From positions 258,634 to 322,633 of the IMG/VR virus record IMGVR_UViG_3300031576_000001: a stretch of DNA of 64,000 bases. One strand, written 5' to 3'. Each line of letters begins with the position of its first letter. Within the stretch, counting starts at the first letter, position 1. The notes below the pieces were generated by a model, which worked only from the letters and a program-made list of their open reading frames with translations, was not told the DNA's origin and made no database searches. This document shows, one piece after another, positions 1 to 64,000 of this stretch. The position numbers were made by a program, and so were the translations under genes.

Positions 1-13
1 GATCAGGGCGGAT

Positions 14-805
14 ATGTTCGACCCGGGGAGGGCTGGCAAGCTGTGGGGGCAGCTTAGCGAGCTTCCCTCCTACCTGGACCGCGCCACGCGGGACGTGGGT
101 AAGAGCCCCGGGCGCCAGACCTACGACATAACCTACCCGGAGTCCATGGATTACGAGCTAGTGGCTAGCGTTGACGCGCTCCCCACGTCCACCGTGCTCC
201 CCAAGGAAACCTGGCTCCTTGATACGGTCGAGAAAGAGCTAGCCGAAGGGCGTAACGTGATGGTCTTTGCCTGGCACGTTGACCTCTTGCCCCGGCTGCA
301 ACGGCTCTTGCAGGACAAGCTAGGCGAGGTTGTGCCTGTGCTCAACCCGGACAAGGTGACCACGGGCAAGCGCCAGGCGTGGATTGAGAAGGAAGTCACC
401 AAGAAGAACCGCAGGGTGCTCATCGTCAACCCCGTTGCGGTTCAGACGGGTCTCAATAGCCTCACGCATTTCTCGACCGTGGTTTGGTTTGAGAACCCCG
501 CTTGTAACCCCGTCGTCTACCGCCAGGCTAACGGGCGGATCGACCGTATCGGTCAAACCAAGGCTACCCGGGTTCTCTTCCCCGTGTACGACATGACCCT
601 TTGCAGCGCTCTCCACAAGCTCTTGCTTCACAAGGTGGCGGTCTCGCTGGCTACGGACGGCTTGGATAACGAGGCTACCCTGGCAGCGGCGGGTCTGGGC
701 GAGTCTACGGGGCTCACGGGTCTCTCGGTCGGTAAGCAGCTTTATGACATCATCACCAACAAGGTCAGGCTGCGCGGGCAGGACGAGAAATACGACTTGT
801 GCTAA
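14..805 (+). CDS. SNF2-family helicase, C-terminal (HELICc) part; 5' end probably outside the window
   Basis: NVMVF, VLIVNPVAVQTGLNSL (motif V) and YRQANGRIDRIGQTK (motif VI) of SF2/SNF2 helicases. Confidence 0.85.
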   Translation: MFDPGRAGKLWGQLSELPSYLDRATRDVGKSPGRQTYDITYPESMDYELVASVDALPTSTVLPKETWLLDTVEKELAEGRNVMVFAWHVDLLPRLQRLLQDKLGEVVPVLNPDKVTTGKRQAWIEKEVTKKNRRVLIVNPVAVQTGLNSLTHFSTVVWFENPACNPVVYRQANGRIDRIGQTKATRVLFPVYDMTLCSALHKLLLHKVAVSLATDGLDNEATLAAAGLGESTGLTGLSVGKQLYDIITNKVRLRGQDEKYDLC

Positions 806-844
806 GAGGGAGGGGCGGCAATCAATACCCAAGGCACAAGCACC

Positions 845-1231
845 ATGATAAAAACCGGTAGCCCCCTCTTCAACGCTGTAACTCAAAGGCTCTCCCCCGA
901 GGTTTGGGCTCGCAAGGTCGCCTGGCTCACTCAGGAAGAGATCACAGAGAGAGGACGCCTGGAGGGCGAAAGTTTGCTCGCCGCGGGGCGCCTCTTGCAA
1001 AGGGAAGAACGCCCCCTGGGCGAGTCCTCTTGGCACTTGAGCGGTACGCCCACCAACGTCACGGACCTTTGTGAGCGATTGGTTCAGTGGACCTGTCAAC
1101 CCCTCCCCAGTTTGCGTACAGAATACGCTGTCAAGTCTGCCAGCGCCGAGGACTTGACGTTAGCTCGTGCTGAGAAGCTGGTTCCCTCTCCCCTCTCAGG
1201 GGGTAACCAGCTTGCGCGGGCCTTGACCTGA
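845..1231 (+). CDS. hypothetical protein
   Basis: ATG ORF after the helicase; in-frame TTA at 1160 (proposed end 1162) removes the overlap with the convergent gene. Confidence 0.6.
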   Translation: MIKTGSPLFNAVTQRLSPEVWARKVAWLTQEEITERGRLEGESLLAAGRLLQREERPLGESSWHLSGTPTNVTDLCERLVQWTCQPLPSLRTEYAVKSASAEDLTLARAEKLVPSPLSGGNQLARALT

Positions 1232-2409
1232 GCATCTAGCCCACTGTCCGCGATGAACTTCAAACAAGCAAGGTGCGCGGCATGGTCTGCCCAGTCGCTT
1301 GACTGTGGACCGATGGGGTAGGAGGGTTGCCAGTGCATCCTTAGCCGGTGCAAGCTCTCCGTGAAAGCAGCGAACTCTCCCATGACCCGGATGTGACGCT
1401 TCTTGAACCTGCCCTTGTCATGTAGAAGCGAGAGGTGCTTCCCCACGCCCACCTGAAACGGCAGCGTGCGGACAAGGATCTCGCCTACCGCTGTGTTGCC
1501 CGACGTGTAGCTGAAGATGTCAAAGAAATCCAAAGGCTGGGGGCGCTCTTTGAGCATCTTGAAGTGCTGCTCGACCTCGGCGGCGTAGGTTTGGGCTTGC
1601 TCGTCCCAGTCTTTCAGGTGCGAGAGGTTCACCATGATACGCCACACGTCCTCACGGATCATGGCAGACTGAACCTGTAGCTTGCGTGACTTCCCTACGG
1701 GCGGTGTCGCGGCAGTGTCCTCTACGGTCGAGAAGACGCGCAGAACAGGGTGACCGTGGTTCTCTGCTTCGCCCGTGATGACACAGGGGTACCGCAGAGA
1801 GACCACCGGGGCGACACAAGCCAACTGTCGAGCAACCTCAGCTTGGTCATAAGAGACCCACCGGACCCGGCACTCGTTGGCGCCCGCGCGAGTCACGGCA
1901 AAGCCTGCCGCCTCACCCCCATTGTAAAGGGGGTACGTAGAGAGGAGTTTTTCGAGGCGGCGCCTTGTGACGACGCCGGGGGGGAGCTTATCTTTAGCGC
2001 CGGTAAGCTCCTGGGTGCGCTGGGCTAGCCTCTTGGCGGCACGCTCAAAGCCAGCGTCATGGACCCTTACGCGCCCTTCCCAGAGGGTTTCCATGAACTG
2101 CTCAAAGGTCCAGGTCTTCTTGGCGGGGGGGTCGTGGTACTTGTTTGGACCCCACCCCCTCTCAACCAGATCCAGCTTGAAGCCTTCAAGCCAGGTCTCG
2201 CAGACAATGGCATCCCCGGGGTGAATGTCCTCGATCCTCCCGTAACCGTTGTACTTTGCCTGGATAGGGGGGGTGCGAGGGAACCACAGCCCGTTAGCCT
2301 CACGGGGGCGTGCCCTGTAGGGGTTCTGGGTGAGAAGCAACACCATCACAGGGTCGCCTCCGTGGATGGGGAGCCCGCTGGCGGCGCACGGCATGGAGAA
2401 AGATCCCAT
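1096..2409 (-). CDS. hypothetical phage protein
   Basis: Long ORF; start MGSFSMPC (2409) lies 7 nt after a GGTGTAnnnT motif; in-frame TTA at 1204-1206. Confidence 0.75.
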   Translation of the reverse strand: MGSFSMPCAASGLPIHGGDPVMVLLLTQNPYRARPREANGLWFPRTPPIQAKYNGYGRIEDIHPGDAIVCETWLEGFKLDLVERGWGPNKYHDPPAKKTWTFEQFMETLWEGRVRVHDAGFERAAKRLAQRTQELTGAKDKLPPGVVTRRRLEKLLSTYPLYNGGEAAGFAVTRAGANECRVRWVSYDQAEVARQLACVAPVVSLRYPCVITGEAENHGHPVLRVFSTVEDTAATPPVGKSRKLQVQSAMIREDVWRIMVNLSHLKDWDEQAQTYAAEVEQHFKMLKERPQPLDFFDIFSYTSGNTAVGEILVRTLPFQVGVGKHLSLLHDKGRFKKRHIRVMGEFAAFTESLHRLRMHWQPSYPIGPQSSDWADHAAHLACLKFIADSGLDAQVKARASWLPPERGEGTSFSARANVKSSALADLTAYSVRKLGRG

Positions 2410-2435
2410 GGACGCAACAGTACACCAAGATTCTC

Positions 2436-2470
2436 GTGAACTCCAGAACCAGCACAACGTAAGAGGGGTT
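2436..2470 (+). promoter_or_regulatory. GTGAA-N17-CGTA promoter-like motif
   Basis: One of five copies with an identical 17-nt spacer; 9 nt before ATG 2471. Confidence 0.65.
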
Positions 2471-2680
2471 ATGAACACCACGATCTACGTTACGCACTAC
2501 CACAAGGAGTGCAGGGTGACTCGCAACAAGTGGTCCATCGACCCATACCGCTGGGTCGATGGACCACTTTGACCCCTACCAGACCGGGGGCACTTCGTGT
2601 TCACCCGCACGGCGGACGGGCGCCTGTGGTGCATGGTCACGGACAAGGAAACCCGGGACGCCGTGCTGGCGACCCGCTGA
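2471..2680 (+). pseudogene. disrupted paralogue of the 2760-2972 gene
   Basis: TRNKWS and FVFTRTADGRLW match TQTKWS and FTFTCTADGTVW; in-frame TGA at 2570; FDPYQTGG (cf. VNPYASGG) lies in a shifted frame. Confidence 0.65.
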
Positions 2681-2685
2681 GAGGG

Positions 2686-2720
2686 TTCCCTAGCCAGGGG
2701 GGCACACGCTGGCTAGGGAA
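2686..2720. terminator. hairpin, probable terminator
   Basis: Perfect 12-bp inverted repeat TTCCCTAGCCAG/CTGGCTAGGGAA between two genes. Confidence 0.55.
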
Positions 2721-2724
2721 AGTC

Positions 2725-2759
2725 GTGAATCCTGAGAGAGCCTCAGCGTAAGAGAGGTT
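2725..2759 (+). promoter_or_regulatory. GTGAA-N17-CGTA promoter-like motif
   Basis: GTGAATCCTGAG...AGCGTAAGAG directly before ATG 2760. Confidence 0.7.
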
Positions 2760-2972
2760 ATGAAACCCATCGAAACCACCTACGCCGGCAAGAAGTACCT
2801 CATCACCCAGACCAAGTGGTCTACGGACATTATGGTCTGGGTGGAGTCTGAGGTGAACCCCTACGCCTCGGGGGGCTCTTTCACGTTCACCTGTACCGCG
2901 GACGGTACGGTGTGGGTCAAGGTCTCCGACCCGGCGCTGTACGAAAAGGTCATGGCCCGCGCCGGCTTCTGA
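2760..2972 (+). CDS. small hypothetical protein
   Basis: Upstream promoter motif, GC3-rich codons, adjacent paralogue. Confidence 0.75.
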   Translation: MKPIETTYAGKKYLITQTKWSTDIMVWVESEVNPYASGGSFTFTCTADGTVWVKVSDPALYEKVMARAGF

Positions 2973-3733
2973 CGGACTAAGACCGGCTGACGGAGAACAC
3001 GGAGCACGCCTTGGTGTGAGATGAGCTTGGCTAGCTTAGGGTCTCTCAGCACGTCGTGAAGGTGCGTAGCCACGCCGTTGACCTCGCACCACAGGGAGAC
3101 GAGGATTACGGTCTGACTGTAATCTGTATGCTTGCGCCCGTGGCGGAAGCCTCTTCCTTGGATGAGCCGTAGGTACTGCTTGGTTTTCGGGTCTTTGACC
3201 AGGGAGGCAATCGCCTCACCCTTCATTCCGAGGTAGCTCAGCCCCTCAAAGTGCCAGCCGTAGTTTACAGCGTCCTCCGCAGAGCCTACTTTTAGCTCGT
3301 TGTCGATGAGCCAGTGCTTGCCCACGGTAGACACGATAGTGCCCAGAGGGAGGTCAGCGGGCAGCAAGGCGTCAATCTTGCGACTGTGCTCGATCATGGC
3401 CTCCGTGGACGAGGTTATGGCTCTGTTTCTGGGGGGGAGAGTGTAGCCCCGGTTGAGCCAGATAAGGTCTGCCAGCTTGGCGGTAAGCAGGGAGCACTCT
3501 AGCGCGTCGGCTATCCTCTGTTGCAGAGAGGCGCTGGCGTTGACCCGCACCCCGTTGACTTTCAGGGCGTCAGCGTAGACCCACACGGTAAGCTCGGTCC
3601 CTGTGTCCTTGTCTTGCACGTAGAGGGGGGCTAGGGTGGCTTCATACCTCCCGGCTCGTACCTCAGCCAGGATGTAATCCTCTCGTGCTTGCAGTGTACT
3701 TGGAAAACCCATGAGCCCAACAGAGTCAGTCAT
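2861..3733 (-). CDS. conserved hypothetical protein, possible cell-wall hydrolase
   Basis: LLTAKLADLIW, GKHW, NYGWH, LIQ...H...DYSQ resemble an uncharacterised family I recall fused to peptidoglycan-binding domains; in-frame TTA at 2978, 5 nt past the convergent gene's stop. Confidence 0.55.
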   Translation of the reverse strand: MTDSVGLMGFPSTLQAREDYILAEVRAGRYEATLAPLYVQDKDTGTELTVWVYADALKVNGVRVNASASLQQRIADALECSLLTAKLADLIWLNRGYTLPPRNRAITSSTEAMIEHSRKIDALLPADLPLGTIVSTVGKHWLIDNELKVGSAEDAVNYGWHFEGLSYLGMKGEAIASLVKDPKTKQYLRLIQGRGFRHGRKHTDYSQTVILVSLWCEVNGVATHLHDVLRDPKLAKLISHQGVLRVLRQPVLVRQKPARAMTFSYSAGSETLTHTVPSAVQVNVKEPPEA

Positions 3734-4184
3734 AAAGCACCCTACCAATAGGCAGGCAAAAGAGCTTCTTAGCGGGGCTACCGTCACCACGGTCAGCGGC
3801 ACGAACCCCCTCACCTTGACGCTATCGAGGGGAGGTCTGAGTTACAGTGTCACGGTAGGCAACCTGACCAACCTGAGCAAGCTGAAGAGTACGCCGGACC
3901 CAGAGAGGGTTTTTTATGCCTCTCTGGGCTTCTTGTTGACCAGTAGCAGCCTACACGCGGTTCTGACCGAGCCTGAGAGCGTGTTGGTCTTCGTGGTGTC
4001 TGCGACGCACTTTGGGTGGAAAGACAAGGCCAGCGGGCGAGCCTGGCTTATCAAGGCAGAAAGGTGTGGTCAGTGGTGGAAGCTGACCAGAACAGCCCCG
4101 GGGCGCAAGGTACTAAAGCAGGCGCTACGCCAGGGGGAGGGGTGGGAAGCCTTCTTGAAGGCGCACCAGCCTGAAAAGGTGTAA
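3711..4184 (+). CDS. hypothetical protein (start uncertain)
   Basis: ORF track; ends at the GGTGTA motif of the next gene. Confidence 0.5.
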   Translation: MSPTESVIKHPTNRQAKELLSGATVTTVSGTNPLTLTLSRGGLSYSVTVGNLTNLSKLKSTPDPERVFYASLGFLLTSSSLHAVLTEPESVLVFVVSATHFGWKDKASGRAWLIKAERCGQWWKLTRTAPGRKVLKQALRQGEGWEAFLKAHQPEKV

Positions 4185-4193
4185 GCTCTCTTG

Positions 4194-4728
4194 GTGACAC
4201 CAACTGAGCCCAATGTACTGACGAAGGAGCGCACGCTAACGCTGGGCAGGGACGTGACCACAGAGAGCACGTTCGAGATTGTTAGCGAAGAGGCACCCCT
4301 AGTGGGGGAGACGTACAAGGTGTTTGGTGACACTGTAATTGTCACCCACGTAGCAAAGGGCCCACCAGCGCTCAGGAACCCGCCCCCCTCCTTTCCCTGT
4401 GTGGCTTGTCCGTCTACGGGCACCCTACCGCGGGCTCCTGTTGACAGGGGCAGTGTTGGAAAAGATCCCGCCGAAGAGGTACGAGCACCTGGCAAGGGTT
4501 CTCTGTCAAAAGGGCAGCAAGCCCGCCGAAGAGCCTGACGTGGGTTCATGGTGGACCACGCCAGACACAAAGACCGCGGAGGGGTGTACCGTTACCTCCC
4601 TGGTGCTCACCCTTGTCAAGGTGTTTCCTCGCGAGGGGGGCAAGGATTACTGGGAAGTCATCGTCAGTAGTTCCTCCGCAGTACCGCCCCCGCGAGCGGG
4701 TTTCCTTGTCTCCCTGGCTCAGGGCTGA
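4194..4728 (+). pseudogene. probable frameshifted hypothetical gene (ORFs 4191-4538 and 4399-4728)
   Basis: Coding-like sequence changes frame near the C-rich run at about 4379-4398; GGTGTA motif at 4178. Confidence 0.4.
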
Positions 4729-4734
4729 AACCCT

Positions 4735-5295
4735 ATGGCTCTACTTTCCGTTGTGCTCCCCCCTGACGTTGCCAGGCTCCTTTCCACCCTAGACGTGCCC
4801 GGGGAACGTGCCTCGGATCATCACGTAACCTTGGTGTATCCGGGTAAGACATTGCCATTTGAGGCGAGCCTGGCTTACATAGGGGCAACCAACAAGGCGC
4901 TCTCCGGGCTGAAACCCTTCACGGTCACGGTGAACGCTGTAGGTACTTTTGCGGCCAAGGACGGCAAGGTGCCAGTGGTCGCCAAGGTCGAGGGCGAGGC
5001 TTTGCATGACCTGAGAGAGCGCCTGGTCAAGGCGCTAGACGAGGCTAGTGTGGAGTATGACACCACCTACAAGGACTATAGGCCCCACGTCACCCTGGCG
5101 TTTGCTGAGGCAAAGGACGTAGGATTCATGCAGACCCTACCCTCTCCGGTGACGTGGGGTGTATCCGAGGTAGCTTTCTGGGGAGGCAGTGAGGGCGCCA
5201 GCGGTATCCAGGTGACGTTTCCCTTGCTCTTGGCGAAGAGGGTGGCGTCTAACTACCTGCGCAGAGGGGCAAGGTATCCAGTACAACGCGGCTAG
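4735..5295 (+). CDS. 2H phosphoesterase (2'-5' RNA ligase/Acb1-like)
   Basis: Two HxT motifs, HHVTLVY and PHVTLAF, about 85 aa apart. Confidence 0.85.
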   Translation: MALLSVVLPPDVARLLSTLDVPGERASDHHVTLVYPGKTLPFEASLAYIGATNKALSGLKPFTVTVNAVGTFAAKDGKVPVVAKVEGEALHDLRERLVKALDEASVEYDTTYKDYRPHVTLAFAEAKDVGFMQTLPSPVTWGVSEVAFWGGSEGASGIQVTFPLLLAKRVASNYLRRGARYPVQRG

Positions 5296-5803
5296 GGGGG
5301 TTGCGCTTCTTGCTGAACGCTGCAGGGTCCACGGTCAGCGCACGCTTGCGAGATACCCTGTAGACCCCGGACTCGTCTGGCACGTTTATCCAGCCGTGCT
5401 CCAAGGCAAACGCTACGGCAGCGTCAAAACTCTCTCGGGTGTAATCGTTTCCACGGACCTTGTTCCACCACGCCTCACGGGGAAGAGGCAGGTAGATGAA
5501 CAGGTCAGAGACGTACTGCGACCATTCTTCACATTTCGGAGCTACCGCCTGCCAAGTCACCTCTTCGCTGAGCAAGGGTACCCACCCAATCTCCTTGCCT
5601 GCCGTGCCTACCAGCCTCATGTTTTCGAGCCAAGCCACGGTCTGACGGAAACCGTCATCGGTCAGGTGTGTCTGCCTCTGCGCTAGCGCCCACCATGGCT
5701 TGTACAGAAGAGGCACCATCGACTCCCGTAGAATGTCCAGCACGGGGAGTGCCTTGATAAGCCAGAACGGTGAGCCATCGGGGGGGTGCCTAGAGACTTC
5801 CAT
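5249..5803 (-). CDS. hypothetical protein
   Basis: GGTGTA motif (TACACC at 5815) just upstream of the ATG. Confidence 0.65.
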   Translation of the reverse strand: MEVSRHPPDGSPFWLIKALPVLDILRESMVPLLYKPWWALAQRQTHLTDDGFRQTVAWLENMRLVGTAGKEIGWVPLLSEEVTWQAVAPKCEEWSQYVSDLFIYLPLPREAWWNKVRGNDYTRESFDAAVAFALEHGWINVPDESGVYRVSRKRALTVDPAAFSKKRNPPSRVVLDTLPLCAGS

Positions 5804-6230
5804 GCCTCTCTTGGTACACCACCGAAGCCAGGGGAGAGGCTAAGTTGTAGTTCTTGGACTTGGAGTCGCTCTTGGGGGTCACCGTGACCCCCATCTTTTG
5901 GTGGTACGCCAGCGCCACGTCCGTAAAGTCGCGTTGGTTGTCTGGGTCTTGGTAACCCAAGAAACCATCAAGGAAGTCTGCCGGTACCAGGGAGTCCTCA
6001 AAGGGGATCATCCCTACCAGGCTCTCTTGCCAGCCTGCCTTACTGCCCAGGTAGACCTCAATATGCGCCCAGAGGGCGACAGGGTAGTTGGCGATCCCTA
6101 GCTCCCCCTCGACCACGGCGGTGAGAACGGCAGACCACCCTCTTGGCGCTGGCACCGTGGTTATCGTGCGTACCTCCCCCAGGCTTACCTTCGGTGCCTT
6201 CGGGGGCTTGTCCTTCTTCTTTTTACCCAT
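5790..6230 (-). CDS. hypothetical protein
   Basis: ATG overlaps the MazG TTA (TTATG); own in-frame TTA at 5841 precedes the next gene's promoter motif. Confidence 0.7.
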   Translation of the reverse strand: MGKKKKDKPPKAPKVSLGEVRTITTVPAPRGWSAVLTAVVEGELGIANYPVALWAHIEVYLGSKAGWQESLVGMIPFEDSLVPADFLDGFLGYQDPDNQRDFTDVALAYHQKMGVTVTPKSDSKSKNYNLASPLASVVYQERHGSL

Positions 6231-6598
6231 AACGCCAGCTTTCCGCCGTGCTTGAAAGCTCTCTTGCGGTTGACCTCGTGCTTGAGCCGGACAGCCCTGT
6301 CCATATCCACCCCGAGGGTCTTGGCCGTGTCCAGCGTGCGAATGAGAATATCCGCTAGCTCCTCCTCGGCGTTGGTTAGCTCAGGGTTCTTGTCGCAAGG
6401 CTCGTACAGCTTGCCCTTGCGCACTACTTCCCAAAGCTCCGAGACCTCGCCGGTCAGGTTGGTCAGGAAAATGGCCATCCTTTCCACAGAAGGCTTCGTC
6501 TGCAAAGCACTCTCGTGGTGAAACCCGTGCTCAAGGGCATTCTGAAACACCACGTCCGCTACAGCGTTGAAATTCGTCGGGGGTAGGGGCTCACTCAT
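6185..6598 (-). CDS. MazG-like nucleotide pyrophosphohydrolase
   Basis: GEVSELWE and EEELADILIRTLD motifs; C-terminal K...NR.R...HGGK followed two codons later by TTA (6230-6232). Confidence 0.85.
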   Translation of the reverse strand: MSEPLPPTNFNAVADVVFQNALEHGFHHESALQTKPSVERMAIFLTNLTGEVSELWEVVRKGKLYEPCDKNPELTNAEEELADILIRTLDTAKTLGVDMDRAVRLKHEVNRKRAFKHGGKLALWVKRRRTSPRRHRR

Positions 6599-6656
6599 GG
6601 CTACGCCTAGCTTACCCCTGCTAGACTTCTTTTGCCAGCGACAAGGGGCAGCACCC

Positions 6657-6932
6657 ATGACTTCACCCCCTCAAGGTAACGGCAACGGTAAGCACCCCCC
6701 AGTAGACACGGCACCCGATAGCCTACCCTCCCCTACTCCTTGGGGTGGCGACGTGGGGCTCATCCAGGCACACATCGAACGCCTGACCACCCGCGTAGAG
6801 GTCAATATTCACATGACCCAAAAGCTCGACCGAGACTTTGCCCACGCGGTAACCGAGCTAAGAGGCGACATTGCAGGGATGCAAGTCAAGCTGGCTAAGA
6901 TTCTTGCAATACTGGAAGCTGGGGCACCGTAA
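6657..6932 (+). CDS. hypothetical coiled-coil protein
   Basis: ATG 6657; heptad-like C-terminal half. Confidence 0.55.
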   Translation: MTSPPQGNGNGKHPPVDTAPDSLPSPTPWGGDVGLIQAHIERLTTRVEVNIHMTQKLDRDFAHAVTELRGDIAGMQVKLAKILAILEAGAP

Positions 6933-7698
6933 CCACGCCAGAGAGGAAGGCTTTGCCGTAGTCCGCCTCTCCGGTGTAGACGTTGAGGGTGGGCGACTCA
7001 CGGAAGACCCCTGGGGAGTGTGTGTGTCCGCAGTACACGTCAAAGGTGACCGTGGGGTTACGTTTGACCTGATCTCGGAGCATCTTACCCATGGCGGCAC
7101 AGGTCATCCAGGGTAGCCATTGTTCGTCTGACAGCTTACCTTGGTGCCATGTAGCCCCGGAGAAGGGGGCTACATGGGTGGCGAAGATGACCCTTGTAGC
7201 GCCTAGTGTGACTGCCTTGTCAATCTTGGCTTTGGCGCGGGCTACCTCGCGGTCTGCCACGCCCTGGATCTTGGCGGTTAGCTCGGCGCCGTGAAGGTAC
7301 CGAAACTCCCCAATGCGGTGCATGTCGGAGAGCAGGACGTGGCTGGCTCTGATGTTGCCGGCGCGGTTGTCGTAGAAACCATCTTGCCCGACGAGGTACG
7401 TACTCTCTCCGCAGTCTAGAGGGGGCAACGCTGAGAGGTAGCCCAGGGTTGAGACTCGCTTCTGAAAGCCGTCTACCGAGGGTGCGTTGTAGAAGTCGTG
7501 GTTGCCCAGCACGAAGAAGATGGCCCTGCCGGTGCGCCTGGTTAGCCCTTCCAAAGCCTCAGCGACAGACTCAGACTGTGCAATGTCCCCCGTGATGAGC
7601 ACCCCATCGTACTCTTGTAGTGCGCTGCAAAGAGCCGAGTAAGCGGGTGCTGAGAGAAAGGGGACGTGGGGGTCCGTAACCCAAGCAAGGCGTATCAT
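6895..7698 (-). CDS. calcineurin-like metallophosphoesterase (Icc/CpdA-like)
   Basis: TDPH, ITGD, GNHD, THVAP and GHTH motifs. Confidence 0.9.
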   Translation of the reverse strand: MIRLAWVTDPHVPFLSAPAYSALCSALQEYDGVLITGDIAQSESVAEALEGLTRRTGRAIFFVLGNHDFYNAPSVDGFQKRVSTLGYLSALPPLDCGESTYLVGQDGFYDNRAGNIRASHVLLSDMHRIGEFRYLHGAELTAKIQGVADREVARAKAKIDKAVTLGATRVIFATHVAPFSGATWHQGKLSDEQWLPWMTCAAMGKMLRDQVKRNPTVTFDVYCGHTHSPGVFRESPTLNVYTGEADYGKAFLSGVVTVPQLPVLQES

Positions 7699-7705
7699 GT
7701 CGCGG

Positions 7706-8053
7706 CTAGTTTACACCGCCTAACAAGGCGGGCAAATTAGCGTCGCGCTTTTCCGCTGTGACGAGGAGGGCGCAAGCAAGCACATGCTTGCACTTGTTAC
7801 CCCTGCGAAAGTCCTCGCAGGTACAGGTGGACGTGTTGCCTGTGACCTTGACCACGTAGGTTTGTTTCTCGCTGGGAACATTATACACCCCGTTCCCCTG
7901 TGGCTCGATGTCGCCCGTGAAAGCCAGTGCTTTATTGAGTCGCTCTTTCCACTTGGGGTTCTTTGCACCCCATGCGTCGGCTAGCGCCCTCATGGTCTGG
8001 TAGGTAGCGGCGGCTTGTTTACGGCGGACAATGCGGTCGTGTAGGTCAGACAT
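7706..8053 (-). CDS. SWIM zinc-finger protein
   Basis: CTCEDF...CKHVLA; in-frame TTA at 7721 just before the next gene's GGTGTA motif. Confidence 0.8.
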   Translation of the reverse strand: MSDLHDRIVRRKQAAATYQTMRALADAWGAKNPKWKERLNKALAFTGDIEPQGNGVYNVPSEKQTYVVKVTGNTSTCTCEDFRRGNKCKHVLACALLVTAEKRDANLPALLGGVN

Positions 8054-8062
8054 GCTCTCACA

Positions 8063-8278
8063 TTACCCCCTAGATAAGCGCATGTGTGTTGCGGTGTCAC
8101 TCGCGCTTACCCCGTGCATCCCCCTGAACATCCGGGCTACCTCGTCGGCTAGCCTGACACCTTCCGCCAAGGGGCGGTTCATTTCCTCTACGCTCAACCT
8201 CTCGTAGTGGCACTGGTGAGGGTGCTCGGTAGGGCGTAGCTCTGGGGCTCTCTTAAAGGAGGGGGGCGGGGTCGGCAT
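8063..8278 (-). CDS. small hypothetical protein
   Basis: ATG 8278; in-frame TTA at 8075. Confidence 0.45.
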   Translation of the reverse strand: MPTPPPSFKRAPELRPTEHPHQCHYERLSVEEMNRPLAEGVRLADEVARMFRGMHGVSASDTATHMRLSRG

Positions 8279-8372
8279 GTCGGTCTTTGTGGTGCAGAGC
8301 TTACAATAGCCCAAATTCGAGTGAACTGAGAGGACAACCGTGGGTAAGAGTAGTGTAGAGGTGAAAAGTACG

Positions 8373-8636
8373 ATGAACGCGAAAATGACCCCCACCGAGA
8401 GGGGACACTTGGCAATTTGCGGGTACAGGGTTGAACAAGCCCTGGGCTTGGTTGTACCCCCACTCCCCCTGCCTTCCTGCGAGGTGCCCCTTGTCCACCT
8501 TGGGCTGGCGGCGGCGTTGTGGGAGGGCGAGGTTGTCTTCAGTACTGAAGAGGGCATACCCGCCTATCGACCCTCCTCGGGGTTTCTTGACGCCCTGACC
8601 CTCTGTCTGGCACGTATCGCGAAGACGTGTCATTAA
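8373..8636 (+). CDS. hypothetical protein
   Basis: ORF ending 9 nt before the 8646 ATG. Confidence 0.5.
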   Translation: MNAKMTPTERGHLAICGYRVEQALGLVVPPLPLPSCEVPLVHLGLAAALWEGEVVFSTEEGIPAYRPSSGFLDALTLCLARIAKTCH

Positions 8637-8645
8637 GCACCGAGG

Positions 8646-11249
8646 ATGGCATCACCCCCAGTAAAAGGCTGGTCTATGTGGGAAACCGTGGGAACCCTGG
8701 ACCCCAACAAGGCTGTTTTGTTCCCAAAACAGAAAGCTACCCCCATGGTGCAACCGCTCGAAGGGGGCGCGCTCCCTATTTACGACCGTGACCCGGTAAC
8801 CGAGGTCAGGGAGTATCCTGTGGAAGGAGCTAGCGCGGGGACGGTTAGCTCCCACGGTGCGCTGCAAGCGCAGATCGCCGTGACCCGCGAGAAGCGTGCG
8901 ACGGCACAGAGCGAGGAGGGTGCTGCGCTCACGGAAGAGGGTGCCTTCAAGGCTTTTGACGACATGGTAAAGGAAGCGCTGGGCGACGACGCACCGTACC
9001 AAGAGGGGGTTGATTCTCTGTGTGATTCAAAGGACCAGGCTACCTTTGCTTCGTTGGACGAGCTAGAACGCCAAGTCACTATGCCCCCAGAGGCGACAGC
9101 GCAGATTCACGCCGAGGAGGACCGTAGGTTCCTTGACACCGTGAACCAAATGGCAAGCGGGGTTGAGGGTACACACGCTTCCCTCCCTGCGACCGACCTA
9201 CCTCTCAGCGCATTGCTGTCAAAGCGCTTGGTGGGTTTCATTGCTACTGCGACAGACACAAGCCCCGGTCTGCCGGCGTCAGGCGCTTGCACAGAGGCGC
9301 CCAGGACAGTGGCACTTTGGGCACAAACCCGAGAAAGAATGAAAATGTCGGAGACCGGAGACCCCACTGCACGCGCAGAAATGGAGGCTTTTGACACCCT
9401 GATAGCAGAGTCCTTGACTGGCCCGGACACAACCACGGTTACCGCGTCTGAGCCATTGTCAGAACAAGCACGGGCAGATAGACAACTTGCGTTTGAGCAA
9501 GCCAAAGCCAAGCTCTTGGAAGAACCCCCCACGGTAAGCCAGCGCACAGTTATTGAGGGAAAAAAGCGCAAAGAGCGCCTTGAGACTCAAATCCGCCAGC
9601 TACGAGCTGAGCTAAACAAGCTGCGCGAGAAGGCAGGGTTGCCCAGGATAGGGTTGTGGGGCTACACCACGGAACCGAGAGTGTATGACGACGAGACTAC
9701 CGTGCTCCCCAAAGTAGCCCAGCGTGAGGACGCTATGACTCTCCGCGCACAACAGTCGGATGACAAGCTGTCCGAGGAGCAAAAGCTAGACGAGATAACG
9801 GACATTCTGAACGGCACCAAGGCGCAACTACAGGTAAAAGAGGCAGTGGACCAGGACACCGTAGCCCCCTATGACCCGGACACCTTCGTACCCCGACAAG
9901 AGCTAGGCGGGGAGGGTGCGCCCCAAGAGGTACGCACTGCCTTGCAAACCCTCCTTCAAGCTCGGACCACCCAGGCTCTCCGTGCGCAAGGTGTGAGGTA
10001 CAACACCATAGAGGAGCGACAGGTTATGGCGGACGCCACGCTCAAGGTGTTGCAAGGCTTCGCAGCCCAGAACCCCGTGGAGTACGCCAACTACGCGCTA
10101 GCCCAACTCAAAGAGGGCACCGTGGTCGAGGGTACCCACAAGGACAGTGCTGTACACCCCACGGACAGTGCCCAAGAGGAAGCACTACAACCTCTAAGCG
10201 AAAGAGGTGCAATGGGGCAGTGGCAGAGGCAACCCCTACGTGTACCACAGAAACTCAGAGCCAGGCTGGTTTTCACAGAGACCATGCTGGACAGCATCCC
10301 TGTGACGCCGGACGCCCTGCGTCTCAGTGACAGTAGAGAGCTTGGGGCGATTGCGGGGGCGCTGGGGGTCAAGTGTGACTCATGGTCAGAGCTGTCCCTA
10401 TCCCTACGGAGAGGTATCGTGACCAAGGCACTACAAGACCGCGCAGGTAAGATGAGCCGGGACAAGGTAAGCATGGCGGTAGCCCCGGAGGCGATCCCGC
10501 CCGCGTTCTTGGAAAACCTACCGCCGACGAGCATCCTGATCTCGCTGAGCGACCCCCTCTTGGAGGCGTTGGCACGTAACTTTGGGGTGTGGGAGAGTTC
10601 ATCGTGGTCGATGATGAACAAGAAGGAGAAGGCTGCACTCATCGAATGGGCTGAGCTTTCTACAGAAATCGGTGAGGGTGAAGCCCCCCCCGAGGGGTCT
10701 TTGGGTGTAACAGATGAGCAGGACAGCCAAAAGGAGCGTAGCATCATGAGCGGTGTGGTTGACACGGTGAAGGCGGCAGGGGCGACCCTAGCCAAGGACA
10801 GCCAAGACGCCTCCTGGCGCGCGGCGGCAAAACAACTGACCAAGTTGGTCAGGGAGCCCCTTGTGGCGCTCCTGCACCGCAACCTCGGACCCAGCGACCC
10901 CTCTCTTCGGGTCAAGATTGCTGAGTTTCTGGATACCGAGATGGGCTCCATCGTGGTCACCAGCCTCCTTGCGACGGGGGCTACCCTGGTACCGATGCCG
11001 GCGCCCATGCAGGCTCAGGTTGTCCGGCTGGCGCAAGAGCTTCGTGTCAAGGCAATGGCAGACGGTATGGACCTCACGGCTGACGTGGTGATGGGTCCGT
11101 TGCGGGCTGTCATAAGCACCTACTTGCAAGGGATGCCCGCAGAGGCGGCTGAGCTAGAGACCGAGACAGCACCGGTCCAGATTCCCTCTGCCAGCATCAG
11201 TGACCACCAAGGCGTGGACAACCGTATCGGGGTCTCCGTCAAGGGTTAG
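8646..11249 (+). CDS. large acidic/coiled-coil hypothetical protein
   Basis: 867-aa ORF with GAGG SD; coiled-coil segments; no in-frame TTA. Confidence 0.8.
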   Translation: MASPPVKGWSMWETVGTLDPNKAVLFPKQKATPMVQPLEGGALPIYDRDPVTEVREYPVEGASAGTVSSHGALQAQIAVTREKRATAQSEEGAALTEEGAFKAFDDMVKEALGDDAPYQEGVDSLCDSKDQATFASLDELERQVTMPPEATAQIHAEEDRRFLDTVNQMASGVEGTHASLPATDLPLSALLSKRLVGFIATATDTSPGLPASGACTEAPRTVALWAQTRERMKMSETGDPTARAEMEAFDTLIAESLTGPDTTTVTASEPLSEQARADRQLAFEQAKAKLLEEPPTVSQRTVIEGKKRKERLETQIRQLRAELNKLREKAGLPRIGLWGYTTEPRVYDDETTVLPKVAQREDAMTLRAQQSDDKLSEEQKLDEITDILNGTKAQLQVKEAVDQDTVAPYDPDTFVPRQELGGEGAPQEVRTALQTLLQARTTQALRAQGVRYNTIEERQVMADATLKVLQGFAAQNPVEYANYALAQLKEGTVVEGTHKDSAVHPTDSAQEEALQPLSERGAMGQWQRQPLRVPQKLRARLVFTETMLDSIPVTPDALRLSDSRELGAIAGALGVKCDSWSELSLSLRRGIVTKALQDRAGKMSRDKVSMAVAPEAIPPAFLENLPPTSILISLSDPLLEALARNFGVWESSSWSMMNKKEKAALIEWAELSTEIGEGEAPPEGSLGVTDEQDSQKERSIMSGVVDTVKAAGATLAKDSQDASWRAAAKQLTKLVREPLVALLHRNLGPSDPSLRVKIAEFLDTEMGSIVVTSLLATGATLVPMPAPMQAQVVRLAQELRVKAMADGMDLTADVVMGPLRAVISTYLQGMPAEAAELETETAPVQIPSASISDHQGVDNRIGVSVKG

Positions 11250-11268
11250 CCCCTCTGAGGGAAGAGTC

Positions 11269-11317
11269 TGAAGGCTCGTTGCCCCCCTGAGAGGGGGTGA
11301 CGGGCTTTCATTCGTTT
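11269..11317 (+). terminator. intrinsic terminator-like hairpin
   Basis: TGAAGGCTCGTTGCCCCCCT/AGGGGGTGACGGGCTTTCA stem with G-U pairs, followed by TTCGTTT. Confidence 0.65.
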
Positions 11318-11349
11318 AAGGGCGTTGTTATCCCCGACGATAGGGGAGG

Positions 11350-11982
11350 ATGCCCGAGGTAGAGAGACACTCCAGGTGGGAACAGTACCCCAGGAAAGCG
11401 GATCTTATCCGTGACCTACGTACTTTCTTCAACCACCTGGAGGACTCGGTAGATCCCGCTCAGGACGCAAACGCCCTCCTGGCGATAGAATACGACACAC
11501 TACCCAACGCCACGTTGAAGAGCGTGGCGGGTCTGGGGCTCTACACGTTTGACAGCACGTCGGTAGCGGTACCTGACGGCTTGAACGTACTTGACACGGG
11601 GCTACCCACGGGACGTTGGGTCAAGGTAACCACCGGGGGTGGTCCGGCGTCTAGCTACACGCTGACGAGCCATGCCTTCTCGTTTGCCTCTGTACCCTTG
11701 GCTATCATGCTGCCGTTGCCCATGGGCACCCGAGTAGACGGAGTTACCGTAGAGGTCTCCACCGCCTTTGACGGCGTGGGCGCTAGCCTCTTGGTAGGTA
11801 CGCCCACGCTCCCGTCGCTCTACTTTGGAGTGGGCGCAAGTAAACTGAGCGTGGGTGGTGCTTTCTACCACAACGATAAGGTTTATACCGCCCCCCTCTC
11901 TGAGGCTCTCATCCTGACCCTGGCTACAGCGGGCTCCACCGCAGGTACAGGCGCGGTACACGTTCGCACACAAGGCCCGTGA
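11350..11982 (+). CDS. putative virion structural protein
   Basis: G/T/S-rich; C-terminal domain similar to that of 11992-12831; first gene of an operon. Confidence 0.65.
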   Translation: MPEVERHSRWEQYPRKADLIRDLRTFFNHLEDSVDPAQDANALLAIEYDTLPNATLKSVAGLGLYTFDSTSVAVPDGLNVLDTGLPTGRWVKVTTGGGPASSYTLTSHAFSFASVPLAIMLPLPMGTRVDGVTVEVSTAFDGVGASLLVGTPTLPSLYFGVGASKLSVGGAFYHNDKVYTAPLSEALILTLATAGSTAGTGAVHVRTQGP

Positions 11983-11991
11983 AAGAAAACA

Positions 11992-12831
11992 ATGGCTAGT
12001 TACGAAAACCTAGCAGGTACAACCGAGACCACATTTCAAATTGGTCTGGACCGTCCACAAGTAAAGAGTACGTCCACAGGCGAGCTAGAAGCTAGAGACG
12101 CTACAGACTCGACTTACGCCAGGTTTCGCGTAGGCGCCCCTGTAGGTCCAAACGACGCGATTACCCGGTCCTATGCAGACACGCTGAGCAAGCCGATCAT
12201 TGTTTCTGCTCAGTTTGACGGCAACAATGCGCTTCCTGCCAACACCGGAACCCCCAGCTACAAGGTAGTCACAACCACGGGTGCTTTTGCCAGCATTGGG
12301 GACGTGATCTACGATGACGGATCGGGAGTGGGCACTACCACGGTGCTTACGGCAATAGAGGGTCGTGTACTCGCTATTACGGACGCCCTCTCTGGTGGTA
12401 CGGTCAGCCTTGACCCGGACAGCATTTACATCTGGGACGCTGACGGTTCTGCCTATGTAAAGATCGGGGACATTGGCTCCGTAACAGGGGCAAACAGGGT
12501 CATCCGATACACCATTACCAACGCTGCGACGCAGGACAGCGTGACTACGATTCCAGCAAGCGCGATTGTGGGACGCTGTGAGGTGAAGATAACGACCCCC
12601 TATTCCGGGGGAGCGTCTATCTCGGTGGGGCGAGCTGGTTCTCTGGCACTCATTATGCCCCCCACGGGGAACACCCCACAGGGGGCTAGCGGTAACATCT
12701 ACCGTAGGTTCCAAGACACCGACTGGGGTGGCTCAGCTTTGGTGGTGCGGACTACGATCACAGGTGCTCCGGCTGCGGGTGCTGGCGTGATTATTGTCCA
12801 CTACATGACACCCAACGCTTTAGCGTGCTAG
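11992..12831 (+). CDS. putative virion structural/fibre protein
   Basis: N-terminus shared with 12843, C-terminus with 11350; in-frame TTA at 12820. Confidence 0.7.
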   Translation: MASYENLAGTTETTFQIGLDRPQVKSTSTGELEARDATDSTYARFRVGAPVGPNDAITRSYADTLSKPIIVSAQFDGNNALPANTGTPSYKVVTTTGAFASIGDVIYDDGSGVGTTTVLTAIEGRVLAITDALSGGTVSLDPDSIYIWDADGSAYVKIGDIGSVTGANRVIRYTITNAATQDSVTTIPASAIVGRCEVKITTPYSGGASISVGRAGSLALIMPPTGNTPQGASGNIYRRFQDTDWGGSALVVRTTITGAPAAGAGVIIVHYMTPNALAC

Positions 12832-12842
12832 TGTGACCCCCC

Positions 12843-13292
12843 GTGGCTGATTTTGATAACCTCTCCGGCACCAGCGAGTCCAGCTTTCAAGTAGGGCTAG
12901 ACGGACCTCTTTTGAAGAGGAACGGCACTGCTTTGGAGGTTAGGGATGCTGCGGACACCGTGTTTGCAACGTTTCGAGTTGCTGACGGCTCAGGGGCGAG
13001 TGACGCTTTGTCACGGGGGGCACACGAAGCGTTGGACTCCCTGGTTCATGAGCTAGCAGAAACGAGCTACGAAGAGGTGACTCGACTAGGAGGGCTGGTT
13101 ACTGACGTGATTGTGTGGACGGACTCTGGAAAAACCATCAAGGTACGAGAAATGAACCTCACTCGTGCTAGCGGTAGGGTCTCGGTCATTGTCAGAAAGC
13201 AATACAATGCAGGCGTGCTGGTACAAACGATGACTTCAACGATAACCCGGTCGGGCGGTCATGTCGCTTCGATTGACCATGTGGAGACCTGA
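12843..13292 (+). CDS. putative virion structural protein
   Basis: NLSGTSESSFQVGLD N-terminus paralogous to 11992. Confidence 0.7.
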   Translation: MADFDNLSGTSESSFQVGLDGPLLKRNGTALEVRDAADTVFATFRVADGSGASDALSRGAHEALDSLVHELAETSYEEVTRLGGLVTDVIVWTDSGKTIKVREMNLTRASGRVSVIVRKQYNAGVLVQTMTSTITRSGGHVASIDHVET

Positions 13293-13297
13293 AGACA

Positions 13298-14386
13298 ATG
13301 AGTGAGTTTGTAGTTGTCGAGGGTGAGCTAGTACCGATTGACACAGCGGGGAACCCTTTGCCTATTGCCAACGGAGGCACGATAGGCTCAACCCCCGGGC
13401 TCATGGTAGCTGGCAAAGAGGGGACAGCGGCCAGGTTCCTTGAAATGTCTACGGTGTCGGGCGCCAAGGCGCTCAAGGTAGACGTTGTGCAGTCGGTAGC
13501 AGTGGATGTTGGAATCGACGACTGGCTAGGCAGCACCGCGCCCACCGTAGGCCAGAAGACCATGGCAGATTCTTTGCCGGTCACGTTGGCTTCTAACCAA
13601 CCTGCCATTCTCATCACAGGTACAATAACCGCCCTCCCCCCTTCGTCGTCAGCCGCACTGGCTACCATTGCTGTGGGCACCGTGGGTACTTCTGGCAGTG
13701 CGCCCGCTTCAACAGTAACAACAGGCACCCTGGTCTACAAAACAGATTACGTGGAGCCTACCTCAGCAGCGCAAAGGTCGATAAGATCTGACAATGCTGC
13801 CGACACTTCGGCGGGCACAGGGGCGCGCACCGTGAGGGTTACCTACTACGACAACACTACGGCGGGACCATTTACAGAAACGGTGACTCTGGCAGGCACC
13901 ACTTGGGTGAACACTGTAGCCACAAACATTCGCTACGTGGAAAAGATAGAGGTTTTGACCACGGGCACCGATGGGTGGAATGTAGGTATCATTACCCTGC
14001 GTACTGGTACGGGTGGGGGTGGTACAGACATTGGAACAATTGCCGCGAATGATAATCAAACCTTCTGGTGCCACCACTACGTGCCCACGGGGATGACGTG
14101 CTTTGTCACGTCCGCCACGGTGGGTAACAATGCCACGTCAGCTACCAATGGTGGGTTCTTCTTCATCAAGTCGCGCATTCTACCCCCCACCGCGACACTG
14201 GTGACCAAAGGTGTTGTCGCCAGTGACATCATTCGCGCCTACGGTCAGACCAGTACAATTCAGCGTGTTTATGACAGCTCTATCCGGGTCACGGGGCCTG
14301 CTCAGCTAGTCATGCACGTTGTCCACGAAGCCGCCTCCGCGGTACAGCACAGAGCCAGCTTTGACTTTTACGAGGAGGCATCATGA
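13298..14386 (+). CDS. putative virion structural protein
   Basis: DTSAGTGARTVRVTYYD...TETVTLAGTT domain, paralogous to 14383; ATGA coupling to the next gene. Confidence 0.75.
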   Translation: MSEFVVVEGELVPIDTAGNPLPIANGGTIGSTPGLMVAGKEGTAARFLEMSTVSGAKALKVDVVQSVAVDVGIDDWLGSTAPTVGQKTMADSLPVTLASNQPAILITGTITALPPSSSAALATIAVGTVGTSGSAPASTVTTGTLVYKTDYVEPTSAAQRSIRSDNAADTSAGTGARTVRVTYYDNTTAGPFTETVTLAGTTWVNTVATNIRYVEKIEVLTTGTDGWNVGIITLRTGTGGGGTDIGTIAANDNQTFWCHHYVPTGMTCFVTSATVGNNATSATNGGFFFIKSRILPPTATLVTKGVVASDIIRAYGQTSTIQRVYDSSIRVTGPAQLVMHVVHEAASAVQHRASFDFYEEAS

Positions 14387-15327
14387 CCATTCAGATTTCC
14401 CCGCAACACACTCAGGTGATTTACGACTGGTCGGGTTTCAAGACCAAGGCAACATCTTTTGGTTTGCGTCTGCGATACCACCAAGAGGTTAGTACGGTCA
14501 CGGTTTACTTCTACGACCCGCCCGAGGTTCATTTGTGTTGCCTGGCTCGTGGTGGTGCGGAGGAGGCTGAGTTTCTGGCGTCTTACTTGCCCCTGATTCA
14601 GGATAGCCCTCTCTCAGAGGCTATCCTGACTGCGGTTGTGTCTGGCGAGCTACCTACAGCGGCTACCGCGCAAGCTGCCGTGCGAAAGACAGCTTACGTT
14701 GAGCGTACCTCAGAGGCGCGTAGATCCATCAAGTCTACCTCAGCTCTAGACACCAATGGTGGTACAGGAGCACGACAGGTTCAGCTCACCTACTATGATG
14801 ATGCAGGTGACGGCCCATTCACGGAGGTTGTTCTCCTCAACGGGCTCACCGCGGTTGACACTACAGCTACAAACATTCGCTACCTGGCAAGAATGGAAGT
14901 CACGTCCGTAGGCTCCACGGGCACCAACCAGGGCACGATAGAGGTATACAATGGCACGGGGGGTGGTGCTACGGGCTCTGGCTTTGGGAGCATTGCTGTG
15001 GGGGATAATCAAACCCTATGGGCACACCATTACGTGGCAGCGAACCGTGTGTGTTACGTCAATACCGTAGCGGTCAACTCCTCTTCCGCTACAGCAGCTA
15101 ACGCCTCAGTCTTTACGCTCAAAGTGAAGACCTTGAACAGTACTTCCCCGGAGGTAGCGTTGGGTGACCGTATCCGCCTCATTGGTGCCACTTCACACTT
15201 GCAACGTGTGTACGGTAAGACACTGAGGATTCGTGGCCCTGCAAGAATACAAGCCTACGTTCAGCCTGAAACAATTTCTGCCGTGACCCAACGTGTGAGC
15301 TTTGATCTCTATGAGGTAGCGCCATGA
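14383..15327 (+). CDS. putative virion structural protein
   Basis: C-terminal domain paralogous to 13298, N-terminal domain to 15324. Confidence 0.75.
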   Translation: MTIQISPQHTQVIYDWSGFKTKATSFGLRLRYHQEVSTVTVYFYDPPEVHLCCLARGGAEEAEFLASYLPLIQDSPLSEAILTAVVSGELPTAATAQAAVRKTAYVERTSEARRSIKSTSALDTNGGTGARQVQLTYYDDAGDGPFTEVVLLNGLTAVDTTATNIRYLARMEVTSVGSTGTNQGTIEVYNGTGGGATGSGFGSIAVGDNQTLWAHHYVAANRVCYVNTVAVNSSSATAANASVFTLKVKTLNSTSPEVALGDRIRLIGATSHLQRVYGKTLRIRGPARIQAYVQPETISAVTQRVSFDLYEVAP

Positions 15328-16730
15328 GCCCCCCTCTCGCAGCACACCTGACACAAATTTACCACACCTGGGACGACTTCAAAGCTAATCTCACCTCTTG
15401 CACGGGGGTACTACGGCGTCACGAAACCAGTATTCTTATCACGGCTTACTTCTATGATACCCCCGAGGTGCATATCTGCCAACTCTGGAAGGGGGACGTG
15501 CCAGATGGGGTGGACGCAGGTGCAAATACGTCAGCCCTAGCGGACTTTGAGGCTAACTTTCGCACACTGGCAGAGCAACGCAGAGCCCTTGACCTCACCG
15601 ACGACCTAGGTCGCAAGGCCGTCGTAGCCGAGCCCAGGACGGGAACCGAGGTCATCTACTCCTCTGGGAATTTCTGCGATCCCTCGACGTGGTTTGGTGG
15701 CAGCGTGCGAGTCACGGAGCAAAGCCTCACGGACAGTGGTAACGGTCTCACCTGGACCTCGCCAGACACACAATGGGTTGACCTTATCTCGGGTCGAGTA
15801 CAGGACGACGACGGGCTTGTTGAGGAGCAACAGTTTACCACGCCAGGAAACCCTCACGGTTATCAGGTCTCCGTATGGGTGGATGACGTTCTCGTCACCA
15901 TGCGCGAGCCGTTTGAAGCCTCGGGGGGGGATTACGAGGTTCTGTGGACGGAAGGACAGGTGCGATTCTTCACGTCGCAAGCTGGCAAGGCTGTAAAAGC
16001 CTCCTACTCCAAGGCGAACGAGAGTACGTTTTACCTACGCCCCCTCCGGGGTAAAGCCTTGAGCATTGAAGCGGCAGAGTCCGACTTCAGCGAGGACTGC
16101 ATCCCCACTGACACCATCATTTACGCAGTGTTTGGTTGGGTAGAAGCCTTTGCCCCTCAGTATGCTTACACTCCTGGTGTGGGTACAGCGTCATTCACTA
16201 ATGGTAATACCGCAGTCACCGGAGCCGGAACCAGCTTTCTCTCAGAGGTTACTCCTGGTAACTACGTGCGCCTAGAGGCTCACGGACCAGAGAACTACAT
16301 GGTTGTAGCCTCTGTGGAAAGCAACACTGCGTTGACGCTGGCAGCGCCCTACACAGGGGCTACAGGCACCGGGAGCATGGCTATCTCTATGCTCCCTACG
16401 GGGGTGTACCCCTACGGGACCAAGATTGAGCTAAAGCGCGGGCAGTACAAGCGGATCACTCAGATATTTAATGAGGCTATCGGGTCGTACCCCCAGGTCA
16501 CGATCCTGGCTTCCACAGCGGCAGACCGCGCTAACCTGAGCGTTGCGGAGTTCCGCCGCACTTGCCGGGGGCTACGTAGCCCTATACAGAGCACTCCGTT
16601 CAGGTACGCCACCACGCGAGACTTGCGGGCGGATATGGGCATGGAGCTAAGGGTCTGGCTAAAGCACCACCGAGCGTTTGACGGTTTCTTCTCCTCCATG
16701 ACGCTCTATTGCACGTCCAGGTCGCTGTGA
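15324..16730 (+). CDS. putative virion structural protein
   Basis: GTASFTNGNTAVTGAGTSF tail-fibre-like segment; ATGA/GTGA coupling. Confidence 0.7.
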   Translation: MSPPLAAHLTQIYHTWDDFKANLTSCTGVLRRHETSILITAYFYDTPEVHICQLWKGDVPDGVDAGANTSALADFEANFRTLAEQRRALDLTDDLGRKAVVAEPRTGTEVIYSSGNFCDPSTWFGGSVRVTEQSLTDSGNGLTWTSPDTQWVDLISGRVQDDDGLVEEQQFTTPGNPHGYQVSVWVDDVLVTMREPFEASGGDYEVLWTEGQVRFFTSQAGKAVKASYSKANESTFYLRPLRGKALSIEAAESDFSEDCIPTDTIIYAVFGWVEAFAPQYAYTPGVGTASFTNGNTAVTGAGTSFLSEVTPGNYVRLEAHGPENYMVVASVESNTALTLAAPYTGATGTGSMAISMLPTGVYPYGTKIELKRGQYKRITQIFNEAIGSYPQVTILASTAADRANLSVAEFRRTCRGLRSPIQSTPFRYATTRDLRADMGMELRVWLKHHRAFDGFFSSMTLYCTSRSL

Positions 16731-17629
16731 AGGCTCTGGTTCTCTCCGGTGGTGGTAGTAAAGGCTCCTGGCAAGCGGGCGTATTGACTCGTCTCCTTGG
16801 CGAAGAGGGTCAGTACTACGAGGTAATCTGTGGTGTCAGCGTGGGAGCCCTCAACGGGGCCTTCCTGGCTCAGTACCCTCTGGGTAGAGAACGTGAGGCC
16901 AGCTTCGATCTTGGTAATCTCTGGCGTGCTGTAGAAACAAGCAAAATATACAAGCGCTGGTTCCCCTTTGGGCGACTACACGCCCTCTGGCGCGGTTCTG
17001 CTTACAACAGTGAACCCTTGGCGGATTGGGTGTCCACTGCACTCGACACCAAGAGAATCCAAACGTCCGGGCGTAAGCTCAGGGTGGGTGCAGTTTCCTT
17101 GACAACAGGGGAGTACCGCCTCTTTGGTGAGGACTACCCAGAGCTAACCCAAGCTGTTCTTGCGTCAGCTAGTTTTCCAGCCGCACTTTGCCCTGTATCG
17201 ATGGAGGGTGAGCTTTGGTCCGATGGTGGGATCAAAGAGATTACCCCCCTGCAAGGAGCCATCGCTCTTGGTGCTTCGCACGTTGACGTGGTTTTGTGCT
17301 CCCCCAAGAGTACCACGACCCCCTTCCCTGCGGACGCTAACGCAATCAGCGTAGCTATGCGAACGATTGACCTCATGAGCGATGAGATCCTCAACGACGA
17401 CCTAGCTAAGACCGCCATGGTCAATCAGCTTGTCGAGGCGGGGGCGTGCAACGACAAGCGCCTGGTTACCATACGGGTTTTCCGCCCTGAGAAGAACCTG
17501 ATCGAGTCGAGCCTGGACTTCTCTAACGACAAGATGCGTGCCTTGCTTGACCAAGGGTACGCGGCAGCTTCTCGGTGGGAGAGCCTGTTAGCCCCGAGGT
17601 TAGTCCCCCTCTTAGGTGAGCCTGGCTAA
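16727..17629 (+). CDS. patatin-like phospholipase
   Basis: GGGSKG, GVSVG (GxSxG), ASASFP and DGG motifs; first in-frame TTA at 17588. Confidence 0.92.
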   Translation: MKALVLSGGGSKGSWQAGVLTRLLGEEGQYYEVICGVSVGALNGAFLAQYPLGREREASFDLGNLWRAVETSKIYKRWFPFGRLHALWRGSAYNSEPLADWVSTALDTKRIQTSGRKLRVGAVSLTTGEYRLFGEDYPELTQAVLASASFPAALCPVSMEGELWSDGGIKEITPLQGAIALGASHVDVVLCSPKSTTTPFPADANAISVAMRTIDLMSDEILNDDLAKTAMVNQLVEAGACNDKRLVTIRVFRPEKNLIESSLDFSNDKMRALLDQGYAAASRWESLLAPRLVPLLGEPG

Positions 17630-18487
17630 GAGGTCGTGCTTTAGCCACGCCTGGGGGTTGTCATCGCGTCTACGCCAGAGGCAGCTAGCCCGCTGGGTGG
17701 GGTTGACTGCACCCAAAGCCCCCTCTGCGCAACTCCACCAAGAGGTAAGGCTGACGCCCTCCTCGGCGTGAAGGAGATACCCCGTGATGCGCCACCCCGA
17801 GGCGGTACGGTAGCTGTAGGTCTCGGGGTACTTCCCACGCAGGACCATGGGTAGCCCGTCCAGGTTCTTGCCCCTGTCCAAGAGCCATTCTCCCTTGCCG
17901 GCGATGTTGACCCTGCTGCCCAAGAAGTGCCTGGACTTCTCCTGACCTCGGGGACCGTCAAAGAACATCCCGTCCAGCGCTACGAGGTACGTACCCATAG
18001 GCACCCCGTAGCGCTGGCTCTGCCCGTCGTAGACGTGAACCACCGGACAGGGTACCGGCCAGGGTGCCCGTGGACTCGTTTCCAGCTTGCCCCCCAAGTA
18101 GTCCCCCAGGTAGTCCTCCAAGAGGCTGTGCTTGTCGAAGAACCCCTCTTCTTCGAGCTTGTCCAGCTTGTGCAACACTTCCTCTTGCTCGGGGCTAAGC
18201 AAGCTGTCGCTGGTGTGCGCCAGAGCTTCTGAGATGGGCACGGGCACCTTGACAGGGGAGGGCTCCGAAGGCTTGGGTTTGCGAGGCGCTGGGTCGAGAA
18301 GAGGTGCCGCGCCGCACAGAACCTCCATGACCAGGGCACGGGTCATCTTCCCACGGATCACGCGCCCAGCTTTGATGTCATCCTCCACCCGGGCGATAAG
18401 CGCCAGCTTCGTCTCGGGCGTCGTGAGGTCGCGAACGTGTTCAAGGAGCAGCCGGTAAGCCCCGCTGCGTGAGTCGAGCGTTGTCAT
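17612..18487 (-). CDS. hypothetical protein
   Basis: GGTGTA motif at 18501; in-frame TTA at 17627. Confidence 0.7.
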   Translation of the reverse strand: MTTLDSRSGAYRLLLEHVRDLTTPETKLALIARVEDDIKAGRVIRGKMTRALVMEVLCGAAPLLDPAPRKPKPSEPSPVKVPVPISEALAHTSDSLLSPEQEEVLHKLDKLEEEGFFDKHSLLEDYLGDYLGGKLETSPRAPWPVPCPVVHVYDGQSQRYGVPMGTYLVALDGMFFDGPRGQEKSRHFLGSRVNIAGKGEWLLDRGKNLDGLPMVLRGKYPETYSYRTASGWRITGYLLHAEEGVSLTSWWSCAEGALGAVNPTQRASCLWRRRDDNPQAWLKHDLLARLT

Positions 18488-18527
18488 GTCCCCTCTAAGC
18501 TACACCCCAGAGAGGTTCCGGGTAGGC

Positions 18528-18821
18528 TCAGGGTATGTCCGCCCCGTGGCACCTACAGAAGCCTACACGGCAGACTGAGGGCGCACGTTTGCACCGTGGG
18601 CAGAAATCGTCGCCCCAGAAGGACACGGTAACAAACCACCCCGCGTCCCGAGCCTCTTGGCACGCTAGTCGCCGGGCTTCTACCTCTGCCAGGCTTTCTG
18701 CACCTTGCTCCGTGGCAAATCCGGTGAGGGTCTCCTTGCACCCTCTACAGGTCAGGGTGGTTTTTGCGACCCAGTAACCGAGTCGCGTAGGGGAGCGCGT
18801 TGTCTGCGTGCAGCGTGCCAT
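18528..18821 (-). CDS. small Cys-rich (zinc-binding) protein
   Basis: CRGC, CPRC and CRVGFCRC. Confidence 0.5.
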   Translation of the reverse strand: MARCTQTTRSPTRLGYWVAKTTLTCRGCKETLTGFATEQGAESLAEVEARRLACQEARDAGWFVTVSFWGDDFCPRCKRAPSVCRVGFCRCHGADIP

Positions 18822-18893
18822 GTTAAAGGAGAGACTACCCCGGAGAGGCTAATTGAGGGGCTCAAAGTTGAGGCATGGTGTAAACTAGGGGTC

Positions 18894-19742
18894 ATGTGCA
18901 TCACAGCCAACGCAGCCAACCTCTCTGAGACTCGGATTTACGCCGGGGAAGCACGCGACCCCGTAGGGGAGGTGGTTCACGTCCTGGGCTACCAGAACAC
19001 AGCGGAGAACCTGGATACCAGCGGGGGCAACATGATGATCCTCCCCCTACCTGCGGCACGAGAGGTACGCCCGGACGATGTGCGCGTAGCCACGGGTCTT
19101 GACGCAACGGTGCTCGAAGCCATGGCGCTGAGAGTCGAGCGCGTTACACGGAGCCTTGGGACGAAGGACTATAACAGCCTCGACTACGTTTTCGACGTGG
19201 GCTCCTACACAGTGGTCCTCTCTCCTACCCCAGAGGGGGTCAAGGCTGCCATGACTAAGGTGCCCCTACCGCGCCAGCCCAAGAGGCTGGGTTTCGACGT
19301 GGCGTCGTTTTACAGCAAGCACTACAGGGGGCACACCCTGGCACTGTGCTTTTGGGACAGGGCTATCGCAGCGGAGCCCATTTTCTTCACGTACCACCCC
19401 ACTACGCCCACCCTCCTCTTCGCCCCGTGTCTCGACGCTCACGGGGAGGCGCCCCGTCCTGGCAAGGTCAAGACGGACCACACTTTGCTTTGGGGTACAA
19501 CGCTGAGGAAGCTGCAACCTAAGAAGTGGGTACAGCCCGCGCCCATCGTGTTCGACCCCGTGCTCCGGGGACTCATCGGTCAGTACGTGGGGGCGCCGTT
19601 GCCCGCTGTCTTGCAGAACGGGGACTGCTTTTTTTCTGTGTCGGAGTTTGACGCGATGAGCCGGCCAAGCCGGTTCAACATACCGTGTCACCAGCGTAAA
19701 GCGCCGTGGGACCAAACGTACACGGAGATCGGGTTCTTTTAG
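18894..19742 (+). CDS. conserved hypothetical protein
   Basis: MCI...HVLGYQNTAENL...NMMILPLP and FDVGSYTVV recall an uncharacterised family; GGTGTAAACT 7 nt upstream. Confidence 0.7.
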   Translation: MCITANAANLSETRIYAGEARDPVGEVVHVLGYQNTAENLDTSGGNMMILPLPAAREVRPDDVRVATGLDATVLEAMALRVERVTRSLGTKDYNSLDYVFDVGSYTVVLSPTPEGVKAAMTKVPLPRQPKRLGFDVASFYSKHYRGHTLALCFWDRAIAAEPIFFTYHPTTPTLLFAPCLDAHGEAPRPGKVKTDHTLLWGTTLRKLQPKKWVQPAPIVFDPVLRGLIGQYVGAPLPAVLQNGDCFFSVSEFDAMSRPSRFNIPCHQRKAPWDQTYTEIGFF

Positions 19743-19744
19743 CC

Positions 19745-19963
19745 ATGCCACGCGAAGATCACATTGAGCTAGAGGGCGTAGTCACGGACGCTCTGGGGGG
19801 CGGGCAGTATTCTGTCAAAACCTCTTCAGGGCAAAGTGTAAGGGCTCAGTTGTCCGGCAGAATGAAGCGCAACAAGATCCGGGTTCTTCCTGGGGACGCG
19901 GTTCGCGTTGCCGTTTCACCCTACGACCCCACCCACGGACTCATCAATTACCGAGGAAAGTAG
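19745..19963 (+). CDS. infA: translation initiation factor IF-1
   Basis: EDHIELEGVVTDAL...AQLSGRMKRNKIRVLPGDAVRVAVSPYD...GLINYR; 72 aa. Confidence 0.95.
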   Translation: MPREDHIELEGVVTDALGGGQYSVKTSSGQSVRAQLSGRMKRNKIRVLPGDAVRVAVSPYDPTHGLINYRGK

Positions 19964-19968
19964 AGCAC

Positions 19969-20193
19969 ATGACCAAGCGCCGTAACCCAGTGGTCCGCAG
20001 CCCCGAAGCACAAGCCGAGATTACCGAGAGGAAGCTGGGCAGAAAGCACCGCTTTCGCTTGCTCAAACGTGCCTCAGCCTCGCCACCCAACACCACACCG
20101 CCCGGAGGCGGGGGCAACGAGAGCCCAACCAGCGAGCCTAGCGAGCCTAGCGAGCACAGCGAGCACAGCGAGGCTTCCGTTGCAGCACCCTGA
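19969..20193 (+). CDS. small basic protein with a low-complexity tail
   Basis: ATG 5 nt after IF-1; 9-bp tandem repeat encoding SEPSEPSEHSEHSE. Confidence 0.5.
   Translation: MTKRRNPVVRSPEAQAEITERKLGRKHRFRLLKRASASPPNTTPPGGGGNESPTSEPSEPSEHSEHSEASVAAP
20131..20173 (+). repeat. 9-bp tandem repeat (AGCGAGCCT/AGCGAGCAC), about 4.7 copies
   Basis: Seen directly. Confidence 0.8.
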
Positions 20194-20421
20194 CACTCCG
20201 GGGCGCACCCTCATTCTCTACGCTTACACGGGCGGCGAGCAGTTCATTTACGAGGTGGACAGCCTGACCCGAAGGACGCGGCGTGTCCTAGAGGGCAGGT
20301 ACCAAGAGGGAGCGCACTACCTTGCCTGCGTAGAGGTTACCTTGTGGGCAGAGACCCCCGAGGTACGGGAAGATGCGCTACGGGCGCTCAAGGATGCCGC
20401 GGGGTGGGTCGAAAAAAAGAC

Positions 20422-20456
20422 GTGAATCCTGAGTCGAGTTGAGCGTAAGAGGGGTT
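20422..20456 (+). promoter_or_regulatory. GTGAA-N17-CGTA promoter-like motif
   Basis: GTGAATCCTGAG...GAGCGTAAGAG before ATG 20457. Confidence 0.7.
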
Positions 20457-21116
20457 ATGCAAACCCCCGATTCCGTCCTCTCCAAGATCGCCGCGTACAT
20501 CCTCGCCAACCCCTTGCGCCCGCTGGTAGAGCACCAGACCTCCTACCTGGAGAGCAAGACCCGCGCCGAAGGTGCCAAGGACTACCTCAACGTGGACTTC
20601 GGCTCGTGCGGTACGGAGGCGCACCTTTCGGTCCACACCGAGCCGTTGGGTTCCCCGGAGGACAGCGATGGGAACACCGTGCTCCGCACCAAGCTGTTCT
20701 TCAGCTTCAACCACCCCACCCACGGCAGCACGGACCTGAGCACCACCATCCAGCGCCTCACCTTCCTCCGCGAGGCTGCCTCGTACTTCGCGGAAATTGA
20801 GAACCGCTTTGGGTACGACTTCTCCGGGGGCGCGGCTAACGGTACGCCCATCGTCTTCACCAAGGTGGTCCAGACCAAGGCTGAACGCGAGGCGCGGGAG
20901 GTAGCTAACCAGATCCAGTACAGGCTTTTTAGCCTGTACGCTGCCACCACCAACGTGCGCAAGGGAATGCGCGTGGGTAACACGCGCCCCTACGACGGCG
21001 CCAGCGCTTGCGCAATCCTCGGCTCCGACACGGTGGGGCTCACTGCGGCTGACGGCAAGGTCTTCAACGTGAGCCCTACCCACATCACCCGCATCGCCTT
21101 AGCTCTCAGGCGGTGA
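20457..21116 (+). CDS. hypothetical protein
   Basis: GC3-rich ORF after the motif; in-frame TTA at 21099. Confidence 0.75.
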   Translation: MQTPDSVLSKIAAYILANPLRPLVEHQTSYLESKTRAEGAKDYLNVDFGSCGTEAHLSVHTEPLGSPEDSDGNTVLRTKLFFSFNHPTHGSTDLSTTIQRLTFLREAASYFAEIENRFGYDFSGGAANGTPIVFTKVVQTKAEREAREVANQIQYRLFSLYAATTNVRKGMRVGNTRPYDGASACAILGSDTVGLTAADGKVFNVSPTHITRIALALRR

Positions 21117-21144
21117 CAAGCAAGGGAACCACACCCTAACCCTC

Positions 21145-24100
21145 TCAGGAGTCGATAAACATAGAGACCAACCCGGCGCCAGGGTCTCTAACTACCCTGT
21201 ACGTGTGGAAGGCGCCGCCCAGGTAGTCAAACGGGACCGAGGAGAGCAGGTTCCCGTTGTTGACGTCCTTGAGCAAAACCAGCCGCTCCCCGAGAGGCGT
21301 GGTAACCAAGGCGAACGCCACGGTAAAGCCGGGAGCTGAGAGACCAAACCGGATCTGAGTATCCCCCGTGCCAGCCGTGCTGTCGTTGAGCACCTTGAGC
21401 TTGAAGTTAATCTCGGTTCGCAAAGAGGGGGCGTCAGGGAAGGGGGTATCGTTCTTGTAAATTGTCTTGGTACCCACGCCCCCCGTGCTGTACGTCAGAA
21501 CCCCAGAGAACGCTGACGTGCTTACCTGAGCCGGCACGTCGGACGCCAGAACCCACGGAGTCTGAGCGCTGGTATCATTCTCCGGTAGGACCGAGCCATC
21601 ATAAACAAGGCATACCTCTTTGGTATAGTTTATGCCAGAGATTGCAGAGAAGGTGTCACAAGCTGGGGAGAGCAAGTCTAGCTCGCCAGACGTTTTCTCG
21701 ACCACTTTGAGGCAGTTATATAGCACGTCCTCAGCCACCTTGACGATGACCTTCTTGGTGGCGTCATTGAGCGTGAAATCAGGGTCGCTATTGAGAACGT
21801 CTTCCGGGCTATTCAGCACAGAGACAAACTGAGTGATAACCTGAGAGCCGCGGACGTTCTTGCTCTGCGTAGAGGGTACAAGGGGGGTGCCCTCAAACAA
21901 GACCGTGTAGGCTTGCAGCGTGGGGCTCGCCAGAAAATCAGGGGTCGTGGTGGGCACAATGCCCGTGGACGACGACGAAAACTGGGTGTGCGTGTGAGGC
22001 AGGCTGGTAAAAAGGTGCTCCGGTGACTGCATCACGTTGCGCTGATTGAGAACCATGTGGTGAGGCACAATCCGTGTCTCCGACAAGGCCCTGGTAACCC
22101 CATAGCGTACATAGTCCCACGCTGATTGTGACAGGTTAACGGGGCTCATTGCGCCCCATACAAAGCCTGGCAGACCGCCTAGAATGAGGTCAACGGGGGA
22201 GCCCAGTACAGGGGGCAACTCCTCTGGGTATCTCGCTTGCAGTAGAGGTACGGGTTGCGAGTCGAGAAACAAGCTAACGTGGTCAGCGCTACGAAAGAGC
22301 CTGTACTTGTGCTGAATCGTCCAATCTTGCTCAGAGGGTACCCTGTACTGGATGTCTTCCAAAAGGACCGCCAGTGACAAGGTAAGCGTGGTGGGCGTAG
22401 GTACGGCGGTAATCTCGTACACACCACGCAAACCCTCGGGGGCGTCAAGAACAAAGGCGTCCCCCGCAATGACACCCGCCCCGAAGAAGTTAGCCCCTGG
22501 GTCGGTTAGCGTGTTTCCGCTCAGGGTGGCTTTCCCGCTAGCCTTCAACGGTAGGTGATACCCAGTCAAGTCCTCTGCGTGGCCCCTGTCTTTCCAGACG
22601 CCCACGTACTTCTTGGCTAGCGAGGAGGGAGCCCGCCACGCATTGACGTAAGCCCATTCCACGGTGGACAGCGCTGCTACGCTCACAGCCGTAGACGAGC
22701 CAAAGCTCAAAGCGCCGTTACCCAGCGAGGCAGAGAAGAGGGAGTACGCCGCGCTACCCAGGAAAACACCGTCAACGAAGAGGCTAATCAGGTCGCCCGC
22801 GGTGCTCTTTGCCAGCCTGTACGTGTGAAAGGCGCCGTCAAACCAATCGAAGGCAAAAGTAGCCACGACAGGGAAGACCCCTTGGGAGTGCAACGCGACA
22901 TAACGCATTGCGCCAACCTCCACGAGAAGGAGCCCGTAGCTTCTCCCCGGGGTGAGGGGCTCACCGTCGAAGGCATCCACGGTCACACCTGCAAAGCCGT
23001 CACTATCCACCGTGTATGCCTCGACCCGTAGCCTGGCCTCTACGTAAGCGTCTACGGCAGGGGAGAAGACCCTGGCACTCGTGGTGGGGGCTCCTGGGTC
23101 GTCGAGCACAAAGACTACCCCGTCATTGATCGTGGTGTCCGTGACAAGGAGGGTTCTGCCCCGTAGCTCGACCTTGAGCTGAGAGGGGTCTATTGTGCCC
23201 CCCAGCCTGACCCAGGGGGAAGGCTGAGCCTCCTCTGGCAAACTTCGCCCAGGGTAGCTCATCGTCGGGTAGGCTTCCGAGGAGAGCATGGTTAGCTGAA
23301 TGAGCCGTGAGCCATCACTGTACGCCGCAAAGACCCCATGAGGGGTGACCCCGTGGGTCCAGGTACGAAGAGACACGCCCACGTCGAAAACGAGGTCCGT
23401 TGAGGCTGACGCCAGGGGCTCTATTCTAGCGTAGGCTCGGAAGTCACCCCCGACGAGACCCACGCCCGAGGCGGTACTGGCGCTGGTGCTGTCGAGTAGA
23501 AGCAAGTTGTTACCCAGCACGGTCCCTGTACCGTGATAGCCCACGGGGGTCCAGGGCAGGGGGGCATCCTCGGGGAGGGTGTTGCCCTCGTAGCTCACAA
23601 AAGCTGAGGGTGCCGTCTGGTAGGGGTTCGTGGGCAGAACAAGGTGTTTTACGAAGTCCCACGACGACGTAGACTGAGCCGGGCGAGACAACGAGCCAAA
23701 GACAACGCCTTGCAAGGTGTTGAGGGGGTCGTTTAGCTCATAGAGGTAGGGTCTCTCTGAGGCAAGGAGTGTCAACGTGGGTAGAACGTCCCCGTCGAGG
23801 TAGAAGCTAACGGAGCCATCCTTGGCTTGAAAGAGCCGGTAAGACCGAAGGGTGGTCCAATCGAGGTCCGCGGTACGCCAAGAGGCTATGCCCCCCTGAC
23901 CCTCGGTGGCAGAGCCCCCGAGCAAAAAGCCCATCTTTTTGACCCCGCCGTCATCAAGGAAGCCAATCAGAGTAAGGCGGGAGCCGTCACTCCAACCCGC
24001 GGATACGCCGGTCCACACCCCCTCTAGGCTGGGCGCATCAGCCACATAACCCCGCCATGAGAGCGCCATGACGTGAGGGAAGGAGAGGTCTAGCTGCCGG

Positions 24101-25035
24101 CGCCAAAAGAGGGGCTGTCCTACGGGGAAGTCCCCCGTGGTAGTATCCATCACCAAGAGGGAGCCAAAGGCAATGGACGTGACCCCCGTACCAATGCGTT
24201 CCCAGGGGTTGTCCGGGTCGTTCTCGGGGAGGGTCAGCGCCTCGTACCGTATGAAGGACTCGGACAGGGTACGCTGTAGGGGAGGGTAAGCGATCCGGTT
24301 CCTGGGTGTGTTGAGCACCAAGAGGTTGGGGTCGTTTAGTGCCACGCTGTAGGCACGCTCGTAAGCCCGGTAGCCTAGCTGGCGCTGTCTCGGTTGAGCT
24401 TGCTTGGCGAGTAGCGAGCTTGCCTGGTAGTTCTTGGGGTTGGTGAGGACCGCCTTGTAGTTGTAGGTGCGATATGACCCCAGAGACCTCCGGGGAGGGC
24501 GCCCTCTGTTAAGAGTGAAGGCGCGGCGGTTCAGACCCCGTAGCTCGACGTGGGGGTGAGCGAGCCACCGGTAGGACACCCTTACCGTGTCGGCTGGCAG
24601 CGGGGCTGAGAGGAGGACAACTTGACCGAGAAGCCCGGAGACCTCTTCCACCCCCACTGGAATCCCGTTGACCTTGACGGTCACGTCGGAGGGGGTGTCA
24701 GCTATCTCGCCTCTACGTAGGTTGACCAGCGACCAAGAGAGGGGGTTAGGTTCTGGGGTGTGGAAGTTAGCCCGTAGCTTGGCTTTGGTAGGGGAGAGCA
24801 CGGTCTCGATGAGAAACTCCCCGTCATTGTTGTTGCCGCTCCCCGTGAGGCGGATAACCAAGCCAACGTGAGCCTGGGTGAGCAACGCCCCGGTGAGGGT
24901 GGCTTGACTGGGGGTGAGCGCAACGCCTACCCCCGATTGGAGGGTGAGGGGGGGCTTGACGATGGGGCCACGGTTGGTAAAAACCGAGCGCTGTACCACG
25001 GAGGGGCTTTGGAAGTACGCGAGCGAGGGGGGCAT
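21145..25035 (-). CDS. large virion (baseplate/tail-associated) protein with repeated beta-sandwich-like domains
   Basis: 1296 aa; recurring Y.G..LPE....PW and DW...H.YRL units; no in-frame TTA. Confidence 0.7.
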   Translation of the reverse strand: MPPSLAYFQSPSVVQRSVFTNRGPIVKPPLTLQSGVGVALTPSQATLTGALLTQAHVGLVIRLTGSGNNNDGEFLIETVLSPTKAKLRANFHTPEPNPLSWSLVNLRRGEIADTPSDVTVKVNGIPVGVEEVSGLLGQVVLLSAPLPADTVRVSYRWLAHPHVELRGLNRRAFTLNRGRPPRRSLGSYRTYNYKAVLTNPKNYQASSLLAKQAQPRQRQLGYRAYERAYSVALNDPNLLVLNTPRNRIAYPPLQRTLSESFIRYEALTLPENDPDNPWERIGTGVTSIAFGSLLVMDTTTGDFPVGQPLFWRRQLDLSFPHVMALSWRGYVADAPSLEGVWTGVSAGWSDGSRLTLIGFLDDGGVKKMGFLLGGSATEGQGGIASWRTADLDWTTLRSYRLFQAKDGSVSFYLDGDVLPTLTLLASERPYLYELNDPLNTLQGVVFGSLSRPAQSTSSWDFVKHLVLPTNPYQTAPSAFVSYEGNTLPEDAPLPWTPVGYHGTGTVLGNNLLLLDSTSASTASGVGLVGGDFRAYARIEPLASASTDLVFDVGVSLRTWTHGVTPHGVFAAYSDGSRLIQLTMLSSEAYPTMSYPGRSLPEEAQPSPWVRLGGTIDPSQLKVELRGRTLLVTDTTINDGVVFVLDDPGAPTTSARVFSPAVDAYVEARLRVEAYTVDSDGFAGVTVDAFDGEPLTPGRSYGLLLVEVGAMRYVALHSQGVFPVVATFAFDWFDGAFHTYRLAKSTAGDLISLFVDGVFLGSAAYSLFSASLGNGALSFGSSTAVSVAALSTVEWAYVNAWRAPSSLAKKYVGVWKDRGHAEDLTGYHLPLKASGKATLSGNTLTDPGANFFGAGVIAGDAFVLDAPEGLRGVYEITAVPTPTTLTLSLAVLLEDIQYRVPSEQDWTIQHKYRLFRSADHVSLFLDSQPVPLLQARYPEELPPVLGSPVDLILGGLPGFVWGAMSPVNLSQSAWDYVRYGVTRALSETRIVPHHMVLNQRNVMQSPEHLFTSLPHTHTQFSSSSTGIVPTTTPDFLASPTLQAYTVLFEGTPLVPSTQSKNVRGSQVITQFVSVLNSPEDVLNSDPDFTLNDATKKVIVKVAEDVLYNCLKVVEKTSGELDLLSPACDTFSAISGINYTKEVCLVYDGSVLPENDTSAQTPWVLASDVPAQVSTSAFSGVLTYSTGGVGTKTIYKNDTPFPDAPSLRTEINFKLKVLNDSTAGTGDTQIRFGLSAPGFTVAFALVTTPLGERLVLLKDVNNGNLLSSVPFDYLGGAFHTYRVVRDPGAGLVSMFIDS

Positions 25036-25102
25036 TTCTTACCTAGAGGCTTGTGTAGCAAAGCGTAGCCCTCTTGGGTCGGTGAGGTGTACCGAGGGAA
25101 AC

Positions 25103-25618
25103 ATGACCGAGGATCAAACCAACCTGAAGCTGAAAGCCATCCAAGAGGCTCGTGCGCGTATCCTGAACCAGAACATCCTACCCACCGTGGCGGTCTACCT
25201 CACAAACCAAGACGTTACGAAGTGTGAGGCTTGCGCCGTGGGTAGCCTCTTCGTGGGGCTGTCTCGCGTGAAGGGTTTGCAAGATTCGTGGTCGGAGAGT
25301 GTGAAACCTATGGTACCTGTGGCCGAGATCCACGAAGTCCTCGGGGAAGTGTTTGACCCCACCACCGTGATCCTCTTCGAGGTCGCCTACATGGGCTACC
25401 TTCCCCCGGTCAGCACAGGGACAGCGCTTTACAAGGACTTCCGTGCGGCGCACAGCCCGGAAGATCGACACGATATGCTGCAAAAAGCACGCCAGTGGCG
25501 TGCTTTTTGTGGTTTGGACCACGAAGGGCGCTTGTTGCTCCTCCTTGACTACCTGGAGGCTGGCAAAGGGGTACTCACGGTGTTCCTGCCTGGTAAGACC
25601 CTCAGCGAAAACCCGTGA
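25103..25618 (+). CDS. hypothetical protein, paralogue of 25650
   Basis: CEACAVGSLFVG vs CKVCALGALFVG; GGTGTA motif at 25086. Confidence 0.75.
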   Translation: MTEDQTNLKLKAIQEARARILNQNILPTVAVYLTNQDVTKCEACAVGSLFVGLSRVKGLQDSWSESVKPMVPVAEIHEVLGEVFDPTTVILFEVAYMGYLPPVSTGTALYKDFRAAHSPEDRHDMLQKARQWRAFCGLDHEGRLLLLLDYLEAGKGVLTVFLPGKTLSENP

Positions 25619-25649
25619 ATCCCGAAGCTAGGCGAGCGTAGGAGACAGC
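25615..25649 (+). promoter_or_regulatory. GTGAA-N17-CGTA promoter-like motif
   Basis: GTGAATCCCGAAG...GAGCGTAGGAG before ATG 25650. Confidence 0.7.
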
Positions 25650-26159
25650 ATGACAACGACAGACGACAAAGACCGCGAGCAAAGGCTCGCCATCATCCGT
25701 GATGCGCGGGAGCTGGTCCTGGGGGGCACTGTTCTCCCCCACCCGGACTACTACGTCTACCCCTACGTGGACGAGAAAGGCACGCTCGTTAAAGGGATGT
25801 GCAAAGTTTGCGCGCTGGGGGCTCTCTTCGTGGGGTGGACACAGCAACGTGAACTTGACGGGGGTGCCCGGGAACAGTCCAACGCGCTGTACCGCAGGCT
25901 GAGCAAGGTCTTCTCCGTAGAGACCCTGATCTTGACCGAGGTGGCTTTTGAGGGCGTGGTGCCTGACAGCACCCGGGCGCAGGCGTGGTACACCAACTGG
26001 TGCGACGCTGACCCGAAGGCGGCTGACGCTATGGTCCAGCACGCGAAGGACTGGCACGACGCGGCGTGGGGCAATCCCACCGAGAGGCTGCTCGTCATTC
26101 TGGCCCTCTTGGAGGAACACGGTGGAGCACTTGCTGTGTTCGCCGCAGAGGGGAAGTGA
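25650..26159 (+). CDS. hypothetical protein, paralogue of 25103
   Basis: Shared CxxC, EVA[YF].G and RLL motifs. Confidence 0.75.
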   Translation: MTTTDDKDREQRLAIIRDARELVLGGTVLPHPDYYVYPYVDEKGTLVKGMCKVCALGALFVGWTQQRELDGGAREQSNALYRRLSKVFSVETLILTEVAFEGVVPDSTRAQAWYTNWCDADPKAADAMVQHAKDWHDAAWGNPTERLLVILALLEEHGGALAVFAAEGK

Positions 26160-26161
26160 CC

Positions 26162-26428
26162 ATGCCTCTCCGGGGTGACCAGTGCTTTATCCTGGCCCTT
26201 CTCGGGCTCGCCATTCTCTGTAACTTGAAAGCTACACGGGATGGGGCGCTAGCTGAGGCTGTCCGGCTATGGTTGGTGCCACCAACCATAGCGGAAACGC
26301 GGGTGGTTACGCACCCACCGTGCCGCAACGCGGTGCTGTCCTACGTGGTGACCGATGGCAGACGAGCTATCACGGTGTGCTGTGAGTTGTCCTCTCTCTG
26401 TACATCGGTAACCCTCGGTAACCCTTGA
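26162..26428 (+). CDS. small membrane or secreted protein
   Basis: Hydrophobic N-terminus FILALLGLAIL. Confidence 0.45.
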   Translation: MPLRGDQCFILALLGLAILCNLKATRDGALAEAVRLWLVPPTIAETRVVTHPPCRNAVLSYVVTDGRRAITVCCELSSLCTSVTLGNP

Positions 26429-26657
26429 TAGCTTGCCCGACGTGGGGTAGTCTTTACCCTCACGATGACCGACAAGCAAAAGGGTATCCTGAGAGGCGTA
26501 GCGTGGGGCGTGCTGTGCTGGGGGGTTGTCTTCCTGGCAATGTACCTAGCCAGGCAACACGGACCTGTTCGCGAACACATTCAACCGTTGCCTCCCGTGG
26601 AGTACCAGCCCTCACCTTAGCCTTGACTTGTCCCTGAGCTGAGGTGAGGTACCTGTG

Positions 26658-27164
26658 ATGGACGACCTGACGCTGCCCGACTGGATTCAGAGGCGTATCA
26701 ACGAGATTCTCAGCGTTGGAGGTGTGCTCCCGCTCATGCCTTTTCAGCCCGAAGTCACGGTGGGCGTAGGGAAGAAGATGGGTCATGTGTGTCTGACCGC
26801 CAAGGTCACCATTGACGGCAAGCCAGGAGAGGGTGCGTGGGAGGGTCCAGCTAGCAAGCTGGCAGGTAGTGAGATCGCTGAGGTTGTGCGTGGCATCCTT
26901 GAAACCTCAATCCGCCAGAGCTTTGCACCACCCAAGAAGCTCATCTTGACCAATCTGTTCACTGTACCGCCCCAGGTAGATGACGAGGTTTCCGACTGGC
27001 GTAGTTACGTCACGGACGCCTGGAAAGTCACACTGGGCGACGTGATCGACCTGACGCGCCCCATCAACCTGTCTGACCTTCAACTGATGTTAGAACGGCA
27101 AACCTCGCCCTTCAGGGCGGGGATGGTTTATGTTAGCGCGTGGAGCCTCGTCGGGGTACACTGA
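26658..27164 (+). CDS. hypothetical protein
   Basis: GAGG SD; in-frame TTA at 27090. Confidence 0.65.
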   Translation: MDDLTLPDWIQRRINEILSVGGVLPLMPFQPEVTVGVGKKMGHVCLTAKVTIDGKPGEGAWEGPASKLAGSEIAEVVRGILETSIRQSFAPPKKLILTNLFTVPPQVDDEVSDWRSYVTDAWKVTLGDVIDLTRPINLSDLQLMLERQTSPFRAGMVYVSAWSLVGVH

Positions 27165-27171
27165 CGAGGCG

Positions 27172-27792
27172 ATGGCGTTCAGAAAAACACCGTGCAAGGG
27201 GGAGCACACACCAAGGGTCGTCACCTACTCCCTATGTGGGGGTAGGGCGACGGTGCGCCTGGGGTGCCGTCATTGCCCTGTGACGTGGGATGACGATGAG
27301 CTACCCGAAGAGGTCAACGCCTTGCTAAGGGCGAGCTTTGACGCTCCGCGCGAACCTACGGTGGACCAGGAGTTTTTCGAGGAGTTCTGCCCCGAGTTCA
27401 ACCGGGTAGGCTCGCCTGCGTGGAAGTTTGAGGGGTACAACCTCATGCAAAATGCGCGCAAGTGGGCTGAGGGCAAAGAGGGTGTCACGGTGGTCAAGAT
27501 TGACGACGACCGTTTCATGTCGGGCGACCTCCTTCTCTTGGAGAGCTACGACGGGGAGGCAGAATGGTTTGGGGTATGCGTGGTGGTACTCACCCAGTAC
27601 AGCACGGAGCCCACGGTGTTTTGGCTACGTACCCCGCAGGCTGATCTGATAGATACCCTGCGAGGCTACCAGAAGCACTCCATGCTGGCTCAGAAGGCGT
27701 CTGACCTGAAAGACCTGTCGGCCAAAGTTAGGCTCATGGACATTTACAAACCACCCCAACCCAAGGGGAGCATAACGTGCCCCTATCGCTAA
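27172..27792 (+). CDS. hypothetical protein
   Basis: ORF track; TACACT element upstream. Confidence 0.65.
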   Translation: MAFRKTPCKGEHTPRVVTYSLCGGRATVRLGCRHCPVTWDDDELPEEVNALLRASFDAPREPTVDQEFFEEFCPEFNRVGSPAWKFEGYNLMQNARKWAEGKEGVTVVKIDDDRFMSGDLLLLESYDGEAEWFGVCVVVLTQYSTEPTVFWLRTPQADLIDTLRGYQKHSMLAQKASDLKDLSAKVRLMDIYKPPQPKGSITCPYR

Positions 27793-28052
27793 AAGACGCT
27801 GCGCTAGCTTTTCGTGAGGCTGCGCTAGCCTCCCTCCCACCGTGCCCCCTCTCAGCCAAGGACTCCTGTGGTCCTGTCACGCACTCCGTAGCGGAGGGCT
27901 ACGGGGTTACCCTTTACTGTAGAGCGTGCGTTGCAACGCACGAGATAAAGGGCGCTGTAGAGCTACCGTGGGTTCAAGCTGAGTGCGACTTGCAGAGGGC
28001 GCTAACGAAGCAGACCGGTCTCGCCTCTTGGTTGAGGGACGCAGACGAATAA
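27777..28052 (+). CDS. small Cys-containing hypothetical protein
   Basis: Its TAA stop (28050) pairs with the convergent gene's TTA. Confidence 0.55.
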   Translation: MPLSLKDAALAFREAALASLPPCPLSAKDSCGPVTHSVAEGYGVTLYCRACVATHEIKGAVELPWVQAECDLQRALTKQTGLASWLRDADE

Positions 28053-28853
28053 GAAATCAGCGTCATGGTTCTCTTCAGTGACCACGTTCACGTCTTTGTG
28101 CCCTTTGATGTCCCGGTCGAGGATACCATCGCAATAGCGGCGCACATCTTCGTAATGGTAGACAGCCATACGCCAACGCATAGCGTCAAGCACACCAGCG
28201 CCGTCGTTGGGGTTGTAGGTGTCCTTGAAGAGCACCCGGAACCGGAAGAGGGTGTGAGCGGGTCTCAGCACGTCAATAAGCTGGCGCAATGCTGCGTCAA
28301 GGTTGAAGAAGTCCGGCGGAAAGCTGTTGTCGTCCAGGGTGATCGTAAAACCCCACTGGTCTGAAATGTCCAGACCGGACGCCCCCCCTCTTAGCAGCAA
28401 GAAGTTCTCGGCTATGGTTACCGTCTCTGCAAAGAGAAGCTGGCTAGCCGATAGCATGGTGGACGGTATGCTGCCCGAGAAGTAAAGCCGGAGGACAGAC
28501 AGGAAAAACCTGCGAAACTCCTCTGAGTCAAAGCCCACCTTGGGCAACTTACCGTTGAGAAAGAGCAAGTAGCCGATTACCTGATAGAGAAACTCTGGGC
28601 GTGCAGTAAGTGCTGAGCGGTCCCTGTCCACGTCCTCCAGGGCTAGCTCTAGCCTGGCTATCTCGGTGGCGATGGCCTTCAAATCCAGCGTATAATTGCT
28701 CCCCTCCACCGATGAAATGTACGACGATGGAAGCAGATTCAAGAGCGTAGAAAAGATGGAGCTACCCCGTTGAACAAGACGTAGCTGAAATTCCTTGCCC
28801 TTCTGCGGGACCGAGAAGTTTTGCCTGAGAGGGTCTGTTTCAAATCTGGCCAT
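28002..28853 (-). CDS. putative baseplate wedge protein (tail protein I-like)
   Basis: LLNLLPSSY N-terminus and LIDVLRPAHT motif typical of baseplate wedge subunits; in-frame TTA at 28050. Confidence 0.65.
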   Translation of the reverse strand: MARFETDPLRQNFSVPQKGKEFQLRLVQRGSSIFSTLLNLLPSSYISSVEGSNYTLDLKAIATEIARLELALEDVDRDRSALTARPEFLYQVIGYLLFLNGKLPKVGFDSEEFRRFFLSVLRLYFSGSIPSTMLSASQLLFAETVTIAENFLLLRGGASGLDISDQWGFTITLDDNSFPPDFFNLDAALRQLIDVLRPAHTLFRFRVLFKDTYNPNDGAGVLDAMRWRMAVYHYEDVRRYCDGILDRDIKGHKDVNVVTEENHDADFLFVCVPQPRGETGLLR

Positions 28854-28895
28854 ACTTAGCGTTCCTCGGGGAGTGAAAGGGTGTACTGTAGACTC

Positions 28896-29393
28896 ATGAC
28901 CCCTGACGCTGCCCTTGTCGAAGAGGCACGGACCACGACGGATGAGAAGCGCATCCGTGAGCTAGCCCTGGGATACGCGCTCTGCGTCCTTGCCCTCGCA
29001 GAGAACCCGGCGACGCCCAAAGACCTCTTGGGTGATTTTCTCCAGAATTGGCAGGGCTACTTCCACCAGGGTCACCTAGAGAGGGCGCTAGCCAAGAACC
29101 CCAACCTACCGGAGGACACGCTGTACGCCCTTCTCGTTCTGGGGTGGGTGGACACCCACAACCCCCTCTGGGCACTCTTGTTCTTGCTAGACCCCTCACT
29201 GGCGCGTTTTCACGAAAAGTTGCACTGGGCTCTCGGTACGAAAAGCATGGCAGACGCCCCCGAGGGCTTTGCCTACGCTGTCCTTGCTTCGCTGCCGGCG
29301 GGGCGCGTCCTGCGTATCTTGCGCCCAGCCTACTTGCGCTGGCGCGCTCGCCCTGACCTGGACGTGGCTCGTCGGTTTCCAGCGCTCACCTGA
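28896..29393 (+). CDS. leucine-rich variant (LRV)-like repeat protein
   Basis: LAENPATP and LAKNPNLP repeats; GGTGTACTGT 6 nt upstream. Confidence 0.65.
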   Translation: MTPDAALVEEARTTTDEKRIRELALGYALCVLALAENPATPKDLLGDFLQNWQGYFHQGHLERALAKNPNLPEDTLYALLVLGWVDTHNPLWALLFLLDPSLARFHEKLHWALGTKSMADAPEGFAYAVLASLPAGRVLRILRPAYLRWRARPDLDVARRFPALT

Positions 29394-29613
29394 ACCAGAG
29401 CACGGACGCCAAGAAGAAGCTAGCGAAGACCCACGAGAACAAGACGACGTACATAATGAACGCCAGCGCCAAAAGGTACCTGTTGAACGTATGCCAAGGG
29501 TGACGGCGCCACCAAAGACGAGCCAGTGTGCCTCTCAGTACCCCCCTACAAAGCCTCCCAAGAGGCGTAGGGTGTGCCTTGGTTTGTCTGGGTCCACGGT
29601 AGGCTTCGTGCAT
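29386..29613 (-). CDS. small membrane protein
   Basis: Hydrophobic C-terminal helix. Confidence 0.4.
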   Translation of the reverse strand: MHEAYRGPRQTKAHPTPLGRLCRGVLRGTLARLWWRRHPWHTFNRYLLALAFIMYVVLFSWVFASFFLASVLWFR

Positions 29614-29662
29614 GGTGCTCCTGGTACTGTAGGAAAAGCTCTGCTACCTTGAGTGTAACTGA

Positions 29663-30151
29663 ATGTTCACACCCAATCCTCAACAAGCTGCATTTTTCTC
29701 TGACCCTGACTGTCACGCTAGCCTTCGGTGGTTGCATAACGAAGAGGTGAGTAACCGCGGGACAGGACGCACCACGGCGTTGGCGCACCTCTACTTCCGG
29801 CAAGCCTTTCTCGCTCCCGGCGTCTCGGTCAAGGTCTATGACCACCACGACACAGAGAGGCACCACAAGGGCCTAGCAAGGTTTATCCTTGATTTCGTCA
29901 AGGGTAGAGACTTCGCGGGCTACTGGATAGCCGTTGACCTACACGCGCACACCCTCGCCGCACTAGTGTCCAGCGTGACGAAACCAATGACTGCACCTAG
30001 AGAGGCGACGACTTACATACACACGACTCCAGCGACGTACAGCTCCACAGGTGTAGTTACCGTAGGAGCAACGATAAGCTACGGGGCTACCCACACGTTT
30101 ACAACCATCCCCGTGAGCACTAACTTCGTACCGTTCACAATTACGCATTTA
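29663..30151 (+). CDS. hypothetical protein (ends at TTA; fused to the radical SAM ORF under table 11)
   Basis: RGTGRTT P-loop-like motif; the only in-frame TTA of the 562-aa ORF is at 30149, followed by a GGTGTA motif and a new ATG. Confidence 0.6.
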
Positions 30152-30181
30152 CGCTCGGTGTGGCGGTGTACCCTAGCAGTC

Positions 30182-31351
30182 ATGCGAAGCCTGACCTTGC
30201 AGCATGAGGGTTACACTGTGTACTCCTCTCAGTTTGACGAGAAGACGGGCGCCCTGGTTAGAGCCACGCGCGGTATCCCTCAGTCTTGGAAGCACGAGCG
30301 CGGCAAACTCGACCCCAAGGCTACCGAGGAGCACAAACTCTTCGCGAAGAGGTTCTCTACCCGGTTCTACGGGGGTCCGTGGTCCCCTGTCCCTGAGAGC
30401 GTAGACGTAAAGCTAACCTCGAAATGCAACTTCGGGGGGGAGGACGGGCCATGTGGGGAATACTGCTACATGCAGTCAGAAAAGCGCGGCACACACGCAC
30501 CCAAGGAGCTTATCGAGCAAGTCATCCTCGGCTTTGACCAGCCTCCTTACAGCCTAGCCTACGGAGGAGGTGAGCCAACGCACCATCCTGACTTCCCTTG
30601 GATACTCAGGAGAACCAAAGAGCTTGGCAGTGTGCCTAACTACACGACCAATGGCTCCTACCTCCCCCCTGGCGTGATTGAGGCTACCAATGAGGTTGTG
30701 GGGGGCGTCAGCATGACGTATCACCCCAAGACCGGGCGGGGTTGGTTTGAGAAGCGGTACGACGAGCTAAACAAAGCCCTCTCACCTCGCGTGCAACTCA
30801 ATATCCAGGTCATCGTGGACAAGGACATTGAGCAAACACTATCCGACGTGAAACGTCTTGACCCCTTCGGGACGCGCAAGCTACCGGACAACCGAAGGAG
30901 CCTGGTTCTCCTGGCTTATTACCCCGACGTGGGGCGAGCCAGCCTGGAGAGGCTTATCTTGCGGCAAACGTACCAGCGCCGGCTGCCAGCCATTCTCCAA
31001 GACCTGAGAGGTAACGGGTGGCGCGTAGCCTTCTCCGAGGGTCTCTTGCCTTACTTCCTCTCCCGCCCTGAGATCGGGGTGGATACCCGCATGGCCAGGC
31101 GAATGGAGGGCTTCTTCACCTGTTACGTGGACGACGCAGGCAGAATGAGCAAATCGTCGTTTGCCCCTCCCCAGGAAGACGCACCCACCGTGTACGATAC
31201 CATGGCACAAGACCTCTGGGATGGTCTGCACGCCTGGGGGACTACGCCTGACGGGGAGGCTTGCGAGTCGTGCCCTCACCAGAACCGATGCAGCACGCCC
31301 ACCACGTATAACTACAGCCTTTGTAGTTATGCCCCCCACAATCGGACCTGA
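30182..31351 (+). CDS. radical SAM protein with a C-terminal SPASM-like Cys cluster
   Basis: PESVDVKLTSKC-x8-C-x3-C, GGGEPT, NYTTNG, CESCPHQNRC. Confidence 0.88.
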   Translation: MRSLTLQHEGYTVYSSQFDEKTGALVRATRGIPQSWKHERGKLDPKATEEHKLFAKRFSTRFYGGPWSPVPESVDVKLTSKCNFGGEDGPCGEYCYMQSEKRGTHAPKELIEQVILGFDQPPYSLAYGGGEPTHHPDFPWILRRTKELGSVPNYTTNGSYLPPGVIEATNEVVGGVSMTYHPKTGRGWFEKRYDELNKALSPRVQLNIQVIVDKDIEQTLSDVKRLDPFGTRKLPDNRRSLVLLAYYPDVGRASLERLILRQTYQRRLPAILQDLRGNGWRVAFSEGLLPYFLSRPEIGVDTRMARRMEGFFTCYVDDAGRMSKSSFAPPQEDAPTVYDTMAQDLWDGLHAWGTTPDGEACESCPHQNRCSTPTTYNYSLCSYAPHNRT

Positions 31352-31357
31352 AGCCAG

Positions 31358-31765
31358 ATGACCCACGCAGAAGAACCCTTTGAACTGAGCGGAAACCTGG
31401 GTTTCATCACCAACTCCTCCTCGGTCATCTTTCACTTCCCTCTGAGCCTCTTGCAGCACCCCGACGTGGTAGCCGTGCTGACTGCCTTTGGCGTCACCGG
31501 GGGCGTGGTAGGTGACAACCTGTGGTCCAGAGACCACTGCGCCTCCCTCTTGGTCACACCCGAGCAGAAAGCAAAGGCCCTGGACGAGCTTCTCGGCAAC
31601 GAGTACAGCAAGCCCGAGGGCACTGAGGCGCTCCTCAACCAAGAGGGCGTGGTGCTCGTTTACGGGGATGAGTACGACTCTTTGCCCAGACTGCTCTGTA
31701 CTATGATGCGCGACCTTGCCGAGACCCTTGGCGTGCCCCTGATGGAAAGCGTAGGCTTCAACTGA
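31358..31765 (+). CDS. TNSSS-motif protein (radical SAM-associated)
   Basis: GFITNSSSVIF near the N-terminus; starts 6 nt after the radical SAM gene. Confidence 0.7.
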   Translation: MTHAEEPFELSGNLGFITNSSSVIFHFPLSLLQHPDVVAVLTAFGVTGGVVGDNLWSRDHCASLLVTPEQKAKALDELLGNEYSKPEGTEALLNQEGVVLVYGDEYDSLPRLLCTMMRDLAETLGVPLMESVGFN

Positions 31766-31767
31766 CG

Positions 31768-32070
31768 ATGACCACGCCCCCTCTCCTCGACTACGCCCAG
31801 CGCACAATACGGTGGTTGCGGGGTCACCCCTCCCCCAGCCAAGAGATTATCCTACGGGCGCTCTCAGGGGTCACGTCGGTTCAAGTGTCCGCCCTGGTCA
31901 AGCTGGTTGACTCTCAACTCTCCCCCGCTACCGTCCACCGCGAGCTTGACGGTTTGGAGCGCCTGGGGTGGGTCTCCGTTGACCGTAGCGGACTCCGAGC
32001 CGTGCTACGTGAACAAGGGATGCTCACTATAACCCCTCTGGGCAGATCCGCGCTAGCACTGAGAGGGTAG
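31768..32070 (+). CDS. winged-helix DNA-binding protein
   Basis: LSPATVHRELDGLERLGWV...ITPLGR. Confidence 0.65.
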   Translation: MTTPPLLDYAQRTIRWLRGHPSPSQEIILRALSGVTSVQVSALVKLVDSQLSPATVHRELDGLERLGWVSVDRSGLRAVLREQGMLTITPLGRSALALRG

Positions 32071-32087
32071 CGGTGTATGATGGGCTC

Positions 32088-33695
32088 ATGCCATCGTGGT
32101 TTAGCGAGAACACGTCAGACAAGCAGCACTACAATCCAGGGCAAGTTTACTCCAACTTGCAGACCCTCTTTGAGAAGGACTGCCTGCGAAACGGTCGCAC
32201 CTTCTCCGCTTGGGATCTGTCGGGTATACTCAGGGACGGAAGCTCCTTCGCTGCGTGGGAGAAGAAAATAAAGTCCCTGGGTTTTGGCCGAGCTAGCTTT
32301 TACCGCTCGGACTGGGCTGAACTCACACCGGAACCGGAGAGCGAAACCGTGGTCACCGTGGTCTACCTCGGGGACCACGGGGTGGTGCAATACCAGGGTC
32401 CGCTGACCGGCACCCTTCGAGCCGTCAACGTGATCGCTAACGTGAGCGCTACCGTGAGCCAAGACAAGACGCGCGAAGAGATGCTCACGTTTCTCAGGGC
32501 TAACCTGCAAGAGCGACCTTCCAAAGAGACGGGGGCGCCCTTCCTGGCGACGACCGACTCACGCGGGGGGTTGACCTTCGAGCAAAACCTGACCAGCGTG
32601 GGCTCTCCCTGGGTACCCACTAACTACAGCAAAGAGGTTCGGGCAGCTTACAGCGCCATGCTACCTGCCTTCGCCTCTAAGAACCCCTCGGGCAAGCTGG
32701 TCATCCTCAACGGAGCGCCTGGCACTGGCAAGTCCTTCCTGCTTCAGGCATTGCTGTACGACACCCGGGATCGGTTTTGCCATATCATCATGCCGCCCTA
32801 CATGATGCACAACATCACCGGACCCCAAACCATGTCCGCCCTGCTTCAGCACCGGAACGAAAACACGCGCAAGCGTACCGTCTTCTTCCTAGAGGACGCC
32901 GAGGACGCTCTCTTGGTACGTCAGGGCGATAACCACAGCGCGGTGAGCAACATCCTCAACCTGAGCGACGGTATGATGGGGAAGATCCTCGACATACGGA
33001 TCGTTGCCACCACCAACCGCAAGAAGGTTGAGCTAGACCCCGCCCTAATCCGTGATGAGCGCCTCTTGGCTCATATCTCCGTGGACCCCCTCTCCCCAGA
33101 GGAAGCCCGGGAAGCCTTTGATCACGTCTACCCAGAGAAGGCGGGTCAGTACACCCCGCACTACCCAACCAGCCTGGCTACCGTCTACAAGACAGCCAAG
33201 TCAATGGGGTGGACAGCACCAGAGCCCGCCGATAAGCCCGCTTCTCGCGGTGTGGTGACCCAGCGCCAGATCGACCGAGACGAGGCTAAGGTCCGGGGAC
33301 AATCCAAGGTAGGCGTTAGGGCACAACCGCGCAAACCCCACCTGGCAAGCGCCCCCAAGTTACCCCAGGCTAGGCGTCTCTTCGACAACGCAGCGGACCA
33401 CGCCCCACTCTATGCACCGGAGAAGGTAAAGGGCGATAACCGCCTCAGTGGGGTAGGAAGGCCAGAGGGTTCCCTCGTCGTCGGTCGCCCACCAGTTTGT
33501 GGTGTCGCTGCGTATGTCCGCCAGGATCTCCTCAAGCGTCTGCGGACTCTCGCTACTTACCCAGTGAAAGATGCCCCCCGTCTCTCGCTCAAACCGTTTG
33601 TGCTCAGCCGGGTCTGCAACGCGCAAGAAGGCGCCAGCAAGGACACGTTGAAATCGGGCACGCACAACGGGCGTCATCGGGTATCCCCTGGGTAG
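32088..33695 (+). CDS. AAA+ ATPase
   Basis: Walker A GAPGTGKS, Walker B FFLEDAE, TTN and LDPALIR; in-frame TTA at 33360 (proposed end 33362). Confidence 0.9.
   Translation: MPSWFSENTSDKQHYNPGQVYSNLQTLFEKDCLRNGRTFSAWDLSGILRDGSSFAAWEKKIKSLGFGRASFYRSDWAELTPEPESETVVTVVYLGDHGVVQYQGPLTGTLRAVNVIANVSATVSQDKTREEMLTFLRANLQERPSKETGAPFLATTDSRGGLTFEQNLTSVGSPWVPTNYSKEVRAAYSAMLPAFASKNPSGKLVILNGAPGTGKSFLLQALLYDTRDRFCHIIMPPYMMHNITGPQTMSALLQHRNENTRKRTVFFLEDAEDALLVRQGDNHSAVSNILNLSDGMMGKILDIRIVATTNRKKVELDPALIRDERLLAHISVDPLSPEEAREAFDHVYPEKAGQYTPHYPTSLATVYKTAKSMGWTAPEPADKPASRGVVTQRQIDRDEAKVRGQSKVGVRAQPRKPHLASAPKLPQARRLFDNAADHAPLYAPEKVKGDNRLSGVGRPEGSLVVGRPPVCGVAAYVRQDLLKRLRTLATYPVKDAPRLSLKPFVLSRVCNAQEGASKDTLKSGTHNGRHRVSPG
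33360..33677 (-). CDS. hypothetical protein
   Basis: ATGA-coupled to 33674-33895; its TAA pairs with the AAA gene's TTA. Confidence 0.65.
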   Translation of the reverse strand: MTPVVRARFQRVLAGAFLRVADPAEHKRFERETGGIFHWVSSESPQTLEEILADIRSDTTNWWATDDEGTLWPSYPTEAVIALYLLRCIEWGVVRCVVEETPSLG

Positions 33696-33895
33696 GTCGG
33701 GGGGCGTGCGCCATCGTTTACGTCAAGAGCCAGGTCGTCTAGAGCCTCATTGATGTAACCCTTGACCGTGGTAATCAAGGCAGACTCACCGATGCAGCCC
33801 GTGTACAGCTTGCTATTCATAATAGCCTCAGCTAGCCGCAGACGTTCTGCTTTAAGAGCCCGGTCAATGAGGGTCTGTACTTCTGCCTCGGTCAC
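33674..33895 (-). CDS. small hypothetical protein
   Basis: Coupled within the minus-strand operon. Confidence 0.55.
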   Translation of the reverse strand: MTEAEVQTLIDRALKAERLRLAEAIMNSKLYTGCIGESALITTVKGYINEALDDLALDVNDGARPPTYPGDTR

Positions 33896-34338
33896 TATAG
33901 CGCTCCACTCCTGGGTTTGGTTTTGCGCTCCCCCGTCAAGTAATCAAGAAGCGCGGTGCTCACCCTGTACCCCATAAGACAAGTAGCGGGCACCCTGAGA
34001 GCCCCTGAGAGGTTGTAGGCTGCGTGCCTGTGGTGCCCGTTCTCTAGAACCACGTCCAAGCGCCCGCCCAGGTAGGACACAAAAGTCACCTCGATAGGGT
34101 CCAGCACGACACCCTGACGCAGTTGGTCAAGGAAGAACCGTATGCGCCCGTGATGCCAGGCTCTCTCTGCCTCGGTCTGGTAGTCAGGGCGAAAAGCCTC
34201 TGGCTTGTATCGCTTGACCGGTATAGCGCCCTCAATCTGAGCCAAGGTTACGCCCCCAAAAGCGCAGAAGTTGCGCTTCGGTAGGCGAGTCGCAATGAGG
34301 TTGTGAACGAGGGCGCCTTTAGCTTTGAGGCGTAGCAC
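33895..34338 (-). CDS. ParB/Srx-like domain protein
   Basis: LDPIEV...LENGHHRHAAY. Confidence 0.65.
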   Translation of the reverse strand: MLRLKAKGALVHNLIATRLPKRNFCAFGGVTLAQIEGAIPVKRYKPEAFRPDYQTEAERAWHHGRIRFFLDQLRQGVVLDPIEVTFVSYLGGRLDVVLENGHHRHAAYNLSGALRVPATCLMGYRVSTALLDYLTGERKTKPRSGAL

Positions 34339-34344
34339 TCTGCC

Positions 34345-34788
34345 TCACTCCCCTCTCAGGTAACGCTCCAACCAAGCCCCCCGAAAGAGGTTCAGCGAGG
34401 CGCAAACCTGCAAACCCATGACTTCGGAGGGGAAAAACCACCCCGACCCCATGCTGGCGGTCAGATTCAGTTTCACAAACGGGGTGAGTCCTGTAACCCC
34501 GTAGTGCCGTATCCGGCAAGCCCGCCCAACGGTCGGTGGCACGAGATTGTGCTCCAAGAGGGGCTTTGGGTTGACTCCACCGTCCAGGGGGGACCAACCT
34601 AGCTCCTCAGTCAACTCACGCTTTAGTGCGGTGTAGTCGTCCTCACCGGGCTCAACCTTGCCGCCAGGGCACTCCCACTTACCCCCCAGTCGGTCGTCGG
34701 AGGGTCGCCTCTGCGTCAAGAAGATACGACCCCCCCAGGAGAGGATGGCACACACCACGTTGATGACCGGTCGGTTCGTCACTGGCAA
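34345..34788 (-). CDS. Nudix hydrolase (MutT-like)
   Basis: Nudix box GGKVEPGEDDYTALKRELTEELG. Confidence 0.92.
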   Translation of the reverse strand: MPVTNRPVINVVCAILSWGGRIFLTQRRPSDDRLGGKWECPGGKVEPGEDDYTALKRELTEELGWSPLDGGVNPKPLLEHNLVPPTVGRACRIRHYGVTGLTPFVKLNLTASMGSGWFFPSEVMGLQVCASLNLFRGAWLERYLRGE

Positions 34789-35378
34789 AACCTCTCAGCA
34801 GAGAGACTGGCGTAGGTCTGCCACGTAGAGCCCTCTTTTAGCTTTGGGCGGTGCTCACACCAGCCGAAAATCTCGAAACGGGCGCAGTCCTCGCTCATAC
34901 CGCAAGGGGGGTAGTACCAGCACACATCGCAAATCCTTGCACCCGCAGGCTCGGCTAGCTCGTGCGAATAATGGTGCAGGTTAGGGTGCGTCACTACCCC
35001 TGAGCACTCCTCACAAGGGCAAAAACAGCACGGCGAAGAGGGGGGTGCGTCCAGTAGCTCCCTCACGGGGGTGCGCAGTCGCCAAGCTGGCGTCTGTCCA
35101 GGGGGCTTGGGTACAAGGTAAGAGACCTCCCCGCTAAGCAAAGCCTCGCTTAGTTGCCTCGCGTCCGGCAAAGTGCTCGTGTAACCCGTGATTTCAAAGA
35201 GGCGCTCGTCGAAAGAGACCTCCCCGAGGTAGCGCGTCAAGCGTGAACCGTTGTCTTCAATCTCCGCGACTTCCTCCAGGGCTACCCTACCTTCGCCCAG
35301 GAAGTGAGCCACACGTCCCGTAGCCACAACCACGGAGAACCACCGCCCTTGGTAGTCTGCTAGCGTGCAGTCGGTCAC
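34779..35378 (-). CDS. Cys-rich hypothetical protein
   Basis: GTGA overlap with the upstream gene; CCFCPC and CDVC. Confidence 0.55.
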   Translation of the reverse strand: MTDCTLADYQGRWFSVVVATGRVAHFLGEGRVALEEVAEIEDNGSRLTRYLGEVSFDERLFEITGYTSTLPDARQLSEALLSGEVSYLVPKPPGQTPAWRLRTPVRELLDAPPSSPCCFCPCEECSGVVTHPNLHHYSHELAEPAGARICDVCWYYPPCGMSEDCARFEIFGWCEHRPKLKEGSTWQTYASLSAERFCQ

Positions 35379-37108
35379 GTTGCTTTCCCTTGCGGAGCCA
35401 AGAGATACCATTGACGGTGGTCGGTACGGTACCGGGCCACTTGCACAACACAGCGAGGTACGGATGGGTCCGTGTACACATCCCGTAGCCCCTTGTAGGT
35501 CTGGCGGTCAACGATCACCGAGCCCTCGTACCAAGTGTCACCTTGGTAGTGCTCCCTCGGAGGAGCCTTACGGATCGACAACAAGGGCAGGTTGCTGGGG
35601 TGTACGAAGAGGCAAAAGTGCCCCTCTAGGGCGAGAATCTCTTCCATTGTGTGTGCTGTACGCAACCCCATCAGGGACGAGCCATCAGGGACGAGCAGAC
35701 TTACAGCCCGATTAAGACCAGCACGGAGCGAACCCAGCGCCTCTTGCGCCACAGAAGCACGCTCGATGACCTCCTCTGCCGTGAGCGAGTCAAGGTCAGC
35801 GTACCACACAACCTCCCCAAGAGGGCTTTGCTCAGGCGCCTCCTCACTGTTGAAGGCTTTCTCTACAGCCTCGGTTACCAGAATAACCTCAGCGGGCTCT
35901 GTTTCGGTGACGGGGGGAGGGGGAACCGTACTGTCAATCTCAAGAGCCGCTGCTGGCGGTACCCACGGCTTCGTGCGATTCAGGAAGGCCGAGCGAAGAA
36001 CCGTGGTCTCCCCAAGGAAACGCTCACCCTCGTCAAAGAAGGAAAGCCTGAGCCTGGGGAGCCGCTTGGTACCTGCATAGCCCAGAACCTTGAACTTGAG
36101 CGCCGGACTGGACCAGCTTGACACACCCCCCACTGCGGGCAGCTTGGAGCCAGGCAGTAGGACGTGACGGGAGCCCACCTCGGGCTGAACCCCCTCAGCC
36201 GGCGCACCTCCCAAGAGGCGAGCACGGTGGATCTTCGCGGGTTGAACCCTCTCCGTGGACTTCAGGAATTCCTTCAAGGCCCAGGTGTCTTTCGCGGGCC
36301 TATGTTCGCCCGGCTTACCCCAGGTGACCGTACCCTCAACGTGCTTGTCGTTCACGACCCGTACCTTGATCCGAGGGCTCCCATAATCATCCCACGTTCC
36401 ACCGTCCACACAAGCCAGCTTGCGACCGGGCTTGAGCCGGTACACCGCACCCACCACAGGAGTGTCGGCGCCCTTGGGCTCGGGCTTTGCTTTGACAGAC
36501 ACGGCTGGTGCCTCTACCGGAGCGCTCTTGTCTTGGGTTGGGGTGCTGGGCAAAGCCTCTGGCTTGGCAGGCGCAGCCACAACACGCTCGGTCGTCTTCA
36601 AGAACTCGTCCAGGGTGATGCAGTCAATCCGGTCAGGACGGTCTACGCTCACCTTGACGAGGGGCGTTCCGTCCTTGAAGGTCTCCACCGCTAGCACGGT
36701 AAACTGGCTTAGGTAGCTCCAGTGCCCCGAGTAGTACCCTGACGCGGCGTGCGACCAACACTTATTCTCCCTCACAGCGTACTTCGCTCCCACTACCACC
36801 CCGTGCGTGTCCACTGGGTCAGCCTGCGCCTGCGGGGGAGAGGGAGAGGGTTTCTCAACCATGGTAGCCAGGAAGTTCTTGAGGGACACCCTGTCCATTT
36901 GAGTTACCATATCCTCTCCGGTAACTTCAACAGTGAGCACCGTCTCACCCACCGAGAGAACACGGAACCGTCGCCCGGTGTCAGACCACCACCCCCCGTC
37001 CAGCATCCTCAACTGGCAACCCTGCTCAATAGCCCACACAGAGCCTACCGAAGGTACCGCGGGCGTCCCCGTTGCCTGAGAAACCCCTTCACTCTCTTGC
37101 TTCTTCAT
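35375..37108 (-). CDS. repeat-domain protein (four ~70-aa units plus a C-terminal domain)
   Basis: Units VG..Y/W...F.VL.V...FL..T; paralogous to 37144. Confidence 0.75.
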   Translation of the reverse strand: MKKQESEGVSQATGTPAVPSVGSVWAIEQGCQLRMLDGGWWSDTGRRFRVLSVGETVLTVEVTGEDMVTQMDRVSLKNFLATMVEKPSPSPPQAQADPVDTHGVVVGAKYAVRENKCWSHAASGYYSGHWSYLSQFTVLAVETFKDGTPLVKVSVDRPDRIDCITLDEFLKTTERVVAAPAKPEALPSTPTQDKSAPVEAPAVSVKAKPEPKGADTPVVGAVYRLKPGRKLACVDGGTWDDYGSPRIKVRVVNDKHVEGTVTWGKPGEHRPAKDTWALKEFLKSTERVQPAKIHRARLLGGAPAEGVQPEVGSRHVLLPGSKLPAVGGVSSWSSPALKFKVLGYAGTKRLPRLRLSFFDEGERFLGETTVLRSAFLNRTKPWVPPAAALEIDSTVPPPPVTETEPAEVILVTEAVEKAFNSEEAPEQSPLGEVVWYADLDSLTAEEVIERASVAQEALGSLRAGLNRAVSLLVPDGSSLMGLRTAHTMEEILALEGHFCLFVHPSNLPLLSIRKAPPREHYQGDTWYEGSVIVDRQTYKGLRDVYTDPSVPRCVVQVARYRTDHRQWYLLAPQGKAT

Positions 37109-37143
37109 CGTATGACTCCTGGCGATAAACTACACCGTGACAC

Positions 37144-38469
37144 TCAACCTACCACAAAGAGACACCACCGACCACCCTGGTACTGCTCCGTAAACGTGTG
37201 CGTGACACCTACCACGGCTATCCTGGGGGGCAATCGCGCGTCCGTATGAACGTACACCCAAGAGCGCATTCCCTTGAGCCGATGCCTGCCCACAGACTTC
37301 CACTCCCGGGCTGCACCCGCAACCACCCCCCCCTGCTTCTCAAAACTGGGCGCCAAAGCCGTCCAGTCCACAGGGTTGAAGACTACATGACCCCCAGCAG
37401 CCCCCGTCAAGTTGATAACCTCAGAGACCGTATGCGTCCGCGTCATCAGGTCCAGCCCCCCTGACGTGGGTGACAAGAGACCCACAGCCTCTCGGTACGA
37501 CGCCTCAAGAGACTGCAAAGCCTCTCGGGCTACGCCGGCTTGCTGTACAACCTCCTCCCGCGTCATGAGCCCCACGTCGCGCCACCACGGACGAGGAGCA
37601 TCCACGCTAGGCGCCACACCCAGCGAAACCCAGCCCCTAGAGACCCCACAGGCCAGGGAGGTAGGCTCAGCTTTGACTACGGAACACTCAGAAGTCGGCT
37701 CAGCGTGAGGCACACCCTTGAGGAGGTCCATGTGGCGGCGCAAGTCCTCGACCAAAAACACGTCCTCATCTTGCCCACCCCTGCAGATTGACGGACCCAG
37801 GACCGTAACACGGACCAAAGGCGTGCCGTCTCGGTACACACCAAGACAAACCACCCGAAAACCATCGGGAATATCCCCGTCCCGCCACATACCCGAAAAC
37901 GTCTCGGATGATGAGTGTGACTGCACACCACACCCCTCCCTCACCACGTAAACCTCCCCAACACGAGGAAAAAGAAGCACCGTCTCACGCAAGAAGTGCT
38001 CCCCCTCGAAAAACACGGCGGTCGCCGCCCCACCCACCAGCACCATCACGCCAAGCAGACCCCCTCCCTCCGCAACCTCAAGAGCCATCACCACCCCCCC
38101 GGGGTACGGCTTCGTCCTACGTAGCACGCCCACCGTCGCAAGAAGCCTCTCCCGCAAAGAGACAACCTCCTCTTTCGGGCTGCCTTGCATAGGCTCATCG
38201 CCCACAGGGACCGTCAGGTGCAAAAAGTCCTCCCGCAACACAACGTCGTACTCCTCATCACCGCCAATCCTGCAGACCCGGAGATGCACCACGTCCACCC
38301 CCGTTTTGAGAGTGCCCACCCCCGCCACCGTGAACCGAGTAGACTCAGACCCCCACGAGCACTGCCTAGGAGTCTCAGGGGCGCTCCTCAACACGCCCAC
38401 AACTACCCCGTCAGCACCTAGCCTCAACCGGTACACGCCGCCTAGCACCACCTTAGCCTTCTCGCTCAT
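37144..38469 (-). CDS. repeat-domain protein, paralogue of 35375
   Basis: Shared units; WWRDVGLMTREEVVQQAGVAREAL vs WYADLDSLTAEEVIERASVAQEAL; GGTGTAAGGT 7 nt upstream. Confidence 0.7.
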   Translation of the reverse strand: MSEKAKVVLGGVYRLRLGADGVVVGVLRSAPETPRQCSWGSESTRFTVAGVGTLKTGVDVVHLRVCRIGGDEEYDVVLREDFLHLTVPVGDEPMQGSPKEEVVSLRERLLATVGVLRRTKPYPGGVVMALEVAEGGGLLGVMVLVGGAATAVFFEGEHFLRETVLLFPRVGEVYVVREGCGVQSHSSSETFSGMWRDGDIPDGFRVVCLGVYRDGTPLVRVTVLGPSICRGGQDEDVFLVEDLRRHMDLLKGVPHAEPTSECSVVKAEPTSLACGVSRGWVSLGVAPSVDAPRPWWRDVGLMTREEVVQQAGVAREALQSLEASYREAVGLLSPTSGGLDLMTRTHTVSEVINLTGAAGGHVVFNPVDWTALAPSFEKQGGVVAGAAREWKSVGRHRLKGMRSWVYVHTDARLPPRIAVVGVTHTFTEQYQGGRWCLFVVG

Positions 38470-38533
38470 ACCCCCCACCTTACACCAAGACCGAGAAGCC
38501 CCACGCCCCCGTAAGCACAAAGAAGCCTACCCC

Positions 38534-39301
38534 CTACGGAGAGGAGACCCCCAACAGCCACCGGGGCGTCCCTTCACCCAGCAACCTGGAGTCCCTTAGC
38601 TCACCCCTGGCAAGCTCAAGATACCGCGGAGACACTACGCCAGCAAGCGTAGCACGCTCACTCAAACATGGCGTGACACTCTCTCGGGTACCCTTCAAGA
38701 GAAAGTGCTCAAGTTGGGAGCGAGCCGAAGACACCTCACTCATCGAACGAAACCACGTACCACGTACACGCTCTACCCGATGTTTCCTCTCCGCACACGC
38801 CTTCTGGTACCGACTCACCGCCCACCCACACGCACCTACACCACCCACCAAGAACACAAGAGACAACCACCACACCGAAACCCACCACCCCACCAATGGC
38901 GCAACCCCCACCCCAAACAAGCCCGCCACGAACACCAACCACGAAAGCCCACCAAACCCCACAGGAGACGCCTCCAAGTCAGCCAACTCTAGCTCACACG
39001 CCCTCCCCACCAATGCCAACGCTACGCACTCCCTCTCTACGTGCAAAACAACCCGGGTAGACTCCCCCTCCGTCAGCACCGAAGCCTGTAGCCCACGCGC
39101 AAACTCGACTCGGAGACCCCTCTCCTCTCGCTTACGCCACTCCTCATGCTTCTTCGCAATAACCTCCTCACCCCTCTCCAGAAGCCACCTCTTCCACAAC
39201 CGCCTCCTCAAAGAAGCATACCCCTCCAGGCTCAACCCGTAACCCCTCGCCTCCCTCCGCTCCTTGACCGTCAACGCTGACACCTTCAACTTGACCGACA
39301 T
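38534..39301 (-). CDS. membrane protein (two TM helices)
   Basis: Hydrophobic LSWLVFVAGLFG and WWLSLVFLVGG segments; GGTGTA motif at 39313. Confidence 0.6.
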   Translation of the reverse strand: MSVKLKVSALTVKERREARGYGLSLEGYASLRRRLWKRWLLERGEEVIAKKHEEWRKREERGLRVEFARGLQASVLTEGESTRVVLHVERECVALALVGRACELELADLEASPVGFGGLSWLVFVAGLFGVGVAPLVGWWVSVWWLSLVFLVGGVGACGWAVSRYQKACAERKHRVERVRGTWFRSMSEVSSARSQLEHFLLKGTRESVTPCLSERATLAGVVSPRYLELARGELRDSRLLGEGTPRWLLGVSSP

Positions 39302-39417
39302 AACCAGCCCCTTACACCCTCCCCCCAAGAGAAAAGGCTGAGCCAAAAAAGCACCCTCCCTAACCTACGCCTCACCTCAGCCCCAGCCCCCAGCCTAAAG
39401 GGTGTATACCCACACCC

Positions 39418-40032
39418 GTGACACCAAGAGCCCTCCTCGACTGCGACGGAGTAGTCGCCAACTTCACCCACCACGTCGGGCACAGAGCCCACCAACTCGC
39501 TGGTCTGCCTACACCCACAGAGACACCTCCCTTCAAGAACTACAAATTCCTCCCCGAAGTCGCCGCCCTCACCGGTATACCCGAAGAGGAGGTCACCAAG
39601 GCGATCAGCTCCCCAGGCTTCTGCGAAACCATACCCCCCTTCCCAGGCGCTAGCGCCTTCGTTGACAACCTCAGCCAAACCCACGAAGTCATCATACTTA
39701 CCTCTCCCTGGTACTCACCCACATGGGTCAGCGAACGCTACGCCTGGCTCGCTAACCACCTCAATATACCCAGAAAAAATGTCATCTTCGCCCAACGAAA
39801 AGAACTCGTTCAGGGGGATATACTGATCGATGACCGCCTGATACACCTGACCCGATGGGTTTCAACTCAGTTGGCAGCCAATTCGCGAAAAGATTTCGCA
39901 GGGGTCTTGTATAACCCCACCCCCGCGGGAGTACCCCTCCCCACTCTGAAGGGTCTCTCCCTCTGTGCTACTTACAACGACATCTTGTCTGTAGCCAGGG
40001 CACAGGCAGGGGGGAGGGATTGGAACCTCTAA
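39418..40032 (+). CDS. HAD-family 5'(3')-deoxyribonucleotidase (NT5C-like)
   Basis: LLDCDGVVANF, ILTSP, K and GDILIDD motifs. Confidence 0.88.
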   Translation: MTPRALLDCDGVVANFTHHVGHRAHQLAGLPTPTETPPFKNYKFLPEVAALTGIPEEEVTKAISSPGFCETIPPFPGASAFVDNLSQTHEVIILTSPWYSPTWVSERYAWLANHLNIPRKNVIFAQRKELVQGDILIDDRLIHLTRWVSTQLAANSRKDFAGVLYNPTPAGVPLPTLKGLSLCATYNDILSVARAQAGGRDWNL

Positions 40033-40079
40033 ACCTAGCCTGACCCAATTGGGTGTGGAGTTAGGCTCTTCAACCCACC

Positions 40080-41114
40080 TCAGAGCTTCTTGCAGCCTGC
40101 GACGTACCACTGGCGAGCCGCGTCGGATACGGCTTTCTGAGCCGTTTTCGCGTCTAGCCCGGAACAAGCTAGCTCAGCGTTGCACTCCTTGAGCACGTCC
40201 GCCGTCAACCAAGCCAGAAAGACACCGGTTTTCTTGGGGTCGAAGCTACCCCCACAGACCACAGAAAGCCCCTGCTCCAGGCGGGCGCCCGTGACGACCA
40301 AAGAGGCGAAATCGGCGGCGTTTCGGGTTACCGTGGCGCTGGCTTGGGCTGGCGCCGTCCTGGTGACCGCGCAAGCGTGGTGCTTCTCGCCCTTGGCTTT
40401 GAAGCAGAGGTTGGAAAAGCGCTTATAATCGCTGCCCAGAGAGGGCTCGTCAGCCTCAGCCCCCGAGGGCACGGGGTAGAAGACCAGCCCTTCGCCCGTG
40501 CCCTCTACGCCAAAGGTGTTGCGTACCCAGGGGTCGCACTCCTCGACAGCGAGGACGTGCTGGTTGATCCGGTCTAGCGTGGGCTGTAGAGCTTCGTCGG
40601 AAGCCGCCCAGTTCACCATGTAGGCTTCGCCGTCCTGGTACCAGGGGAGCACGTAGCAGCCGGGGATGACCTGGGTCAGCCGGGAGAGGGTCTCTGGATC
40701 GTCGAGGAAGTCGATAACCCCAGGGTGGTCAACGAGGCGGGCAGCAAAGACGGCAAAGACCTTCGCTTTGAGGAGGTTGACGGCGACGCCCTTCTGAATG
40801 CCGGGTCCACACCACTCCCCGAAGAGGACCAGGGCGCCCGCCAGAGGAGCCAGCTTGGCTATCGTTGCCTGGCGCTCGTAGACCCACCTAGCAAAGCCCG
40901 CATTGTCCGAGTCCAGGGAGAGCACGCTGGTGCGGGACAGGGCAGTTACCCCCTCTTGGCTGATCTTTATGCCGGCGTTGGTGCCATGGAGCTTCACCTT
41001 GGCGCGGTAGCTCACGGTTGACGCCCCCTGGTCAAGAAGCTCCGGGTAGAGGGTCAGCTTGCGCCTGGCATTGTGAAAGTTGTCAATCTCGGTCCACTTG
41101 ACGTGCTCTGTCAT
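40080..41114 (-). CDS. RNA ligase, Rnl2 family
   Basis: KLHGTN (motif I), FGEWCGPGIQKG, GEGLVF, FKAKGEKH. Confidence 0.85.
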   Translation of the reverse strand: MTEHVKWTEIDNFHNARRKLTLYPELLDQGASTVSYRAKVKLHGTNAGIKISQEGVTALSRTSVLSLDSDNAGFARWVYERQATIAKLAPLAGALVLFGEWCGPGIQKGVAVNLLKAKVFAVFAARLVDHPGVIDFLDDPETLSRLTQVIPGCYVLPWYQDGEAYMVNWAASDEALQPTLDRINQHVLAVEECDPWVRNTFGVEGTGEGLVFYPVPSGAEADEPSLGSDYKRFSNLCFKAKGEKHHACAVTRTAPAQASATVTRNAADFASLVVTGARLEQGLSVVCGGSFDPKKTGVFLAWLTADVLKECNAELACSGLDAKTAQKAVSDAARQWYVAGCKKL

Positions 41115-41173
41115 GCCCGAGAGGGTACACCGCCCGGCGCTCAACCTCTCAGGGGGACCACCACCCCCTTTCA

Positions 41174-41216
41174 AAAACCCTCACGCTGATACGGCAAACC
41201 CAAAGAAATTGAAAGC
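41174..41216. repeat. 43-bp inverted repeat, left arm
   Basis: Reverse complement of 42113-42155 with 1 mismatch. Confidence 0.9.
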
Positions 41217-41870
41217 CAGGAGACCCTCTCGTCCGTGACGCGATGTGTCATGATGACCTCGGGGCACTCGGTACACAAAAGGCACGTTTGGGGTCGTGTT
41301 TTGTGCCTCGTGCCACCCCCCGGATTTACCGATGTTTTTGTGGTCCAGCCCCTAGGGGGAGACTCCATGCGGAGAGGGGTCCAAATTATGGAACCTCCAT
41401 ACACTTGATCGGCCTTTTTGCCAGGGGTCAGGAGTGACACCCCCTCTCTGCTCAATCGTGCTACGCCTAAGTGTGCTCAACTGGAGTCCTCGCCGGGGTC
41501 CAATTCGGATGTATTTCAAGAAACCCCGATCAATAGAGGGGTGTCATGTTTGACCTGAGAGGCGTGTCTAGGTAGCACGCATGACCCCCTACGCGCACAA
41601 TCGTGCCACGGTATGCCCTACGTGTAGGGTCATGTGTGGTCACGGTTGGCAGGGGGGGTGCGTCAATTTCTGAAGCTAGGAGGGGCTCATGCTGTGTGTG
41701 GAAGCTCCCACCTTGGGGGGCTTCTCTGCGCCTACGCTGGCGAGCCCCCTACCCCCTTGTGATTTGCGAATGCAGGAGGCGCCTCTTTGAGGCAAGGCGT
41801 AGCCCCAATTCATTTGGAAATTCGCGCCATTACCCTAGCCGGGTCTGCCCAGGGGCGGGAAGGGGTGAGT

Positions 41871-42049
41871 TCAGTACACACACAAATGAGGATCGGCTAG
41901 GAGCACCGGTATAGGATTTGAATTTTTTACCCGGTGCCCTGTCTCAGTACACACACAAATGAGGATCGGCTAGGAGCACCGGTATAGGATTTGAATTTTT
42001 TACCCGGTGCCCTGTCTCAGTACACACACAAATGAGGATCGGCTAGGAG
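41871..42049. repeat. 73-bp perfect tandem repeat (about 2.45 copies)
   Basis: Units start at 41871, 41944 and 42017. Confidence 0.95.
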
Positions 42050-42112
42050 GGTGGGGTGTGTTTTGAATTTTGGGTTGGAGGCTGTTTTCGATTACAGTGT
42101 GGCTGTAGCTGC

Positions 42113-42155
42113 GCTTTCAATTTCTTTGGGTTTGCCGTATCAGTGTGAGGGTTTT
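42113..42155. repeat. 43-bp inverted repeat, right arm
   Basis: Reverse complement of 41174-41216. Confidence 0.9.
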
Positions 42156-42305
42156 CGTGAGGGGGTTTCGGGTGAGACGGGGGGTCTCTATTTTCTACCC
42201 CGTTTTCTTTTTGGGTGGGTGTGGGGGTGGCTTCCTGAATTTTGGGTGGCAGAGAACGTAGCCTCGGGTGTTTTTTCTGCGAGGAGTGGTGTACCTAGTG
42301 TGCCC

Positions 42306-43133
42306 ATGGGATGTTTTCCTCTAGCGGGTCAAGACGAGTCCTTGAGCGGTCCTTACGTACCGTGTGTGTACGTGGCTTCCAGGCTACAGTACGCTTCCAT
42401 GTGGCGATCTTACCGAGAGGGTTGGGCTACGTCGGTAAGGGTGACCTCACGGTGGCTCGACGTAGTGGGCGAGGTGTCTGACAAGGGTGGGTTGTGGCAG
42501 GGCCTTATGGCGGACATAGTGAGGTCGGACGTTTTGCTAGCCTACGGGGAGGCTGGCGAGGTGTGGCAGGGTGCTCTTGTCGAGGTGGGCGCCGCCCTGG
42601 CTCTAGGTAAGCCAGTGCTTGTTGTGGGTGCAGGGGTGAACAGCTTTTGGAGTCACCCGTTGGTTACGCGCTTCGATACGGTAGAGGCTGCCATGGCTTC
42701 GCTTGGGGTACAGCGTCCCCTCTCACCTGCGCCTATTACGGAGTCTGTGAGGGTGATGGTGATGTCCGAGGTACGGCACGTTGGCATGTGGAGGGAGTGC
42801 GTAGCTTCTCAGCCTCCAGGGGTGAGCATAGTCTCTAGGTGGCTGGATGATGTGGCGGTGGGGGACACGGTACGGATGTGGCTTGAGTACCTGGAGGACA
42901 CGAAGCGCGCTCAAGCGGTCATTCTCTATGGTGGCTTTGATGATGACGCGCTATGGGAGCGCCAGCTAGTCAGGGTAGCGGTTCACGTAGCGCTGCTAGC
43001 CAAGAAGCCTGTCTACGTGGTGGGTTCTGGCTCGGGCTCAGAAAATCTAGGCATAGGGGCTTCGCCTCTTGTGCGTCTGTGTGCTTCGGTCGAGGAGGCT
43101 TTTCGGTTGGCTGCCGTTCTGTCTTCCCCTTAA
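42306..43133 (+). CDS. tandem nucleoside 2-deoxyribosyltransferase-like protein
   Basis: VYVAS...TSRW...DIVRSDVLL...GALVEVGAALALGKPV, followed by a degenerate second copy. Confidence 0.75.
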   Translation: MGCFPLAGQDESLSGPYVPCVYVASRLQYASMWRSYREGWATSVRVTSRWLDVVGEVSDKGGLWQGLMADIVRSDVLLAYGEAGEVWQGALVEVGAALALGKPVLVVGAGVNSFWSHPLVTRFDTVEAAMASLGVQRPLSPAPITESVRVMVMSEVRHVGMWRECVASQPPGVSIVSRWLDDVAVGDTVRMWLEYLEDTKRAQAVILYGGFDDDALWERQLVRVAVHVALLAKKPVYVVGSGSGSENLGIGASPLVRLCASVEEAFRLAAVLSSP

Positions 43134-43828
43134 AAGGAAGAACCCCGTAGCCCTTGGGGGTGCCTACGGGGCGCTCGATACCTCTTTGCGTAGAGGCTTG
43201 GTAAGCGAACGATGCTCCGAGAGCGGGGTCTCGTGGGTGTGGTCAGGGTGTATTTGTCACCGCCGCCTGTGGGGGGGCGGGGTGCGTTAGTATTGGTAGC
43301 CCTGTTGATGAGCGCCTGTAGAGCCGCTGTCGAGAGCACGTTACTTTTGGAGACGGGGCTGAGTGTGGTAGGCGTAGCCTTGTATAGGTCGGGGTTATTG
43401 AGGAACCCGTGACCGTCGAGGTCGCCGTCGAGACCAAAGAGGAAGTTGAGTGCAGTCGCCGCGAGAGATCCGCTACCCGTGAGGTTATTGCCGGTACCGA
43501 ACGTGCTCACCAAATTCAGTGGGCTCGTTAGCGTACCGCTCCCTGTTGTGGACCCTGTGTAAGCTAGGGCAAGATTAAGCCCTGTACCGTTGGCGAAGAG
43601 GGTGCCTATACCCGTGGCCGCGCCATTTGCGACGGCGACTAGGTTTAGGTTGACCGCTGTAACTGTGCCCACGCCGGTCGTATTGCCTATGTAGGCGAGG
43701 GCAAGGTTAAGGGGGGCTGACAGAGAACCAGCGCCCGTGGTGCTACCGGCGTAGGTAAGGTCTAGGTTCAAGAAAGCAGAGAGGTCACCATTACCATCTA
43801 GATTACCGTCAAGAAGTTGGTCAGCCAT
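43130..43828 (-). CDS. virion structural protein with G/T/N-rich repeats
   Basis: ~20-aa repeats NLALAY.G.TTG.G.L; CTTATCC motif upstream; in-frame TTA at 43202. Confidence 0.65.
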   Translation of the reverse strand: MADQLLDGNLDGNGDLSAFLNLDLTYAGSTTGAGSLSAPLNLALAYIGNTTGVGTVTAVNLNLVAVANGAATGIGTLFANGTGLNLALAYTGSTTGSGTLTSPLNLVSTFGTGNNLTGSGSLAATALNFLFGLDGDLDGHGFLNNPDLYKATPTTLSPVSKSNVLSTAALQALINRATNTNAPRPPTGGGDKYTLTTPTRPRSRSIVRLPSLYAKRYRAPRRHPQGLRGSSF

Positions 43829-43927
43829 GGGTCAGTACCGTGCGTGCCTCTCAGTGGGTAGCGTAGGGGATAAGAGGCAACCCTCAAAAGGGTTGCTCTG
43901 CTCTGCTCTGCGGTGTAAGGGGAAAGG

Positions 43928-44242
43928 GTGACAACCAAGAAGACGAAAACCACGGAAGCTCAGCGCACCCACGAAGAGGGGGAGTTTGGTACGATTGAAT
44001 GGCGTGCGCAGTTGGAGGGTTCTGCGTTGCACCACAATTGGCACGATCCCTTCGAGGTGATGCTACGCAGGTTGAATCAAGCCACCTCGACCCCCGCTTA
44101 CATCAAGGACTCTGCGATACACGTCCACGATACGCTTCTGCTCGCTCAGTCCATAGCCGTCTCCCTTTTCGGGTGGGACTGGAAAGAACACGTCATGGAC
44201 GTGTACGACCGTATCCAGAAGCACCTCTACCAAAGGGAGTAA
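43928..44242 (+). CDS. hypothetical protein
   Basis: GGTGTA motif at 43912; followed by a hairpin. Confidence 0.6.
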   Translation: MTTKKTKTTEAQRTHEEGEFGTIEWRAQLEGSALHHNWHDPFEVMLRRLNQATSTPAYIKDSAIHVHDTLLLAQSIAVSLFGWDWKEHVMDVYDRIQKHLYQRE

Positions 44243-44726
44243 CCCCTTGTAAGGGTACCCATGAAGAAAGCCCAGGAAGACTGTCTTCCTGGGCTTCTTC
44301 GCGCTTGGCTTGAAGAGGGGCTTCTCTTGGTAAGGTTTCCGAGGCGGTCAAGCTACTTGTCAAGAATTTGGCTACGTCACCGGAGAGCACGGTGCGGGGT
44401 GTGCCCAGCGAGGCGTAGTACAGAAGGTCTCCAGCTACAGCGGCGTTGTACACACCGAAGCCGTTCACGGTGCCCCAGTTGGCGGTTGCGGCGGGGAACG
44501 TCACGTCGGACACCGACGCAGAGCTTCCGGAGACGGGAGTGCCAAAGGTTGTGGACACGTCAACGCGAGCGTAGCTCCCACCAGAGACCTCGACACCACC
44601 CACGCCGCCAGCGCCCGGTGTGGTGGTAAAGAGTGCCATATGCACGCTGGTGGGCTGGGTGATTACGGAGCCTGGGATGAGCCAGAACTTGAGGGTATCG
44701 TTATCGGTAGCGTAGCTCTTGGGCAT
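44193..44726 (-). CDS. phage tail-fibre-associated structural protein
   Basis: ALFTTTP...EVSGGSYAR...FPAATANWGTV..FGVYNA..GDLL; from recall this family ends near LTASET, which is followed by TTA at 44331. Confidence 0.8.
   Translation of the reverse strand: MPKSYATDNDTLKFWLIPGSVITQPTSVHMALFTTTPGAGGVGGVEVSGGSYARVDVSTTFGTPVSGSSASVSDVTFPAATANWGTVNGFGVYNAAVAGDLLYYASLGTPRTVLSGDVAKFLTSSLTASETLPREAPLQAKREEAQEDSLPGLSSWVPLQGVTPFGRGASGYGRTRP
44263..44300. terminator. hairpin between convergent genes
   Basis: AAGCCCAGGAAGAC/GTCTTCCTGGGCTT perfect inverted repeat. Confidence 0.75.
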
Positions 44727-44820
44727 GGTGGTCTCTCGGTGTCCTCTAAGGTAGTGAGTGTGGGTCGGTCTCGGTAGGTGTGGGTAGGATAAGAGCCTGC
44801 GTAGGTTACTGAAGATTTCT

Positions 44821-44858
44821 GTGAATCCTGAGATGGGTTGAGCGTAAGAGGAGGCAAC
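44821..44858 (+). promoter_or_regulatory. GTGAA-N17-CGTA promoter-like motif
   Basis: GTGAATCCTGAG...GAGCGTAAGAG before ATG 44859. Confidence 0.7.
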
Positions 44859-45014
44859 ATGACGCACAAGACCAAGACCGGGGGCAAGCTGCCCTTCAAC
44901 AGCAAGCACTACCGGAGCCACCGCGAGGTTCTTCGTGGGTGGGACCGGTGGGGCGCACTGCGTGCGGCTCGTCGAGTCCTCAAGAACAACAGTCTCGCCC
45001 TCTCTCCGCGTTGA
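44859..45014 (+). CDS. small basic protein (51 aa, absent from the ORF track)
   Basis: GGAGG SD and promoter motif; MTHKTKTGGKLPFNSKHY... Confidence 0.6.
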   Translation: MTHKTKTGGKLPFNSKHYRSHREVLRGWDRWGALRAARRVLKNNSLALSPR

Positions 45015-45026
45015 CAGAAGGAAAAC

Positions 45027-45368
45027 ATGCCTACATTTCTCAAACCCACGTCCGTGCCATCGCTCTACAAGCAGGGCTTCTCAGCGATCCAGATCGCCAC
45101 CCAGGTCAACCTGCCCTCGGATGAGGTCTACCGTTTGCTCTGGGAGAGCGGGGCGCGCATGAAGTCTCGCGGGCGGTACTCTGGGGTGTCAGTCTCCACC
45201 CCACCCTTCACCAAGAAGGAGCGTGCCCTGGTGAAGAGGCTCTACCTCTCGGGACAGTCGATGCACGAGGTGGCGCTTCACTTCCGGTGCAGCTTCTACA
45301 AGGTGCGCTCTACGTTGCGGAAGATGAGCGTCCCGGCTCGTCCCGGAGGCTCCCGCCGGGTGAGCTAG
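45027..45368 (+). CDS. double helix-turn-helix protein
   Basis: LYKQGFSAIQIA and LYLSGQSMHEVA. Confidence 0.75.
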   Translation: MPTFLKPTSVPSLYKQGFSAIQIATQVNLPSDEVYRLLWESGARMKSRGRYSGVSVSTPPFTKKERALVKRLYLSGQSMHEVALHFRCSFYKVRSTLRKMSVPARPGGSRRVS

Positions 45369-45407
45369 GGCGCCTGGTTACCACGGCAGGGGTGTACCTT
45401 ACTGAGC

Positions 45408-45812
45408 ATGGCCAGTACCGACAAGGAACCCCTCTCCGTGATGCAGTAAGCCCACCTCCAACGGATCAAAGGGAGGCGTCTCTCGGAGCGCACCCGACAC
45501 GGCAAGCAAGAGCGTAGTTTGCTCACCCGCAAGATGATCACGGTCGAGGGGGCGCTAGCCTCTGGGGTAAAGCTGACCCCTCTTGGTGAAGAGGCATTGC
45601 GTGAGCGTGAGGCTATCGAGGCGGGTAAGCTCCGGGTCCAGGGCACCACGTACCGTTACTTAGGTTTCACCACGCCTGACACTTCCACACAGAAAGGTTT
45701 GCAAGATGAAAGAGATCGCAATTTCCCTGTCGCGCGCCGAGCTACTCGCCGCGAAAGCCTGCTCGGCGGGCATGACGTGGTTCGATACGTGGCCCCGCCT
45801 CTACGACGGTGA
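45408..45812 (+). pseudogene. hypothetical gene with a premature TAA
   Basis: GGTGTACCTT 7 nt before ATG 45408; TAA at 45447 in frame with ORF 45519; TTA at 45660. Confidence 0.55.
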
Positions 45813-46119
45813 CCAAGAGATTGTCGTGCTGTGGTCGCCCCTGGCGATGGTGTGGTCCTTGGCGAACCCGAATAGCAACCAGCGCAGCATGGCCCGTTGG
45901 CTTATCGACAACGGGCTACTGCCCATGTGGTCGCTGAGCGGAGCCTACTTGAGCGGAGCCTACTTGAGCGGAGCCTACTTGAGCGGAGCCGACTTGAGCG
46001 GAGCCTACTTGAGCAGAGCCGACTTGAGCAGAGCCGACTTGAGCGGAGCCTACTACCCCGGGGGCGCCTTGCCGGGGGGGTGGGTGCGCAATAAGGACGG
46101 TTTCCTTGTTAGGGGCTAG
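45706..46119 (+). CDS. pentapeptide repeat protein
   Basis: About 8 near-perfect 15-bp repeats encoding LSGAY/LSGAD/LSRAD. Confidence 0.85.
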   Translation: MKEIAISLSRAELLAAKACSAGMTWFDTWPRLYDGDQEIVVLWSPLAMVWSLANPNSNQRSMARWLIDNGLLPMWSLSGAYLSGAYLSGAYLSGADLSGAYLSRADLSRADLSGAYYPGGALPGGWVRNKDGFLVRG

Positions 46120-46143
46120 GTGCTTGGTGAAAGGGAGTGAGTT

Positions 46144-46566
46144 ATGCTGAAGACACTTGACGAGCTAGACAAAGAGGCTACAGAGGCGGGCGTGTCTGTC
46201 CCTGTGTGGATGCGTAACGCGGTAGCCAAGAACCCAGAGTATGTTTTCTGGGGTCCAGACCAGGATTATATGTGGAAAGCGGGCACCGGGTGGGAGGCTC
46301 CGCTAGCCTTTGCCTCTTGGGGTGACTGCAACCTCGTGCTTGATGACTTGAACGAGGTTGTACACTTCTACTTCGGGGTCAACGGCGATGACCCGGAGAG
46401 GGTGACCTTGACGTTGACCTTCTGGCTACTACACCCCCGCCAGAGCGCCTCTCGGGGGGTCCGTATTCACCGGGTAGCTCAGGCTGACTTGAGAAATGTC
46501 TACCGGTTCCTTCGTCGTGCTGCCACGCGCAACGCTCAGAGGTTTGCCAAGGTGCCTCGTCGGTGA
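46144..46566 (+). CDS. hypothetical protein
   Basis: GGAG SD; GTGA coupling to the next gene. Confidence 0.7.
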   Translation: MLKTLDELDKEATEAGVSVPVWMRNAVAKNPEYVFWGPDQDYMWKAGTGWEAPLAFASWGDCNLVLDDLNEVVHFYFGVNGDDPERVTLTLTFWLLHPRQSASRGVRIHRVAQADLRNVYRFLRRAATRNAQRFAKVPRR

Positions 46567-46952
46567 TTGTTCTCGACGATGCTGAGCCTGCGGTATTGGG
46601 TGAGCCTGTCCAGGCTTACAGGAATCTCTCTGTGCGAGAGGGGCGGCTCTACTCGGTACGGCTCAGGGGACGGTTAATCGCCAGGGTACAAGACCTTTGG
46701 TTGTACGATGTTACTTTTCGTGTGCGACCTGGGGGTCGCAGGCGTGCTTTGCGAGAGGGTGTGCGCAACGTACACGCCTTTGTCTCTGGCACAGCGGTCT
46801 CTCTCATGCCTAGAGGGCTACTGTGGCAGAGAGCCAGCTACAACCCCTTTCTCACTGACCGGGCTGGCTTTTTTCTGGTGGAGTCGGGTCAGGAGGTGTC
46901 TGCGGCACGCTATGCGCGTTTGGACCAGGAGGGGTGCTTTGTGGTGCTGTAG
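46563..46952 (+). CDS. conserved phage hypothetical protein
   Basis: YRNL...YSVR...FRV..GGRRRALREGVRNVHAFV.G...YNP; carries an internal TTA at 46674. Confidence 0.7.
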   Translation: MIVLDDAEPAVLGEPVQAYRNLSVREGRLYSVRLRGRLIARVQDLWLYDVTFRVRPGGRRRALREGVRNVHAFVSGTAVSLMPRGLLWQRASYNPFLTDRAGFFLVESGQEVSAARYARLDQEGCFVVL

Positions 46953-47310
46953 CTTTGCGCTTGTGGGTGGGGCAGTTTGGGTGATAGTGCCCCACCTGTC
47001 CGCAGCTACGGCACTCTTTCTTGCGGGCAGAGCCACCAGCTAGCAACGTGTTGACAGCTTCTTCGCTCCACAGGGAAGTCACCTTACGCCTAGAGTCAGC
47101 GTTGAACAACTTGAGGTAGGCAACGACCAGCTTAACCGTGTCAAGCCAGTAAGGGTCTTCTGCCCTCAAAGCCCGCACAGCGTCGTCAATCTCGCCCAGG
47201 GGGAGCGTCGTCCAGGCTTCGGTGGCTATAGGCTGGTTGTAACGACTGAGGAGGAGGATCGCGGTAAGCCGCTCAGAGAGGGTGGGAGGGGTGGTACTCG
47301 TGTTGGGCAT
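46852..47310 (-). CDS. protein with a C-terminal CCHC zinc knuckle
   Basis: CRSCGQVGHYHPNC. Confidence 0.65.
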   Translation of the reverse strand: MPNTSTTPPTLSERLTAILLLSRYNQPIATEAWTTLPLGEIDDAVRALRAEDPYWLDTVKLVVAYLKLFNADSRRKVTSLWSEEAVNTLLAGGSARKKECRSCGQVGHYHPNCPTHKRKATAPQSTPPGPNAHSVPQTPPDPTPPEKSQPGQ

Positions 47311-47600
47311 GGGGCTAGGCGTAGGTGTCTAAGCTCCTTGACACGGCTGTCAAAGACCAGAGCCGTCAACTGGTTACCCAGGTCGGGCTCGCAGAAGTTA
47401 GCGGTCGCCTTGGGGAGCAGCGCGTAGAGCGCCCCTTCGTTGTCCACCTAGAGGAAGACCAGCGTGTTGCCACCCTCGTACCAAAGGCGAGCTTTCTCCG
47501 GGTTACGCATGACAAACTCTACCAGGGCGTGCATCCCCTGGACAGCCTGAGCGCCAGGGGAGAGGTCGCTACGTGTCACGATGTAAAGTTTCTGTGTCAT
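47226..47600 (-). pseudogene. PTH2-like peptidyl-tRNA hydrolase with an in-frame TAG
   Basis: MTQKLYIVTRSDLSPGAQAVQGMHA...NTLVFL*VDNE...FCEPDLGNQLTA; TAG at 47448-47450. Confidence 0.75.
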
Positions 47601-47811
47601 GGTTTTCTTGGTCTCCTATCACCCCGAGTGGGGTACTACACAGGACACCCACGTCTCCCAAGGCTTTCTTTGCCTTGTCTGCTACCTCGGGCACCCACGT
47701 TGCGAAGATGAGGTAGCCCTCGTTGTCGTTGGACTCTACCCACACGGTTCTGTGCCCAGCACGGATAGCGCGTGTAATTGCCTCGCGGGCTACTTCTTGG
47801 ATGGTTGGCAT
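47569..47811 (-). CDS. small hypothetical protein
   Basis: AGGA SD; part of the operon. Confidence 0.5.
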   Translation of the reverse strand: MPTIQEVAREAITRAIRAGHRTVWVESNDNEGYLIFATWVPEVADKAKKALGDVGVLCSTPLGVIGDQENHDTETLHRDT

Positions 47812-47821
47812 GGTTTCCTTG

Positions 47822-49030
47822 TTAGAAGCGAATGCGCCAGCTTACGGTGATGCTTCGTATCGTGCGCTGCCAGGTGTGTTCCCGGGTTACACGTCGCGTG
47901 TAAAAGGAGTCCTCTGACACCCCTGTAGCCCTCGCGTGACTCTCTATGAAAGCCAACTCACCCACGGTCATGTCGTCTACGTCCTTGTTGAAGTAGGTGC
48001 AGTGCTCCGTGGTGGTGCCAACACTGGCGGTGCTGTCCGGGTTCCACCCAAGGAACTCCTCGTCGGTACGGTCCGGTTGCCCTGGCCGAGGGAAGGGCTT
48101 GACCAGGCTGTAGAACACGGTTTCCAGAGGGAGCCCCCAGTGCGCGCCCGTGACCGCCAGTGTCAACTTGTCCGGGGAGACGTGTAGTTCATGCCAGCGA
48201 AAAGCAGTGCTCTCTTCGCTACCCTGGAAAGAAAAGTCCGCCCGCCGCCCCGTGTCAAGCTCGATGACGGTGCAACCCTGGGTGCGCTCTGCGCAGAGTA
48301 GGTAGTCGTGCCCGTTGGGGTGCGCTATCACCCATGCGAAGGGGAAGTCAGTGTGTTGCCTCCTGACCTCGCACCAAAGCCCTTCAACCTGACCGTGACG
48401 GTAGCAGGGGGTTTTGCTGTCTGCGTCGAGCACCTTGGTAATGGTCAGCGTGTAGGTGCGCCCGTCAGCTCGCGGGGGACTAACGTGCCTCTCTACCTCC
48501 CCGTGGTTCTCTTTGGCAAAGAGGGTGTCAGCATGAAACCCTTCCAAAGCCTTCTGTACTTGCGTGTCCAGCTTGGCTACAGCTTGTCTACGCAAGCCAG
48601 GCGAGAGGCTACGTAGCTCCGGGTAGAGCCTCTTGGCTTCGCCGTAGGGAGTCTTGTTGCGGTGCTGAGTCAGGACTCGCCAGGGCTCATCCGACGTGGG
48701 GTCGAGAGCCTTCTCCAACCCAGGGATACACAAGCTGCGTAGCACGTCGATCTGGCTTACAGAGAGGTTTCGTCCGTGCTGATACTTCGGCTCTTGCCGC
48801 CAGAGGGGGCGCCCACGAAGGATGCTATAGGCTACCAATAGCGCCCTTGTCTGTACCCCGAGGTACTTGCGCTGGGCTTGTAGCTTGCACCGCTCTTGTC
48901 CGGTAGCTGCCCCACCCTCTTTGAGCTTCTGTATCTCAGCGGAGAGGGCTCTACTCCTAGCTTCCCTGACCTTGATCTGCTCTTTGATAAGAGCCCGCAA
49001 GGCGAGCTTGTCTGCGTCGTGGTCTTCCAT
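47822..49030 (-). CDS. hypothetical protein
   Basis: 402-aa ORF; GGTGTA motif at 49070. Confidence 0.75.
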   Translation of the reverse strand: MEDHDADKLALRALIKEQIKVREARSRALSAEIQKLKEGGAATGQERCKLQAQRKYLGVQTRALLVAYSILRGRPLWRQEPKYQHGRNLSVSQIDVLRSLCIPGLEKALDPTSDEPWRVLTQHRNKTPYGEAKRLYPELRSLSPGLRRQAVAKLDTQVQKALEGFHADTLFAKENHGEVERHVSPPRADGRTYTLTITKVLDADSKTPCYRHGQVEGLWCEVRRQHTDFPFAWVIAHPNGHDYLLCAERTQGCTVIELDTGRRADFSFQGSEESTAFRWHELHVSPDKLTLAVTGAHWGLPLETVFYSLVKPFPRPGQPDRTDEEFLGWNPDSTASVGTTTEHCTYFNKDVDDMTVGELAFIESHARATGVSEDSFYTRRVTREHTWQRTIRSITVSWRIRF

Positions 49031-49290
49031 GGTAACAATCTCTCGTGTTTGGGTGCCTGGCGGAAGGGGTACACCGAGAGAGCCACGGGGAGGACCACGC
49101 TTGCGGGGGAGCTAGAAGAAGGCTTTCATGGTGAGCGTAGGGTAACCAGGGTTAGAGGTTGGTACAAGGGGTGCGCCCTGCGGGAGTTGAACCCGCGCAA
49201 AAGAACTTTAGAGGCTCTGTACTCTACCTTTGAGTTAAAGGCGCGTTGTGTGGGCTTCTGCTCGATCTCACGAGGTAGCCCGTTGTGAAG

Positions 49291-49734
49291 TCAGTCTTCC
49301 GAGAGGCGGTCAGGGCGCCTGTGGTCCTGGCGAGCCTTCCCGCCGCCCCCGCTGCGCTTACCCTTCCCACCACCGCCGCCTCCACGGTCACCGCCGCCCC
49401 CGCCGCCAAAGTCACGGCGAGGGGGTGGGCGAGGGTTGGCAGCGCGGCGGGCGGTCTCGGTCTCGGAGATCCACTGGTCCGCCTGGGTGATGAGGTCGGC
49501 GGCGCGGTAGAGGTCCGTCCTGACGATGCCATCCTCGAAGAAGGCGCGCACGTTGAGGTAGGGGGCACCGGTACCGTCCTTGCGTGTCCGACCGACCGAG
49601 ACGGAGTACAGAACCCCCCTGTCCGTGGTGGCCGTCTTGACGGTACAGATGACCTCACCATCGGTAAAGGTCTGGGCTACCTCCCAAACGAGGGGAGGGC
49701 GGGAGGGATCGGCAGAAGAGGCGTAGTCGCTCAT
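49291..49734 (-). CDS. hypothetical protein with an R/G-rich tail (possible nucleic-acid binding)
   Basis: GGGGGGDRGGGGGGKGKR tail; GGTGTA motif at 49768. Confidence 0.6.
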   Translation of the reverse strand: MSDYASSADPSRPPLVWEVAQTFTDGEVICTVKTATTDRGVLYSVSVGRTRKDGTGAPYLNVRAFFEDGIVRTDLYRAADLITQADQWISETETARRAANPRPPPRRDFGGGGGGDRGGGGGGKGKRSGGGGKARQDHRRPDRLSED

Positions 49735-49754
49735 GGCTTTGTCTTGGTTCTCTC

Positions 49755-50696
49755 TCAAAAGGCGTTATACACCGGCAAGGGTAAGCTGTCGGCAAGCGTA
49801 AGCAGTTGGTGGTTCAAGGCGATCAAGGCGTCGCGGTCTTCTAGAGGCTCCAAGAGGGTGCTGTCTACGCCCTCCAAGCCGTAGAACGCCCCGAGGAGAG
49901 CCCCGACCATGCTAGCAATGGTGTCAGTATCACCCCCTCTACGGATGGCTAGCTCGATACCCTCCTTAAAGGAGGTAGCTACCGCGGCCAGCGCAAAGAC
50001 AACCGCCACGTCTGCTGTGACCCCTCTAGGTGGGAGAGCCTTGAGGTACCCCGCCAGGGAGTGCCTGGGCAAGGGCTGAGGGAAGTTCTCAAAAATGTCG
50101 TGTAGTTTCCCGGCTGGCAGCATGGTAGCCACCTTCTTAGCCAGGTAGGTAGGTGTGGTTACCTGTAGGGCTAGTAGACCCACCCCAAGAGCGATAGCCA
50201 TGCTGCCGTGCCTTGCCTCGGGGGACTGGTGGGTCAACGAAGCGTCCACGTCGGCGTATCGCGCGGCTAGGTCCAGGTCATGCCGGAAAGCCAGCCCGAT
50301 GGGCGATACCCTCATGGCGGTACCGTTGCCCTGTGAGCCAGCGACCCCACAGGTTGTCGGGCTCTTGGTGCGTAGGTACTTCAAGATAGCCTCACGCACG
50401 GTGTTCCCCATCCCCCTGCACGAACCGGACTGAAACCACTTGTAGTAGCTCTCCATGACGGCGCTGGGGTTGAACGTCTTCTCTTGGACGAGGGACTTGG
50501 CAAGCGCCACGGTCATCTGGGTGTCGTCCGTGACCTGACCTGGCTCAATCATGAGCCAATTGTTGCGCGTGGGTAGGTAGGAGTGCCCATCCCAGTCAAG
50601 CAAGAGGGGGCTGAGGCTCATCCTCCCCTCGAAAGGTGCGCCCAGTGCGTCCCCTACGGCAACCCCGACGAGCGGGGCAGGCGTGCGGTCTTTCAC
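49755..50696 (-). CDS. ADP-ribosylglycohydrolase (DraG/ARH family)
   Basis: GDALGAPFE, TDDTQM, GNGTAMR, SLTH and GGDTDT; in-frame TTA at 49782. Confidence 0.93.
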   Translation of the reverse strand: MKDRTPAPLVGVAVGDALGAPFEGRMSLSPLLLDWDGHSYLPTRNNWLMIEPGQVTDDTQMTVALAKSLVQEKTFNPSAVMESYYKWFQSGSCRGMGNTVREAILKYLRTKSPTTCGVAGSQGNGTAMRVSPIGLAFRHDLDLAARYADVDASLTHQSPEARHGSMAIALGVGLLALQVTTPTYLAKKVATMLPAGKLHDIFENFPQPLPRHSLAGYLKALPPRGVTADVAVVFALAAVATSFKEGIELAIRRGGDTDTIASMVGALLGAFYGLEGVDSTLLEPLEDRDALIALNHQLLTLADSLPLPVYNAF

Positions 50697-50926
50697 AGGT
50701 CCATTCCTTCCGCTAGTCGGGCTTGCTCAGGGTTGAGCGTCCCGCGGTCCCTGGCAACTTTGACAAGCTGCAAAAACTCCCTGGTTAGATGGTCCTCCGT
50801 GAGCGCCGCGAGGATAGCGTCCAAGTCGCCAGTCGCAAAACCAGAAACCAGCCCGTCGAGGTAATCTCTTCGGAGAATGTAACCCTCTCGGTACAGCTTT
50901 ACCCAGCGGTCCACTTGAAGCGTCAT
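50693..50926 (-). CDS. small hypothetical protein
   Basis: GTGA-coupled to the ADP-ribosylglycohydrolase gene. Confidence 0.55.
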   Translation of the reverse strand: MTLQVDRWVKLYREGYILRRDYLDGLVSGFATGDLDAILAALTEDHLTREFLQLVKVARDRGTLNPEQARLAEGMDL

Positions 50927-51089
50927 TGTACAATCCAGGCTTTCTCGGCGGTCCAGTCGTGAAGCCAGTCCCCCCAGCGCGTGGGAAGCACTTCCATGAG
51001 GGGGTGTGCTACGCAGTTATGTAGGACGCGCCAGACACGCTTTTCCAGGTGGAGCATTACACCTATCATAGAGGGTATAATAGCACACC

Positions 51090-51719
51090 ATGACAGATTG
51101 GAGCAAGTTCCTTGAAAATCTGCTCCCGGGCATCATTACAGGAGCCGGATCGGCGGTTACGACCGTCTACACGTTCGTCCAGGGCTTGCGAAAACAAGTC
51201 ACGGAGCTTGAAGTCAAGGTTGCCGCCCTGGACACGGCTTTGAAAGCCCTGGATGGTAGGGTGGGTGTGTACGACCCCGTTTCTGGGAGTCGCTCTGGTT
51301 TGTTCAAGGGACTCTCAGACCTCTCTGGTACCGTGGTGACCATTGATGCTCGCGTGGGGCACTTCGACTCCAACACGGGGGCGCGCACGGGAATGCTTGG
51401 CGTTCTTGACGCCCTCTCGGACAAGCTGGAGCGCGAAGCCAACCAAGCCCAGAGAGGGTCTATCGACACCCAGGCTATTGAGGAGCGTATTGAGCGTAGG
51501 GTCCAGGTCAGGCTAGACCTCTTGGAGAGGCGCCTTGCGGAGCTAACGGAAATTGTGAACCAATGTGTGACCTACGAAAACTACGAAGTGACGAGCCAGC
51601 GCCGAGCGGAGGAACTGGTCAAGATCAGGGAGAGTGTAGCCTCCCTGGCGGGGATGCTCTCCGTGGTCAAGGGCTACCTGGACCCCACGCCAGCCCCGAA
51701 GAAGGGGGTGCCAAGGTGA
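51090..51719 (+). CDS. membrane-anchored coiled-coil protein
   Basis: Hydrophobic N-terminus, heptads, internal duplication LDGRVGVYD/IDARVGHFD. Confidence 0.65.
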   Translation: MTDWSKFLENLLPGIITGAGSAVTTVYTFVQGLRKQVTELEVKVAALDTALKALDGRVGVYDPVSGSRSGLFKGLSDLSGTVVTIDARVGHFDSNTGARTGMLGVLDALSDKLEREANQAQRGSIDTQAIEERIERRVQVRLDLLERRLAELTEIVNQCVTYENYEVTSQRRAEELVKIRESVASLAGMLSVVKGYLDPTPAPKKGVPR

Positions 51720-51886
51720 AGTCTGTACCCCCCGTGTCTGCCCGCGAGCAAGAGCTTATCGAGGCGTTGACCCAGATCACGCAAGACCTGGAGGAAGAGG
51801 TAGCGGAATGTGTTACGCTAGCCAAGAGACGTAGTGGTCAGTGGCCCGCCCCTCCCAAGCGTGAACGTCGTGACACCCTCCCTTGA
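51716..51886 (+). CDS. small hypothetical protein
   Basis: GTGA overlap with the upstream gene. Confidence 0.45.
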   Translation: MKSVPPVSAREQELIEALTQITQDLEEEVAECVTLAKRRSGQWPAPPKRERRDTLP

Positions 51887-52307
51887 CGTGTCCGTGATAC
51901 TGCCCCCCTTTCTCTGGCAAGGGGGTTGCCCACCCCCAGGGGACACGTTGGCACGCCAGGGTTGGAAGTCTCTGGTTCTCTGCGCGGAGGAATGGACCAA
52001 TGCCGGGCTGTACCAGGACATCGAGGTACTCTGCGCGCCTAACCAGGACAACGGGCTTCTCACTCAGAAACAATGGGAACGTGCTCGGTCAGCGGCGCGC
52101 TGGGTAGCCAGGCGTATCGAGCAAAACCAGAAGGTACTGGTGACGTGCATGGCAGGGCTAAACCGCTCTGGGCTAGTCACGGCGCTGGTTCTGCATGAGC
52201 GTATGGGCTGGTGCGGCGCTCGTTGTGTGAGTCACGTAAAGCAGGCGCGCGATGAGTTTGCCTTGACCAACCCTGCCTTTGTCAACGCCCTTCTTAGCTT
52301 GAAGTGA
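51870..52307 (+). CDS. dual-specificity/tyrosine phosphatase-like protein (start uncertain)
   Basis: KVLVTCMAGLNRSG (Cx5R) and NPAF. Confidence 0.85.
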   Translation: MTPSLDVSVILPPFLWQGGCPPPGDTLARQGWKSLVLCAEEWTNAGLYQDIEVLCAPNQDNGLLTQKQWERARSAARWVARRIEQNQKVLVTCMAGLNRSGLVTALVLHERMGWCGARCVSHVKQARDEFALTNPAFVNALLSLK

Positions 52308-52372
52308 GGTCGGGCACTGACCCGGCTACTCCGTTCAGCTTGGGGGGGCGAGCCACGGGTTTAGTAAGAGAC

Positions 52373-52798
52373 TCAGCTTGGGGTCAGCCCACCCGAAGAG
52401 GGTGGGGTGGACGCTGGGGGCGGGGCAGGGGGAGGGGGAGCTTGCGGTGTGACCTTACGGATGGTGAGGGTAGCAAAGTCAAGCTGCCACTGACCTGAGC
52501 CGTTCACCAAGTCGATCCCCTTGGCTGTCATCATTTCCCTGGTTTTCTGGGTAAATGCCTCTTCGTGTTGGCGGTAGAGGGTGGCGTACCGGTCTACCTT
52601 GTCTTCTGCGATCTTGAGGGCGCCCTTGTAAGCTGCGGATTCGAGGGCAGCCGTAGCTAGCCCGTCCCGTGTGGCGGTGAGGATGCTAACTTGCTGACGT
52701 ACCGCTACCTTCTCCTCTTCCGTGAGGTTGTACTCAAGCTGGGGCAGGACGTTAGAAGGGTCTGAGGCTTCCGTCTGAGGCTTCCGGTGTTTTGCCAT
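52373..52798 (-). CDS. coiled-coil protein downstream of the fibre gene (possible chaperone)
   Basis: Position and composition only. Confidence 0.6.
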   Translation of the reverse strand: MAKHRKPQTEASDPSNVLPQLEYNLTEEEKVAVRQQVSILTATRDGLATAALESAAYKGALKIAEDKVDRYATLYRQHEEAFTQKTREMMTAKGIDLVNGSGQWQLDFATLTIRKVTPQAPPPPAPPPASTPPSSGGLTPS

Positions 52799-52837
52799 GG
52801 TGCCGCGACAAGTTAGCCTGAGACGCCATGGAAAGCA

Positions 52838-52883
52838 ACAACCCCTGGTAGCCCTCGCTGAGAGGCACCCTACCAGGGGTTGT
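52838..52883. terminator. hairpin after the fibre gene
   Basis: 14-bp perfect inverted repeat ACAACCCCTGGTAG/CTACCAGGGGTTGT. Confidence 0.65.
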
Positions 52884-52885
52884 GG

Positions 52886-55800
52886 TCAGGAGTCAGCTAA
52901 GGCTAAGGTGAGGAGAACGGCGTCACCGATCTGGATGAGCACCTTGACCAAGCCGGCACCACCTCGGGTAACTATGCCCACCTTGAGGACATAGTTTGTG
53001 GCGGTCGTGGGCGCCGTGAGTGTCCAGAAGCCAGCGGAGACACCCGTTCCGGTCGCTGAGAGGAACGCGCGTTGACCCACGTTAGCGTCCGTAGGTACGC
53101 TGTCCCACACTGCGTCAGGCACAGAGACTTCACCGGCAACGATGACCGAGATGCTAGCGTTTGCGGCGGCGATGGCGGCAGCAACACCGATTACGTTGGC
53201 GTCAAGTTCGCTGGTTGTGTTGGCGTCAGCGTGGAAGATACGGTTGTCGTTAGCTCCGTCATCCTTGACACAGACCAGCTTGAAAGCCCCCAGTGCGTAG
53301 GTGCCGTTGACGGTCCCCGTCATGGTGACGGCGTTGGCACCTACCCCGCTGTGAGTGTGCAGAGCGTCCGCGTTGGACCCATTGGTCAGCGTGGTAAGGT
53401 TGGCACCGGTAACGGAAGAGGAAGTAGTGCTACCATTGATGGTGAGCTGTACCCCGGAAGCCAGCGCAAACGAGGTTGCAGAAGCTACCGTGGCAACCGC
53501 TGCCCCTGCAAACTGCTGAATGACGCCTGCGGTACCATTGAGGGTAAGCGCGCCAGCCGAAGTGCTCCACGTCGAAGCTGCTGCGGCAGTGATGGTCAAC
53601 GCGCCTGCCGTGGTGCTCCACGTAGAGGCTGCCGCTCCGGTAAGGGTCAAACCACCGGCACTTGTCGTGAAACTAGACGCTGCGTTAGCCGAAAGGTTGA
53701 CGGAGCCTGTTAGTTGACCAAGGTTGCCTGTGATCGTGGTGGTGACACCCGAAGCGCCCATGTTGATGGCGCTGGTGTTCGTAGCGCCAATGTTGACTGC
53801 ACCGTCTGTACCGCCTGTGCTATCACCGCCGCGAATCGTGACGGAACCGCCAGCACCCGCGCCCGTAACTGCACCACCAGCGACGGTTACCGAACCACCA
53901 GCAACAGTCGTAGCAGCACCCGCTGTAATGCTGACGTTACCGCCGACACCATTGGTGCCACCCGCTGTAGTACCACCAGTACCAGCCGTTAGAGTGATGC
54001 TACCACCGGCACCACCTGTGCCTGTAGTGGTATCGTTACCACCGGCACCAGCAATGCCAGAGAAACCACCACCGGCACCCGCGATACCACCACCTACAGT
54101 AGCACCACCAACGGCTGCCGTCAGCTCGATGCCACCACCGGCACCACCTGTACCAGCCCCAGCGGTAGCACCGCCAGCACCAGCGTTTATGACTGAGGCG
54201 CCACCAAGACCACCGATACCTGTAGAACCAGCAGCACCACCGGCACCGAGGTTGGCCAGGATGCCAGCACCAGCACCACCGGTACCAATCCCTGTCGCGG
54301 CACCACCTGCTCCAAGGTTGAACTGAACCTTGCCAGGCGAACCACCTGTAGCTGTAGCCGTAGTTCCACCGTTGCCGGTTTCTACTCTGAACCCACCAGT
54401 ATTGCCACCGTTAACAGCTCCAGCGTTGTTAGAGCCTGTGCCCGTTACAAGGTAGATGTACCCCGTAACCGCTAGCGCACCTGTTCCTGCGGTACCTGTG
54501 GTTAGCGTGATGTTGCCGCTCTCAGCGGAGGGTCCATTGCCCGCACCCGTGGTCAGATTGATGTTGCCACTGAAGCCACCAGTGCCTGCGCCAATCGTTG
54601 TACCACCAGCACCAGAAGTCAGGCTAATAGCACCACCGGTGCCAGCTACTCCGGTAGTATTATCATCACCACCAGCACCGGCGGTTGCACTGATAGCACC
54701 ACCATTGCCACCAGTTCCACCGCCGGTGGTAACATCGCCACCATTAGACCCTTGGAGCGTAAAAGCTCCACCAGCTCCAGCTACACCTGTAGCCGTAGCC
54801 CCACCGGCACCCGTTGTCCAGCTAATGGCACCACCGATACCGCCGGCATCGGCCGCAGCACCAGCGCCACCGTTACCAGCAAGCCCAGTGATATCACCAC
54901 CATCACCACCACCGGTAGCACCACCTGTTAGGGTAGCACCACCACCACCAGATGTGATGCTTATAGTGCCACCGTCACCCGCATCAGCAACATCGGATGA
55001 GCCACCCAAACCGGTTGATAGAACAAATCCACCACCGGCACCACCATCACCTGTGCCCGAGTTGGCGCCACCGTCACCACAAAATACGGAGGTGATACCA
55101 CCGGAGCCTGCATTAGTAGCTCCAGTGCTCGCTGAACCGGTACCTGTGGAAGTAACTATCTGTCCACCACCAGCATCGCCATCACCAATGGCAGAACCGG
55201 AGGTAATAGTAACCTCACCACCAGATCCGAAAGTGCTGGCCGAAGAAGTGTTGCCCCCTGTAAGGTTGATCGAACCACCACTAAAGTTCCCAGTAGACGT
55301 AGTATTCGCACCGACGAGGCTAACGTCACCAGCATCGTCACCAATTGCTGAACCACTCGTTAGAGTAATGGCGCCGCCAGCGCCAGTAGCTCCACCGGCA
55401 CCTGCGCTAGCGCTAATAGCACCACCATTACCAGTGCCAATGCCAGCGCCAGCCGTTGCAGACACCGCGCCACCAACAGCGTTACCCGCGGTAGCTGCAC
55501 CCGCTGTGAGCGTCAGGGCACCGCCAGCGTTGTTTGCACCGCCACCCGCACCCGAAGAGAGTGCCAGGATACCACCCACGCCCGCGGTAGAAGCCTCTAC
55601 GGAGAGGGCTCGCGTGCTCGTGGTCTGGTTGAAGGTTATGTCACTGTCTACCTGAGAGCTGAAGACGGTAAGGTCAACCGCCGTGTTGTCTCCGAGGGTG
55701 ACGTTTCCGTTGAGGGTGGTAGCCCCGTCAACATCCAGCGTGCTGTTGAGAGTTGTGGCTTGGTCTACATCCAGAGAACCATCCACGTTGGTCGGTATAC

Positions 55801-56476
55801 CGGATGCACCCAACGTGACGCTGGCCGTGTTGGTAGCTCCGATGACCACCGCACCGTTTGCAGCACCACCATTACCGTTACCCGCACGGAGGGTAAGCGC
55901 GCCGCCTGTCCCTGTAGAGGAGGCACCACCAGCGACCGTTACCGCGCCGCCCGTACCGGCGCCAGGAGCCGCACCTGCCGTTACAGTGAGAGCACCACCC
56001 GCAGCCGTCGTGGTGCCTGCGGCACTTGAAATCGCCAGCGCAAGACCCGTTGTTGCTGCCGCGGTAGGCGCGACAATCGTGACGTTGTGCCCGCCCGCAG
56101 GAGCGTCACCGTAAAAGGTAATGTCAGGGTAGGAGCCCGCCGAGTCGCCCACGTAAGCCCGGAAGGCTACCGTGTCCGTACCAGAACCATCACCGAAGAC
56201 CACGGTGGAGTTGAAGACCGTGGCACCTACAACGGTCTCCGTACCGTCAATCTGCAAGTTACCGAGGACGGTGGTGAGAACACCGCTCTTGCCGATAGAC
56301 ATAGAGGTGATGGCAGAGCCCGCACCGCCTACCACGATGGAGGTAGCGGTGCTGCCTCCTAGCGTAAGGGCACCACCTGTGCGACGGTCAAGTCCGATCC
56401 CTGTTTCCAGGGTGTCCGCAGAGGTAATCTGCTTGTGTACACCAGCGTCAAGTACGAGTGCGGGGAAGTTAGACAT
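52886..56476 (-). CDS. glycine-rich long fibre protein
   Basis: Many GG.i.l..G.GG repeats; C-terminal domain shared with 57818; in-frame TTAs only at 52904 and 52898. Confidence 0.85.
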   Translation of the reverse strand: MSNFPALVLDAGVHKQITSADTLETGIGLDRRTGGALTLGGSTATSIVVGGAGSAITSMSIGKSGVLTTVLGNLQIDGTETVVGATVFNSTVVFGDGSGTDTVAFRAYVGDSAGSYPDITFYGDAPAGGHNVTIVAPTAAATTGLALAISSAAGTTTAAGGALTVTAGAAPGAGTGGAVTVAGGASSTGTGGALTLRAGNGNGGAANGAVVIGATNTASVTLGASGIPTNVDGSLDVDQATTLNSTLDVDGATTLNGNVTLGDNTAVDLTVFSSQVDSDITFNQTTSTRALSVEASTAGVGGILALSSGAGGGANNAGGALTLTAGAATAGNAVGGAVSATAGAGIGTGNGGAISASAGAGGATGAGGAITLTSGSAIGDDAGDVSLVGANTTSTGNFSGGSINLTGGNTSSASTFGSGGEVTITSGSAIGDGDAGGGQIVTSTGTGSASTGATNAGSGGITSVFCGDGGANSGTGDGGAGGGFVLSTGLGGSSDVADAGDGGTISITSGGGGATLTGGATGGGDGGDITGLAGNGGAGAAADAGGIGGAISWTTGAGGATATGVAGAGGAFTLQGSNGGDVTTGGGTGGNGGAISATAGAGGDDNTTGVAGTGGAISLTSGAGGTTIGAGTGGFSGNINLTTGAGNGPSAESGNITLTTGTAGTGALAVTGYIYLVTGTGSNNAGAVNGGNTGGFRVETGNGGTTATATGGSPGKVQFNLGAGGAATGIGTGGAGAGILANLGAGGAAGSTGIGGLGGASVINAGAGGATAGAGTGGAGGGIELTAAVGGATVGGGIAGAGGGFSGIAGAGGNDTTTGTGGAGGSITLTAGTGGTTAGGTNGVGGNVSITAGAATTVAGGSVTVAGGAVTGAGAGGSVTIRGGDSTGGTDGAVNIGATNTSAINMGASGVTTTITGNLGQLTGSVNLSANAASSFTTSAGGLTLTGAAASTWSTTAGALTITAAAASTWSTSAGALTLNGTAGVIQQFAGAAVATVASATSFALASGVQLTINGSTTSSSVTGANLTTLTNGSNADALHTHSGVGANAVTMTGTVNGTYALGAFKLVCVKDDGANDNRIFHADANTTSELDANVIGVAAAIAAANASISVIVAGEVSVPDAVWDSVPTDANVGQRAFLSATGTGVSAGFWTLTAPTTATNYVLKVGIVTRGGAGLVKVLIQIGDAVLLTLALADS

Positions 56477-57522
56477 GGTTGCTCTTTAGTCTCTCTAAGG
56501 TTGGTCAGGATAAGTAGTAAGATTCCCAAGAATACAAGTTTGCCTGCGGACCCTGCTGAGCCCGCTGTAGCGGAGCCTCCACCTGGGGCACCACCGGCAC
56601 CCCCGTTAGCGGTAGGCGCAGTCCCAGAGAAAAAGCGGTAGAGGACAATGCAATAGCCTCCTCCCCCTCCCCCTCCTCCAGCACCGTACTTGTTGTCCAC
56701 GGCGTTACCCCCACCATTGCCTCCGGCAGAGCCGTCAGCGTTGATGGTGCCACTGTTGACAACATTGTAGGCTACAAGGACAAGGACGCCGCCACAGGCA
56801 CCACCCCCACCGCCAAAGGTTGCGTTCTGTTCTGCTGTAAAGGAGCCACCGTAGCCCCCACCACCGCCGCCACTACCGCCACAAAGCGCCGTGGGGGTTC
56901 CAGGGGGACCACTGGCCAGACTTTGAAAGGTCGCGTGAACTAGCTCTGTTAGGGAGTAGCCTGGTTGGTGAGTAGGGGCGGTAACATTTCCTGCCGAGCC
57001 TCCTACCCCAGACCCCGAACCCACGCCTGTCCCTCCCGCCCCGCCCTTACCTCCCACGGAGTTTACACTGGACGCGCCAGAACCCCCGTTCGCCCCGCTG
57101 TGCGAGCCGCCCACCCCGCCGGCAGCCGTAACACCCATGACGGTTCCACTGTTGGTGGTAGCGCCGCCTTGTGGGATATTTGAGGCTGTGGACGCTTGGG
57201 TGGAGTCCCCCTTGCCGGCTGGGGTTGCAATAGCCCCATCTGTCGTACCGCCGCGAGCGTCTACCGTACCCCCAGAGGCGACCGTGAGGGTATTCTTGAC
57301 AAACACCCGGTAGCCCGCGACAGACAACCTACCCGTAGAGGTCACGGTCAGGTTGTTGTAGTACATATCCCGCGCAAGGACGACCGTAACAATCACGGTC
57401 ACGTCACCATCGCTTCCGTCCCCGAAGTACGCCATGATAGCGTTGCGTATCACGAGGGTATCCGTGGACGGAATCACCGTGAGCGTACCATTAATCATGG
57501 CGAGGGGAGAACAGTCAGGCAC
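56359..57522 (-). CDS. glycine-rich fibre/structural protein
   Basis: FGDGSDGDVT...YYNNLTV and GGGGGG runs; in-frame TTA at 56518 (proposed end). Confidence 0.75.
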   Translation of the reverse strand: MPDCSPLAMINGTLTVIPSTDTLVIRNAIMAYFGDGSDGDVTVIVTVVLARDMYYNNLTVTSTGRLSVAGYRVFVKNTLTVASGGTVDARGGTTDGAIATPAGKGDSTQASTASNIPQGGATTNSGTVMGVTAAGGVGGSHSGANGGSGASSVNSVGGKGGAGGTGVGSGSGVGGSAGNVTAPTHQPGYSLTELVHATFQSLASGPPGTPTALCGGSGGGGGGYGGSFTAEQNATFGGGGGACGGVLVLVAYNVVNSGTINADGSAGGNGGGNAVDNKYGAGGGGGGGGYCIVLYRFFSGTAPTANGGAGGAPGGGSATAGSAGSAGKLVFLGILLLILTNLRETKEQPCLTSPHSYLTLVYTSRLPLRTPWKQGSDLTVAQVVPLR

Positions 57523-57763
57523 CTGGAAGGGCCTCTAAGCTAGTGCGTAGAAAGCGAGGGTCCGCTTCCATGTGCCGTATGCACCGTGGGTCCGTAATGT
57601 CCGTACCAATGGGGGCACCCGCCACAAATGCAGTGAGCGGGGGCACCGGTAGGATCTCGATCACGCCGCCCGTGCTGGGGTGCAGTCGGATCTTGGTCAT
57701 GGGTCCGAGGCTGGTGCTCGGGTTGAAAACAGGAGAGGGACCGAGGTAAGTAAAATGTGCCAT
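57515..57763 (-). CDS. small structural-operon protein
   Basis: CTTATCC motif and AGGA upstream; in-frame TTA at 57536. Confidence 0.55.
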   Translation of the reverse strand: MAHFTYLGPSPVFNPSTSLGPMTKIRLHPSTGGVIEILPVPPLTAFVAGAPIGTDITDPRCIRHMEADPRFLRTSLEALPGA

Positions 57764-57817
57764 CCTGTCAACTTAGAGGGGGATAAGATGGCTCTCTTGA
57801 CGGAGTTACGGATCGGC

Positions 57818-58384
57818 TTAGAGGAGGATATATTCTCGCGTGGTCATCACAACCAGCGTGGTCGCGCTTGACGCTACGCCCACGGCTTGACGCACTTCAC
57901 CTGTCCCCGTGGGCGCCGTGAGCGTCAACACTCCAGCTACAAGGCTGAGGTAGTACGTGGCGTTCGTCGTTAGCCCGACCCAACCTGCGGTCACCCCGTA
58001 GTGCATGACCTCGGCTGTTACCGCCGTTGGCTTGGCTATCACCACACCCACACAGATCGTGAGGCTCGTTGTGGCGTCCGCCTTGTCTACCGTTCCAGGC
58101 GCCGAGAAGTACACCGCGTCAAGTACACTCACAGTCGCCGGGCAAGCGTAGGTCTCCTTAACGGAGGCGCCCGCGCTGGCGCCTGGGGTAAGGTAGGCTA
58201 GCGAACCTGAGCCCACCGTGCTCGTCACCGTGAGCACCTTGGAGAGGTCCGCCCCGGTCACGGGGGGCACCAGGGCTCCTTGCAAAGCAGACACCGTGGG
58301 GAACGGATAAAAATGAGAGAGGTCACCCCGCGCCGGTCCCGCGGGTAGTTGCAACAAGTACCTCTTAGGGTTAGCTACAGGCAC
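57818..58384 (-). CDS. virion structural protein (cement/fibre-tip-like domain)
   Basis: DKADA...VGVV...YYLS...LTAPT...AVG. Confidence 0.7.
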   Translation of the reverse strand: MPVANPKRYLLQLPAGPARGDLSHFYPFPTVSALQGALVPPVTGADLSKVLTVTSTVGSGSLAYLTPGASAGASVKETYACPATVSVLDAVYFSAPGTVDKADATTSLTICVGVVIAKPTAVTAEVMHYGVTAGWVGLTTNATYYLSLVAGVLTLTAPTGTGEVRQAVGVASSATTLVVMTTREYILL

Positions 58385-58387
58385 AGC

Positions 58388-59455
58388 TCACCCCCCTTGC
58401 CGGCTAGCCCAAGCATAGGCTTGCAGTCTCGGTCCAAAAGGCCACGTACCCCCTGAAACCAGCGTGGTATCGACTTGCTGAAACGCTGGCACGATACGGA
58501 GCTGAGTCATCCCAGGGGGCGGTTTCAGGCTTAGCTGGTAGTTGAACCAAGTATCTAGAATAGGCTCGCCCGAGTAGAACCCAGGATCGATGATGTACTG
58601 AAGGGGGTACGTCGCGGGGCGCAGTAGGAAGTTGGATGCCCCCTCTAGGGGATACAAGCCAAAGCTGTCTTTCAAGGGGATAAGCTCTAGCTCCCCGATA
58701 CCGTAATCGTAGATGGACTTGATACCAGACAAGCCTGTCGCGGTATTGGGATTGAGGCTACCCACCGATCCGTCAAATGGAGAAAGACCATCCGACCATA
58801 GTGCAAAGATACCCGATGTTACGCCAATTTGCGGACTGATTCGCACCAAGAGGGACACGCTGTCCGCCCCAAGAGGGACCGTGTACACGTCGCTAACGTC
58901 GCCTACCATGGCCAGGTTAGGTAGGACGTTCATCATTTGAAAGACGGTCTGAGGTGCCGCCGTAGTCCGCTCCCCCCAGAGAAACCCCGTGAAGTCTCGC
59001 GCCGCTAGAGCCGCCGCGGTACTGGTCAGACTTAGCCGGACTTGAATAGAGGCCCCTCCTCCGGTGTCTTGATCTACGAGAACAATTCGATTGTCTGTAG
59101 GTGCGAGGCGCTGAAAGAAGGCAAAGTCAGGGCCCGGGGGGTTGAAAACAGCATTTATGTCTGCAATGATGGTAGCAATGCTGTAGGTGCCTGCGACCCA
59201 GCTAACGGTTTGCAGATTACTGTCAGAGCCCCTACGCAGGGTCAACGAGACAGGCGCTAGTGTAGTCACTAGATCCGTGGTGTTGACGAAGCTACGCCCC
59301 CCTACGACCACGCCTGGACCTGTAAGCACTGGGGGGGTGGGGTAAGGGTCCGGTAGTGTGAATACCCCTACTTCAGGGTGTGTGTCCGTCCAGGTAAACT
59401 GGTGCCTTGCCCCTATTTGAGGGCGCACAGGGGTTGGTATCAGTGTGCCGCTCAT
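58388..59455 (-). CDS. putative virion structural protein
   Basis: IATIIADINA motif; ATGA coupling. Confidence 0.65.
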   Translation of the reverse strand: MSGTLIPTPVRPQIGARHQFTWTDTHPEVGVFTLPDPYPTPPVLTGPGVVVGGRSFVNTTDLVTTLAPVSLTLRRGSDSNLQTVSWVAGTYSIATIIADINAVFNPPGPDFAFFQRLAPTDNRIVLVDQDTGGGASIQVRLSLTSTAAALAARDFTGFLWGERTTAAPQTVFQMMNVLPNLAMVGDVSDVYTVPLGADSVSLLVRISPQIGVTSGIFALWSDGLSPFDGSVGSLNPNTATGLSGIKSIYDYGIGELELIPLKDSFGLYPLEGASNFLLRPATYPLQYIIDPGFYSGEPILDTWFNYQLSLKPPPGMTQLRIVPAFQQVDTTLVSGGTWPFGPRLQAYAWASRQGG

Positions 59456-60372
59456 GTCATCTCCACGATCATGCTAAGCCCCTCGGGGCCATCCTCTTGG
59501 GGCGTCGGTCCCGCGCTATAGCTCTCGGTTTCTACCAGCAAAAACTCAATCCGGTCACCAGAGACCACAGGCACAGAGAGAACTTTGGCGTTGTAAGCGT
59601 AGTCCCCCATACCCGCCGTGACCTGGGGCATCGTTGGGGGTAGCCCAAAGAGGGACACCCCATTGAGCCACACGTCCACCCTCGTTGTGCCCGCTGTCCC
59701 GGCATATCTGCGAAACACACTGGCCTTTACCAAGGTGCCCGCGGTCGTTACCCTCTGAGGCGCATCCACGAACCCAGGGGTTACCGCCCCGTCGTACACC
59801 CCGAAGAGGGTGCGCTCTAGAGGAGCCTTCCCACCTGACCCCGTGCCCACCAAGAGCTTCAGGGCGTCTATAGCCCCTTGAGCATGGTTGCTGCCCAGGG
59901 AGGGCACCGGGACTACCGTGTCGTCGTAATAGACCTTGGCAGCACCTTCCCTGAGAAGCGGGTTGAGGTGCGTAGCCCACCCGTAGTAAGCCGAGCCCTC
60001 AACCCGCTCGCCCGCCGCCGGTATCCTCTTGGCAAAAGCGGAGAGAATGTAGACCGCAAACCGGTCGGTAGAGAACACCACCCCCACTTGAATGAGGGAC
60101 TCGACGACAACGGTACGCCCTACGCCAGCCGGCATCACAAAGGACACCGTGTCGGTTGGCAAAGGCACCACCCCGGTTACAGGGTGCGCCCCCACAAGCA
60201 CAGGGGGCGCCGTCAACTCGTCTGACCCAATGACCCTCACGGTCCACTGCGTCACCCCCACAGGGTCATTGAGCTTGAAGTCTATCGCTGCTGAGGAGGG
60301 TGTGTTTGTACCCCCGGAGGTCGGGTTATACCCCCCAGCGTTGACTTGGATGAGACAGGCGGGCGAAGCCAT
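59452..60372 (-). CDS. putative virion structural/fibre protein
   Basis: HAQGAIDAL fibre-like motif; operon context. Confidence 0.65.
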   Translation of the reverse strand: MASPACLIQVNAGGYNPTSGGTNTPSSAAIDFKLNDPVGVTQWTVRVIGSDELTAPPVLVGAHPVTGVVPLPTDTVSFVMPAGVGRTVVVESLIQVGVVFSTDRFAVYILSAFAKRIPAAGERVEGSAYYGWATHLNPLLREGAAKVYYDDTVVPVPSLGSNHAQGAIDALKLLVGTGSGGKAPLERTLFGVYDGAVTPGFVDAPQRVTTAGTLVKASVFRRYAGTAGTTRVDVWLNGVSLFGLPPTMPQVTAGMGDYAYNAKVLSVPVVSGDRIEFLLVETESYSAGPTPQEDGPEGLSMIVEMT

Positions 60373-60717
60373 TCACTTTGACTCACGGGGACAGGTTTTC
60401 TGTCGAGCCTGTTCAACCTCGGGGCACCCCTTGGTTACCGAAGTCACCTTGAGGATACAGGTAGGGTTGACATAGACCCCCCTCTTCTGTGTTTTCTCGC
60501 AGAAGGCTTGGCAAGAGAGGTTGGGTACGCCCCGTGGACCGGGCTCGTCGCTGTCATAGACCGGCGAGCCCTCTTCGCAGTGAAGGTTAGCCAGGTGCGC
60601 ACAGACAGCCCCGCAAAGGTCGGTATCCGGGGGTACAGGAGGCTGAGGGGTTGGAGGGTCTTTGCTGGGCGAGCACGCCAGGAGGAGTGCAAGCGCGAAG
60701 GGTATGGCGCGGTTCAT
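60373..60717 (-). CDS. Cys-rich lipoprotein
   Basis: Signal peptide with lipobox LLLAC; 8 further Cys. Confidence 0.75.
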   Translation of the reverse strand: MNRAIPFALALLLACSPSKDPPTPQPPVPPDTDLCGAVCAHLANLHCEEGSPVYDSDEPGPRGVPNLSCQAFCEKTQKRGVYVNPTCILKVTSVTKGCPEVEQARQKTCPRESK

Positions 60718-60763
60718 GGTTCTCCCGGGGGGATAGGTCCAATTTATCCCAAGGGGAGTCAGT

Positions 60764-61564
60764 ATGCAAAAGTTTGGCTACCTCTACGAGGACAGCGCAC
60801 CCCCTGGGAGAGATTTCACGAGCGAGCTACGCCCTATGTTGGTCTCTGGCGCGGACGGGACCATCTTGGACTTGCGCCGCTACTGTACGCCTAGTAACCA
60901 GCTTGGCTTGTCGAGCTGTTCGGGTAATGCCTGCGCGGATAGTGTGGAAATCGTAGAGGCTGTCGAGGAGGAAACCCTAGCGATCCTCGAAAACCGTCAA
61001 CCTCGGCCGGTGACCCAACTCTCTCGGTTGTTTGTGTACACGCTAGCTCGAAACCTACGCCAGAAGATAGCCGAGGACGGCGGTAGCTACATCCGTGACA
61101 ACTTCGAGGTGCTGTCACGCTACGGCATTTGCAGCGAAGCTGCGTGGCCCTACCTCGAAGAGAAAGTGTACGTAGCCCCTTCCCTCTTGGCGATGAGAGA
61201 AGCGGCAGGGCATAGAATTCACGAGTACTACCAGATCCGAGAGACCGGAGAGGACCGTGTAGTGGCTATTCTGGCGGCGCTACGCGGCAAACACCCGGTA
61301 GTTTTTGGCACAGACATCATTCAAGCCTTCCTTGACAACGTAAAGAGCCTGGCGCCGGTCCCTCGCCCTGTAGGTACGCCCGTAGGCGGGCACGCTATGA
61401 TCATTGTCGGGCACTTCCCAGGTCAAGGCTTCCTGGTACGTAACTCTTGGGGTGTAGGCTGGGGTGACAATGGCTACTGCGTCCTCTCAGAGGACTACAT
61501 CACCTGGGATGGTACACGAGACCTCTGGGTTCCCACACTAGGCGCTCGGTTCCTCAGCGACTAA
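60764..61564 (+). CDS. papain-family (C1A) cysteine peptidase
   Basis: NQLGLSSC, LSRLFVY, GGHA, RNSWG..WGDNGY. Confidence 0.92.
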   Translation: MQKFGYLYEDSAPPGRDFTSELRPMLVSGADGTILDLRRYCTPSNQLGLSSCSGNACADSVEIVEAVEEETLAILENRQPRPVTQLSRLFVYTLARNLRQKIAEDGGSYIRDNFEVLSRYGICSEAAWPYLEEKVYVAPSLLAMREAAGHRIHEYYQIRETGEDRVVAILAALRGKHPVVFGTDIIQAFLDNVKSLAPVPRPVGTPVGGHAMIIVGHFPGQGFLVRNSWGVGWGDNGYCVLSEDYITWDGTRDLWVPTLGARFLSD

Positions 61565-61778
61565 TGTCGCGGGTGACCCTTAGAGGGTGCAAGGTTTCAC
61601 GGGCATCTGACACAACTGCCTTAATAACAAGGAGCCAGGTTGTTACAGCATCGGTCCATCGAACGGGAAAAAGAGAGACAATTCAAGCAAGAATTCCTCA
61701 ATTCTACCCCTCCTAGTGAAGCACACATCCTGTTTTTCAGGGGTTTCTCGCACCACAGAGGGTCAAGCATCAGGGCTT

Positions 61779-62309
61779 TTACACGCCCCTGGACGGCGTA
61801 GCCCCAAGCTGACCCTGGTAGCGCCCCGTGTCCGCGTAAGACAGCTTGTCACCCACCGTCTTGTACCACGCGATCTGAGCAATCCTCATGCCAGGGTAGA
61901 TCCGGGTAGCGTACAAGCAGGACAACTCCAACGTGATTTGCCCGTTGAAGCCAGAATCAACAAAGCCTGCTGTGCTGTGGACCGAGAGGAAGATCCTACC
62001 CAAGCTAGACTTACCGTTGACCACCCCGACGTAGGAGGCTGTAGGGTCACCCACGGTCTCTACGGTGTGCGCCAGGTAACCCCTCCCCGGTAGAAGCTCA
62101 AAGCCGTAGGAGTCAAGGGGCATAGCGTAACCCCATCCTGGTACGTTGTACCGCAGATCCAGAACCGTGTCGGGGTGCAAACCAAACTCTCGGATCTCGT
62201 GACCCAGCGTGAGGTCATACGAGGCAGGGTTGCACTGGCTTTCGTTGAAGGGGGTAACGCACAACTCCCCTGTTCCGATGAGGCGCTTTATTTCTGGACC
62301 TGTGAGCAT
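61779..62309 (-). CDS. dcd: dCTP deaminase
   Basis: NPASYDLTL, GKSSLGR, TAGFVDSGFNGQITLEL, YPGMRIAQ, GRYQGQ. Confidence 0.95.
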   Translation of the reverse strand: MLTGPEIKRLIGTGELCVTPFNESQCNPASYDLTLGHEIREFGLHPDTVLDLRYNVPGWGYAMPLDSYGFELLPGRGYLAHTVETVGDPTASYVGVVNGKSSLGRIFLSVHSTAGFVDSGFNGQITLELSCLYATRIYPGMRIAQIAWYKTVGDKLSYADTGRYQGQLGATPSRGV

Positions 62310-62339
62310 GAGGGGGGGTCTCTTAGCATTCCTGACGGA

Positions 62340-62606
62340 CTACAACCACCCCAGGCGAGCCAAGACCCGTAGGCTGTCATGTGCCAAGAGACTGTAGAAG
62401 GAGGACAGCCCAGGGTGCGCCTCAGCCAAGAGGCGAGAGTCTACCAGGGTGAGGACAAGCGTGATAAAACACCGCTCACGGTCGCTCATTTCCCTGTCGA
62501 GCCATGCACGCCACAGGTCTTCTCGGATAGCCGCGAGGTTGCTTTGGTCCTCGCAGTTTGCCGCGCGCCAGAGGAAGCCGTCAAGGTGGGTACTAAGAGA
62601 TTCCAC
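62340..62606 (-). CDS. small hypothetical protein
   Basis: Operon position. Confidence 0.45.
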   Translation of the reverse strand: MESLSTHLDGFLWRAANCEDQSNLAAIREDLWRAWLDREMSDRERCFITLVLTLVDSRLLAEAHPGLSSFYSLLAHDSLRVLARLGWL

Positions 62607-62643
62607 CCCCTAGCCTTGGGTATAGGCTAGGCTTCGGGGGTAC

Positions 62644-62988
62644 CTACACTCGCCAGGCGATCTGTAGGTTGTCCGCCCACCCCAACCACGCCTGACGCGA
62701 ACCCTCCAGGTTTACCTTGAAGTCTACGCCCGCGTGGTAGTCTGGCGCCTCGCCCGTGATCTTGGACAGAGCGTGAAACCACGGCTCACTGGGGTTCGCA
62801 GCCCACCGATTGAGAATCCAAGGTACCGCGTCCCACCCCATCGCCAGAGCCTCACGGTAGCAAGCGTGCTTGAACTTCTTGGCGTAGAGGGTCCAGTTTT
62901 GCGTTTCCGCCTGCCAAGCGTCCGCCATCACCTTGAAGAACGCCCGGCGCTGGTTTTGCTCATTCTCGTACACGTCGAGGTGGGTCAT
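62644..62988 (-). CDS. conserved hypothetical protein
   Basis: W.AET...H..Y....AMG..AVPWIL...WFHAL..ITGE.P...AWL.W pattern of a small family I recall as widespread. Confidence 0.7.
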   Translation of the reverse strand: MTHLDVYENEQNQRRAFFKVMADAWQAETQNWTLYAKKFKHACYREALAMGWDAVPWILNRWAANPSEPWFHALSKITGEAPDYHAGVDFKVNLEGSRQAWLGWADNLQIAWRV

Positions 62989-62992
62989 GTTC

Positions 62993-63622
62993 TTACACTG
63001 GCAGCTTGTGTACCCCAAAGACTTCCACCCTGTCGCGGGGGAGGGGTTCAAGGCTGCTTCCTTCTGATCCTTCCCATACACCCCCGGACCTAGTATCTGA
63101 CAAACTAGCTGCGTCACGGGCATCCTGCTCCGACTTCGCCGTCACGATGACTTGGTTGGCAGAGCCTACCGTGGGCCACTTGCGCGTCAAAACCCAGGTG
63201 GACAGCACGTTTACCTTTCGGGGTGCATTGTACCTCGTAGTCAAAGGCCATGGGGGGTACTTCTCGCCCTGGTCTCGGTAAACCCGGACTTGACTTTGCA
63301 AGCGCTCCACGGCTTGCTCTATACCGAGCCCTTTCTCTTGGTTAGGGGTCTCACGGGGTAGATGTGCCACACTCACCGGCTGGCTCACCAAGAGACCGGG
63401 CTGAACAAGCCAGCTTTCCAGGTACAAGTCATTGACCCCCTGCCACTGAGCGACCTTGAGAATCAAGATGTTGTCCGTGAAGGTGCGCCGAAGTACGACA
63501 GCAAAGCCCCTCTCGTGCCCAGCTAGCCAAGGGTCCACCCGACTGTCTACAAACCCCTCCCATGGGAACGAGGACAGCAAGGCAAAGGCTGCCTCTGCTA
63601 GGGGGTTTATCTTTACCCACAC
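62993..63622 (-). CDS. hypothetical protein
   Basis: ORF track; operon spacing. Confidence 0.6.
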   Translation of the reverse strand: MWVKINPLAEAAFALLSSFPWEGFVDSRVDPWLAGHERGFAVVLRRTFTDNILILKVAQWQGVNDLYLESWLVQPGLLVSQPVSVAHLPRETPNQEKGLGIEQAVERLQSQVRVYRDQGEKYPPWPLTTRYNAPRKVNVLSTWVLTRKWPTVGSANQVIVTAKSEQDARDAASLSDTRSGGVWEGSEGSSLEPLPRDRVEVFGVHKLPV

Positions 63623-63624
63623 GC

Positions 63625-63846
63625 TCAGCCCATCCCCAAGAAGCCAATCACCTTGCCCTGGGTAACGCTCACGTTGACCCGGTTAGGTTGCCAGTCGCAG
63701 GTACCAAAGAGACTCTCGCCGTCTTCTTCGGTGACCCGGACAGAGAAGCCTACAGGGAGCCTCTTGGCAAAGGCTTCCACGGAGAGTGCGTCCGTAAGGG
63801 CTTGGAGGATGAGGGGGACGGCGTTGATGTTTGCGGTGTCGGTCAT
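63625..63846 (-). CDS. small protein resembling I78/potato-inhibitor-I protease inhibitors
   Basis: TCDWQPNRVNVSVTQGKV...G matches the T.D.RP.R.N pattern; GGAG SD. Confidence 0.55.
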   Translation of the reverse strand: MTDTANINAVPLILQALTDALSVEAFAKRLPVGFSVRVTEEDGESLFGTCDWQPNRVNVSVTQGKVIGFLGMG

Positions 63847-63914
63847 GTGCTCCTAACTTACCCCGGACAGGCAAGTTTGTCTGATTCATTTTCTCCCCCG
63901 GACCAAGGCAAACA

Positions 63915-64000
63915 TGACCCCCCTCTCCGTTCGCGTCACCCAGCGCTACAGGCTAGCCAACGAGGCTACGCCCCTCTCAGCGATGGACAAGGTGCTTTCT
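63915..64000 (+). CDS. hypothetical protein, 5' fragment
   Basis: ATG 63915, open to the window end. Confidence 0.45.

Follow-up and report, generated by a model that had tools for sequence, protein, structure and literature searches.

The 64,000-nucleotide stretch of DNA analysed here (referred to as the window; positions 258,634 to 322,633 of the IMG/VR virus record IMGVR_UViG_3300031576_000001) belongs to a 322,633-bp huge phage genome (59% GC) from a cave metagenome. The window carries several convergent gene pairs, a patatin-like phospholipase gene, genes for an AAA ATPase, an ADP-ribosylglycohydrolase and a PTH2-like peptidyl-tRNA hydrolase, and a solitary tRNA with the anticodon CUA (Table 1). 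In Pfam and PHROG searches, the ORFs of the convergent pairs discussed below mostly belonged to unannotated families, and a tblastn search of a phage collection with the 317-aa ORF found nothing.

Table 1. Features of the window discussed in the text (window coordinates; table-11 end, end of the ORF under translation table 11)
Position	Strand	Feature	Terminator	Table-11 end	Remarks
845..1162	+	Possible small gene (105 aa)	TTA 1160-1162	1231	Weak coding score (6 only)
1204..2409	-	Conserved huge-phage protein family (phrog_5960-like)	TTA 1204-1206	1096	
2760..2972	+	70-aa gene	TGA 2970-2972		Convergent partner of the next gene
2978..3814	-	Gene	TTA 2978-2980	2861	Table-11 ORF overlapped 2760-2972
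16709..17590	+	Patatin-like phospholipase gene (PF01734, E 4e-32)	TTA 17588-17590	17629	
17627..18487	-	Convergent neighbour of the patatin gene	TTA 17627-17629	17612	
29663..30151	+	Gene	TTA		Fused under table 11 with the next same-frame gene 30158-31351 (Fe-S oxidoreductase-like); the two parts match separate ORFs of the relative
32073..33362	+	AAA ATPase gene	TTA		111-codon table-11 tail overlapped convergent genes
47265..47600	-	PTH2-like peptidyl-tRNA hydrolase gene	TTA 47265-47267		One in-frame TAG (47448-47450, codon 51)
49170..49244	-	Solitary tRNA, anticodon CUA (amber-suppressor type)			Rfam 55.5 bits; 1.6 kb from the PTH2-like gene
49782..50696	-	ADP-ribosylglycohydrolase gene	TTA		
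52904..56476	-	1190-aa gene	TTA		
56518..57522	-	Gene	TTA		phrog_13336 profile ends (335 of 339) at residue 334; TTA is codon 335; 53-codon table-11 tail unmatched

We first examined the convergent pairs, for which the original prediction had claimed that overlaps vanish when TTA is read as a stop codon. Under table 11, ORF 845-1231(+) and ORF 1096-2481/2409(-) overlap by 136 bp, whereas termination at the in-frame TTAs leaves a gap of 41 bp. Similarly, the in-frame TTA of ORF 2861-3814(-) lies 5 nt after the TGA of its convergent partner, and the patatin gene and its neighbour, which overlap by 18 bp under table 11, are separated when both end at TTA. All coordinates given in the original prediction were correct, and the observation was understated. 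However, the word 'vanish' is too strong as a genome-wide statement. Convergent overlaps above 10 bp fell from 18 to 10 among all gene calls and from 6 to 3 among well-scored genes, and the median gap moved from -4 to +18 bp. The overlaps caused by TTA thus disappear, but a few others remain, for example window 4735-5295(+)/5249-5803(-), where both genes end in TAG. These gene calls, like those used below, were obtained with our own simple self-trained ORF scorer and not with a validated gene finder.

We next counted TTA in the reading frames of the whole genome, and found that it is the rarest in-frame triplet. In 63,111 interior codons, TTA occurs 13 times in frame against 573 and 404 times in the other two frames, whereas CTA and TTG occur in frame 965 and 1033 times, respectively, and about 660 in-frame TTAs would be expected from the CTA/CTG ratio. 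All 13 interior cases lie at a junction with the next same-frame gene, which follows as 'TTA nnn ATG' or as a Shine-Dalgarno sequence plus ATG; one example is ThyX followed by a CxxCxxCC protein. In table-11 ORFs, 84 of 121 in-frame TTAs (69%) lie in the last decile of the ORF (binomial P about 3e-41 against a 15% expectation), with a median of 13 codons before the canonical stop. The other 60 sense codons range from 7 to 15%, and TTA is the only outlier among the 61 codons. In our gene calls, TGA ends 142 genes, TTA 102, TAA 58 and TAG 47.

These distributions argue against an ordinary artefact, namely that TTA is simply rare in a GC-rich genome, that long spurious ORFs overlap by chance, or that the TTAs are sequencing or assembly errors or sites of RNA editing. 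It is true that TTA is rare in many GC-rich phages, and that several relatives have no in-frame TTA at all. However, TTA is common out of frame, GTA is also common in frame, and errors are not frame-specific; moreover, rarity cannot place 69% of the occurrences at gene ends or exactly at the C-termini of homologues. A re-assembly of the source run, which checks the assembly but is not independent or RNA evidence, gave identical sequence over window 1-6000, and two phages from other samples show the same pattern. We therefore consider this explanation already contradicted. A +1 frameshift into an overlapping TAG or TAA was also rejected, because only 52 of the 102 TTA stops are followed by G or A, and 34 are followed by C.

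If TTA terminates translation, the coding signal should end there. Indeed, the score per codon changed from +0.136 before the TTA to -0.067 after it, GC2 from.46 to.57 and GC3 from.74 to.62 (P = 3.5e-9), whereas genes without TTA showed no such drop. Sequence downstream of TTA scored like sequence downstream of TAA, TGA or TAG. Sequence downstream of TAG was likewise non-coding except in the PTH2-like gene, and we accordingly rejected general TAG read-through as a code change.

The original prediction had proposed that conservation of the post-TTA tails in relatives would refute the recoding, and this test failed to refute it. Of 117 homologues of the 1096-2481(-) protein, 109 start at residue 25 (window 2409); their conserved core ends near residue 415 and their ends cluster at 419-431, while the TTA is codon 426 and residues 427-461 have no counterpart. 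The 2978-3814(-) protein aligns with its ortholog in the related phage up to one residue before the TTA, and the C-terminus of the patatin protein matches an ortholog that ends in TGA, with a C-terminal offset of 1. Furthermore, 58 of 59 homologues of the 829-aa vWA-like ORF end at residue 766, where TTA is codon 767, and 5 of 6 homologues of the 1248-aa ORF end at residues 1151-1152, where TTA is codon 1153 and one relative has TGA. We also compared 69 ortholog pairs with the related phage contig. Thirteen pairs were TTA/TTA, with a median C-terminal offset of 0; in 24 pairs TTA lay opposite TGA, TAA or TAG, with a median offset of 2; and the 32 canonical pairs had a median offset of 3. In one case an apparent similarity in the tail was explained by the next gene overlapping in another frame.

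Interestingly, the phage encodes its own tmRNA (genome 30256-30633; Rfam 52.8 bits), whose tag frame reads ANDNVEAAPLALAA followed by TTA. The related TTA-stop phage has ANDNVEALSLAA-TTA, whereas two TTA-sense relatives have ANDN...AAA-TGA, and a bacterial tmRNA in the same bin as the related phage has ...FALAA-TAA. There are 39 tRNAs in the cluster plus the solitary tRNA-CUA, and cognate tRNAs exist for all 13 other A-ending sense codons. Leu-CAA, -UAG, -GAG and -CAG are present, but no Leu-UAA was found among these 40 tRNAs, although the record may be incomplete (CheckV rates it 68% complete). We infer that UUA is left without a decoder in this phage.

The PTH2-like gene is the only gene that continues through an in-frame TAG here, and its ortholog in the TTA-stop relative has an in-frame TTA instead. 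Each lies next to a solitary tRNA with the matching anticodon (CUA here, and UAA in the matching place in the relative), so that TTA is treated like a stop that needs a suppressor. UUA can therefore in principle be read in the related phage, and the stop may be leaky or regulated. It could accordingly be proposed that a phage tRNA reading UUA is made at some stage and produces C-terminally extended protein forms on purpose. We regard this as improbable, since no such tRNA was found in the 322 kb of this genome and the tails show no coding signature and no conservation in their own frame.

We further analyzed the possible agent of release. Profile searches for PF00472, PF03462, PF03464 and PF00009 on the phage, and for PF00472 on the bin of the relative, found nothing on phage contigs; no class-I release factor, eRF1-like protein or translational GTPase was found on the 322 kb or on the 332 kb of the relative. 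Short RF1-like genes were found in some TTA-sense relatives, but not in this genome. The absence of a release-factor gene and of tRNA-Leu(UAA) from the available phage DNA, together with the presence of a PTH2-like hydrolase and a tmRNA, could indicate that UUA is an unassigned ('hungry') codon at which ribosomes stall, and that the chain is freed by peptidyl-tRNA drop-off followed by the phage hydrolase, or by a rescue system; tmRNA tagging at rare codons under tRNA scarcity appears to occur in E. coli (Roche and Sauer 1999). However, the tmRNA tag frame itself ends in TTA, and rescue by tmRNA cannot be the way TTA is resolved on tmRNA. In addition, drop-off of long peptidyl-tRNAs is probably inefficient, yet about 29% of genes, including those of 1000-2500-aa proteins, end this way, and PTH2 is also present in a TTA-sense relative. 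This alternative thus seems unlikely. The releasing agent is unknown; our leading guess, inferred only, is a class-I release factor of the RF2 type whose second-base reading is relaxed, as proposed for the organelles that read UUA as stop (change of the Ser of the SPF motif), although the sequence does not tell whether such a factor belongs to the host, is encoded on phage DNA missing from the record, or is something new.

Another possibility is that the host bacterium itself reads UUA as stop and that the phage merely mirrors the code of its host. The TTA-terminated genes are spread evenly over the genome, presumed early regions included, and translation from the first minutes of infection would be simplest if the host already terminated at UUA. 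The host is unidentified, and the only link is the co-binning of the relative with a Lysinibacter MAG that also holds several other phage contigs. Contigs of this bin turned out to be partly of phage origin (the bin holds five tmRNA genes), and only two, C9 and C17, were kept as bacterial. The genuinely bacterial contigs carry rho, RF1 and RF2 and use TTA throughout genes (24 in 5,713 codons on C9); their RF1 has the canonical PAT motif, their RF2 the canonical SPF motif, and their tmRNA tag ends in TAA. A host-wide code therefore appears doubtful, although this judgement depends on a phage-host link that rests on binning alone. It is conceivable, though speculative, that a small clade of huge phages runs its own four-stop code inside a host that reads UUA as leucine. 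By removing UUA decoding and terminating at it, through a release activity of a new kind or a hijacked and altered RF2, the phage would truncate every host (and competing-phage) protein whose gene contains TTA, while its own TTA-free genes are untouched. Sense-to-stop recoding would then be a host-takeover weapon, and the PTH2-like gene with its in-frame stop and cognate suppressor tRNA would be part of the control circuit.

Taken together, and although protein-level evidence is lacking, these results indicate that in this phage and in at least two related phages TTA (UUA) is not a leucine codon but a signal at which protein synthesis ends, so that the genome uses four stop codons (we estimate a probability of about 0.9). 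About 65 other relatives do not share the trait. The first relatives, found through the SNF2 helicase and the vWA-like protein, use TTA as sense or are too GC-rich to tell, and none of 58 IMG/VR relatives of the most conserved protein showed an excess of TTA at gene ends. Several relatives of similar GC content already lack in-frame TTA without using it as a stop, which suggests codon capture as a likely route; relatives include forms that use TTA, forms that have lost it and forms that have recaptured it as a stop. In practice, standard gene callers (table 11) add false C-terminal tails to about 30% of the proteins, fuse neighbouring genes and create false overlaps, and the public protein records of this contig carry these errors. 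Code-inference tools that look only at amino-acid reassignment would miss this type of change.

Every alternative code described so far in phages and free-living bacteria turns a stop into a sense codon or swaps amino acids, and sense-to-stop changes were known only from organelles with a handful of genes, whereas this genome has about 350 genes and uses a former leucine codon as its second most frequent terminator. In the literature searched, which was not exhaustive, we found no report of UUA or TTA as a stop in phages or bacteria, and sense-to-stop recoding in a phage appears unreported. The closest precedents are the codes of Thraustochytrium/labyrinthulean mitochondria (NCBI table 23) and of peDinoflagellate plastids (UUA/UCA stop), in which the same codon is reassigned from Leu to stop and lies at gene ends where homologues have canonical stops, while the canonical stops stay in use (PMC12574857); they encode no cognate tRNA(UAA), and here none was found, but in a possibly incomplete record and with one present in the related phage. 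However, those are tiny, AT-rich organelle genomes whose nucleus-encoded RF2 carries a substitution of the SPF serine, whereas the present genome is a 59%-GC, more than 320-kb virus of a bacterium, for which no release factor has been identified and whose presumed host appears to use the standard code. In mitochondria of Marsupiomonadales and Pseudoscourfieldia (modified mtRF1a), a leucine codon has likewise changed from sense to stop in a bacterial-type translation system, but there both UUR codons are stops, whereas here TTG is a frequent sense codon (16.7 per 1000) and a phage tRNA-Leu(CAA) is present. CrAss-like, Lak and other phages with recoded stops (TAG to Gln, code 15; TGA to Trp, code 4) depart from the code of the host, as this phage appears to do, and likewise encode translation parts (many tRNAs, a suppressor-type tRNA, tmRNA), but the direction is opposite: in those phages a stop becomes sense and in-frame stops are scattered through late genes, whereas here a sense codon becomes a stop and TAG, TGA and TAA remain stops. 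Finally, TTA is absent from the reading frames of Streptomyces phages (PMC10732093), as it is here in a phage of a possibly actinobacterial host, and such codon disappearance fits a first step of codon capture. In those phages, in bldA-dependent UUA decoding and in the unassigned codons of Micrococcus luteus, however, TTA is just missing or is a regulated leucine codon, whereas here it has reappeared about 100 times per genome precisely as the terminator and also closes the tmRNA tag frame.

The window is the last 64 kb of a single 322,633-bp contig with 58.6% GC, which IMG/VR lists as a linear virus record rated 68% complete by CheckV. The source is JGI sample 3300031576, contig Ga0247727_10000022, from a cave metagenome. 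The genome is that of a huge phage, and it contains a cluster of 39 tRNA genes plus one solitary tRNA, a tmRNA, an SNF2 helicase, a DnaB-like helicase and ThyX, among others; its proteins are 45-60% identical to those of 200-530-kb phage contigs. One ORF combines a LAGLIDADG homing-endonuclease domain (residues 120-237) with an N6/N4 DNA methylase, and may represent an intein or an inserted endonuclease. The coordinates of the features discussed here are summarized in the table.

Features of the phage genome and of related phages, with the codons noted in them (L002 and L005 are stretches of this genome; C4 is a contig of the related assembly GCA_040400085.1; L031 is a TTA-sense relative)
Feature	Numbering	Coordinates	Strand	Codon noted	Other numbering
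Table-11 ORF, convergent with the next	window	845-1231	+	TTA at 1160-1162	
Table-11 ORF of the main gene	window	1096-2481	-	TTA at 1204-1206 (minus strand)	
ORF convergent with the next	window	2760-2972	+	TGA	
Table-11 ORF (2978-3814 when ended at TTA)	window	2861-3814	-	TTA at 2978-2980	
Convergent ORF	window	4735-5295	+	TAG	
Convergent ORF	window	5249-5803	-	TAG	
Patatin gene	window			TTA at 17588-17590	
Convergent partner of the patatin gene	window			TTA at 17627-17629	
PTH2-like peptidyl-tRNA hydrolase gene	window	47265-47600	-	in-frame TAG at codon 51	
Solitary tRNA, anticodon CUA	window	49170-49244	-		
Gene matching phrog_13336	window	56518-57522	-	TTA	
tmRNA	genome	30256-30633		TTA closing the tag frame	L002:11256-11633
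tRNA-Thr, anticodon UGU	genome	30730-30800			L002:11730-11800
LAGLIDADG/DNA methylase ORF	genome	83556-86387			L005:7556-10387
vWA-like table-11 ORF (829 aa)	genome	238194-240683	-	TTA at codon 767	
PTH2-like gene of the related phage	C4	123367-123690		in-frame TTA at codon 56	
Solitary tRNA of the related phage, anticodon UAA	C4	121826-121901			
Short RF1-like gene	L031	1438-2037	-		

The original prediction claimed that overlaps between convergent genes vanish when TTA is read as a stop, and every coordinate it gave was correct. The first pair of ORFs overlaps by 136 bp under table 11, and ending both at their in-frame TTAs leaves a 41-bp gap; in the second pair, the TTA lies five bases beyond the TGA of the opposing ORF. 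The observation was confirmed and its interpretation supported, with the single correction that a few convergent overlaps unrelated to TTA remain. For example, a 47-bp convergent overlap between two ORFs that both end in TAG persists under the four-stop reading.

We next called genes across the whole genome with a self-trained codon-score ORF picker, which gave 319 genes and 95,292 codons under table 11. TTA was the rarest in-frame triplet (1.3 per 1000), although CTA (15.7), GTA (16.4) and TTG (16.7) were common. In gene interiors (63,111 codons), TTA occurred 13 times in frame, compared with 573 and 404 times in the other two frames, whereas about 660 in-frame occurrences would be expected from the CTA/CTG ratio. 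Of the 121 in-frame TTAs in table-11 ORFs, 84 lay in the last decile (binomial P of about 3e-41), with a median distance to the canonical stop of 13 codons; for the other 60 sense codons, the last-decile share was 7-15% and the median distance was 130-220 codons. The few interior TTAs were all followed by the start of another gene in the same frame, either as 'TTA nnn ATG' or as TTA followed by a Shine-Dalgarno sequence and ATG. One example is ThyX (PHROG match to residues 3-290; TTA is codon 296), which is followed by a CxxCxxCC-domain protein. No TTA was left inside any gene. When TTA was added as a stop, the picker found 349 genes with tidy spacing, of which 142 ended in TGA, 102 in TTA, 58 in TAA and 47 in TAG, and TTA-terminated genes were found in every 20-kb bin except the last, partial one. 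The database proteins predicted from this contig under table 11 carry false C-terminal tails or fusions (for example, the records numbered here P0001, P0121 and P0271; one has 823 aa against a true 766-residue end).

To examine whether coding signal continues beyond the TTA, we analyzed 49 post-TTA tails of at least 8 codons. The mean codon score fell from +0.136 before the TTA to -0.067 after it, GC2 rose from.46 to.57 and GC3 fell from.74 to.62 (Wilcoxon test, P = 3.5e-9), whereas genes without TTA showed no change at their C-termini. Moreover, the frame downstream of TTA scored like the frames downstream of TAA, TGA and TAG. Interestingly, the base following a TTA stop was rarely A (3%, compared with 20-24% after TGA or TAA) and the next three bases were C-rich (40-44%), which may be a context requirement for termination at TTA. 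A +1 slip into TAG or TAA is excluded, because a third of the sites are followed by C.

We then compared the positions of the TTAs with the ends of homologous proteins. The vWA-like ORF matched phrog_2426 to the last profile position at residue 764, and in an alignment 58 of 59 database homologues ended at residue 766, with a conserved terminal isoleucine, immediately before the TTA; the 63-codon tail was unmatched. For a 1248-aa ORF, five homologues ended at residues 1151-1152, TTA is codon 1153, and the closest relative has TGA at that place. A sixth homologue seems to share the tail; however, it comes from a phage with the same trait, and the 'tail' there overlaps the conserved next gene in another frame. 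The phrog_13336 profile ended one residue before the TTA. For the main gene of the original prediction, 109 of 117 homologues started at residue 25 (window 2409, as given in the original prediction), the conserved core ended near residue 415 and the variable ends clustered at 419-431; TTA is codon 426, and residues 427-461 have no counterpart.

The same pattern was observed in related phages. In GenBank assembly GCA_040400085.1, labelled 'MAG: Lysinibacter sp. isolate EUL_204', two contigs, C1 (205 kb) and C4 (127 kb), are syntenic with this phage at about 47-72% amino-acid identity. In these contigs TTA occurred at 1.3-1.6 per 1000, 60% and 53% of occurrences lay in the last decile, and interior cases were located at gene junctions. 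A third contig, from run SRR29476925, had 7 in-frame TTAs against 55 and 44 off frame, and 5 of the 7 lay near ORF ends. Under the four-stop reading, we compared 69 ortholog pairs between this phage and C1. In 13 pairs TTA was present in both genomes (median C-terminal offset of 0), and in 11 of these the alignment reached within 5 residues of both ends; in 24 pairs TTA in one genome lay opposite TGA, TAA or TAG in the other (median offset of 2); and 32 pairs had only canonical stops (median offset of 3). TTA therefore interchanges with the canonical stops as synonymous stops do. These pairs include genes of the original prediction, since 2978-3814(-) has TTA here and TGA there, as does patatin, with an offset of 1. 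With respect to data quality, a second assembly of the source run was identical over window 1-6000, and the frame-specific patterns, together with their recurrence in phages from other samples, exclude sequencing error.

However, none of about 65 other relatives showed the trait. Some use TTA freely inside genes, and some of similar GC content have no in-frame TTA at all but no excess at gene ends either, which is what a codon-capture path would leave behind. In particular, several IMG/VR relatives (L080/L128, L081 and L082; GC 0.57-0.62) had no in-frame TTA in about 6,000 codons, and this may be the 'codon lost' stage that preceded its capture as a stop.

The translation apparatus of the phage provided independent support. 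Rfam detected a full-length tmRNA (52.8 bits) in the tRNA cluster, which aragorn did not report. From the conserved resume codon, its tag frame reads ANDNVEAAPLALAA and is followed by TTA, whereas the next canonical stop is 29 codons further on, inside the structured part of the RNA. The tmRNA of the TTA-stop relative (C4) reads ANDNVEALSLAA-TTA, two TTA-sense relatives read ANDNGTVITALKAAA-TGA and ANDNDVPAFAAAA-TGA, and the bacterial tmRNA of the bin ends in ...FALAA-TAA. In addition, the phage encodes a cognate tRNA for each of the 13 other A-ending sense codons, including Thr-UGU, which was missed by aragorn and found by Rfam. Leu-CAA, -UAG, -GAG and -CAG are present, and Leu-UAA is the only reader of an A-ending sense codon missing from the set found on this contig.

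A further indication came from a conserved PTH2-like peptidyl-tRNA hydrolase gene, which has one in-frame TAG inside the domain and is 47% identical to a relative's intact gene across that site. It lies 1.6 kb from the solitary tRNA with anticodon CUA. In the TTA-stop relative, the same gene has an in-frame TTA, five codons apart from the TAG site, and lies 1.5 kb from a solitary tRNA with anticodon UAA. The pairing of a stop inside the gene with a matching suppressor tRNA is kept while the codon differs, which treats TTA as a member of the stop set. This arrangement looks like a conserved module in which a gene is gated by its own suppressor tRNA.

On this sequence evidence, functional proteins and the tmRNA tag very probably end at TTA, although the agent that releases the chain was not identified. 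No RF-1, PCRF, eRF1 or EF-Tu-type domain was found on this contig, and no RF-1 domain was found on the relative's phage contigs C1 and C4. Some TTA-sense relatives (L031, L033 and L034) encode short RF1-like proteins (about 190-200 aa) that lack the N-terminal domain and have GGQ, and PPN or PPT in place of the PxT codon-reading motif; one copy (L035) has an internal stop. In organelles that read UUA as stop, a substitution of the SPF serine in RF2, or remodelling of mtRF1a, is held responsible (PMC12574857). An RF2-type factor with relaxed second-base reading is therefore our leading inference, although we consider it only about as likely as not. The main alternative is a stall at an unassigned codon followed by factor-independent release, which is weakened because the frame of tmRNA itself ends in TTA. 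We also considered the code of a possible host. The genuinely bacterial contigs of the Lysinibacter bin (C9 with rho and RF1; C17 with RF2 and tmRNA) use TTA throughout genes and have canonical PAT and SPF motifs. If such a bacterium is the host, the code is phage-specific; however, this link is weak, as it rests on binning only and the bin, which holds five tmRNA genes (contigs C4, C5, C10, C17 and C98) and at least two huge-phage contigs (C1 and C4), is a mixture of a bacterium and several large phages.

Phage recoding described so far goes from stop to sense, and actinophages are known to avoid TTA. In our literature searches, which were not exhaustive, we found no report of a sense-to-stop code in a phage or bacterium. 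UUA as stop, in contrast, is NCBI table 23 (labyrinthulean mitochondria), and was recently also shown for peDinoflagellate plastids and, together with UUG, for some green-algal mitochondria (PMC12574857). We therefore class the code described here as a known reassignment in a wholly new setting.

Follow-up and report, generated by a model that had tools for sequence, protein, structure and literature searches.

Changes to the genetic code that turn a sense codon into a stop have been described in only a few places, all of them organellar. In the mitochondria of Thraustochytrium and other labyrinthuleans (NCBI translation table 23), TTA is a stop in addition to TAA, TAG and TGA, and the change is tied to a substitution of Ser204 in the codon-reading motif of RF2a (PMC12574857). 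UUA and UCA serve as stops in pedinophyte-derived dinoflagellate plastids, and UUA and UUG in Marsupiomonadales mitochondria; these genomes have modified pRF2 or mtRF1a and use RNA editing to remove internal cases, and the plastid case was described in 2025 as the first sense-to-stop change outside mitochondria (PMC12574857). The code changes described so far in phages (TAG to Gln and TGA to Trp, in crAss-like, Lak and other gut phages) go in the opposite direction—from stop to sense—and some are known to switch codes during infection (bioRxiv 10.1101/2021.08.26.457843). In Streptomyces, UUA remains a leucine codon, but a rare and limiting one, read by the bldA tRNA and given regulatory roles in a handful of genes, and UUA-triggered bypassing has been proposed in a Streptomyces phage terminase (PMC10732093). 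Finally, stop codons that overlap the next start (AUGA, UAAUG, UGAUG) are a familiar means of translational coupling in bacterial and phage operons.

In this paper, we have tried to understand one small junction that touches upon each of these systems. It lies in a cave-metagenome jumbo phage (phage 1), an IMG/VR virus record that consists of a single 322,633-bp contig with 58.6% GC and 39 tRNA genes and that is rated 68% complete; the window that we analyzed is its last 64 kb, and the features discussed below are collected in the table. A first-pass annotation of the window, made from the sequence alone, had noticed that a MazG-like gene on the minus strand seems to end at a TTA whose A is also the A of the next gene's ATG, had proposed that phage MazG-like proteins end at HGGKxx, and had favored true termination and reinitiation over simple stalling. 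The observation is correct, and what we have found is that TTA marks the end of about a quarter of all genes in this phage and does the same in two related phages.

Features of the junction and of related loci (window coordinates unless marked genome)
Position	Strand	Feature	Remarks
6233..6598	-	MazG-like NTP pyrophosphohydrolase coding sequence	122 aa from ATG 6598; an alternative upstream ATG at 6658 would add 20 aa; last residues KHGGKLA
6230..6232	-	TTA codon in the stop position of the MazG gene	shares base 6230 with the next ATG
6228..6230	-	ATG start of the downstream gene	TTATG one-base overlap; begins MGKKKK
6185..6229	-	Standard-code read-through tail of the MazG frame	WVKRRRTSPRRHRR plus TAA at 6187..6185; most likely never translated
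5844..6230	-	Downstream gene, function unknown	129 aa; conserved in phage 2; standard-code ORF 5790..6230
5841..5843	-	TTA terminator of the downstream gene	next gene's ATG at 5803, 37 nt on, preceded by GAGAGG
46674..46676	+	In-frame TTA inside a conserved domain	L5 gp82-like ORF 46563..46952
49170..49244	-	Solitary class-I tRNA, anticodon CUA (reads UAG)	far from the 38-tRNA array
genome 238383..240665		vWA-domain protein	~780 aa; conserved in jumbo phages

On the minus strand, the codons for HGGKLA are followed directly by TTATG (6250..6228 in all). Read with the standard code, the MazG frame continues for 14 more codons (WVKRRRTSPRRHRR) and overlaps the next ORF by 46 nt. The protein itself is a MazG-like NTP pyrophosphohydrolase by its match to the Pfam model (PF03819, E 5.4e-5, 23.8 bits against a cut-off of 22), and a search of 5.8 billion proteins returned 75 homologues, several of them named NTP pyrophosphatase by JGI. 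In a 40-sequence alignment, the acidic metal-binding core (E..E...EE..AD) is conserved, with E51, E54, E79, E80, A82 and D83 invariant, and all 39 aligned homologues, at 45-62% identity, end in HGGKxA or a close variant at the residue before the TTA; only the window's own protein has a tail. The family ending that the first-pass annotation proposed is, therefore, right, and the closest homologue (54% identity) has TAG at exactly that position. The site is not an assembly error, because Logan contigs from two runs of the same cave sample match window 4500-8500 without a single difference, including a 151-nt piece across 6195..6345. Neither a comparison of the locus at the DNA level with 50,697 phage records nor searches of IMG/VR for close relatives with the MazG, downstream and vWA proteins found a match.

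The ATG that shares its base with the TTA is the real start of the downstream gene. Its orthologue in a related phage (ph2_44885_45274 of phage 2, introduced below; 46% identity, also 129 aa) begins MPKAKPKVGDVRT behind a good Shine–Dalgarno sequence, and this aligns to residues 10-22 of the window's protein, which excludes the internal GTG at codon 26 and leaves the ATG as the only start codon upstream of that point. Both orthologues end K-[ND]-[YF]-N and are followed by TTA, and the window's protein has no Pfam hit. The basic tail of the standard-code MazG ORF, with its rare AGA and AGG codons, is a by-product of reading the lysine-rich N terminus of this next gene out of frame. A programmed -1 frameshift on the A-rich run GGTAAAAAG would fuse MazG to the next gene, but there is no canonical slippery heptamer, and the idea is unnecessary once TTA is a stop.

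Is this a local oddity? It is not. In 223 long ORFs, TTA is the rarest Leu codon (122 of 87,659 codons), and 72 of those 122 lie in the last 30 codons, which hold only 7.6% of codons (binomial P 3.7e-48), with 13 more in the first tenth; 13 other rare codons are evenly spread. The effect is frame specific: outside the last 30 codons, there are 50 in-frame TTA codons against 732 and 514 in the other two frames. The mean codon log-likelihood ratio falls from +0.153 before the TTA to -0.102 after it, and in a comparison of stop types, the value after TTA (-0.041) cannot be told apart from that after TAA, TGA or TAG (-0.033 to -0.072). When genes were called again 58 times, each time with one sense codon added as a stop, only TTA raised the total coding score (+864), and the next best, CAT, lowered it by 385. 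With four stops, 104 of 389 genes end in TTA (against 164 in TGA, 63 in TAA and 58 in TAG), and both coverage and gene number rise. Most of the “internal” TTAs of long standard-code ORFs turn out to be junctions of two same-frame genes, such as TTAcccATG, TTAgccATG and TTAcgtagaaggaggggccacATG; in one such case, a ThyX domain precedes the TTA, and a CxxCxxCC domain follows it. It should be said that Pfam and PHROGs scans of many TTA-ended ORFs mostly found no family and that several TTA “stops” at convergent gene pairs are simply the complement of the partner's TAA.

Homology outside the MazG family tells the same story. The vWA-domain protein matches phrog_2426 at E 1e-152, and the profile ends at position 736/736, three residues before a TTA, although the standard-code ORF runs 62 residues further. 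Of 120 members of this family, 117 end exactly at the column before that TTA, and the three with tails—this phage and two that we refer to as P0114 and P0175—all carry TTA there, have tails that begin with Leu, and form a clade of exactly three in a maximum-likelihood tree (support 0.875). Nearly all other in-frame TTAs on the P0114 and P0175 contigs sit at the 3′ ends of called genes. P0114 lies on a 205-kb contig of an NCBI metagenome-assembled genome (MAG) labeled Lysinibacter sp., and this contig is our phage 2: there, 42 of 76 in-frame TTAs are in the last 30 codons (P 9e-27). Phages 1 and 2 share at least 91 largely syntenic orthologues, and when both are called with four stops, 38 pairs have C termini aligned within three residues, of which 12 are TTA/TTA, 12 put TTA opposite TGA, TAA or TAG, and 14 are canonical on both sides. 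A tblastn comparison of all stop-to-stop frames was uninformative, because off-frame shadows of conserved genes dominated, and it was replaced by an in-frame count, in which TTA is 1 of 34,098 conserved interior codons in phage 1 and 1 of 34,327 in phage 2; the next rarest sense codons occur 89 times (CAT) and 65 times (AGA), respectively. As a negative control, 44 IMG/VR loci that carry the same vWA gene, at 34-69% GC, show no accumulation of TTA at ORF ends; the trait belongs to this small clade and not to high-GC jumbo phages in general.

We argue, with high confidence but without protein or RNA data in which termination itself could be observed, that TTA is a fourth termination codon in this phage lineage and that the TTATG junction is a one-base stop/start overlap of the UAAUG/UGAUG kind, which most likely couples translation of the two genes by termination followed by reinitiation. 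TTATG is the commonest overlap of this type, with 6 cases in phage 1 (one of them, TTA TGA, ambiguous) and 9 in phage 2, against one TAATG and one TGATG in phage 1 and one and three, respectively, in phage 2; ATGA overlaps number 35 and 21. The MazG junction has no Shine–Dalgarno-like 4-mer (GGAG, GAGG, AGGA, GGGG or AAGG) upstream, which fits coupling by reinitiation. The preference of the first-pass annotation for termination and reinitiation over stalling is reasonable, because a ribosome parked on, or an mRNA cut at, a UUA that shares its A with the next AUG would block that start; it remains, however, an inference, as does the efficiency of release, which is suggested by the dependence on it of about a quarter of the genes, including those for proteins of 1,000-2,400 aa. 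TTA stops avoid A at the preceding position (3% against 15%) and at the following one (5% against 23%), although the second effect is at least partly a genome-wide avoidance of TTAA (observed/expected 0.34), and Trp is enriched as the last residue before TTA in phage 1 but not in phage 2.

What might recognize UUA is much less clear. A Pfam RF-1 search found nothing in phage 1 and only two bacterial hits (RF1 and RF2) in the 5.1-Mb bin, a phmmer search with RF1 and RF2 against all six-frame ORFs of both phages found only noise, and no GGQ motif is conserved between orthologues; no recognizable release factor is encoded on the phage contigs as assembled, and the agent is therefore a host factor, an unrecognizable phage factor, or a gene in the unassembled part of the genome. 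The only candidate host, a Lysinibacter-like MAG linked by binning and matching GC alone, has an RF2 at least 90% identical to that of Lysinibacter cavernae, with the SPF motif intact at residue 204 and with a TTA at the conserved Leu of RITHLPTG in its own gene, and the bacterial contigs of the bin also carry mid-ORF TTAs. If that organism is the host, its code is standard, and the phage must change decoding; if it is not, an unknown host may share the four-stop code. The Leu tRNAs of phage 1 (anticodons GAG, TAG, CAG and CAA) cover every Leu codon except UUA, and the same holds for the 36-tRNA array of phage 2. Each phage also has a solitary class-I tRNA. That of phage 1 (anticodon CUA) is 276 kb from the tRNA array, and that of phage 2, at the syntenic position just downstream of orthologues of an ADP-ribosylglycohydrolase and a 155-aa ORF, has anticodon UAA, lacks the long variable arm of Leu tRNAs, and could read UUA, which counts against the four-stop reading. 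Under the four-stop reading, both would be suppressor-type tRNAs, one for UAG and one for UUA, and this fits UUA belonging to the stop class. The tRNA(CUA) suggested a recoding of TAG, but no TAG, TGA or TAA lies inside conserved alignments, and the coding score after TAG is negative.

Other explanations can be imagined, and we consider each of the following two unlikely. One is that UUA has a dual meaning, Leu early in infection or in some contexts and stop later, with the switch driven by loss of the host tRNA-Leu(UAA) and modulated by the solitary tRNA. What keeps this idea alive is the one in-frame TTA inside the conserved L5-gp82-like domain, which aligns to Leu in phage 2 and may be a nonsense allele, a residual sense use, or a read-through site; the candidate host, which decodes TTA as Leu; the syntenic solitary tRNAs with their different anticodons; and the known code switching of recoded phages. 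However, only one such TTA was found in about 34,000 conserved codons, TTA-ended genes are spread over the whole genome rather than one block, and the host link rests on binning only. Somewhat less likely still is that UUA is an unassigned or “hungry” codon, at which ribosomes stall and the peptide is freed slowly by rescue pathways (ArfB-type factors, peptidyl-tRNA drop-off plus Pth, or A-site mRNA cleavage followed by rescue). The absence of a UUA-reading Leu tRNA from the phage's near-complete set (only 150 of 262 host tRNA candidates were scored) and of a release factor gene would suit this idea, as would the limiting UUA of Streptomyces (PMC10732093) and the unassigned codons that apparently exist in high-GC Micrococcus and in Mycoplasma. 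Yet slow or tag-and-degrade rescue would be costly when about 27% of genes, including very large and conserved ones, end this way; the shared base at 6 and 9 junctions would leave the downstream gene blocked; and back-up canonical stops after TTA are not clearly enriched.

The remaining possibilities are very hard to sustain. A single loss of an ancestral TAA or TGA, leaving MazG with a real 15-residue basic tail, would need only one substitution, the standard-code ORF is indeed open, and a public automated gene call lists the 137-aa form; however, the same situation recurs at 104 genes here, 75 in phage 2 and 6 of 6 in a third contig, which cannot be independent accidents. An artifact of sequencing, assembly or base modification that turns TAA into TTA is less likely again, even though the two differ by one base and phage DNA is often modified: an independent assembly of two runs agrees base for base, the pattern is frame specific, 63 genes still end in TAA, and three phages from three different projects (IMG/VR, NCBI and ENA) show it.

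How, then, does this phage compare with the systems with which we began? With table 23, it shares the codon and the same four-stop code layered on an otherwise bacterial-type code, with TTA where homologues have canonical stops and nearly absent from conserved gene interiors, but table 23 belongs to an organelle genome with a few dozen genes and an altered RF2a, whereas here, the genome is that of a 322-kb phage without a recognized release factor, and the RF2 of the candidate host keeps SPF. The plastid and green algal mitochondrial cases were detected by the same logic, of codons that occur only at homologous gene ends, but in our phage, UUG remains a common Leu codon (16.8 per 1000). Like the recoded gut phages, this one carries a large tRNA set with a suppressor-type tRNA and is misannotated by standard gene callers, but here, a sense codon becomes a stop. 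Like the coupled operons, the junction joins two genes on the same strand by a one-base overlap without a strong Shine–Dalgarno sequence, but the terminating triplet is one that canonical RF1 and RF2 do not recognize. As for Streptomyces, an actinobacterial setting is likely here, too (given the Lysinibacter bin, the L5-gp82-like gene, and MazG relatives in Microbacterium and Gordonia phages), and UUA decoding may be limiting, but in Streptomyces, UUA is not the regular end of a quarter of all genes. Our full-text literature searches found no report of TTA as a stop in a phage or a bacterium; the codon change is a known one, but the setting is unprecedented and the mechanism is probably different.

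If this reading is correct, then standard gene callers give wrong C termini, false overlaps and false gene fusions for roughly 100 genes per genome (the public protein entries for this contig already carry the spurious tails), and current code-detection methods, which infer only the amino acid meaning of codons, cannot see this class of change. A bacterial-type translation system can apparently terminate at UUA without a recognizable dedicated release factor on the phage. Tentatively, and with rather less than even confidence, one might imagine that the phage itself imposes the change from Leu to stop on a host with the standard code, by means of a factor unrelated to known release factors and perhaps together with removal of the host's tRNA-Leu(UAA), while the solitary tRNA locus would tune read-through; an undescribed bacterial host lineage that itself has four stop codons is the alternative and is also not excluded. 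In the first case, host and rival-phage mRNAs that contain internal UUA would be truncated, while phage genes, purged of internal TTA, would be immune—a possible new mode of host shut-off, or of protection against competitors, through the genetic code.

Far from the array of 38 tRNA genes at genome 21-31 kb lies a solitary tRNA with anticodon CUA, a class I molecule of the amber-suppressor type with A at position 73, and at the syntenic place the related phage that we call phage 2 has a class-I tRNA with the anticodon UAA instead. Next to the solitary tRNA, and conserved with it in phage 2, is an ADP-ribosylglycohydrolase (Pfam E 2e-60) that is itself terminated by TTA. We also found one in-frame TTA that is an exception: it sits inside the conserved domain of an L5-gp82-like gene (Pfam PF25735, E 1e-22), where it is aligned to Leu in the phage-2 orthologue, and it is the only such case in about 34,000 conserved codons. 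The positions of these and the other features are collected in the table.

Positions of individual features in the phage genome
Feature	Position	Strand
Solitary tRNA, anticodon CUA	window 49170..49244	-
ADP-ribosylglycohydrolase gene	window 49785..50696	-
L5-gp82-like gene	window 46563..46952	+
In-frame TTA within the L5-gp82-like gene	window 46674..46676	+
2H/LigT-type phosphoesterase gene	window 4735..5295	+
Calcineurin-like metallophosphoesterase gene	window 6895..7698	-
SWIM zinc-finger protein gene	window 7706..8053	-
TTA ending the SWIM zinc-finger protein gene	window 7721..7723	-
Convergent gene pair, mirrored TTA...TAA	window 17588..17630	
Convergent gene pair, mirrored TTA...TAA	genome 15381-15397	
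Convergent gene pair, mirrored TTA...TAA	genome 186663-186675	
Convergent gene pair, mirrored TTA...TAA	genome 212355-212365	
ThyX-like and CxxCxxCC-domain genes, joined in the standard code	genome 224664..226136 (positions 4664-6136 of locus L012)	

The neighbours of the MazG gene are a 2H/LigT-type phosphoesterase with a weak match to Acb1 (anti-CBASS), a calcineurin-like metallophosphoesterase, and a SWIM zinc-finger protein that, like MazG, ends at a TTA. Some convergent gene pairs end in mirrored TTA...TAA arrangements, in which each gene's TTA is the complement of the partner's in-frame TAA, and which triplet ends each gene is ambiguous there. Across the whole genome, the tetranucleotide TTAA is strongly under-represented (98 observed, 290 expected), possibly as a form of restriction avoidance, and A is also avoided immediately before TTA stops, which global composition does not explain.

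What of the genomes beyond this one? The 5.1-Mb bin in which phage 2 was found (G001, an NCBI MAG labelled Lysinibacter sp.; contigs C1, C2, C4, C74 and C98) holds 136 tRNA matches in several arrays together with at least two contigs of phage 2, and it is therefore a mixed bin of bacterium plus jumbo phage; one of its arrays, on C98, does carry tRNA-Leu(UAA). On two bacterial-looking contigs of the same bin (C8 and C9), 29 long ORFs end only in TAG or TAA and none in TGA, which is unusual for an actinobacterium of 56-60% GC. Elsewhere, in IMG/VR UViGs of 65% GC (L104 and L105), 3 of 7 in-frame TTAs lie in the last 30 codons, a borderline result that could be chance or could be a further lineage.

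Finally, a ThyX-like gene and a CxxCxxCC-domain gene are joined into one 490-aa ORF when the standard code is applied, with only a TTA between them, and this is an example of the false fusions that standard annotation makes in this phage.

Follow-up and report, generated by a model that had tools for sequence, protein, structure and literature searches.

An apparent 562-residue radical SAM fusion in a huge phage comprises two genes separated by a TTA codon that appears to serve as a stop signal

The locus at 29663-31351 (+) of the analysed window is a continuous open reading frame of 562 codons in which a small-protein gene is followed, in the same frame, by a gene for a radical SAM enzyme; directly downstream of this frame lies a conserved partner gene (Table 1). 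The window is a 64,000-nucleotide stretch (positions 258,634 to 322,633) that forms the end of the 322,633-bp IMG/VR virus record IMGVR_UViG_3300031576_000001, a phage sequence from a cave metagenome that is estimated to be 68% complete, has a GC content of about 59% and carries 39 tRNA genes. Here, we report a comparative analysis of this locus, and of the placement of TTA codons across the phage genome and those of its relatives, which indicates that the two genes are separate and that TTA appears to be used as a terminator in this phage and its closest relatives.

Organization of the locus and boundaries of the two genes

An in-frame TGA at 29660 sits directly before the ATG of the 562-codon frame, and the only in-frame TTA is codon 163. 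It is followed by GGTGTACCCT at 30165-30174, by 7 nt (AGCAGTC) and by an ATG at 30182-30184, which is in frame as codon 174. The single in-frame TTA, the sequence after it and the ATG were confirmed as the preliminary description had stated them. An independent assembly of the probable source sample (a Logan contig with a depth of about 12.6) is identical over 29400-31400, with no indels, which rules out an assembly or sequencing error joining two frames. A single TTA in 562 codons is not unusual given the ORF-wide average of 0.98 per 1000 codons, but it is unusual compared with the rate in ORF bodies, 0.19 per 1000 (10 in 51,901 codons).

Table 1. Coordinates within the window of the features of the locus, delimited according to the reading proposed here
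Position	Strand	Feature	Properties
29663..30151	+	Small-protein gene	162 codons plus the TTA inferred to act as terminator; member of a family of stand-alone small phage proteins with the motif R-x-TGRTT-x-LA ... PG ... V-x-DH-x-DT; also a 4-stop ORF
29663..29977	+	Core domain of the small protein, predicted folded	Residues 1-105; AlphaFold2 pLDDT 81-91 over residues 1-100; codon log-odds 0.209
29978..30148	+	Thr-rich C-terminal tail of the small protein	Residues 106-162; predicted disordered (pLDDT below 50 for residues 106-164); codon log-odds 0.066; absent from all family members
30149..30151	+	TTA, inferred terminator of the small gene	Context TTAC
30152..30181	+	Intergenic spacer	30 nt; in frame and free of canonical stops; codon log-odds -0.198 (codons 164-173)
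30165..30170	+	GGTGTA start-associated motif	11 nt upstream of the radical SAM ATG; 10 nt before the orthologous ATG in L014 and L003, 13 nt in L005/L006
30182..31351	+	Radical SAM gene, SPASM/twitch type	389 aa; stop TGA; small N-terminal beta-rich domain; AlphaFold2 mean pLDDT 85; codon log-odds 0.242
31358..31765	+	Conserved partner gene	135 aa; motif GF[IV]TNSSS; function unknown

The boundaries of homologues had been put forward beforehand as a way to examine the split, and full-length fusion homologues with a sense codon at the TTA position as the finding that would speak against it; no such fusion was found. A search with the whole protein retrieved 225 relatives, mostly of 365-420 aa (about 390 aa), and none of the 120 best-scoring covers the N-terminal 173 residues, or more than the C-terminal ~70% of the query. 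Radical SAM similarity starts at about residue 243 and whole-family similarity at residue 174. In an alignment of 17 relatives, all begin at, or within a few residues of, the MR[ST]M aligned to M174; the long ones are extended at the C-terminus or carry inteins, never extended at the N-terminus. In nine related loci, the aligned start is preceded by an in-frame stop 3-60 codons upstream.

A word-index search with residues 1-173 found nothing, and scans of viral contigs with the single protein or with the alignment of the small-protein family gave nothing usable. An exhaustive phmmer search against 1.8 billion representatives, however, found 11 relatives of 93-154 aa that match residues 1 to ~105, the best being P0121 (100 aa, 47% identity, E 6e-13), in addition to a low-complexity match to a 480-aa protein. 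All meaningful relatives of the N-terminal part are thus stand-alone small proteins, and the related ESM Atlas clusters consist of proteins of 100-138 aa and are 90-97% viral. The gene for P0121 lies on L014, the nearest, syntenic relative, where the small gene ends in TAA, 22 nt follow and the radical SAM ATG comes next. In G001:C1, an independent 205-kb contig of a related phage, the two homologues lie 106 kb apart, and in other phages the small gene has unrelated neighbors. The two parts are therefore ancestrally and usually separate genes, in agreement with the predicted structure of the N-terminal part. No confident fold match was obtained for the small protein (best Z 5.4, with weak winged-helix and P-loop N-terminal resemblances), and no function could be assigned to it.

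The GGTGTA contained in GGTGTACCCT is a genome-wide start-associated motif with a fixed spacing of 10-12 nt. Of the 268 GGTGTA sites in the genome, 58 are followed by the start of an ORF of at least 80 codons, 38 of them at exactly 10-11 nt, whereas GGAGG gives 7% with no preferred spacing. The presence of this motif at the typical distance supports independent initiation at 30182. A canonical Shine-Dalgarno analysis showed no strong consensus in this phage, and a promoter and terminator scan of 28800-31900 gave nothing informative.

The 389-aa protein is predicted to be a SPASM/twitch-type radical SAM enzyme. The best Foldseek matches of the model are the peptide maturases SuiB, CteB, SkfB, PqqE and anSME, together with DesII (E 4e-11 to 1e-7, TM-scores by the model of about 0.5-0.64), consistent with a partial TIM-barrel core plus a C-terminal auxiliary-cluster domain. 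As in these peptide maturases, there is a C-terminal Cys-rich CxxCx5C...C region (invariant Cys at C534, C537, C543 and C554), a small N-terminal domain and a conserved small partner gene. Sequence identity is only 12-17%, sequence-level matches to solved structures are weak, and the substrate and chemistry are unknown. The family consensus at the SAM cluster is CxFGCxYC (CX3CX2C), whereas this protein has CNFGGEDGPCGEYC (CX8CX3C) and its nearest relative P0003 has a longer variant of the same kind; three Cys are present but, with such unusual spacing, we make no call as to whether the canonical cluster-binding motif is represented. The family is essentially confined to huge phages. The 135-aa partner gene lies directly downstream of the radical SAM gene in the related loci L003, L004, L005/6, L008, L010 and L014, and about 1.5 kb downstream in L012, and it is fused to the radical SAM C-terminus in the homologues P0008 and P0082. 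From this we infer that a protein or peptide substrate or partner is likely. Complex formation between the small protein and the enzyme was not modelled, as we do not claim that the two bind.

Placement of TTA codons across the phage and its relatives

To assess the rarity of TTA, we counted this codon across the 322-kb phage and found that it is not placed like a codon. In the 111 longest non-overlapping ORFs, 45 of 63 in-frame TTAs lie in the last tenth of the ORF (binomial P 4e-31). Only 7 lie in 16,650 body codons, where the other two frames hold 135 and 92, and 30 lie in the last 15 codons; the rate of 0.19 per 1000 in ORF bodies contrasts with 6.7 per 1000 off-frame. Among all 61 sense codons, TTA is the only outlier, with 71% of its occurrences in the last tenth against 13% for the next codon. 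An origin of this clustering from AT-rich or hairpin motifs at gene ends was rejected because the rise is strongest in frame (30 against 19 and 19), because the rare codons ATA, CAT and AAT do not show it, and because standard-code relatives analysed in the same way are flat. Some TTAs are the complement of the TAA stop of a convergent gene (for example, 33360-33362), but this holds for a few pairs and cannot explain co-directional junctions such as the present one. The other internal TTAs in long ORFs largely sit where coding pauses and an in-frame start follows, with two exceptions (ORF8 and ORF36) that have no start after them.

The segments between a terminal TTA and the canonical stop look non-coding, with codon log-odds of -0.107 and a flat GC-by-position (GC1/2/3) pattern, compared with 0.230 for equal-length segments before the TTA (Mann-Whitney P 6e-10) and 0.189 for the last 12 codons of ORFs without a terminal TTA. 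The same procedure gave flat TTA distributions, and equal scores before and after TTA, in three more distant relatives, G004, G005 and G002. In contrast, the anomaly was reproduced in G001:C1, with 70% of TTAs in the last tenth and scores of 0.307 before and -0.242 after; the related genome G003 shows a weaker version of the pattern.

An independent test was provided by homology. Orthologues in the standard-code relatives G004 and G002 end within 3 residues of the TTA in about 15 ORFs, several of these points lying 11-97 codons before the canonical stop, and in three more ORFs (q19, q24 and q112) the stop codon of the relative aligns exactly to the TTA of this phage. Only one ORF (q84) fits its canonical stop better than its TTA. 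ORF10, a 1177-codon ORF, corresponds to two ORFs in three relatives, with the boundary at its TTA, and a ThyX ORF ends at a TTA that is followed directly by the GTG of a CxxCxxCC protein. Similarity of region 28002-28853 to its L014 orthologue is about 80% up to a shared TTA and vanishes right after it. Within 33,327 aligned codons, this phage has one TTA, which is opposite a TGA, whereas the relatives have 61.

The phage encodes tRNA-Leu GAG, TAG, CAG and CAA but not UAA, as far as the incomplete record shows, whereas the standard-code relative G004 does carry Leu UAA. When TTA is counted as a stop, 203 ORFs of at least 150 aa end in TGA (80), TTA (66), TAA (32) and TAG (25). The base following a TTA terminator is G in 32 cases, C in 21, T in 13 and A in none, and TTAA is rare genome-wide. 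Frames after TAG look non-coding on average, which does not suggest TAG read-through via the CUA tRNA, a possibility not pursued further.

Interpretation of the split and alternative explanations

The preliminary description interpreted the apparent fusion as two genes split at the TTA, and every test that we could run supports this interpretation. In the reading that we favor (with a probability of roughly 0.85), translation of the small protein starts at ATG 29663 and ends at the TTA, and the radical SAM enzyme starts on its own at ATG 30182; the frame would look continuous only because this phage lineage uses TTA as a terminator alongside TGA, TAA and TAG, while standard gene calling reads it as leucine. 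The gene boundaries and the terminator-like behavior of TTA across the genome are demonstrated by comparison, whereas it is an inference that ribosomes really release the chain at TTA. There is no protein- or RNA-level evidence, and only DNA runs contain this sequence; the use of TTA as a stop in a phage lineage rests on several kinds of comparative evidence and still needs protein-level proof. Some observations do not fit this reading easily: q84 is an exception, the tail before the TTA (codons 106-162) has weak coding signal and no homologues, and this TTA is followed by C, which is less common than G among TTA terminators. The lack of a release-factor-like gene in the phage record and the normal TTA usage and RF2 of a possible host, described below, also count against it.

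The molecular means of termination are unknown. Candidates are a release factor with widened specificity encoded by the phage or the host, as in organelles that use UUA as a stop, or loss or destruction of tRNA-Leu(UAA) followed by rescue of the stalled ribosome. No prfA-like, prfB-like or other release-factor-like gene was found in the incomplete phage record. The related phage contig is binned in a metagenome-assembled genome named Lysinibacter sp., whose bacterial contigs use TTA throughout their ORFs and whose RF2 has a normal SPF motif; if this bacterium is the host, its tRNA-Leu(UAA) should read TTA, but binning is weak evidence of host identity, the true host was not established, and the host tRNAs are unknown. 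Genes shared only by the two TTA-stop phages turned out to be a tail-fibre and patatin block, not translation factors, which hints at a shared host type but identifies no factor.

Among the alternatives, the one that survives best, although we consider it less likely than not by a wide margin, is that TTA is an unassigned "hungry" codon rather than a true stop, so that ribosomes stall and are released by rescue systems (ArfB-like factors or tmRNA) or by slipping +1 onto TAG in TTAG contexts. The gene split would be the same, without recognition by a release factor. The lack of tRNA-Leu(UAA) and of a detectable release factor in the phage, the 32 of 66 TTA terminators in which the following G creates TAG in the +1 frame, and the small GGQ-domain (ArfB-like) ORFs of the related phages G002 and G005 are compatible with this possibility. 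However, stalling would be a costly way to end a third of all genes (66 of 203 ORFs), half of the terminators are TTAC or TTAT, where a +1 slip gives no stop, including TTAC at this site and at the homology-backed ORF10 junction, and the GGQ-domain ORFs were seen only in relatives that use TTA normally. The +1 slip was accordingly rejected as the general mechanism.

The preliminary description further suggested that, if TTA were leaky, the locus would be a conditional fusion, whereby ribosomes reading through when tRNA-Leu(UAA) is available would yield a minor 562-aa protein alongside the two separate products. This is possible because the frames coincide and no canonical stop lies in the spacer, several other TTA junctions are likewise in frame with the next gene, and the candidate host bin uses TTA as a sense codon, so that a decoding tRNA may be present. 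Nothing, however, suggests selection for read-through: the fraction of long open frames after TTA (24%) lies within the range for TGA, TAA and TAG (19-36%), and the separation of the two genes by TAA in L014 and their lack of linkage in G001:C1 imply no conserved need for a fusion. No read-through has been shown, and we regard this scenario as doubtful.

It is improbable that only the radical SAM gene is real and that the upstream 173 codons are a decaying or untranslated remnant that happens to be open. Codons 106-173 do have non-coding-like usage, and there is no canonical Shine-Dalgarno sequence or GGTGTA motif at the usual spacing before ATG 29663, but codons 1-105 have normal coding statistics, a confidently folded model and conserved family motifs, and the orthologous small gene is intact in L014 and G001:C1. 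The least likely option, a true fusion in which TTA is simply a very rare leucine codon and one protein is made with an N-terminal accessory domain, could appeal to the frame being open in two assemblies and to the 9% or so of off-frame 68-codon windows that are open by chance, so that selection for openness is conceivable, but is contradicted by the absence of fusion homologues among those examined, the retained family start and upstream GGTGTA motif, the coincidence of TTA with orthologue stops across the genome, the predicted disorder of the linker and the non-coding score of codons 164-173.

Related genetic codes and implications

UUA serves as a stop codon in labyrinthulean (Thraustochytrium) mitochondria (NCBI table 23). 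It also does so in peDinoflagellate plastids (UUA/UCA) and in Marsupiomonadales and Pseudoscourfieldia mitochondria (UUA/UUG) (PMC12574857). As in the phage, a leucine codon there is absent from ORF bodies and sits where homologues have stops, no cognate tRNA(UAA) gene is present, and earlier annotations produced spurious read-through or fused ORFs (PMC12574857). Those, however, are tiny organelle genomes whose dedicated release factors carry matching mutations (RF2 Ser204 substitution, altered mtRF1a), whereas this is a 322-kb phage that must use the translation system of a bacterial cell; no altered release factor was found, TTG remains a normal Leu codon (15.8 per 1000), and close relatives keep the standard meaning of TTA. 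Large phages such as Lak and crAss-like phages, in which TAG or TGA is read as an amino acid, similarly depart from the standard code, carry many tRNAs of their own, including a suppressor-type tRNA, and are given wrong gene boundaries by standard gene calling. The direction is opposite, however: there a stop becomes a sense codon and genes appear fragmented, whereas here a sense codon becomes a stop and genes appear extended or fused. In Streptomyces, TTA is the rarest codon and depends on a single tRNA-Leu(UAA) encoded by bldA (PMC4932002), a theme that a possible actinobacterial host (the Lysinibacter bin) would fit, but there TTA is decoded as Leu inside the ORFs of regulated genes, whereas in the phage it is missing from conserved ORF interiors and marks ORF ends or gene junctions. 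A merely rare Leu codon or bldA-like control is rejected by the position of TTA and by orthologue ends.

A more far-reaching possibility, which is not excluded but which we consider speculative and rather unlikely, is that a lineage of huge phages, possibly infecting cave actinobacteria, has turned TTA into a stop codon while its host still reads TTA as leucine. This would imply a phage-imposed change to decoding during infection, for example, removal of host tRNA-Leu(UAA) or an unrecognized phage termination factor. Such a change could also stall host mRNAs that contain TTA, and would make in-frame junctions like the present one switchable between two proteins and one fusion, depending on tRNA-Leu(UAA) levels.

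To our knowledge, the use of TTA described here would be the first sense-to-stop codon change in a virus, and the first outside organelles; literature searches found no phage or bacterial report of a change in this direction. Changes of this kind are easy to miss, because standard gene callers run on to the next canonical stop, adding junk tails to about a third of the proteins of this phage and fusing neighboring in-frame genes, as at this locus, ORF10 and the ThyX ORF. The analysis provides a simple screen that could be run over all viral and microbial genomes, asking for each sense codon whether it clusters at ORF ends and whether coding signal drops after it. It also raises the testable question of how UUA terminates translation in a bacterial cell that, if the candidate host is right, decodes it as leucine. 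For this locus, the findings mean that the radical SAM enzyme should be studied as a 389-aa protein together with its conserved 135-aa downstream partner, not as a 562-aa fusion.

Further ORFs with a probable end at TTA and related sequence features

The coordinates of other ORFs of the phage with a TTA of interest, both in the window and elsewhere in the genome, are collected with those of the remaining features in the table below. The AAA+ ATPase ORF, called as 540 aa, probably ends at a TTA, which gives a protein of 429 aa, and the end of its orthologue in the standard-code relative G004 maps near residue 396. The same three bases are the TAA stop of the convergent gene on the other strand: because TTA and TAA are reverse complements, they can act as one two-way stop. 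Two more neighboring ORFs end at a TTA before their canonical stop. In the second of these, the TTA is conserved in L014, the nearest syntenic relative, and the G004 orthologue ends exactly there.

Outside the window, other apparent fusions contain an internal TTA followed within 1-17 codons by an in-frame ATG or GTG. Examples are TTA-CCC-ATG, TTA-GCC-ATG, and a ThyX ORF followed by a CxxCxxCC protein, and one of these ORFs, ORF10, is confirmed as two genes in relatives. Across the whole genome, the tetranucleotide TTAA is strongly under-represented, with 98 sites in 322 kb, against 958 TTAG and 1975 TTAC counted on both strands.

Coordinates of the features described in the text (window, the 64-kb stretch; genome, the whole virus record, with these positions lying outside the window; L014, a related locus)
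Feature	Sequence	Coordinates	Strand	TTA
tRNA, 75 nt, anticodon CTA	window	49170-49244	-	
AAA+ ATPase ORF	window	32073-33695	+	33360-33362
Gene convergent with the AAA+ ATPase ORF	window	33360-33677	-	
First neighboring ORF ending at a TTA	window	26655-27164	+	27090-27092
Second neighboring ORF ending at a TTA	window	28002-28853	-	28050-28052
GGTGTA motif (example)	window	30165-30170		
Radical SAM cluster motif (residues 255-268 of the ORF)	window	30425-30466		
135-aa partner gene	window	31358-31765		
Block of tail-fibre-like genes plus a patatin-like phospholipase	window	8646-19742		
Patatin-like phospholipase	window	16709-17590		
Apparent fusion with internal TTA	genome	62374-65907		
Apparent fusion with internal TTA	genome	170097-177809		
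Apparent fusion with internal TTA	genome	206037-207998		
Apparent fusion with internal TTA	genome	224664-226136		
Apparent fusion with internal TTA	genome	228864-229763		
Apparent fusion with internal TTA	genome	249580-250479		
Radical SAM gene called as three ORFs	L014	5326-7944		

A start-associated motif, a CTA tRNA and genomic associations

The hexamer GGTGTA sits at a sharply fixed distance of 10-12 nt before 48 start codons in the genome, with no conserved flanks, whereas canonical GGAGG shows no such spacing. The motif is conserved at orthologous starts in relatives, and it may be an unusual ribosome-binding signal or a promoter-proximal signal of this phage clade. The phage also carries a tRNA with the anticodon CTA, of the amber-suppressor type, which is labeled ‘Pyl’ by ARAGORN; the relatives G004 (two copies) and G005, another standard-code phage, carry one too. 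Frames after TAG stops look non-coding on average, so TAG seems to be a stop in most genes.

The TTA-stop relative G001:C1 is a 205-kb contig of G001 (GCA_040400085.1, ‘MAG: Lysinibacter sp. isolate EUL_204’), a 5.1-Mb bacterial MAG that contains huge-phage contigs, namely C1, C4, and C5 with split RNA-polymerase-like genes. The bacterial contigs of this MAG use TTA as an ordinary codon, and the presence of the phage contigs reflects either mis-binning or a hint to the host. The block of tail-fibre-like genes plus a patatin-like phospholipase is shared with G001:C1 and absent from the three standard-code relatives.

Variation in the radical SAM family and its partner gene

The radical SAM cluster motif of this phage is CNFGGEDGPCGEYC (CX8CX3C), at the position where the family has CxFGCxYC; the nearest relative, the homologue P0003, has a variant with a similar insertion and the same CX3C ending. 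Several radical SAM homologues of 725-912 aa (P0011, P0033, P0068, P0099, P0105, and P0112) carry intein or LAGLIDADG domains. In L014, the gene carries a HINT/intein-like insert early in the protein and is called as three ORFs around a HINT domain.

The conserved 135-aa partner, which contains the motif GF[IV]TNSSS and to which no family or fold could be assigned, is fused to the C-terminus of the radical SAM enzyme in some phages, as in the homologues P0008 and P0082. This is a real fusion that links the two functionally.

What the first reader, a model, noticed from the sequence alone, without database searches (positions are those of the whole stretch)
30182..31765. Radical SAM with an atypical C-x8-C-x3-C motif paired with a TNSSS-motif protein
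The canonical CxxxCxxC is replaced by CNFGGEDGPCGEYC, and a SPASM-like Cys cluster is present. The next gene carries GFITNSSS, a motif I recall recurring beside phage radical SAM genes without a known function. Inference: an enzyme/substrate pair for post-translational modification of the Ser-rich motif.
Basis: partly seen in the sequence, partly recalled or inferred. Interest (0 to 1): 0.6.

Follow-up and report, generated by a model that had tools for sequence, protein, structure and literature searches.

The report
Phage radical SAM enzyme with NSS-tagged partner
A jumbo phage from a cave metagenome carries a divergent radical SAM enzyme next to a small protein with an invariant Asn-Ser-Ser tag near its start; this pairing, sometimes as one fused gene, recurs in large phages and appears undescribed, and the tag most likely enters the enzyme's active site to be modified.

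Summary
Window 30182-31351 (+) encodes a radical SAM (rSAM) protein whose cluster motif is C-x8-C-x3-C. 108 of 120 relatives have the canonical C-x3-C-x2-C. Window 31358-31765 (+) encodes a 135-aa protein carrying GFITNSSS.

The recalled pairing is real. In 80 related viral loci, 76 carry an xNSS(S/T) module beside or fused to the rSAM. It appears as a separate downstream gene, as 1-4 tandem upstream paralogs, or as an N-terminal fusion. Three C-terminal fusions also exist. Cultured phages (Salmonella Arash, Rhodothermus RM378, Microcystis Ma-LMM01, Thermus phiYS40, Lak, Vibrio D479) have it too.

Only about 25 N-terminal residues of the partner are shared between groups. No Pfam, PHROG or PDB relative was found for it.

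Co-folding gave ipSAE 0.84 (best control 0.00). It placed partner residues 5-20 on the rSAM N-terminal hairpin and across the barrel top.

Best reading is an rSAM maturase acting on the NSS segment of protein substrates (confidence about 0.5). The chemistry is unknown. The main rival is an obligate subunit that completes the active site.

The "SPASM-like" four-Cys tail exists only in the window's subgroup, and no SPASM family was matched. I found no paper describing the pair. I rate it a new variant of a known kind, interest about 0.65.

The parts
30182..31351 (+). Radical SAM gene (389 aa from M174 of the open frame 29663-31351). It belongs to a phage-restricted family near phrog_16999 'Fe-S oxidoreductase'.
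   Evidence: Homolog alignments start at this Met. phrog_16999 E 5e-12. Pfam Radical_SAM scores only 17.5 bits, below its 29.5 cut-off, while relatives score 38-51 bits. The window deviates at 11 of 102 highly conserved family positions.
30245..30274 (+). N-terminal hairpin strand of the rSAM (residues 22-31, TGALVRATRG; family pattern Y.S.F...G..VR). It is the predicted docking strand for the partner's N-terminal strand.
   Evidence: Lowest-error contacts in the co-fold are rSAM 23-30 with partner 8-16. The hairpin pattern is present in all three architectural groups.
30425..30466 (+). Cluster-binding loop CNFGGEDGPCGEYC (C82, C91, C95 counted from M174), an atypical C-x8-C-x3-C.
   Evidence: The sequence is identical in a second assembly.
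30563..30577 (+). GGGEP motif (GGE-type SAM-binding motif; G128-G130 and P132 invariant, E131 nearly invariant).
   Evidence: Residues 124, 126 and 128 are in the predicted interface.
31262..31324 (+). C-terminal C-x2-C-x5-C-x10-C cluster (C361, C364, C370, C381 from M174). It is a possible auxiliary Fe-S or metal site and exists only in the window's subgroup.
   Evidence: Invariant in A1 and A4. Absent from the fused and short groups.
31358..31765 (+). Partner gene (135 aa): an N-terminal strand-GFITNSSS-strand module followed by a small alpha/beta domain.
   Evidence: AF2 model pLDDT 81, pTM 0.72, with residues 12-19 below 50. No Pfam, PHROG, NCBIfam or PADLOC family. No PDB fold match.
31409..31423 (+). 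T18-N19-S20-S21-S22 motif. N-S-S is the family-wide invariant core.
   Evidence: Residues 5-20 form the confident interface with the rSAM.
31664..31672 (+). G103-D104-E105 after a beta-strand, a second conserved patch of the ortholog group.
   Evidence: Similar-looking GGNDN and SDNS patches occur in other groups, but hhalign does not align them.
29663..30181 (+). Stop-free in-frame stretch upstream of the rSAM start (173 codons). It is probably not part of the enzyme.
   Evidence: No homolog has it. No Pfam hit.

Best explanation
The two genes form an enzyme/protein-substrate pair.

The enzyme is a divergent, phage-restricted radical SAM enzyme. It binds the N-terminal strand of the partner by beta-strand addition to its own N-terminal hairpin. 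It threads the following (T)-N-S-S-(S/T) segment over the SAM/[4Fe-4S] site. There the 5'-deoxyadenosyl radical abstracts a hydrogen from a residue of the N-S-S core, and the partner is modified.

The roughly 25-residue module acts as a portable tag. It is attached to different C-terminal domains, in 1-5 paralogs per phage, or is fused to the enzyme itself.

Shown here: the pairing, the fusions, the restriction of shared homology to the tag, and the predicted docking.

Inferred: that the docked segment is the substrate.

Unknown: the product. Most family members have no auxiliary-cluster cysteines. The family-wide reaction therefore probably needs only the rSAM cluster, which fits hydrogen abstraction leading to epimerisation, rearrangement, crosslink or cleavage better than an anSME-type two-electron oxidation. 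The window's subgroup, with its extra four-Cys tail, may have added a redox step.
For: - Neighbourhood. 71 of 80 viral loci have TNSS[ST] on the rSAM strand in an N-terminal context. Five more have a profile match with T replaced by C, Y or N. The total is 76 of 80.
- Chance controls. Strand control is 123 hits against 3. The own genome has 1 hit in 289,725 aa.
- Fusions in both orders. There are 29 N-terminal fusions by motif, plus 4 more found by profile. C-terminal fusions are P0008 (a real table-11 ORF), P0082 and P0175.
- Among ortholog loci only these two genes are conserved neighbours. The nearest relative, which also has a variant Cys loop, keeps the pair.
- Six cultured phage lineages show the same pairing.
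- Profile-profile homology between partner groups covers only the N-terminal 24 columns (probability 90%, E 1.5e-6).
- In the AF2 monomer the motif start is the low-confidence part, while the rest of the domain is confident.
- Co-fold with 2x[4Fe-4S] and SAM. ipSAE was 0.84, 0.81 and 0.85, with best control 0.00. The runs agree in at least 82% of contacts. Partner pLDDT was 47-52. In the tool's calibration the mark was reached by 58 of 80 solved complexes and 2 of 110 mismatched pairs, and those counts hold only roughly here. The interface is partner 5-20 with rSAM 22-31 and barrel-top residues 73, 75, 124-128, 151-155, 174-177, 205-209, 237-244, 285, 304-306 and 313.
- The closest solved relatives by sequence are protein- or peptide-modifying SPASM/twitch-type rSAMs (SuiB, PqqE, SkfB, YydG), besides GDGT-MAS, MoaA and viperin.
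Against: - No modification has been observed.
- The co-fold is a model's own confidence.
- S21 and S22 are not in the confident interface list.
- Fused forms would be single-turnover if they act in cis.
- The fused-group N-domain has further invariant polar residues (DHQS, GGNDN, K, R, H). These look like an active site of its own, which would also fit a subunit or enzyme role.
- Four of 80 loci lack the module, including three close orthologs with a different downstream gene.
- The window's enzyme deviates at 11 of 102 conserved positions, including the second cluster Cys column and C173. It could be impaired.
Confidence: 0.5

Rival explanations
1. Obligate two-part enzyme. The NSS module is not modified. 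It is a subunit or adaptor whose N-terminal segment plugs into the barrel and completes or gates the active site for another substrate, such as a nucleotide, a nucleic acid or a small molecule. Paralogs would give different specificities.
For: - Fusions in both orders are typical of subunits.
- Ser/Thr/Asn-rich loops often bind phosphates (general knowledge).
- The fused N-domain has extra invariant polar residues: DHQS, GGNDN, K51 and R7.
- The loci often sit among DNA/RNA-metabolism genes. Examples are polymerases and RNA ligase in Arash, primase and a resolvase in Ma-LMM01, poly(A) polymerase and a helicase in RM378, methyltransferases in L082, and NUDIX and RNA ligase in the window.
- The co-fold supports binding but cannot tell a substrate from a subunit.
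Against: - Shared homology between partner groups is limited to about 25 N-terminal residues on otherwise unrelated domains. That suits a tag better than a conserved subunit fold.
- The segment lies across the barrel top, where substrates bind.
- Up to 4-5 tandem paralogs per single rSAM resembles one maturase serving many substrates.
Confidence: 0.25
2. Activase/radical-enzyme pair, analogous to glycyl-radical systems. The rSAM abstracts one hydrogen from the tag and leaves a protein-based radical or a radical-derived cofactor. The partner domain then uses it catalytically.
For: - Most family members need no auxiliary cluster, as is true of PFL-type activases (general knowledge).
- A partner loop or segment is predicted to enter the barrel.
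- The fused N-domain has active-site-like invariant residues.
Against: - No conserved Gly in an RVxG-like context. The Gly before the motif is missing in the short-paralog group.
- The partner domains are small and unrelated to one another.
- No fold likeness to glycyl-radical enzymes.
Confidence: 0.1
3. The window's own copy is a decaying or functionally shifted enzyme. The 6-residue insertion moves the second cluster Cys and widens the Cys2-Cys3 spacing to x3, so the [4Fe-4S]/SAM site may no longer form.
For: - It is the only x8/x3 case among 120 members.
- 11 of 102 conserved positions are changed, against 2 in typical members.
- The Pfam score is below its cut-off.
Against: - The frame is intact, and three Cys, GGGEP and 45 invariant positions are kept.
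- The nearest relative has an independent x6/x3 loop with the same number of deviations and keeps its partner gene. A small lineage therefore lives with this loop.
- Non-canonical spacings work in other rSAM enzymes such as ThiC, HmdB and QueE (general knowledge).
Confidence: 0.15
4. Linked genes without direct contact, for example a regulator, a chaperone or an unrelated co-transcribed gene.
For: Neighbourhood alone does not prove interaction.
Against: Repeated independent fusions and a co-fold far above its controls.
Confidence: 0.05

Closest known systems
Anaerobic sulfatase-maturating enzymes (AtsB/anSME) with Ser- or Cys-type sulfatases
   Same: A radical SAM enzyme acts on a whole protein rather than a short peptide. 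The target is a short invariant Ser-containing motif near the N-terminus. One maturase can serve several paralogous substrates. The window's subgroup has a C-terminal Cys-rich extension.
   Different: The substrate motif is N-S-S(S/T), not (C/S)-x-P-x-R. The partner has no alkaline-phosphatase-type fold. No SPASM family was matched. Most of the family has no auxiliary-cluster Cys. No sequence match to anSME appeared among PDB hits.
RiPP-modifying SPASM/twitch radical SAM enzymes (SuiB, PqqE, SkfB, YydG)
   Same: These are among the closest solved sequences, with E from 4e-5 to 0.05. The predicted recognition is by beta-strand addition of the substrate's N-terminal strand to a small N-terminal domain of the enzyme, followed by insertion of the next residues into the barrel. 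Tandem substrate paralogs are present.
   Different: No PqqD-like RRE was detected. The substrate is a folded protein of 100-260 aa carrying the tag at its start. The matches cover only the first ~85-140 profile positions. The family is restricted to phages.
phrog_16999 'Fe-S oxidoreductase' (e.g. Ma-LMM01 gp128, RM378 p108)
   Same: The same wider phage rSAM family. The window scores E 5e-12 and fused relatives score 1e-33 to 1e-37. These cultured phages also carry an xTNSSSxHS protein nearby.
   Different: The window's subgroup is longer. It has about 70 extra N-terminal residues counted from the conserved start, plus the four-Cys C-terminal tail. It matches only profile positions 9-97 of 288. 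The family name is an annotation and no function has been tested.
Glycyl-radical enzyme activases
   Same: An rSAM enzyme that acts on a segment of a partner protein inserted into its barrel. No auxiliary cluster is needed in most members.
   Different: There is no Gly-radical motif, no GRE fold and no sequence match.

Membership tests
Radical SAM superfamily (PF04055) | Three-Cys motif C-x3-C-x2-C binding the [4Fe-4S] cluster | tested here: not met
   The window has C-x8-C-x3-C. Three Cys are present, and 108 of 120 relatives are canonical. The deviation is in spacing, not in the presence of ligands.
Radical SAM superfamily (PF04055) | GGE-type SAM-binding motif after beta-2 | tested here: met
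   GGGEP at residues 128-132: G128-G130 and P132 invariant, E131 nearly invariant in 73 sequences.
Radical SAM superfamily (PF04055) | Pfam score at or above the gathering cut-off (29.5 bits) | tested here: not met
   The window scores 17.5 bits, E 0.005. Fused relatives score 38-51 bits. Homology to them is secure, E 1e-83 to 1e-116.
Radical SAM superfamily (PF04055) | Reductive cleavage of SAM to the 5'-deoxyadenosyl radical | not testable with these tools
   This needs biochemistry.
SPASM/twitch subfamily | C-terminal C-x9-15-G-x4-C ... C-x2-C-x5-C-x3-C ... C motif set, or a SPASM family match | tested here: not met
   No SPASM family was among the window protein's Pfam matches at E <= 0.1. 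The tail is C-x2-C-x5-C-x10-C. The upstream element reads C-x5-G-x4-S, so the second Cys is replaced. The tail is absent in the fused and short groups.
anSME (AtsB-type) | Substrate motif (C/S)-x-P-x-R in a sulfatase-fold protein | tested here: not met
   The partner motif is TNSSS. There is no sulfatase or alkaline-phosphatase fold match.
RiPP rSAM maturase with RRE | PqqD-like RRE domain and a short precursor peptide | tested here: not met
   No RRE or PqqD family hit. The partner is a folded 135-aa protein. The predicted strand-addition docking is only an analogy.
Viperin / pVip | Full-length match above the family cut-off | tested here: not met
   NF038283 scores 23.8 bits against a cut-off of 180. 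PADLOC pVip scores 27.8 bits over the first 100 core residues only.
Glycyl-radical activase / GRE pair | Conserved Gly in an RVxG-like loop of the partner | tested here: not met
   No invariant Gly across partner groups.
SGNH/GDSL hydrolase (considered for the partner because of GFATNSSS and GGNDN) | Flavodoxin-like SGNH fold with blocks I, II, III and V in that order | tested here: not met
   Best PDB matches are Z 3.0 and E 0.11, and none is an SGNH enzyme. The DH pair lies between the Ser and ND blocks. No Pfam hit.
Phage 'NSS-tag + rSAM' pair (the family proposed here) | rSAM with an N-terminal Y..F...G..hR hairpin and a C-terminal SS[FY] motif, next to or fused with a protein that starts with strand-x-N-S-S-(S/T)-strand | tested here: met
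   Window.

The most novel reading that the evidence does not exclude
A phage-wide protein-tagging chemistry that has not been described. A dedicated radical SAM enzyme installs a new post-translational modification on an invariant Asn-Ser-Ser tag. The tag is carried by several unrelated small phage proteins, or by the enzyme itself, and the modification creates a functional group or crosslink needed by large phages during infection.
Probability: 0.35. Interest if true: 0.8.

Novelty: new variant of a known kind. Interest (0 to 1): 0.65.

Why it matters
Radical SAM enzymes that modify whole proteins are few, and each has revealed new chemistry (formylglycine, glycyl radicals, thioether and C-C crosslinks). 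Here a conserved, almost purely viral pair has an invariant three-residue target, three gene architectures and no annotation for the partner.

The pair occurs in large phages from cave, gut (Lak), freshwater (Microcystis phages), hot-spring (RM378, phiYS40) and sewage (Salmonella phage Arash) settings. It gives a concrete, cheap experiment: co-expression followed by mass spectrometry. Cultured model phages and thermostable orthologs are available.

The window's C-x8-C-x3-C loop, and the x6/x3 loop of its relative, would also extend the known range of cluster-binding spacings if the enzyme proves active.

Tried and rejected
- DNA search of 29000-34000 against cultured phages found no match.
- Pfam, PHROGs, NCBIfam and PADLOC scans of the partner and of 36 relatives found no family.
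- Fold searches of two confident partner models found nothing.
  - Window protein: pLDDT 81. Fused-group N-domain: pLDDT 82, pTM 0.79.
  - Foldseek PDB best E was 0.2 and 0.11. VIA wide best Z was 4.5 and 3.0.
  - The ESM Atlas returned only viral hypothetical proteins and viral rSAM fusions above TM 0.4.
- SGNH-hydrolase, Ntn/pyruvoyl-type self-processing, N-glycosylation sequon (N-S-S) and flavodoxin readings of the motif were considered. None has fold or motif-order support, and none explains the rSAM. They remain speculation.
- The viperin reading was rejected because the scores are far below the cut-offs.
- The N-terminal 173 codons of the open frame are not part of the conserved protein.
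- wHTH (31768-32070) and AAA+ ATPase (32073-33695) are not conserved neighbours.
- Literature searches found nothing on the pair. Terms tried were TNSSS and related strings, radical SAM with jumbo or huge phages, Fe-S oxidoreductase with Ma-LMM01, and phage Arash.
- Genome-wide TAG recoding, suggested by the CTA tRNA, is not supported.
- Reads: only contigs from the source sample were available, so there are no raw reads and no RNA data.
Full report
**Setting.** The window is the last 64 kb of a 322.6-kb IMG/VR virus record (CheckV completeness 68%), so it is a jumbo phage. GC is about 59%. The only sequencing runs that hold the stretch are from a cave metagenome. A Logan contig of 48,987 nt from that sample matches 29600-32100 with no differences. 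That is a second assembler, but not an independent sample.

**The observation.**
- The open frame runs 29663-31351 (562 aa).
- A word search found 225 relatives. The 120 listed are mostly 360-460 aa and cover only the C-terminal 69% of the frame.
- The 173 upstream codons have no homolog and no Pfam hit.
- The cluster motif reads CNFGGEDGPCGEYC, that is C-x8-C-x3-C, at nt 30425-30466.
- Among 120 relatives, 108 are C-x3-C-x2-C, two are x7/x2, the nearest relative P0003 is x6/x3, and the window alone is x8/x3.
- The family is therefore canonical, and the odd loop marks one small divergent lineage.
- The window and P0003 each deviate at 11 of 102 highly conserved positions. Typical members deviate at 2.
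- GGGEP and 45 invariant positions are kept.
- The C-terminal C-x2-C-x5-C-x10-C is invariant in this subgroup. No SPASM family was among the window protein's Pfam matches at E <= 0.1.
- The usual upstream C...G-x4-C element has Ser in place of the second Cys.
- Pfam Radical_SAM is sub-threshold for the window at 17.5 bits. It is clear in relatives. phrog_16999 'Fe-S oxidoreductase' matches at 5e-12.
- By sequence, the closest solved proteins are GDGT-MAS, SuiB, PqqE, SkfB, viperins, MoaA and YydG. The matches cover only the first ~85-140 profile positions, the N-terminal part of the protein.

**The partner.**
- Window 31358-31765 encodes 135 aa with GFITNSSS at residues 15-22.
- It has no Pfam, PHROG, NCBIfam or PADLOC family.
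- The word search found three relatives.
- A profile search of 1.84 billion representatives found 78, mostly 120-140 aa. Two of them are C-terminal fusions to the rSAM.
- AF2 gives a confident small alpha/beta domain (pLDDT 81, pTM 0.72). Its N-terminal residues 12-19 are below pLDDT 50.
- Foldseek and VIA found no PDB relative: best E 0.2 and best Z 4.5.

**The pairing.**
- A scan of viral contigs with the rSAM alignment returned 80 loci.
- 71 carry TNSS[ST] about 11-30 residues from the start of a protein on the rSAM strand.
- Five more carry the same module with T replaced by C, Y or N. The total is 76 of 80.
- Architectures:
  - N-terminal fusion in 29 loci, plus 4 more found by profile.
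  - 1-4 tandem small paralogs upstream in 31 loci.
  - One small gene downstream in 8 loci, including the window's orthologs.
  - Copies on both sides in 1 locus.
- Chance controls: 123 motif hits on the rSAM strand against 3 on the other strand, and one hit in the whole 322.6-kb genome.
- Among ortholog loci only these two genes are conserved neighbours.
- P0008 is a true table-11 ORF that fuses the rSAM to the partner.
- The nearest relative P0003 keeps the partner gene directly downstream.
- Cultured or named phages show the same pairing:
  - Salmonella phage Arash gp146c, a fusion annotated 'methyltransferase'.
  - Rhodothermus RM378 p108 with p106.
  - Microcystis Ma-LMM01 gp128 with gp130.
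  - Thermus phiYS40 161 with 162.
  - Lak-A1, with five tandem paralogs.
  - Vibrio phage D479.
- In 185,579 prokaryotic species genomes the fused-type motif found 13 loci, all on MAG contigs. In 11 the motif sits in the same ORF as the rSAM core; one more has the rSAM in the adjacent ORF.
- The ESM Atlas returns only viral clusters above TM 0.4. The system is essentially viral.

**What is shared.**
- Across 36 diverse partners only T, N, S, S and the start Met are invariant. With the C/Y/N variants the invariant core is N-S-S.
- A profile-profile comparison of the window's group with the fused-group N-domain aligns only the first 24 columns, strand-GFxTNSSS-strand (probability 90%, E 1.5e-6).
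- The module is thus a portable tag of about 25 residues on otherwise unrelated domains.
- The fused N-domain (pLDDT 82, pTM 0.79) also has no PDB relative: Z 3.0 and E 0.11.
- On the enzyme side, all groups share an N-terminal hairpin (Y..F...G..hR) and a C-terminal SS[FY] motif.
- Only the window's group has the four-Cys tail.

**How the two sit together.**
- The co-fold used the rSAM (73-row alignment), two [4Fe-4S] clusters, SAM and the partner (62-row alignment).
- ipSAE was 0.84, 0.81 and 0.85. The best of three controls was 0.00.
- At least 82% of contacts are shared between runs. Partner pLDDT was 47-52.
- In the tool's calibration, 58 of 80 solved complexes and 2 of 110 mismatched pairs reached the mark. 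The tool notes these counts hold only roughly here, because my own alignments and small molecules were used.
- Partner residues 8-16 pair with rSAM residues 23-30.
- Partner 5-20 also touches residues at the C-terminal ends of the barrel strands and the GGE region: 73, 75, 124-128, 151-155, 174-177, 205-209, 237-244, 285, 304-306 and 313.
- That is where rSAM substrates bind. The result supports binding and a substrate-like pose. It does not show chemistry, and I could not measure distances.

**Interpretation.**
- The best-supported reading is an rSAM maturase that recognises the tag by strand addition and attacks a residue of N-S-S (confidence about 0.5).
- Most members lack auxiliary-cluster Cys. 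An anSME-type oxidation is therefore unlikely to be the family-wide reaction, so the product is left open.
- The chief rival (0.25) is that the tag is a structural plug of a two-part enzyme acting on something else.
  - The extra invariant polar residues of the fused N-domain fit this reading.
  - So does the frequent DNA/RNA-metabolism neighbourhood.
- A glycyl-radical-like activase relation (0.1) and decay of this particular copy (0.15, independent of the other readings) are also open.

**Novelty.** No paper in the library mentions the motif with radical SAM, or this family. Pfam and PHROGs hold no model of the partner. The enzyme class is known. The partner family, the tag and the pairing appear undescribed. 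I rate it a new variant of a known kind, interest 0.65.

Noticed in passing
window 49170-49244 (-): A tRNA with anticodon CTA, an amber-suppressor type that ARAGORN labels 'Pyl'. TAG still ends 121 of 385 long ORFs in the genome, so there is no sign of genome-wide TAG recoding.
   Followed up: partly
window 29663-30181 (+): A stop-free in-frame stretch of 173 codons runs into the rSAM start. Its first ~100 residues look protein-like (GTGRTT, P-loop-like) and the rest is low-complexity. It has no homolog and no Pfam hit. It may be a small upstream gene whose end is unclear.
   Followed up: partly
P0011, P0068, P0099, P0105, P0112 (relatives): Several rSAM homologs are 725-787 aa and carry intein or LAGLIDADG domains (PF14528, PF14890). 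Inteins have therefore invaded this phage rSAM family.
   Followed up: no
window 34345-34788 (-); L102 5193-5636: A NUDIX hydrolase gene lies about 3 kb downstream of the pair in the window, and about 0.5 kb downstream of it in the nearest relative's locus. That locus is on a 205-kb contig binned in a 'Lysinibacter sp.' MAG (GCA_040400085.1). This is either a clue to an actinobacterial host or a mis-binned phage.
   Followed up: partly
L005 7261-7647, L007 7390-7821, L009 7663-8157: A subclade of close rSAM orthologs, with a long insertion before the Cys motif, has a different downstream small ORF without the NSS motif. The L005 and L007 ORFs look alike and begin ...HSFxSLDE...; L009's is different. 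They may be a replaced or much-diverged partner.
   Followed up: partly
window 31768-32070 (+) and 32073-33695 (+): A winged-helix protein (weak IclR/MarR-type hits) and a 540-aa AAA+ ATPase follow the pair. Neither is a conserved neighbour in related loci.
   Followed up: yes
window 40080-41174 (-); 42051-43133 (+): An RNA ligase domain (PF09414, 2.7e-12) and a weak nucleoside 2-deoxyribosyltransferase hit. Nine other large ORFs (362-1296 aa) have no Pfam family.
   Followed up: no
window 36000-44000: GC skew swings strongly, from -0.39 at 38-40 kb to +0.24 at 42-44 kb. This coincides with a change of coding strand.
   Followed up: no
L083 3440-4870 (Salmonella phage Arash gp146c): This gene is annotated 'methyltransferase'. 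It is in fact an NSS-tag domain fused to the rSAM, with 34% identity to a fused metagenomic member over 96% of its length. The phage's paper does not discuss it.
   Followed up: partly
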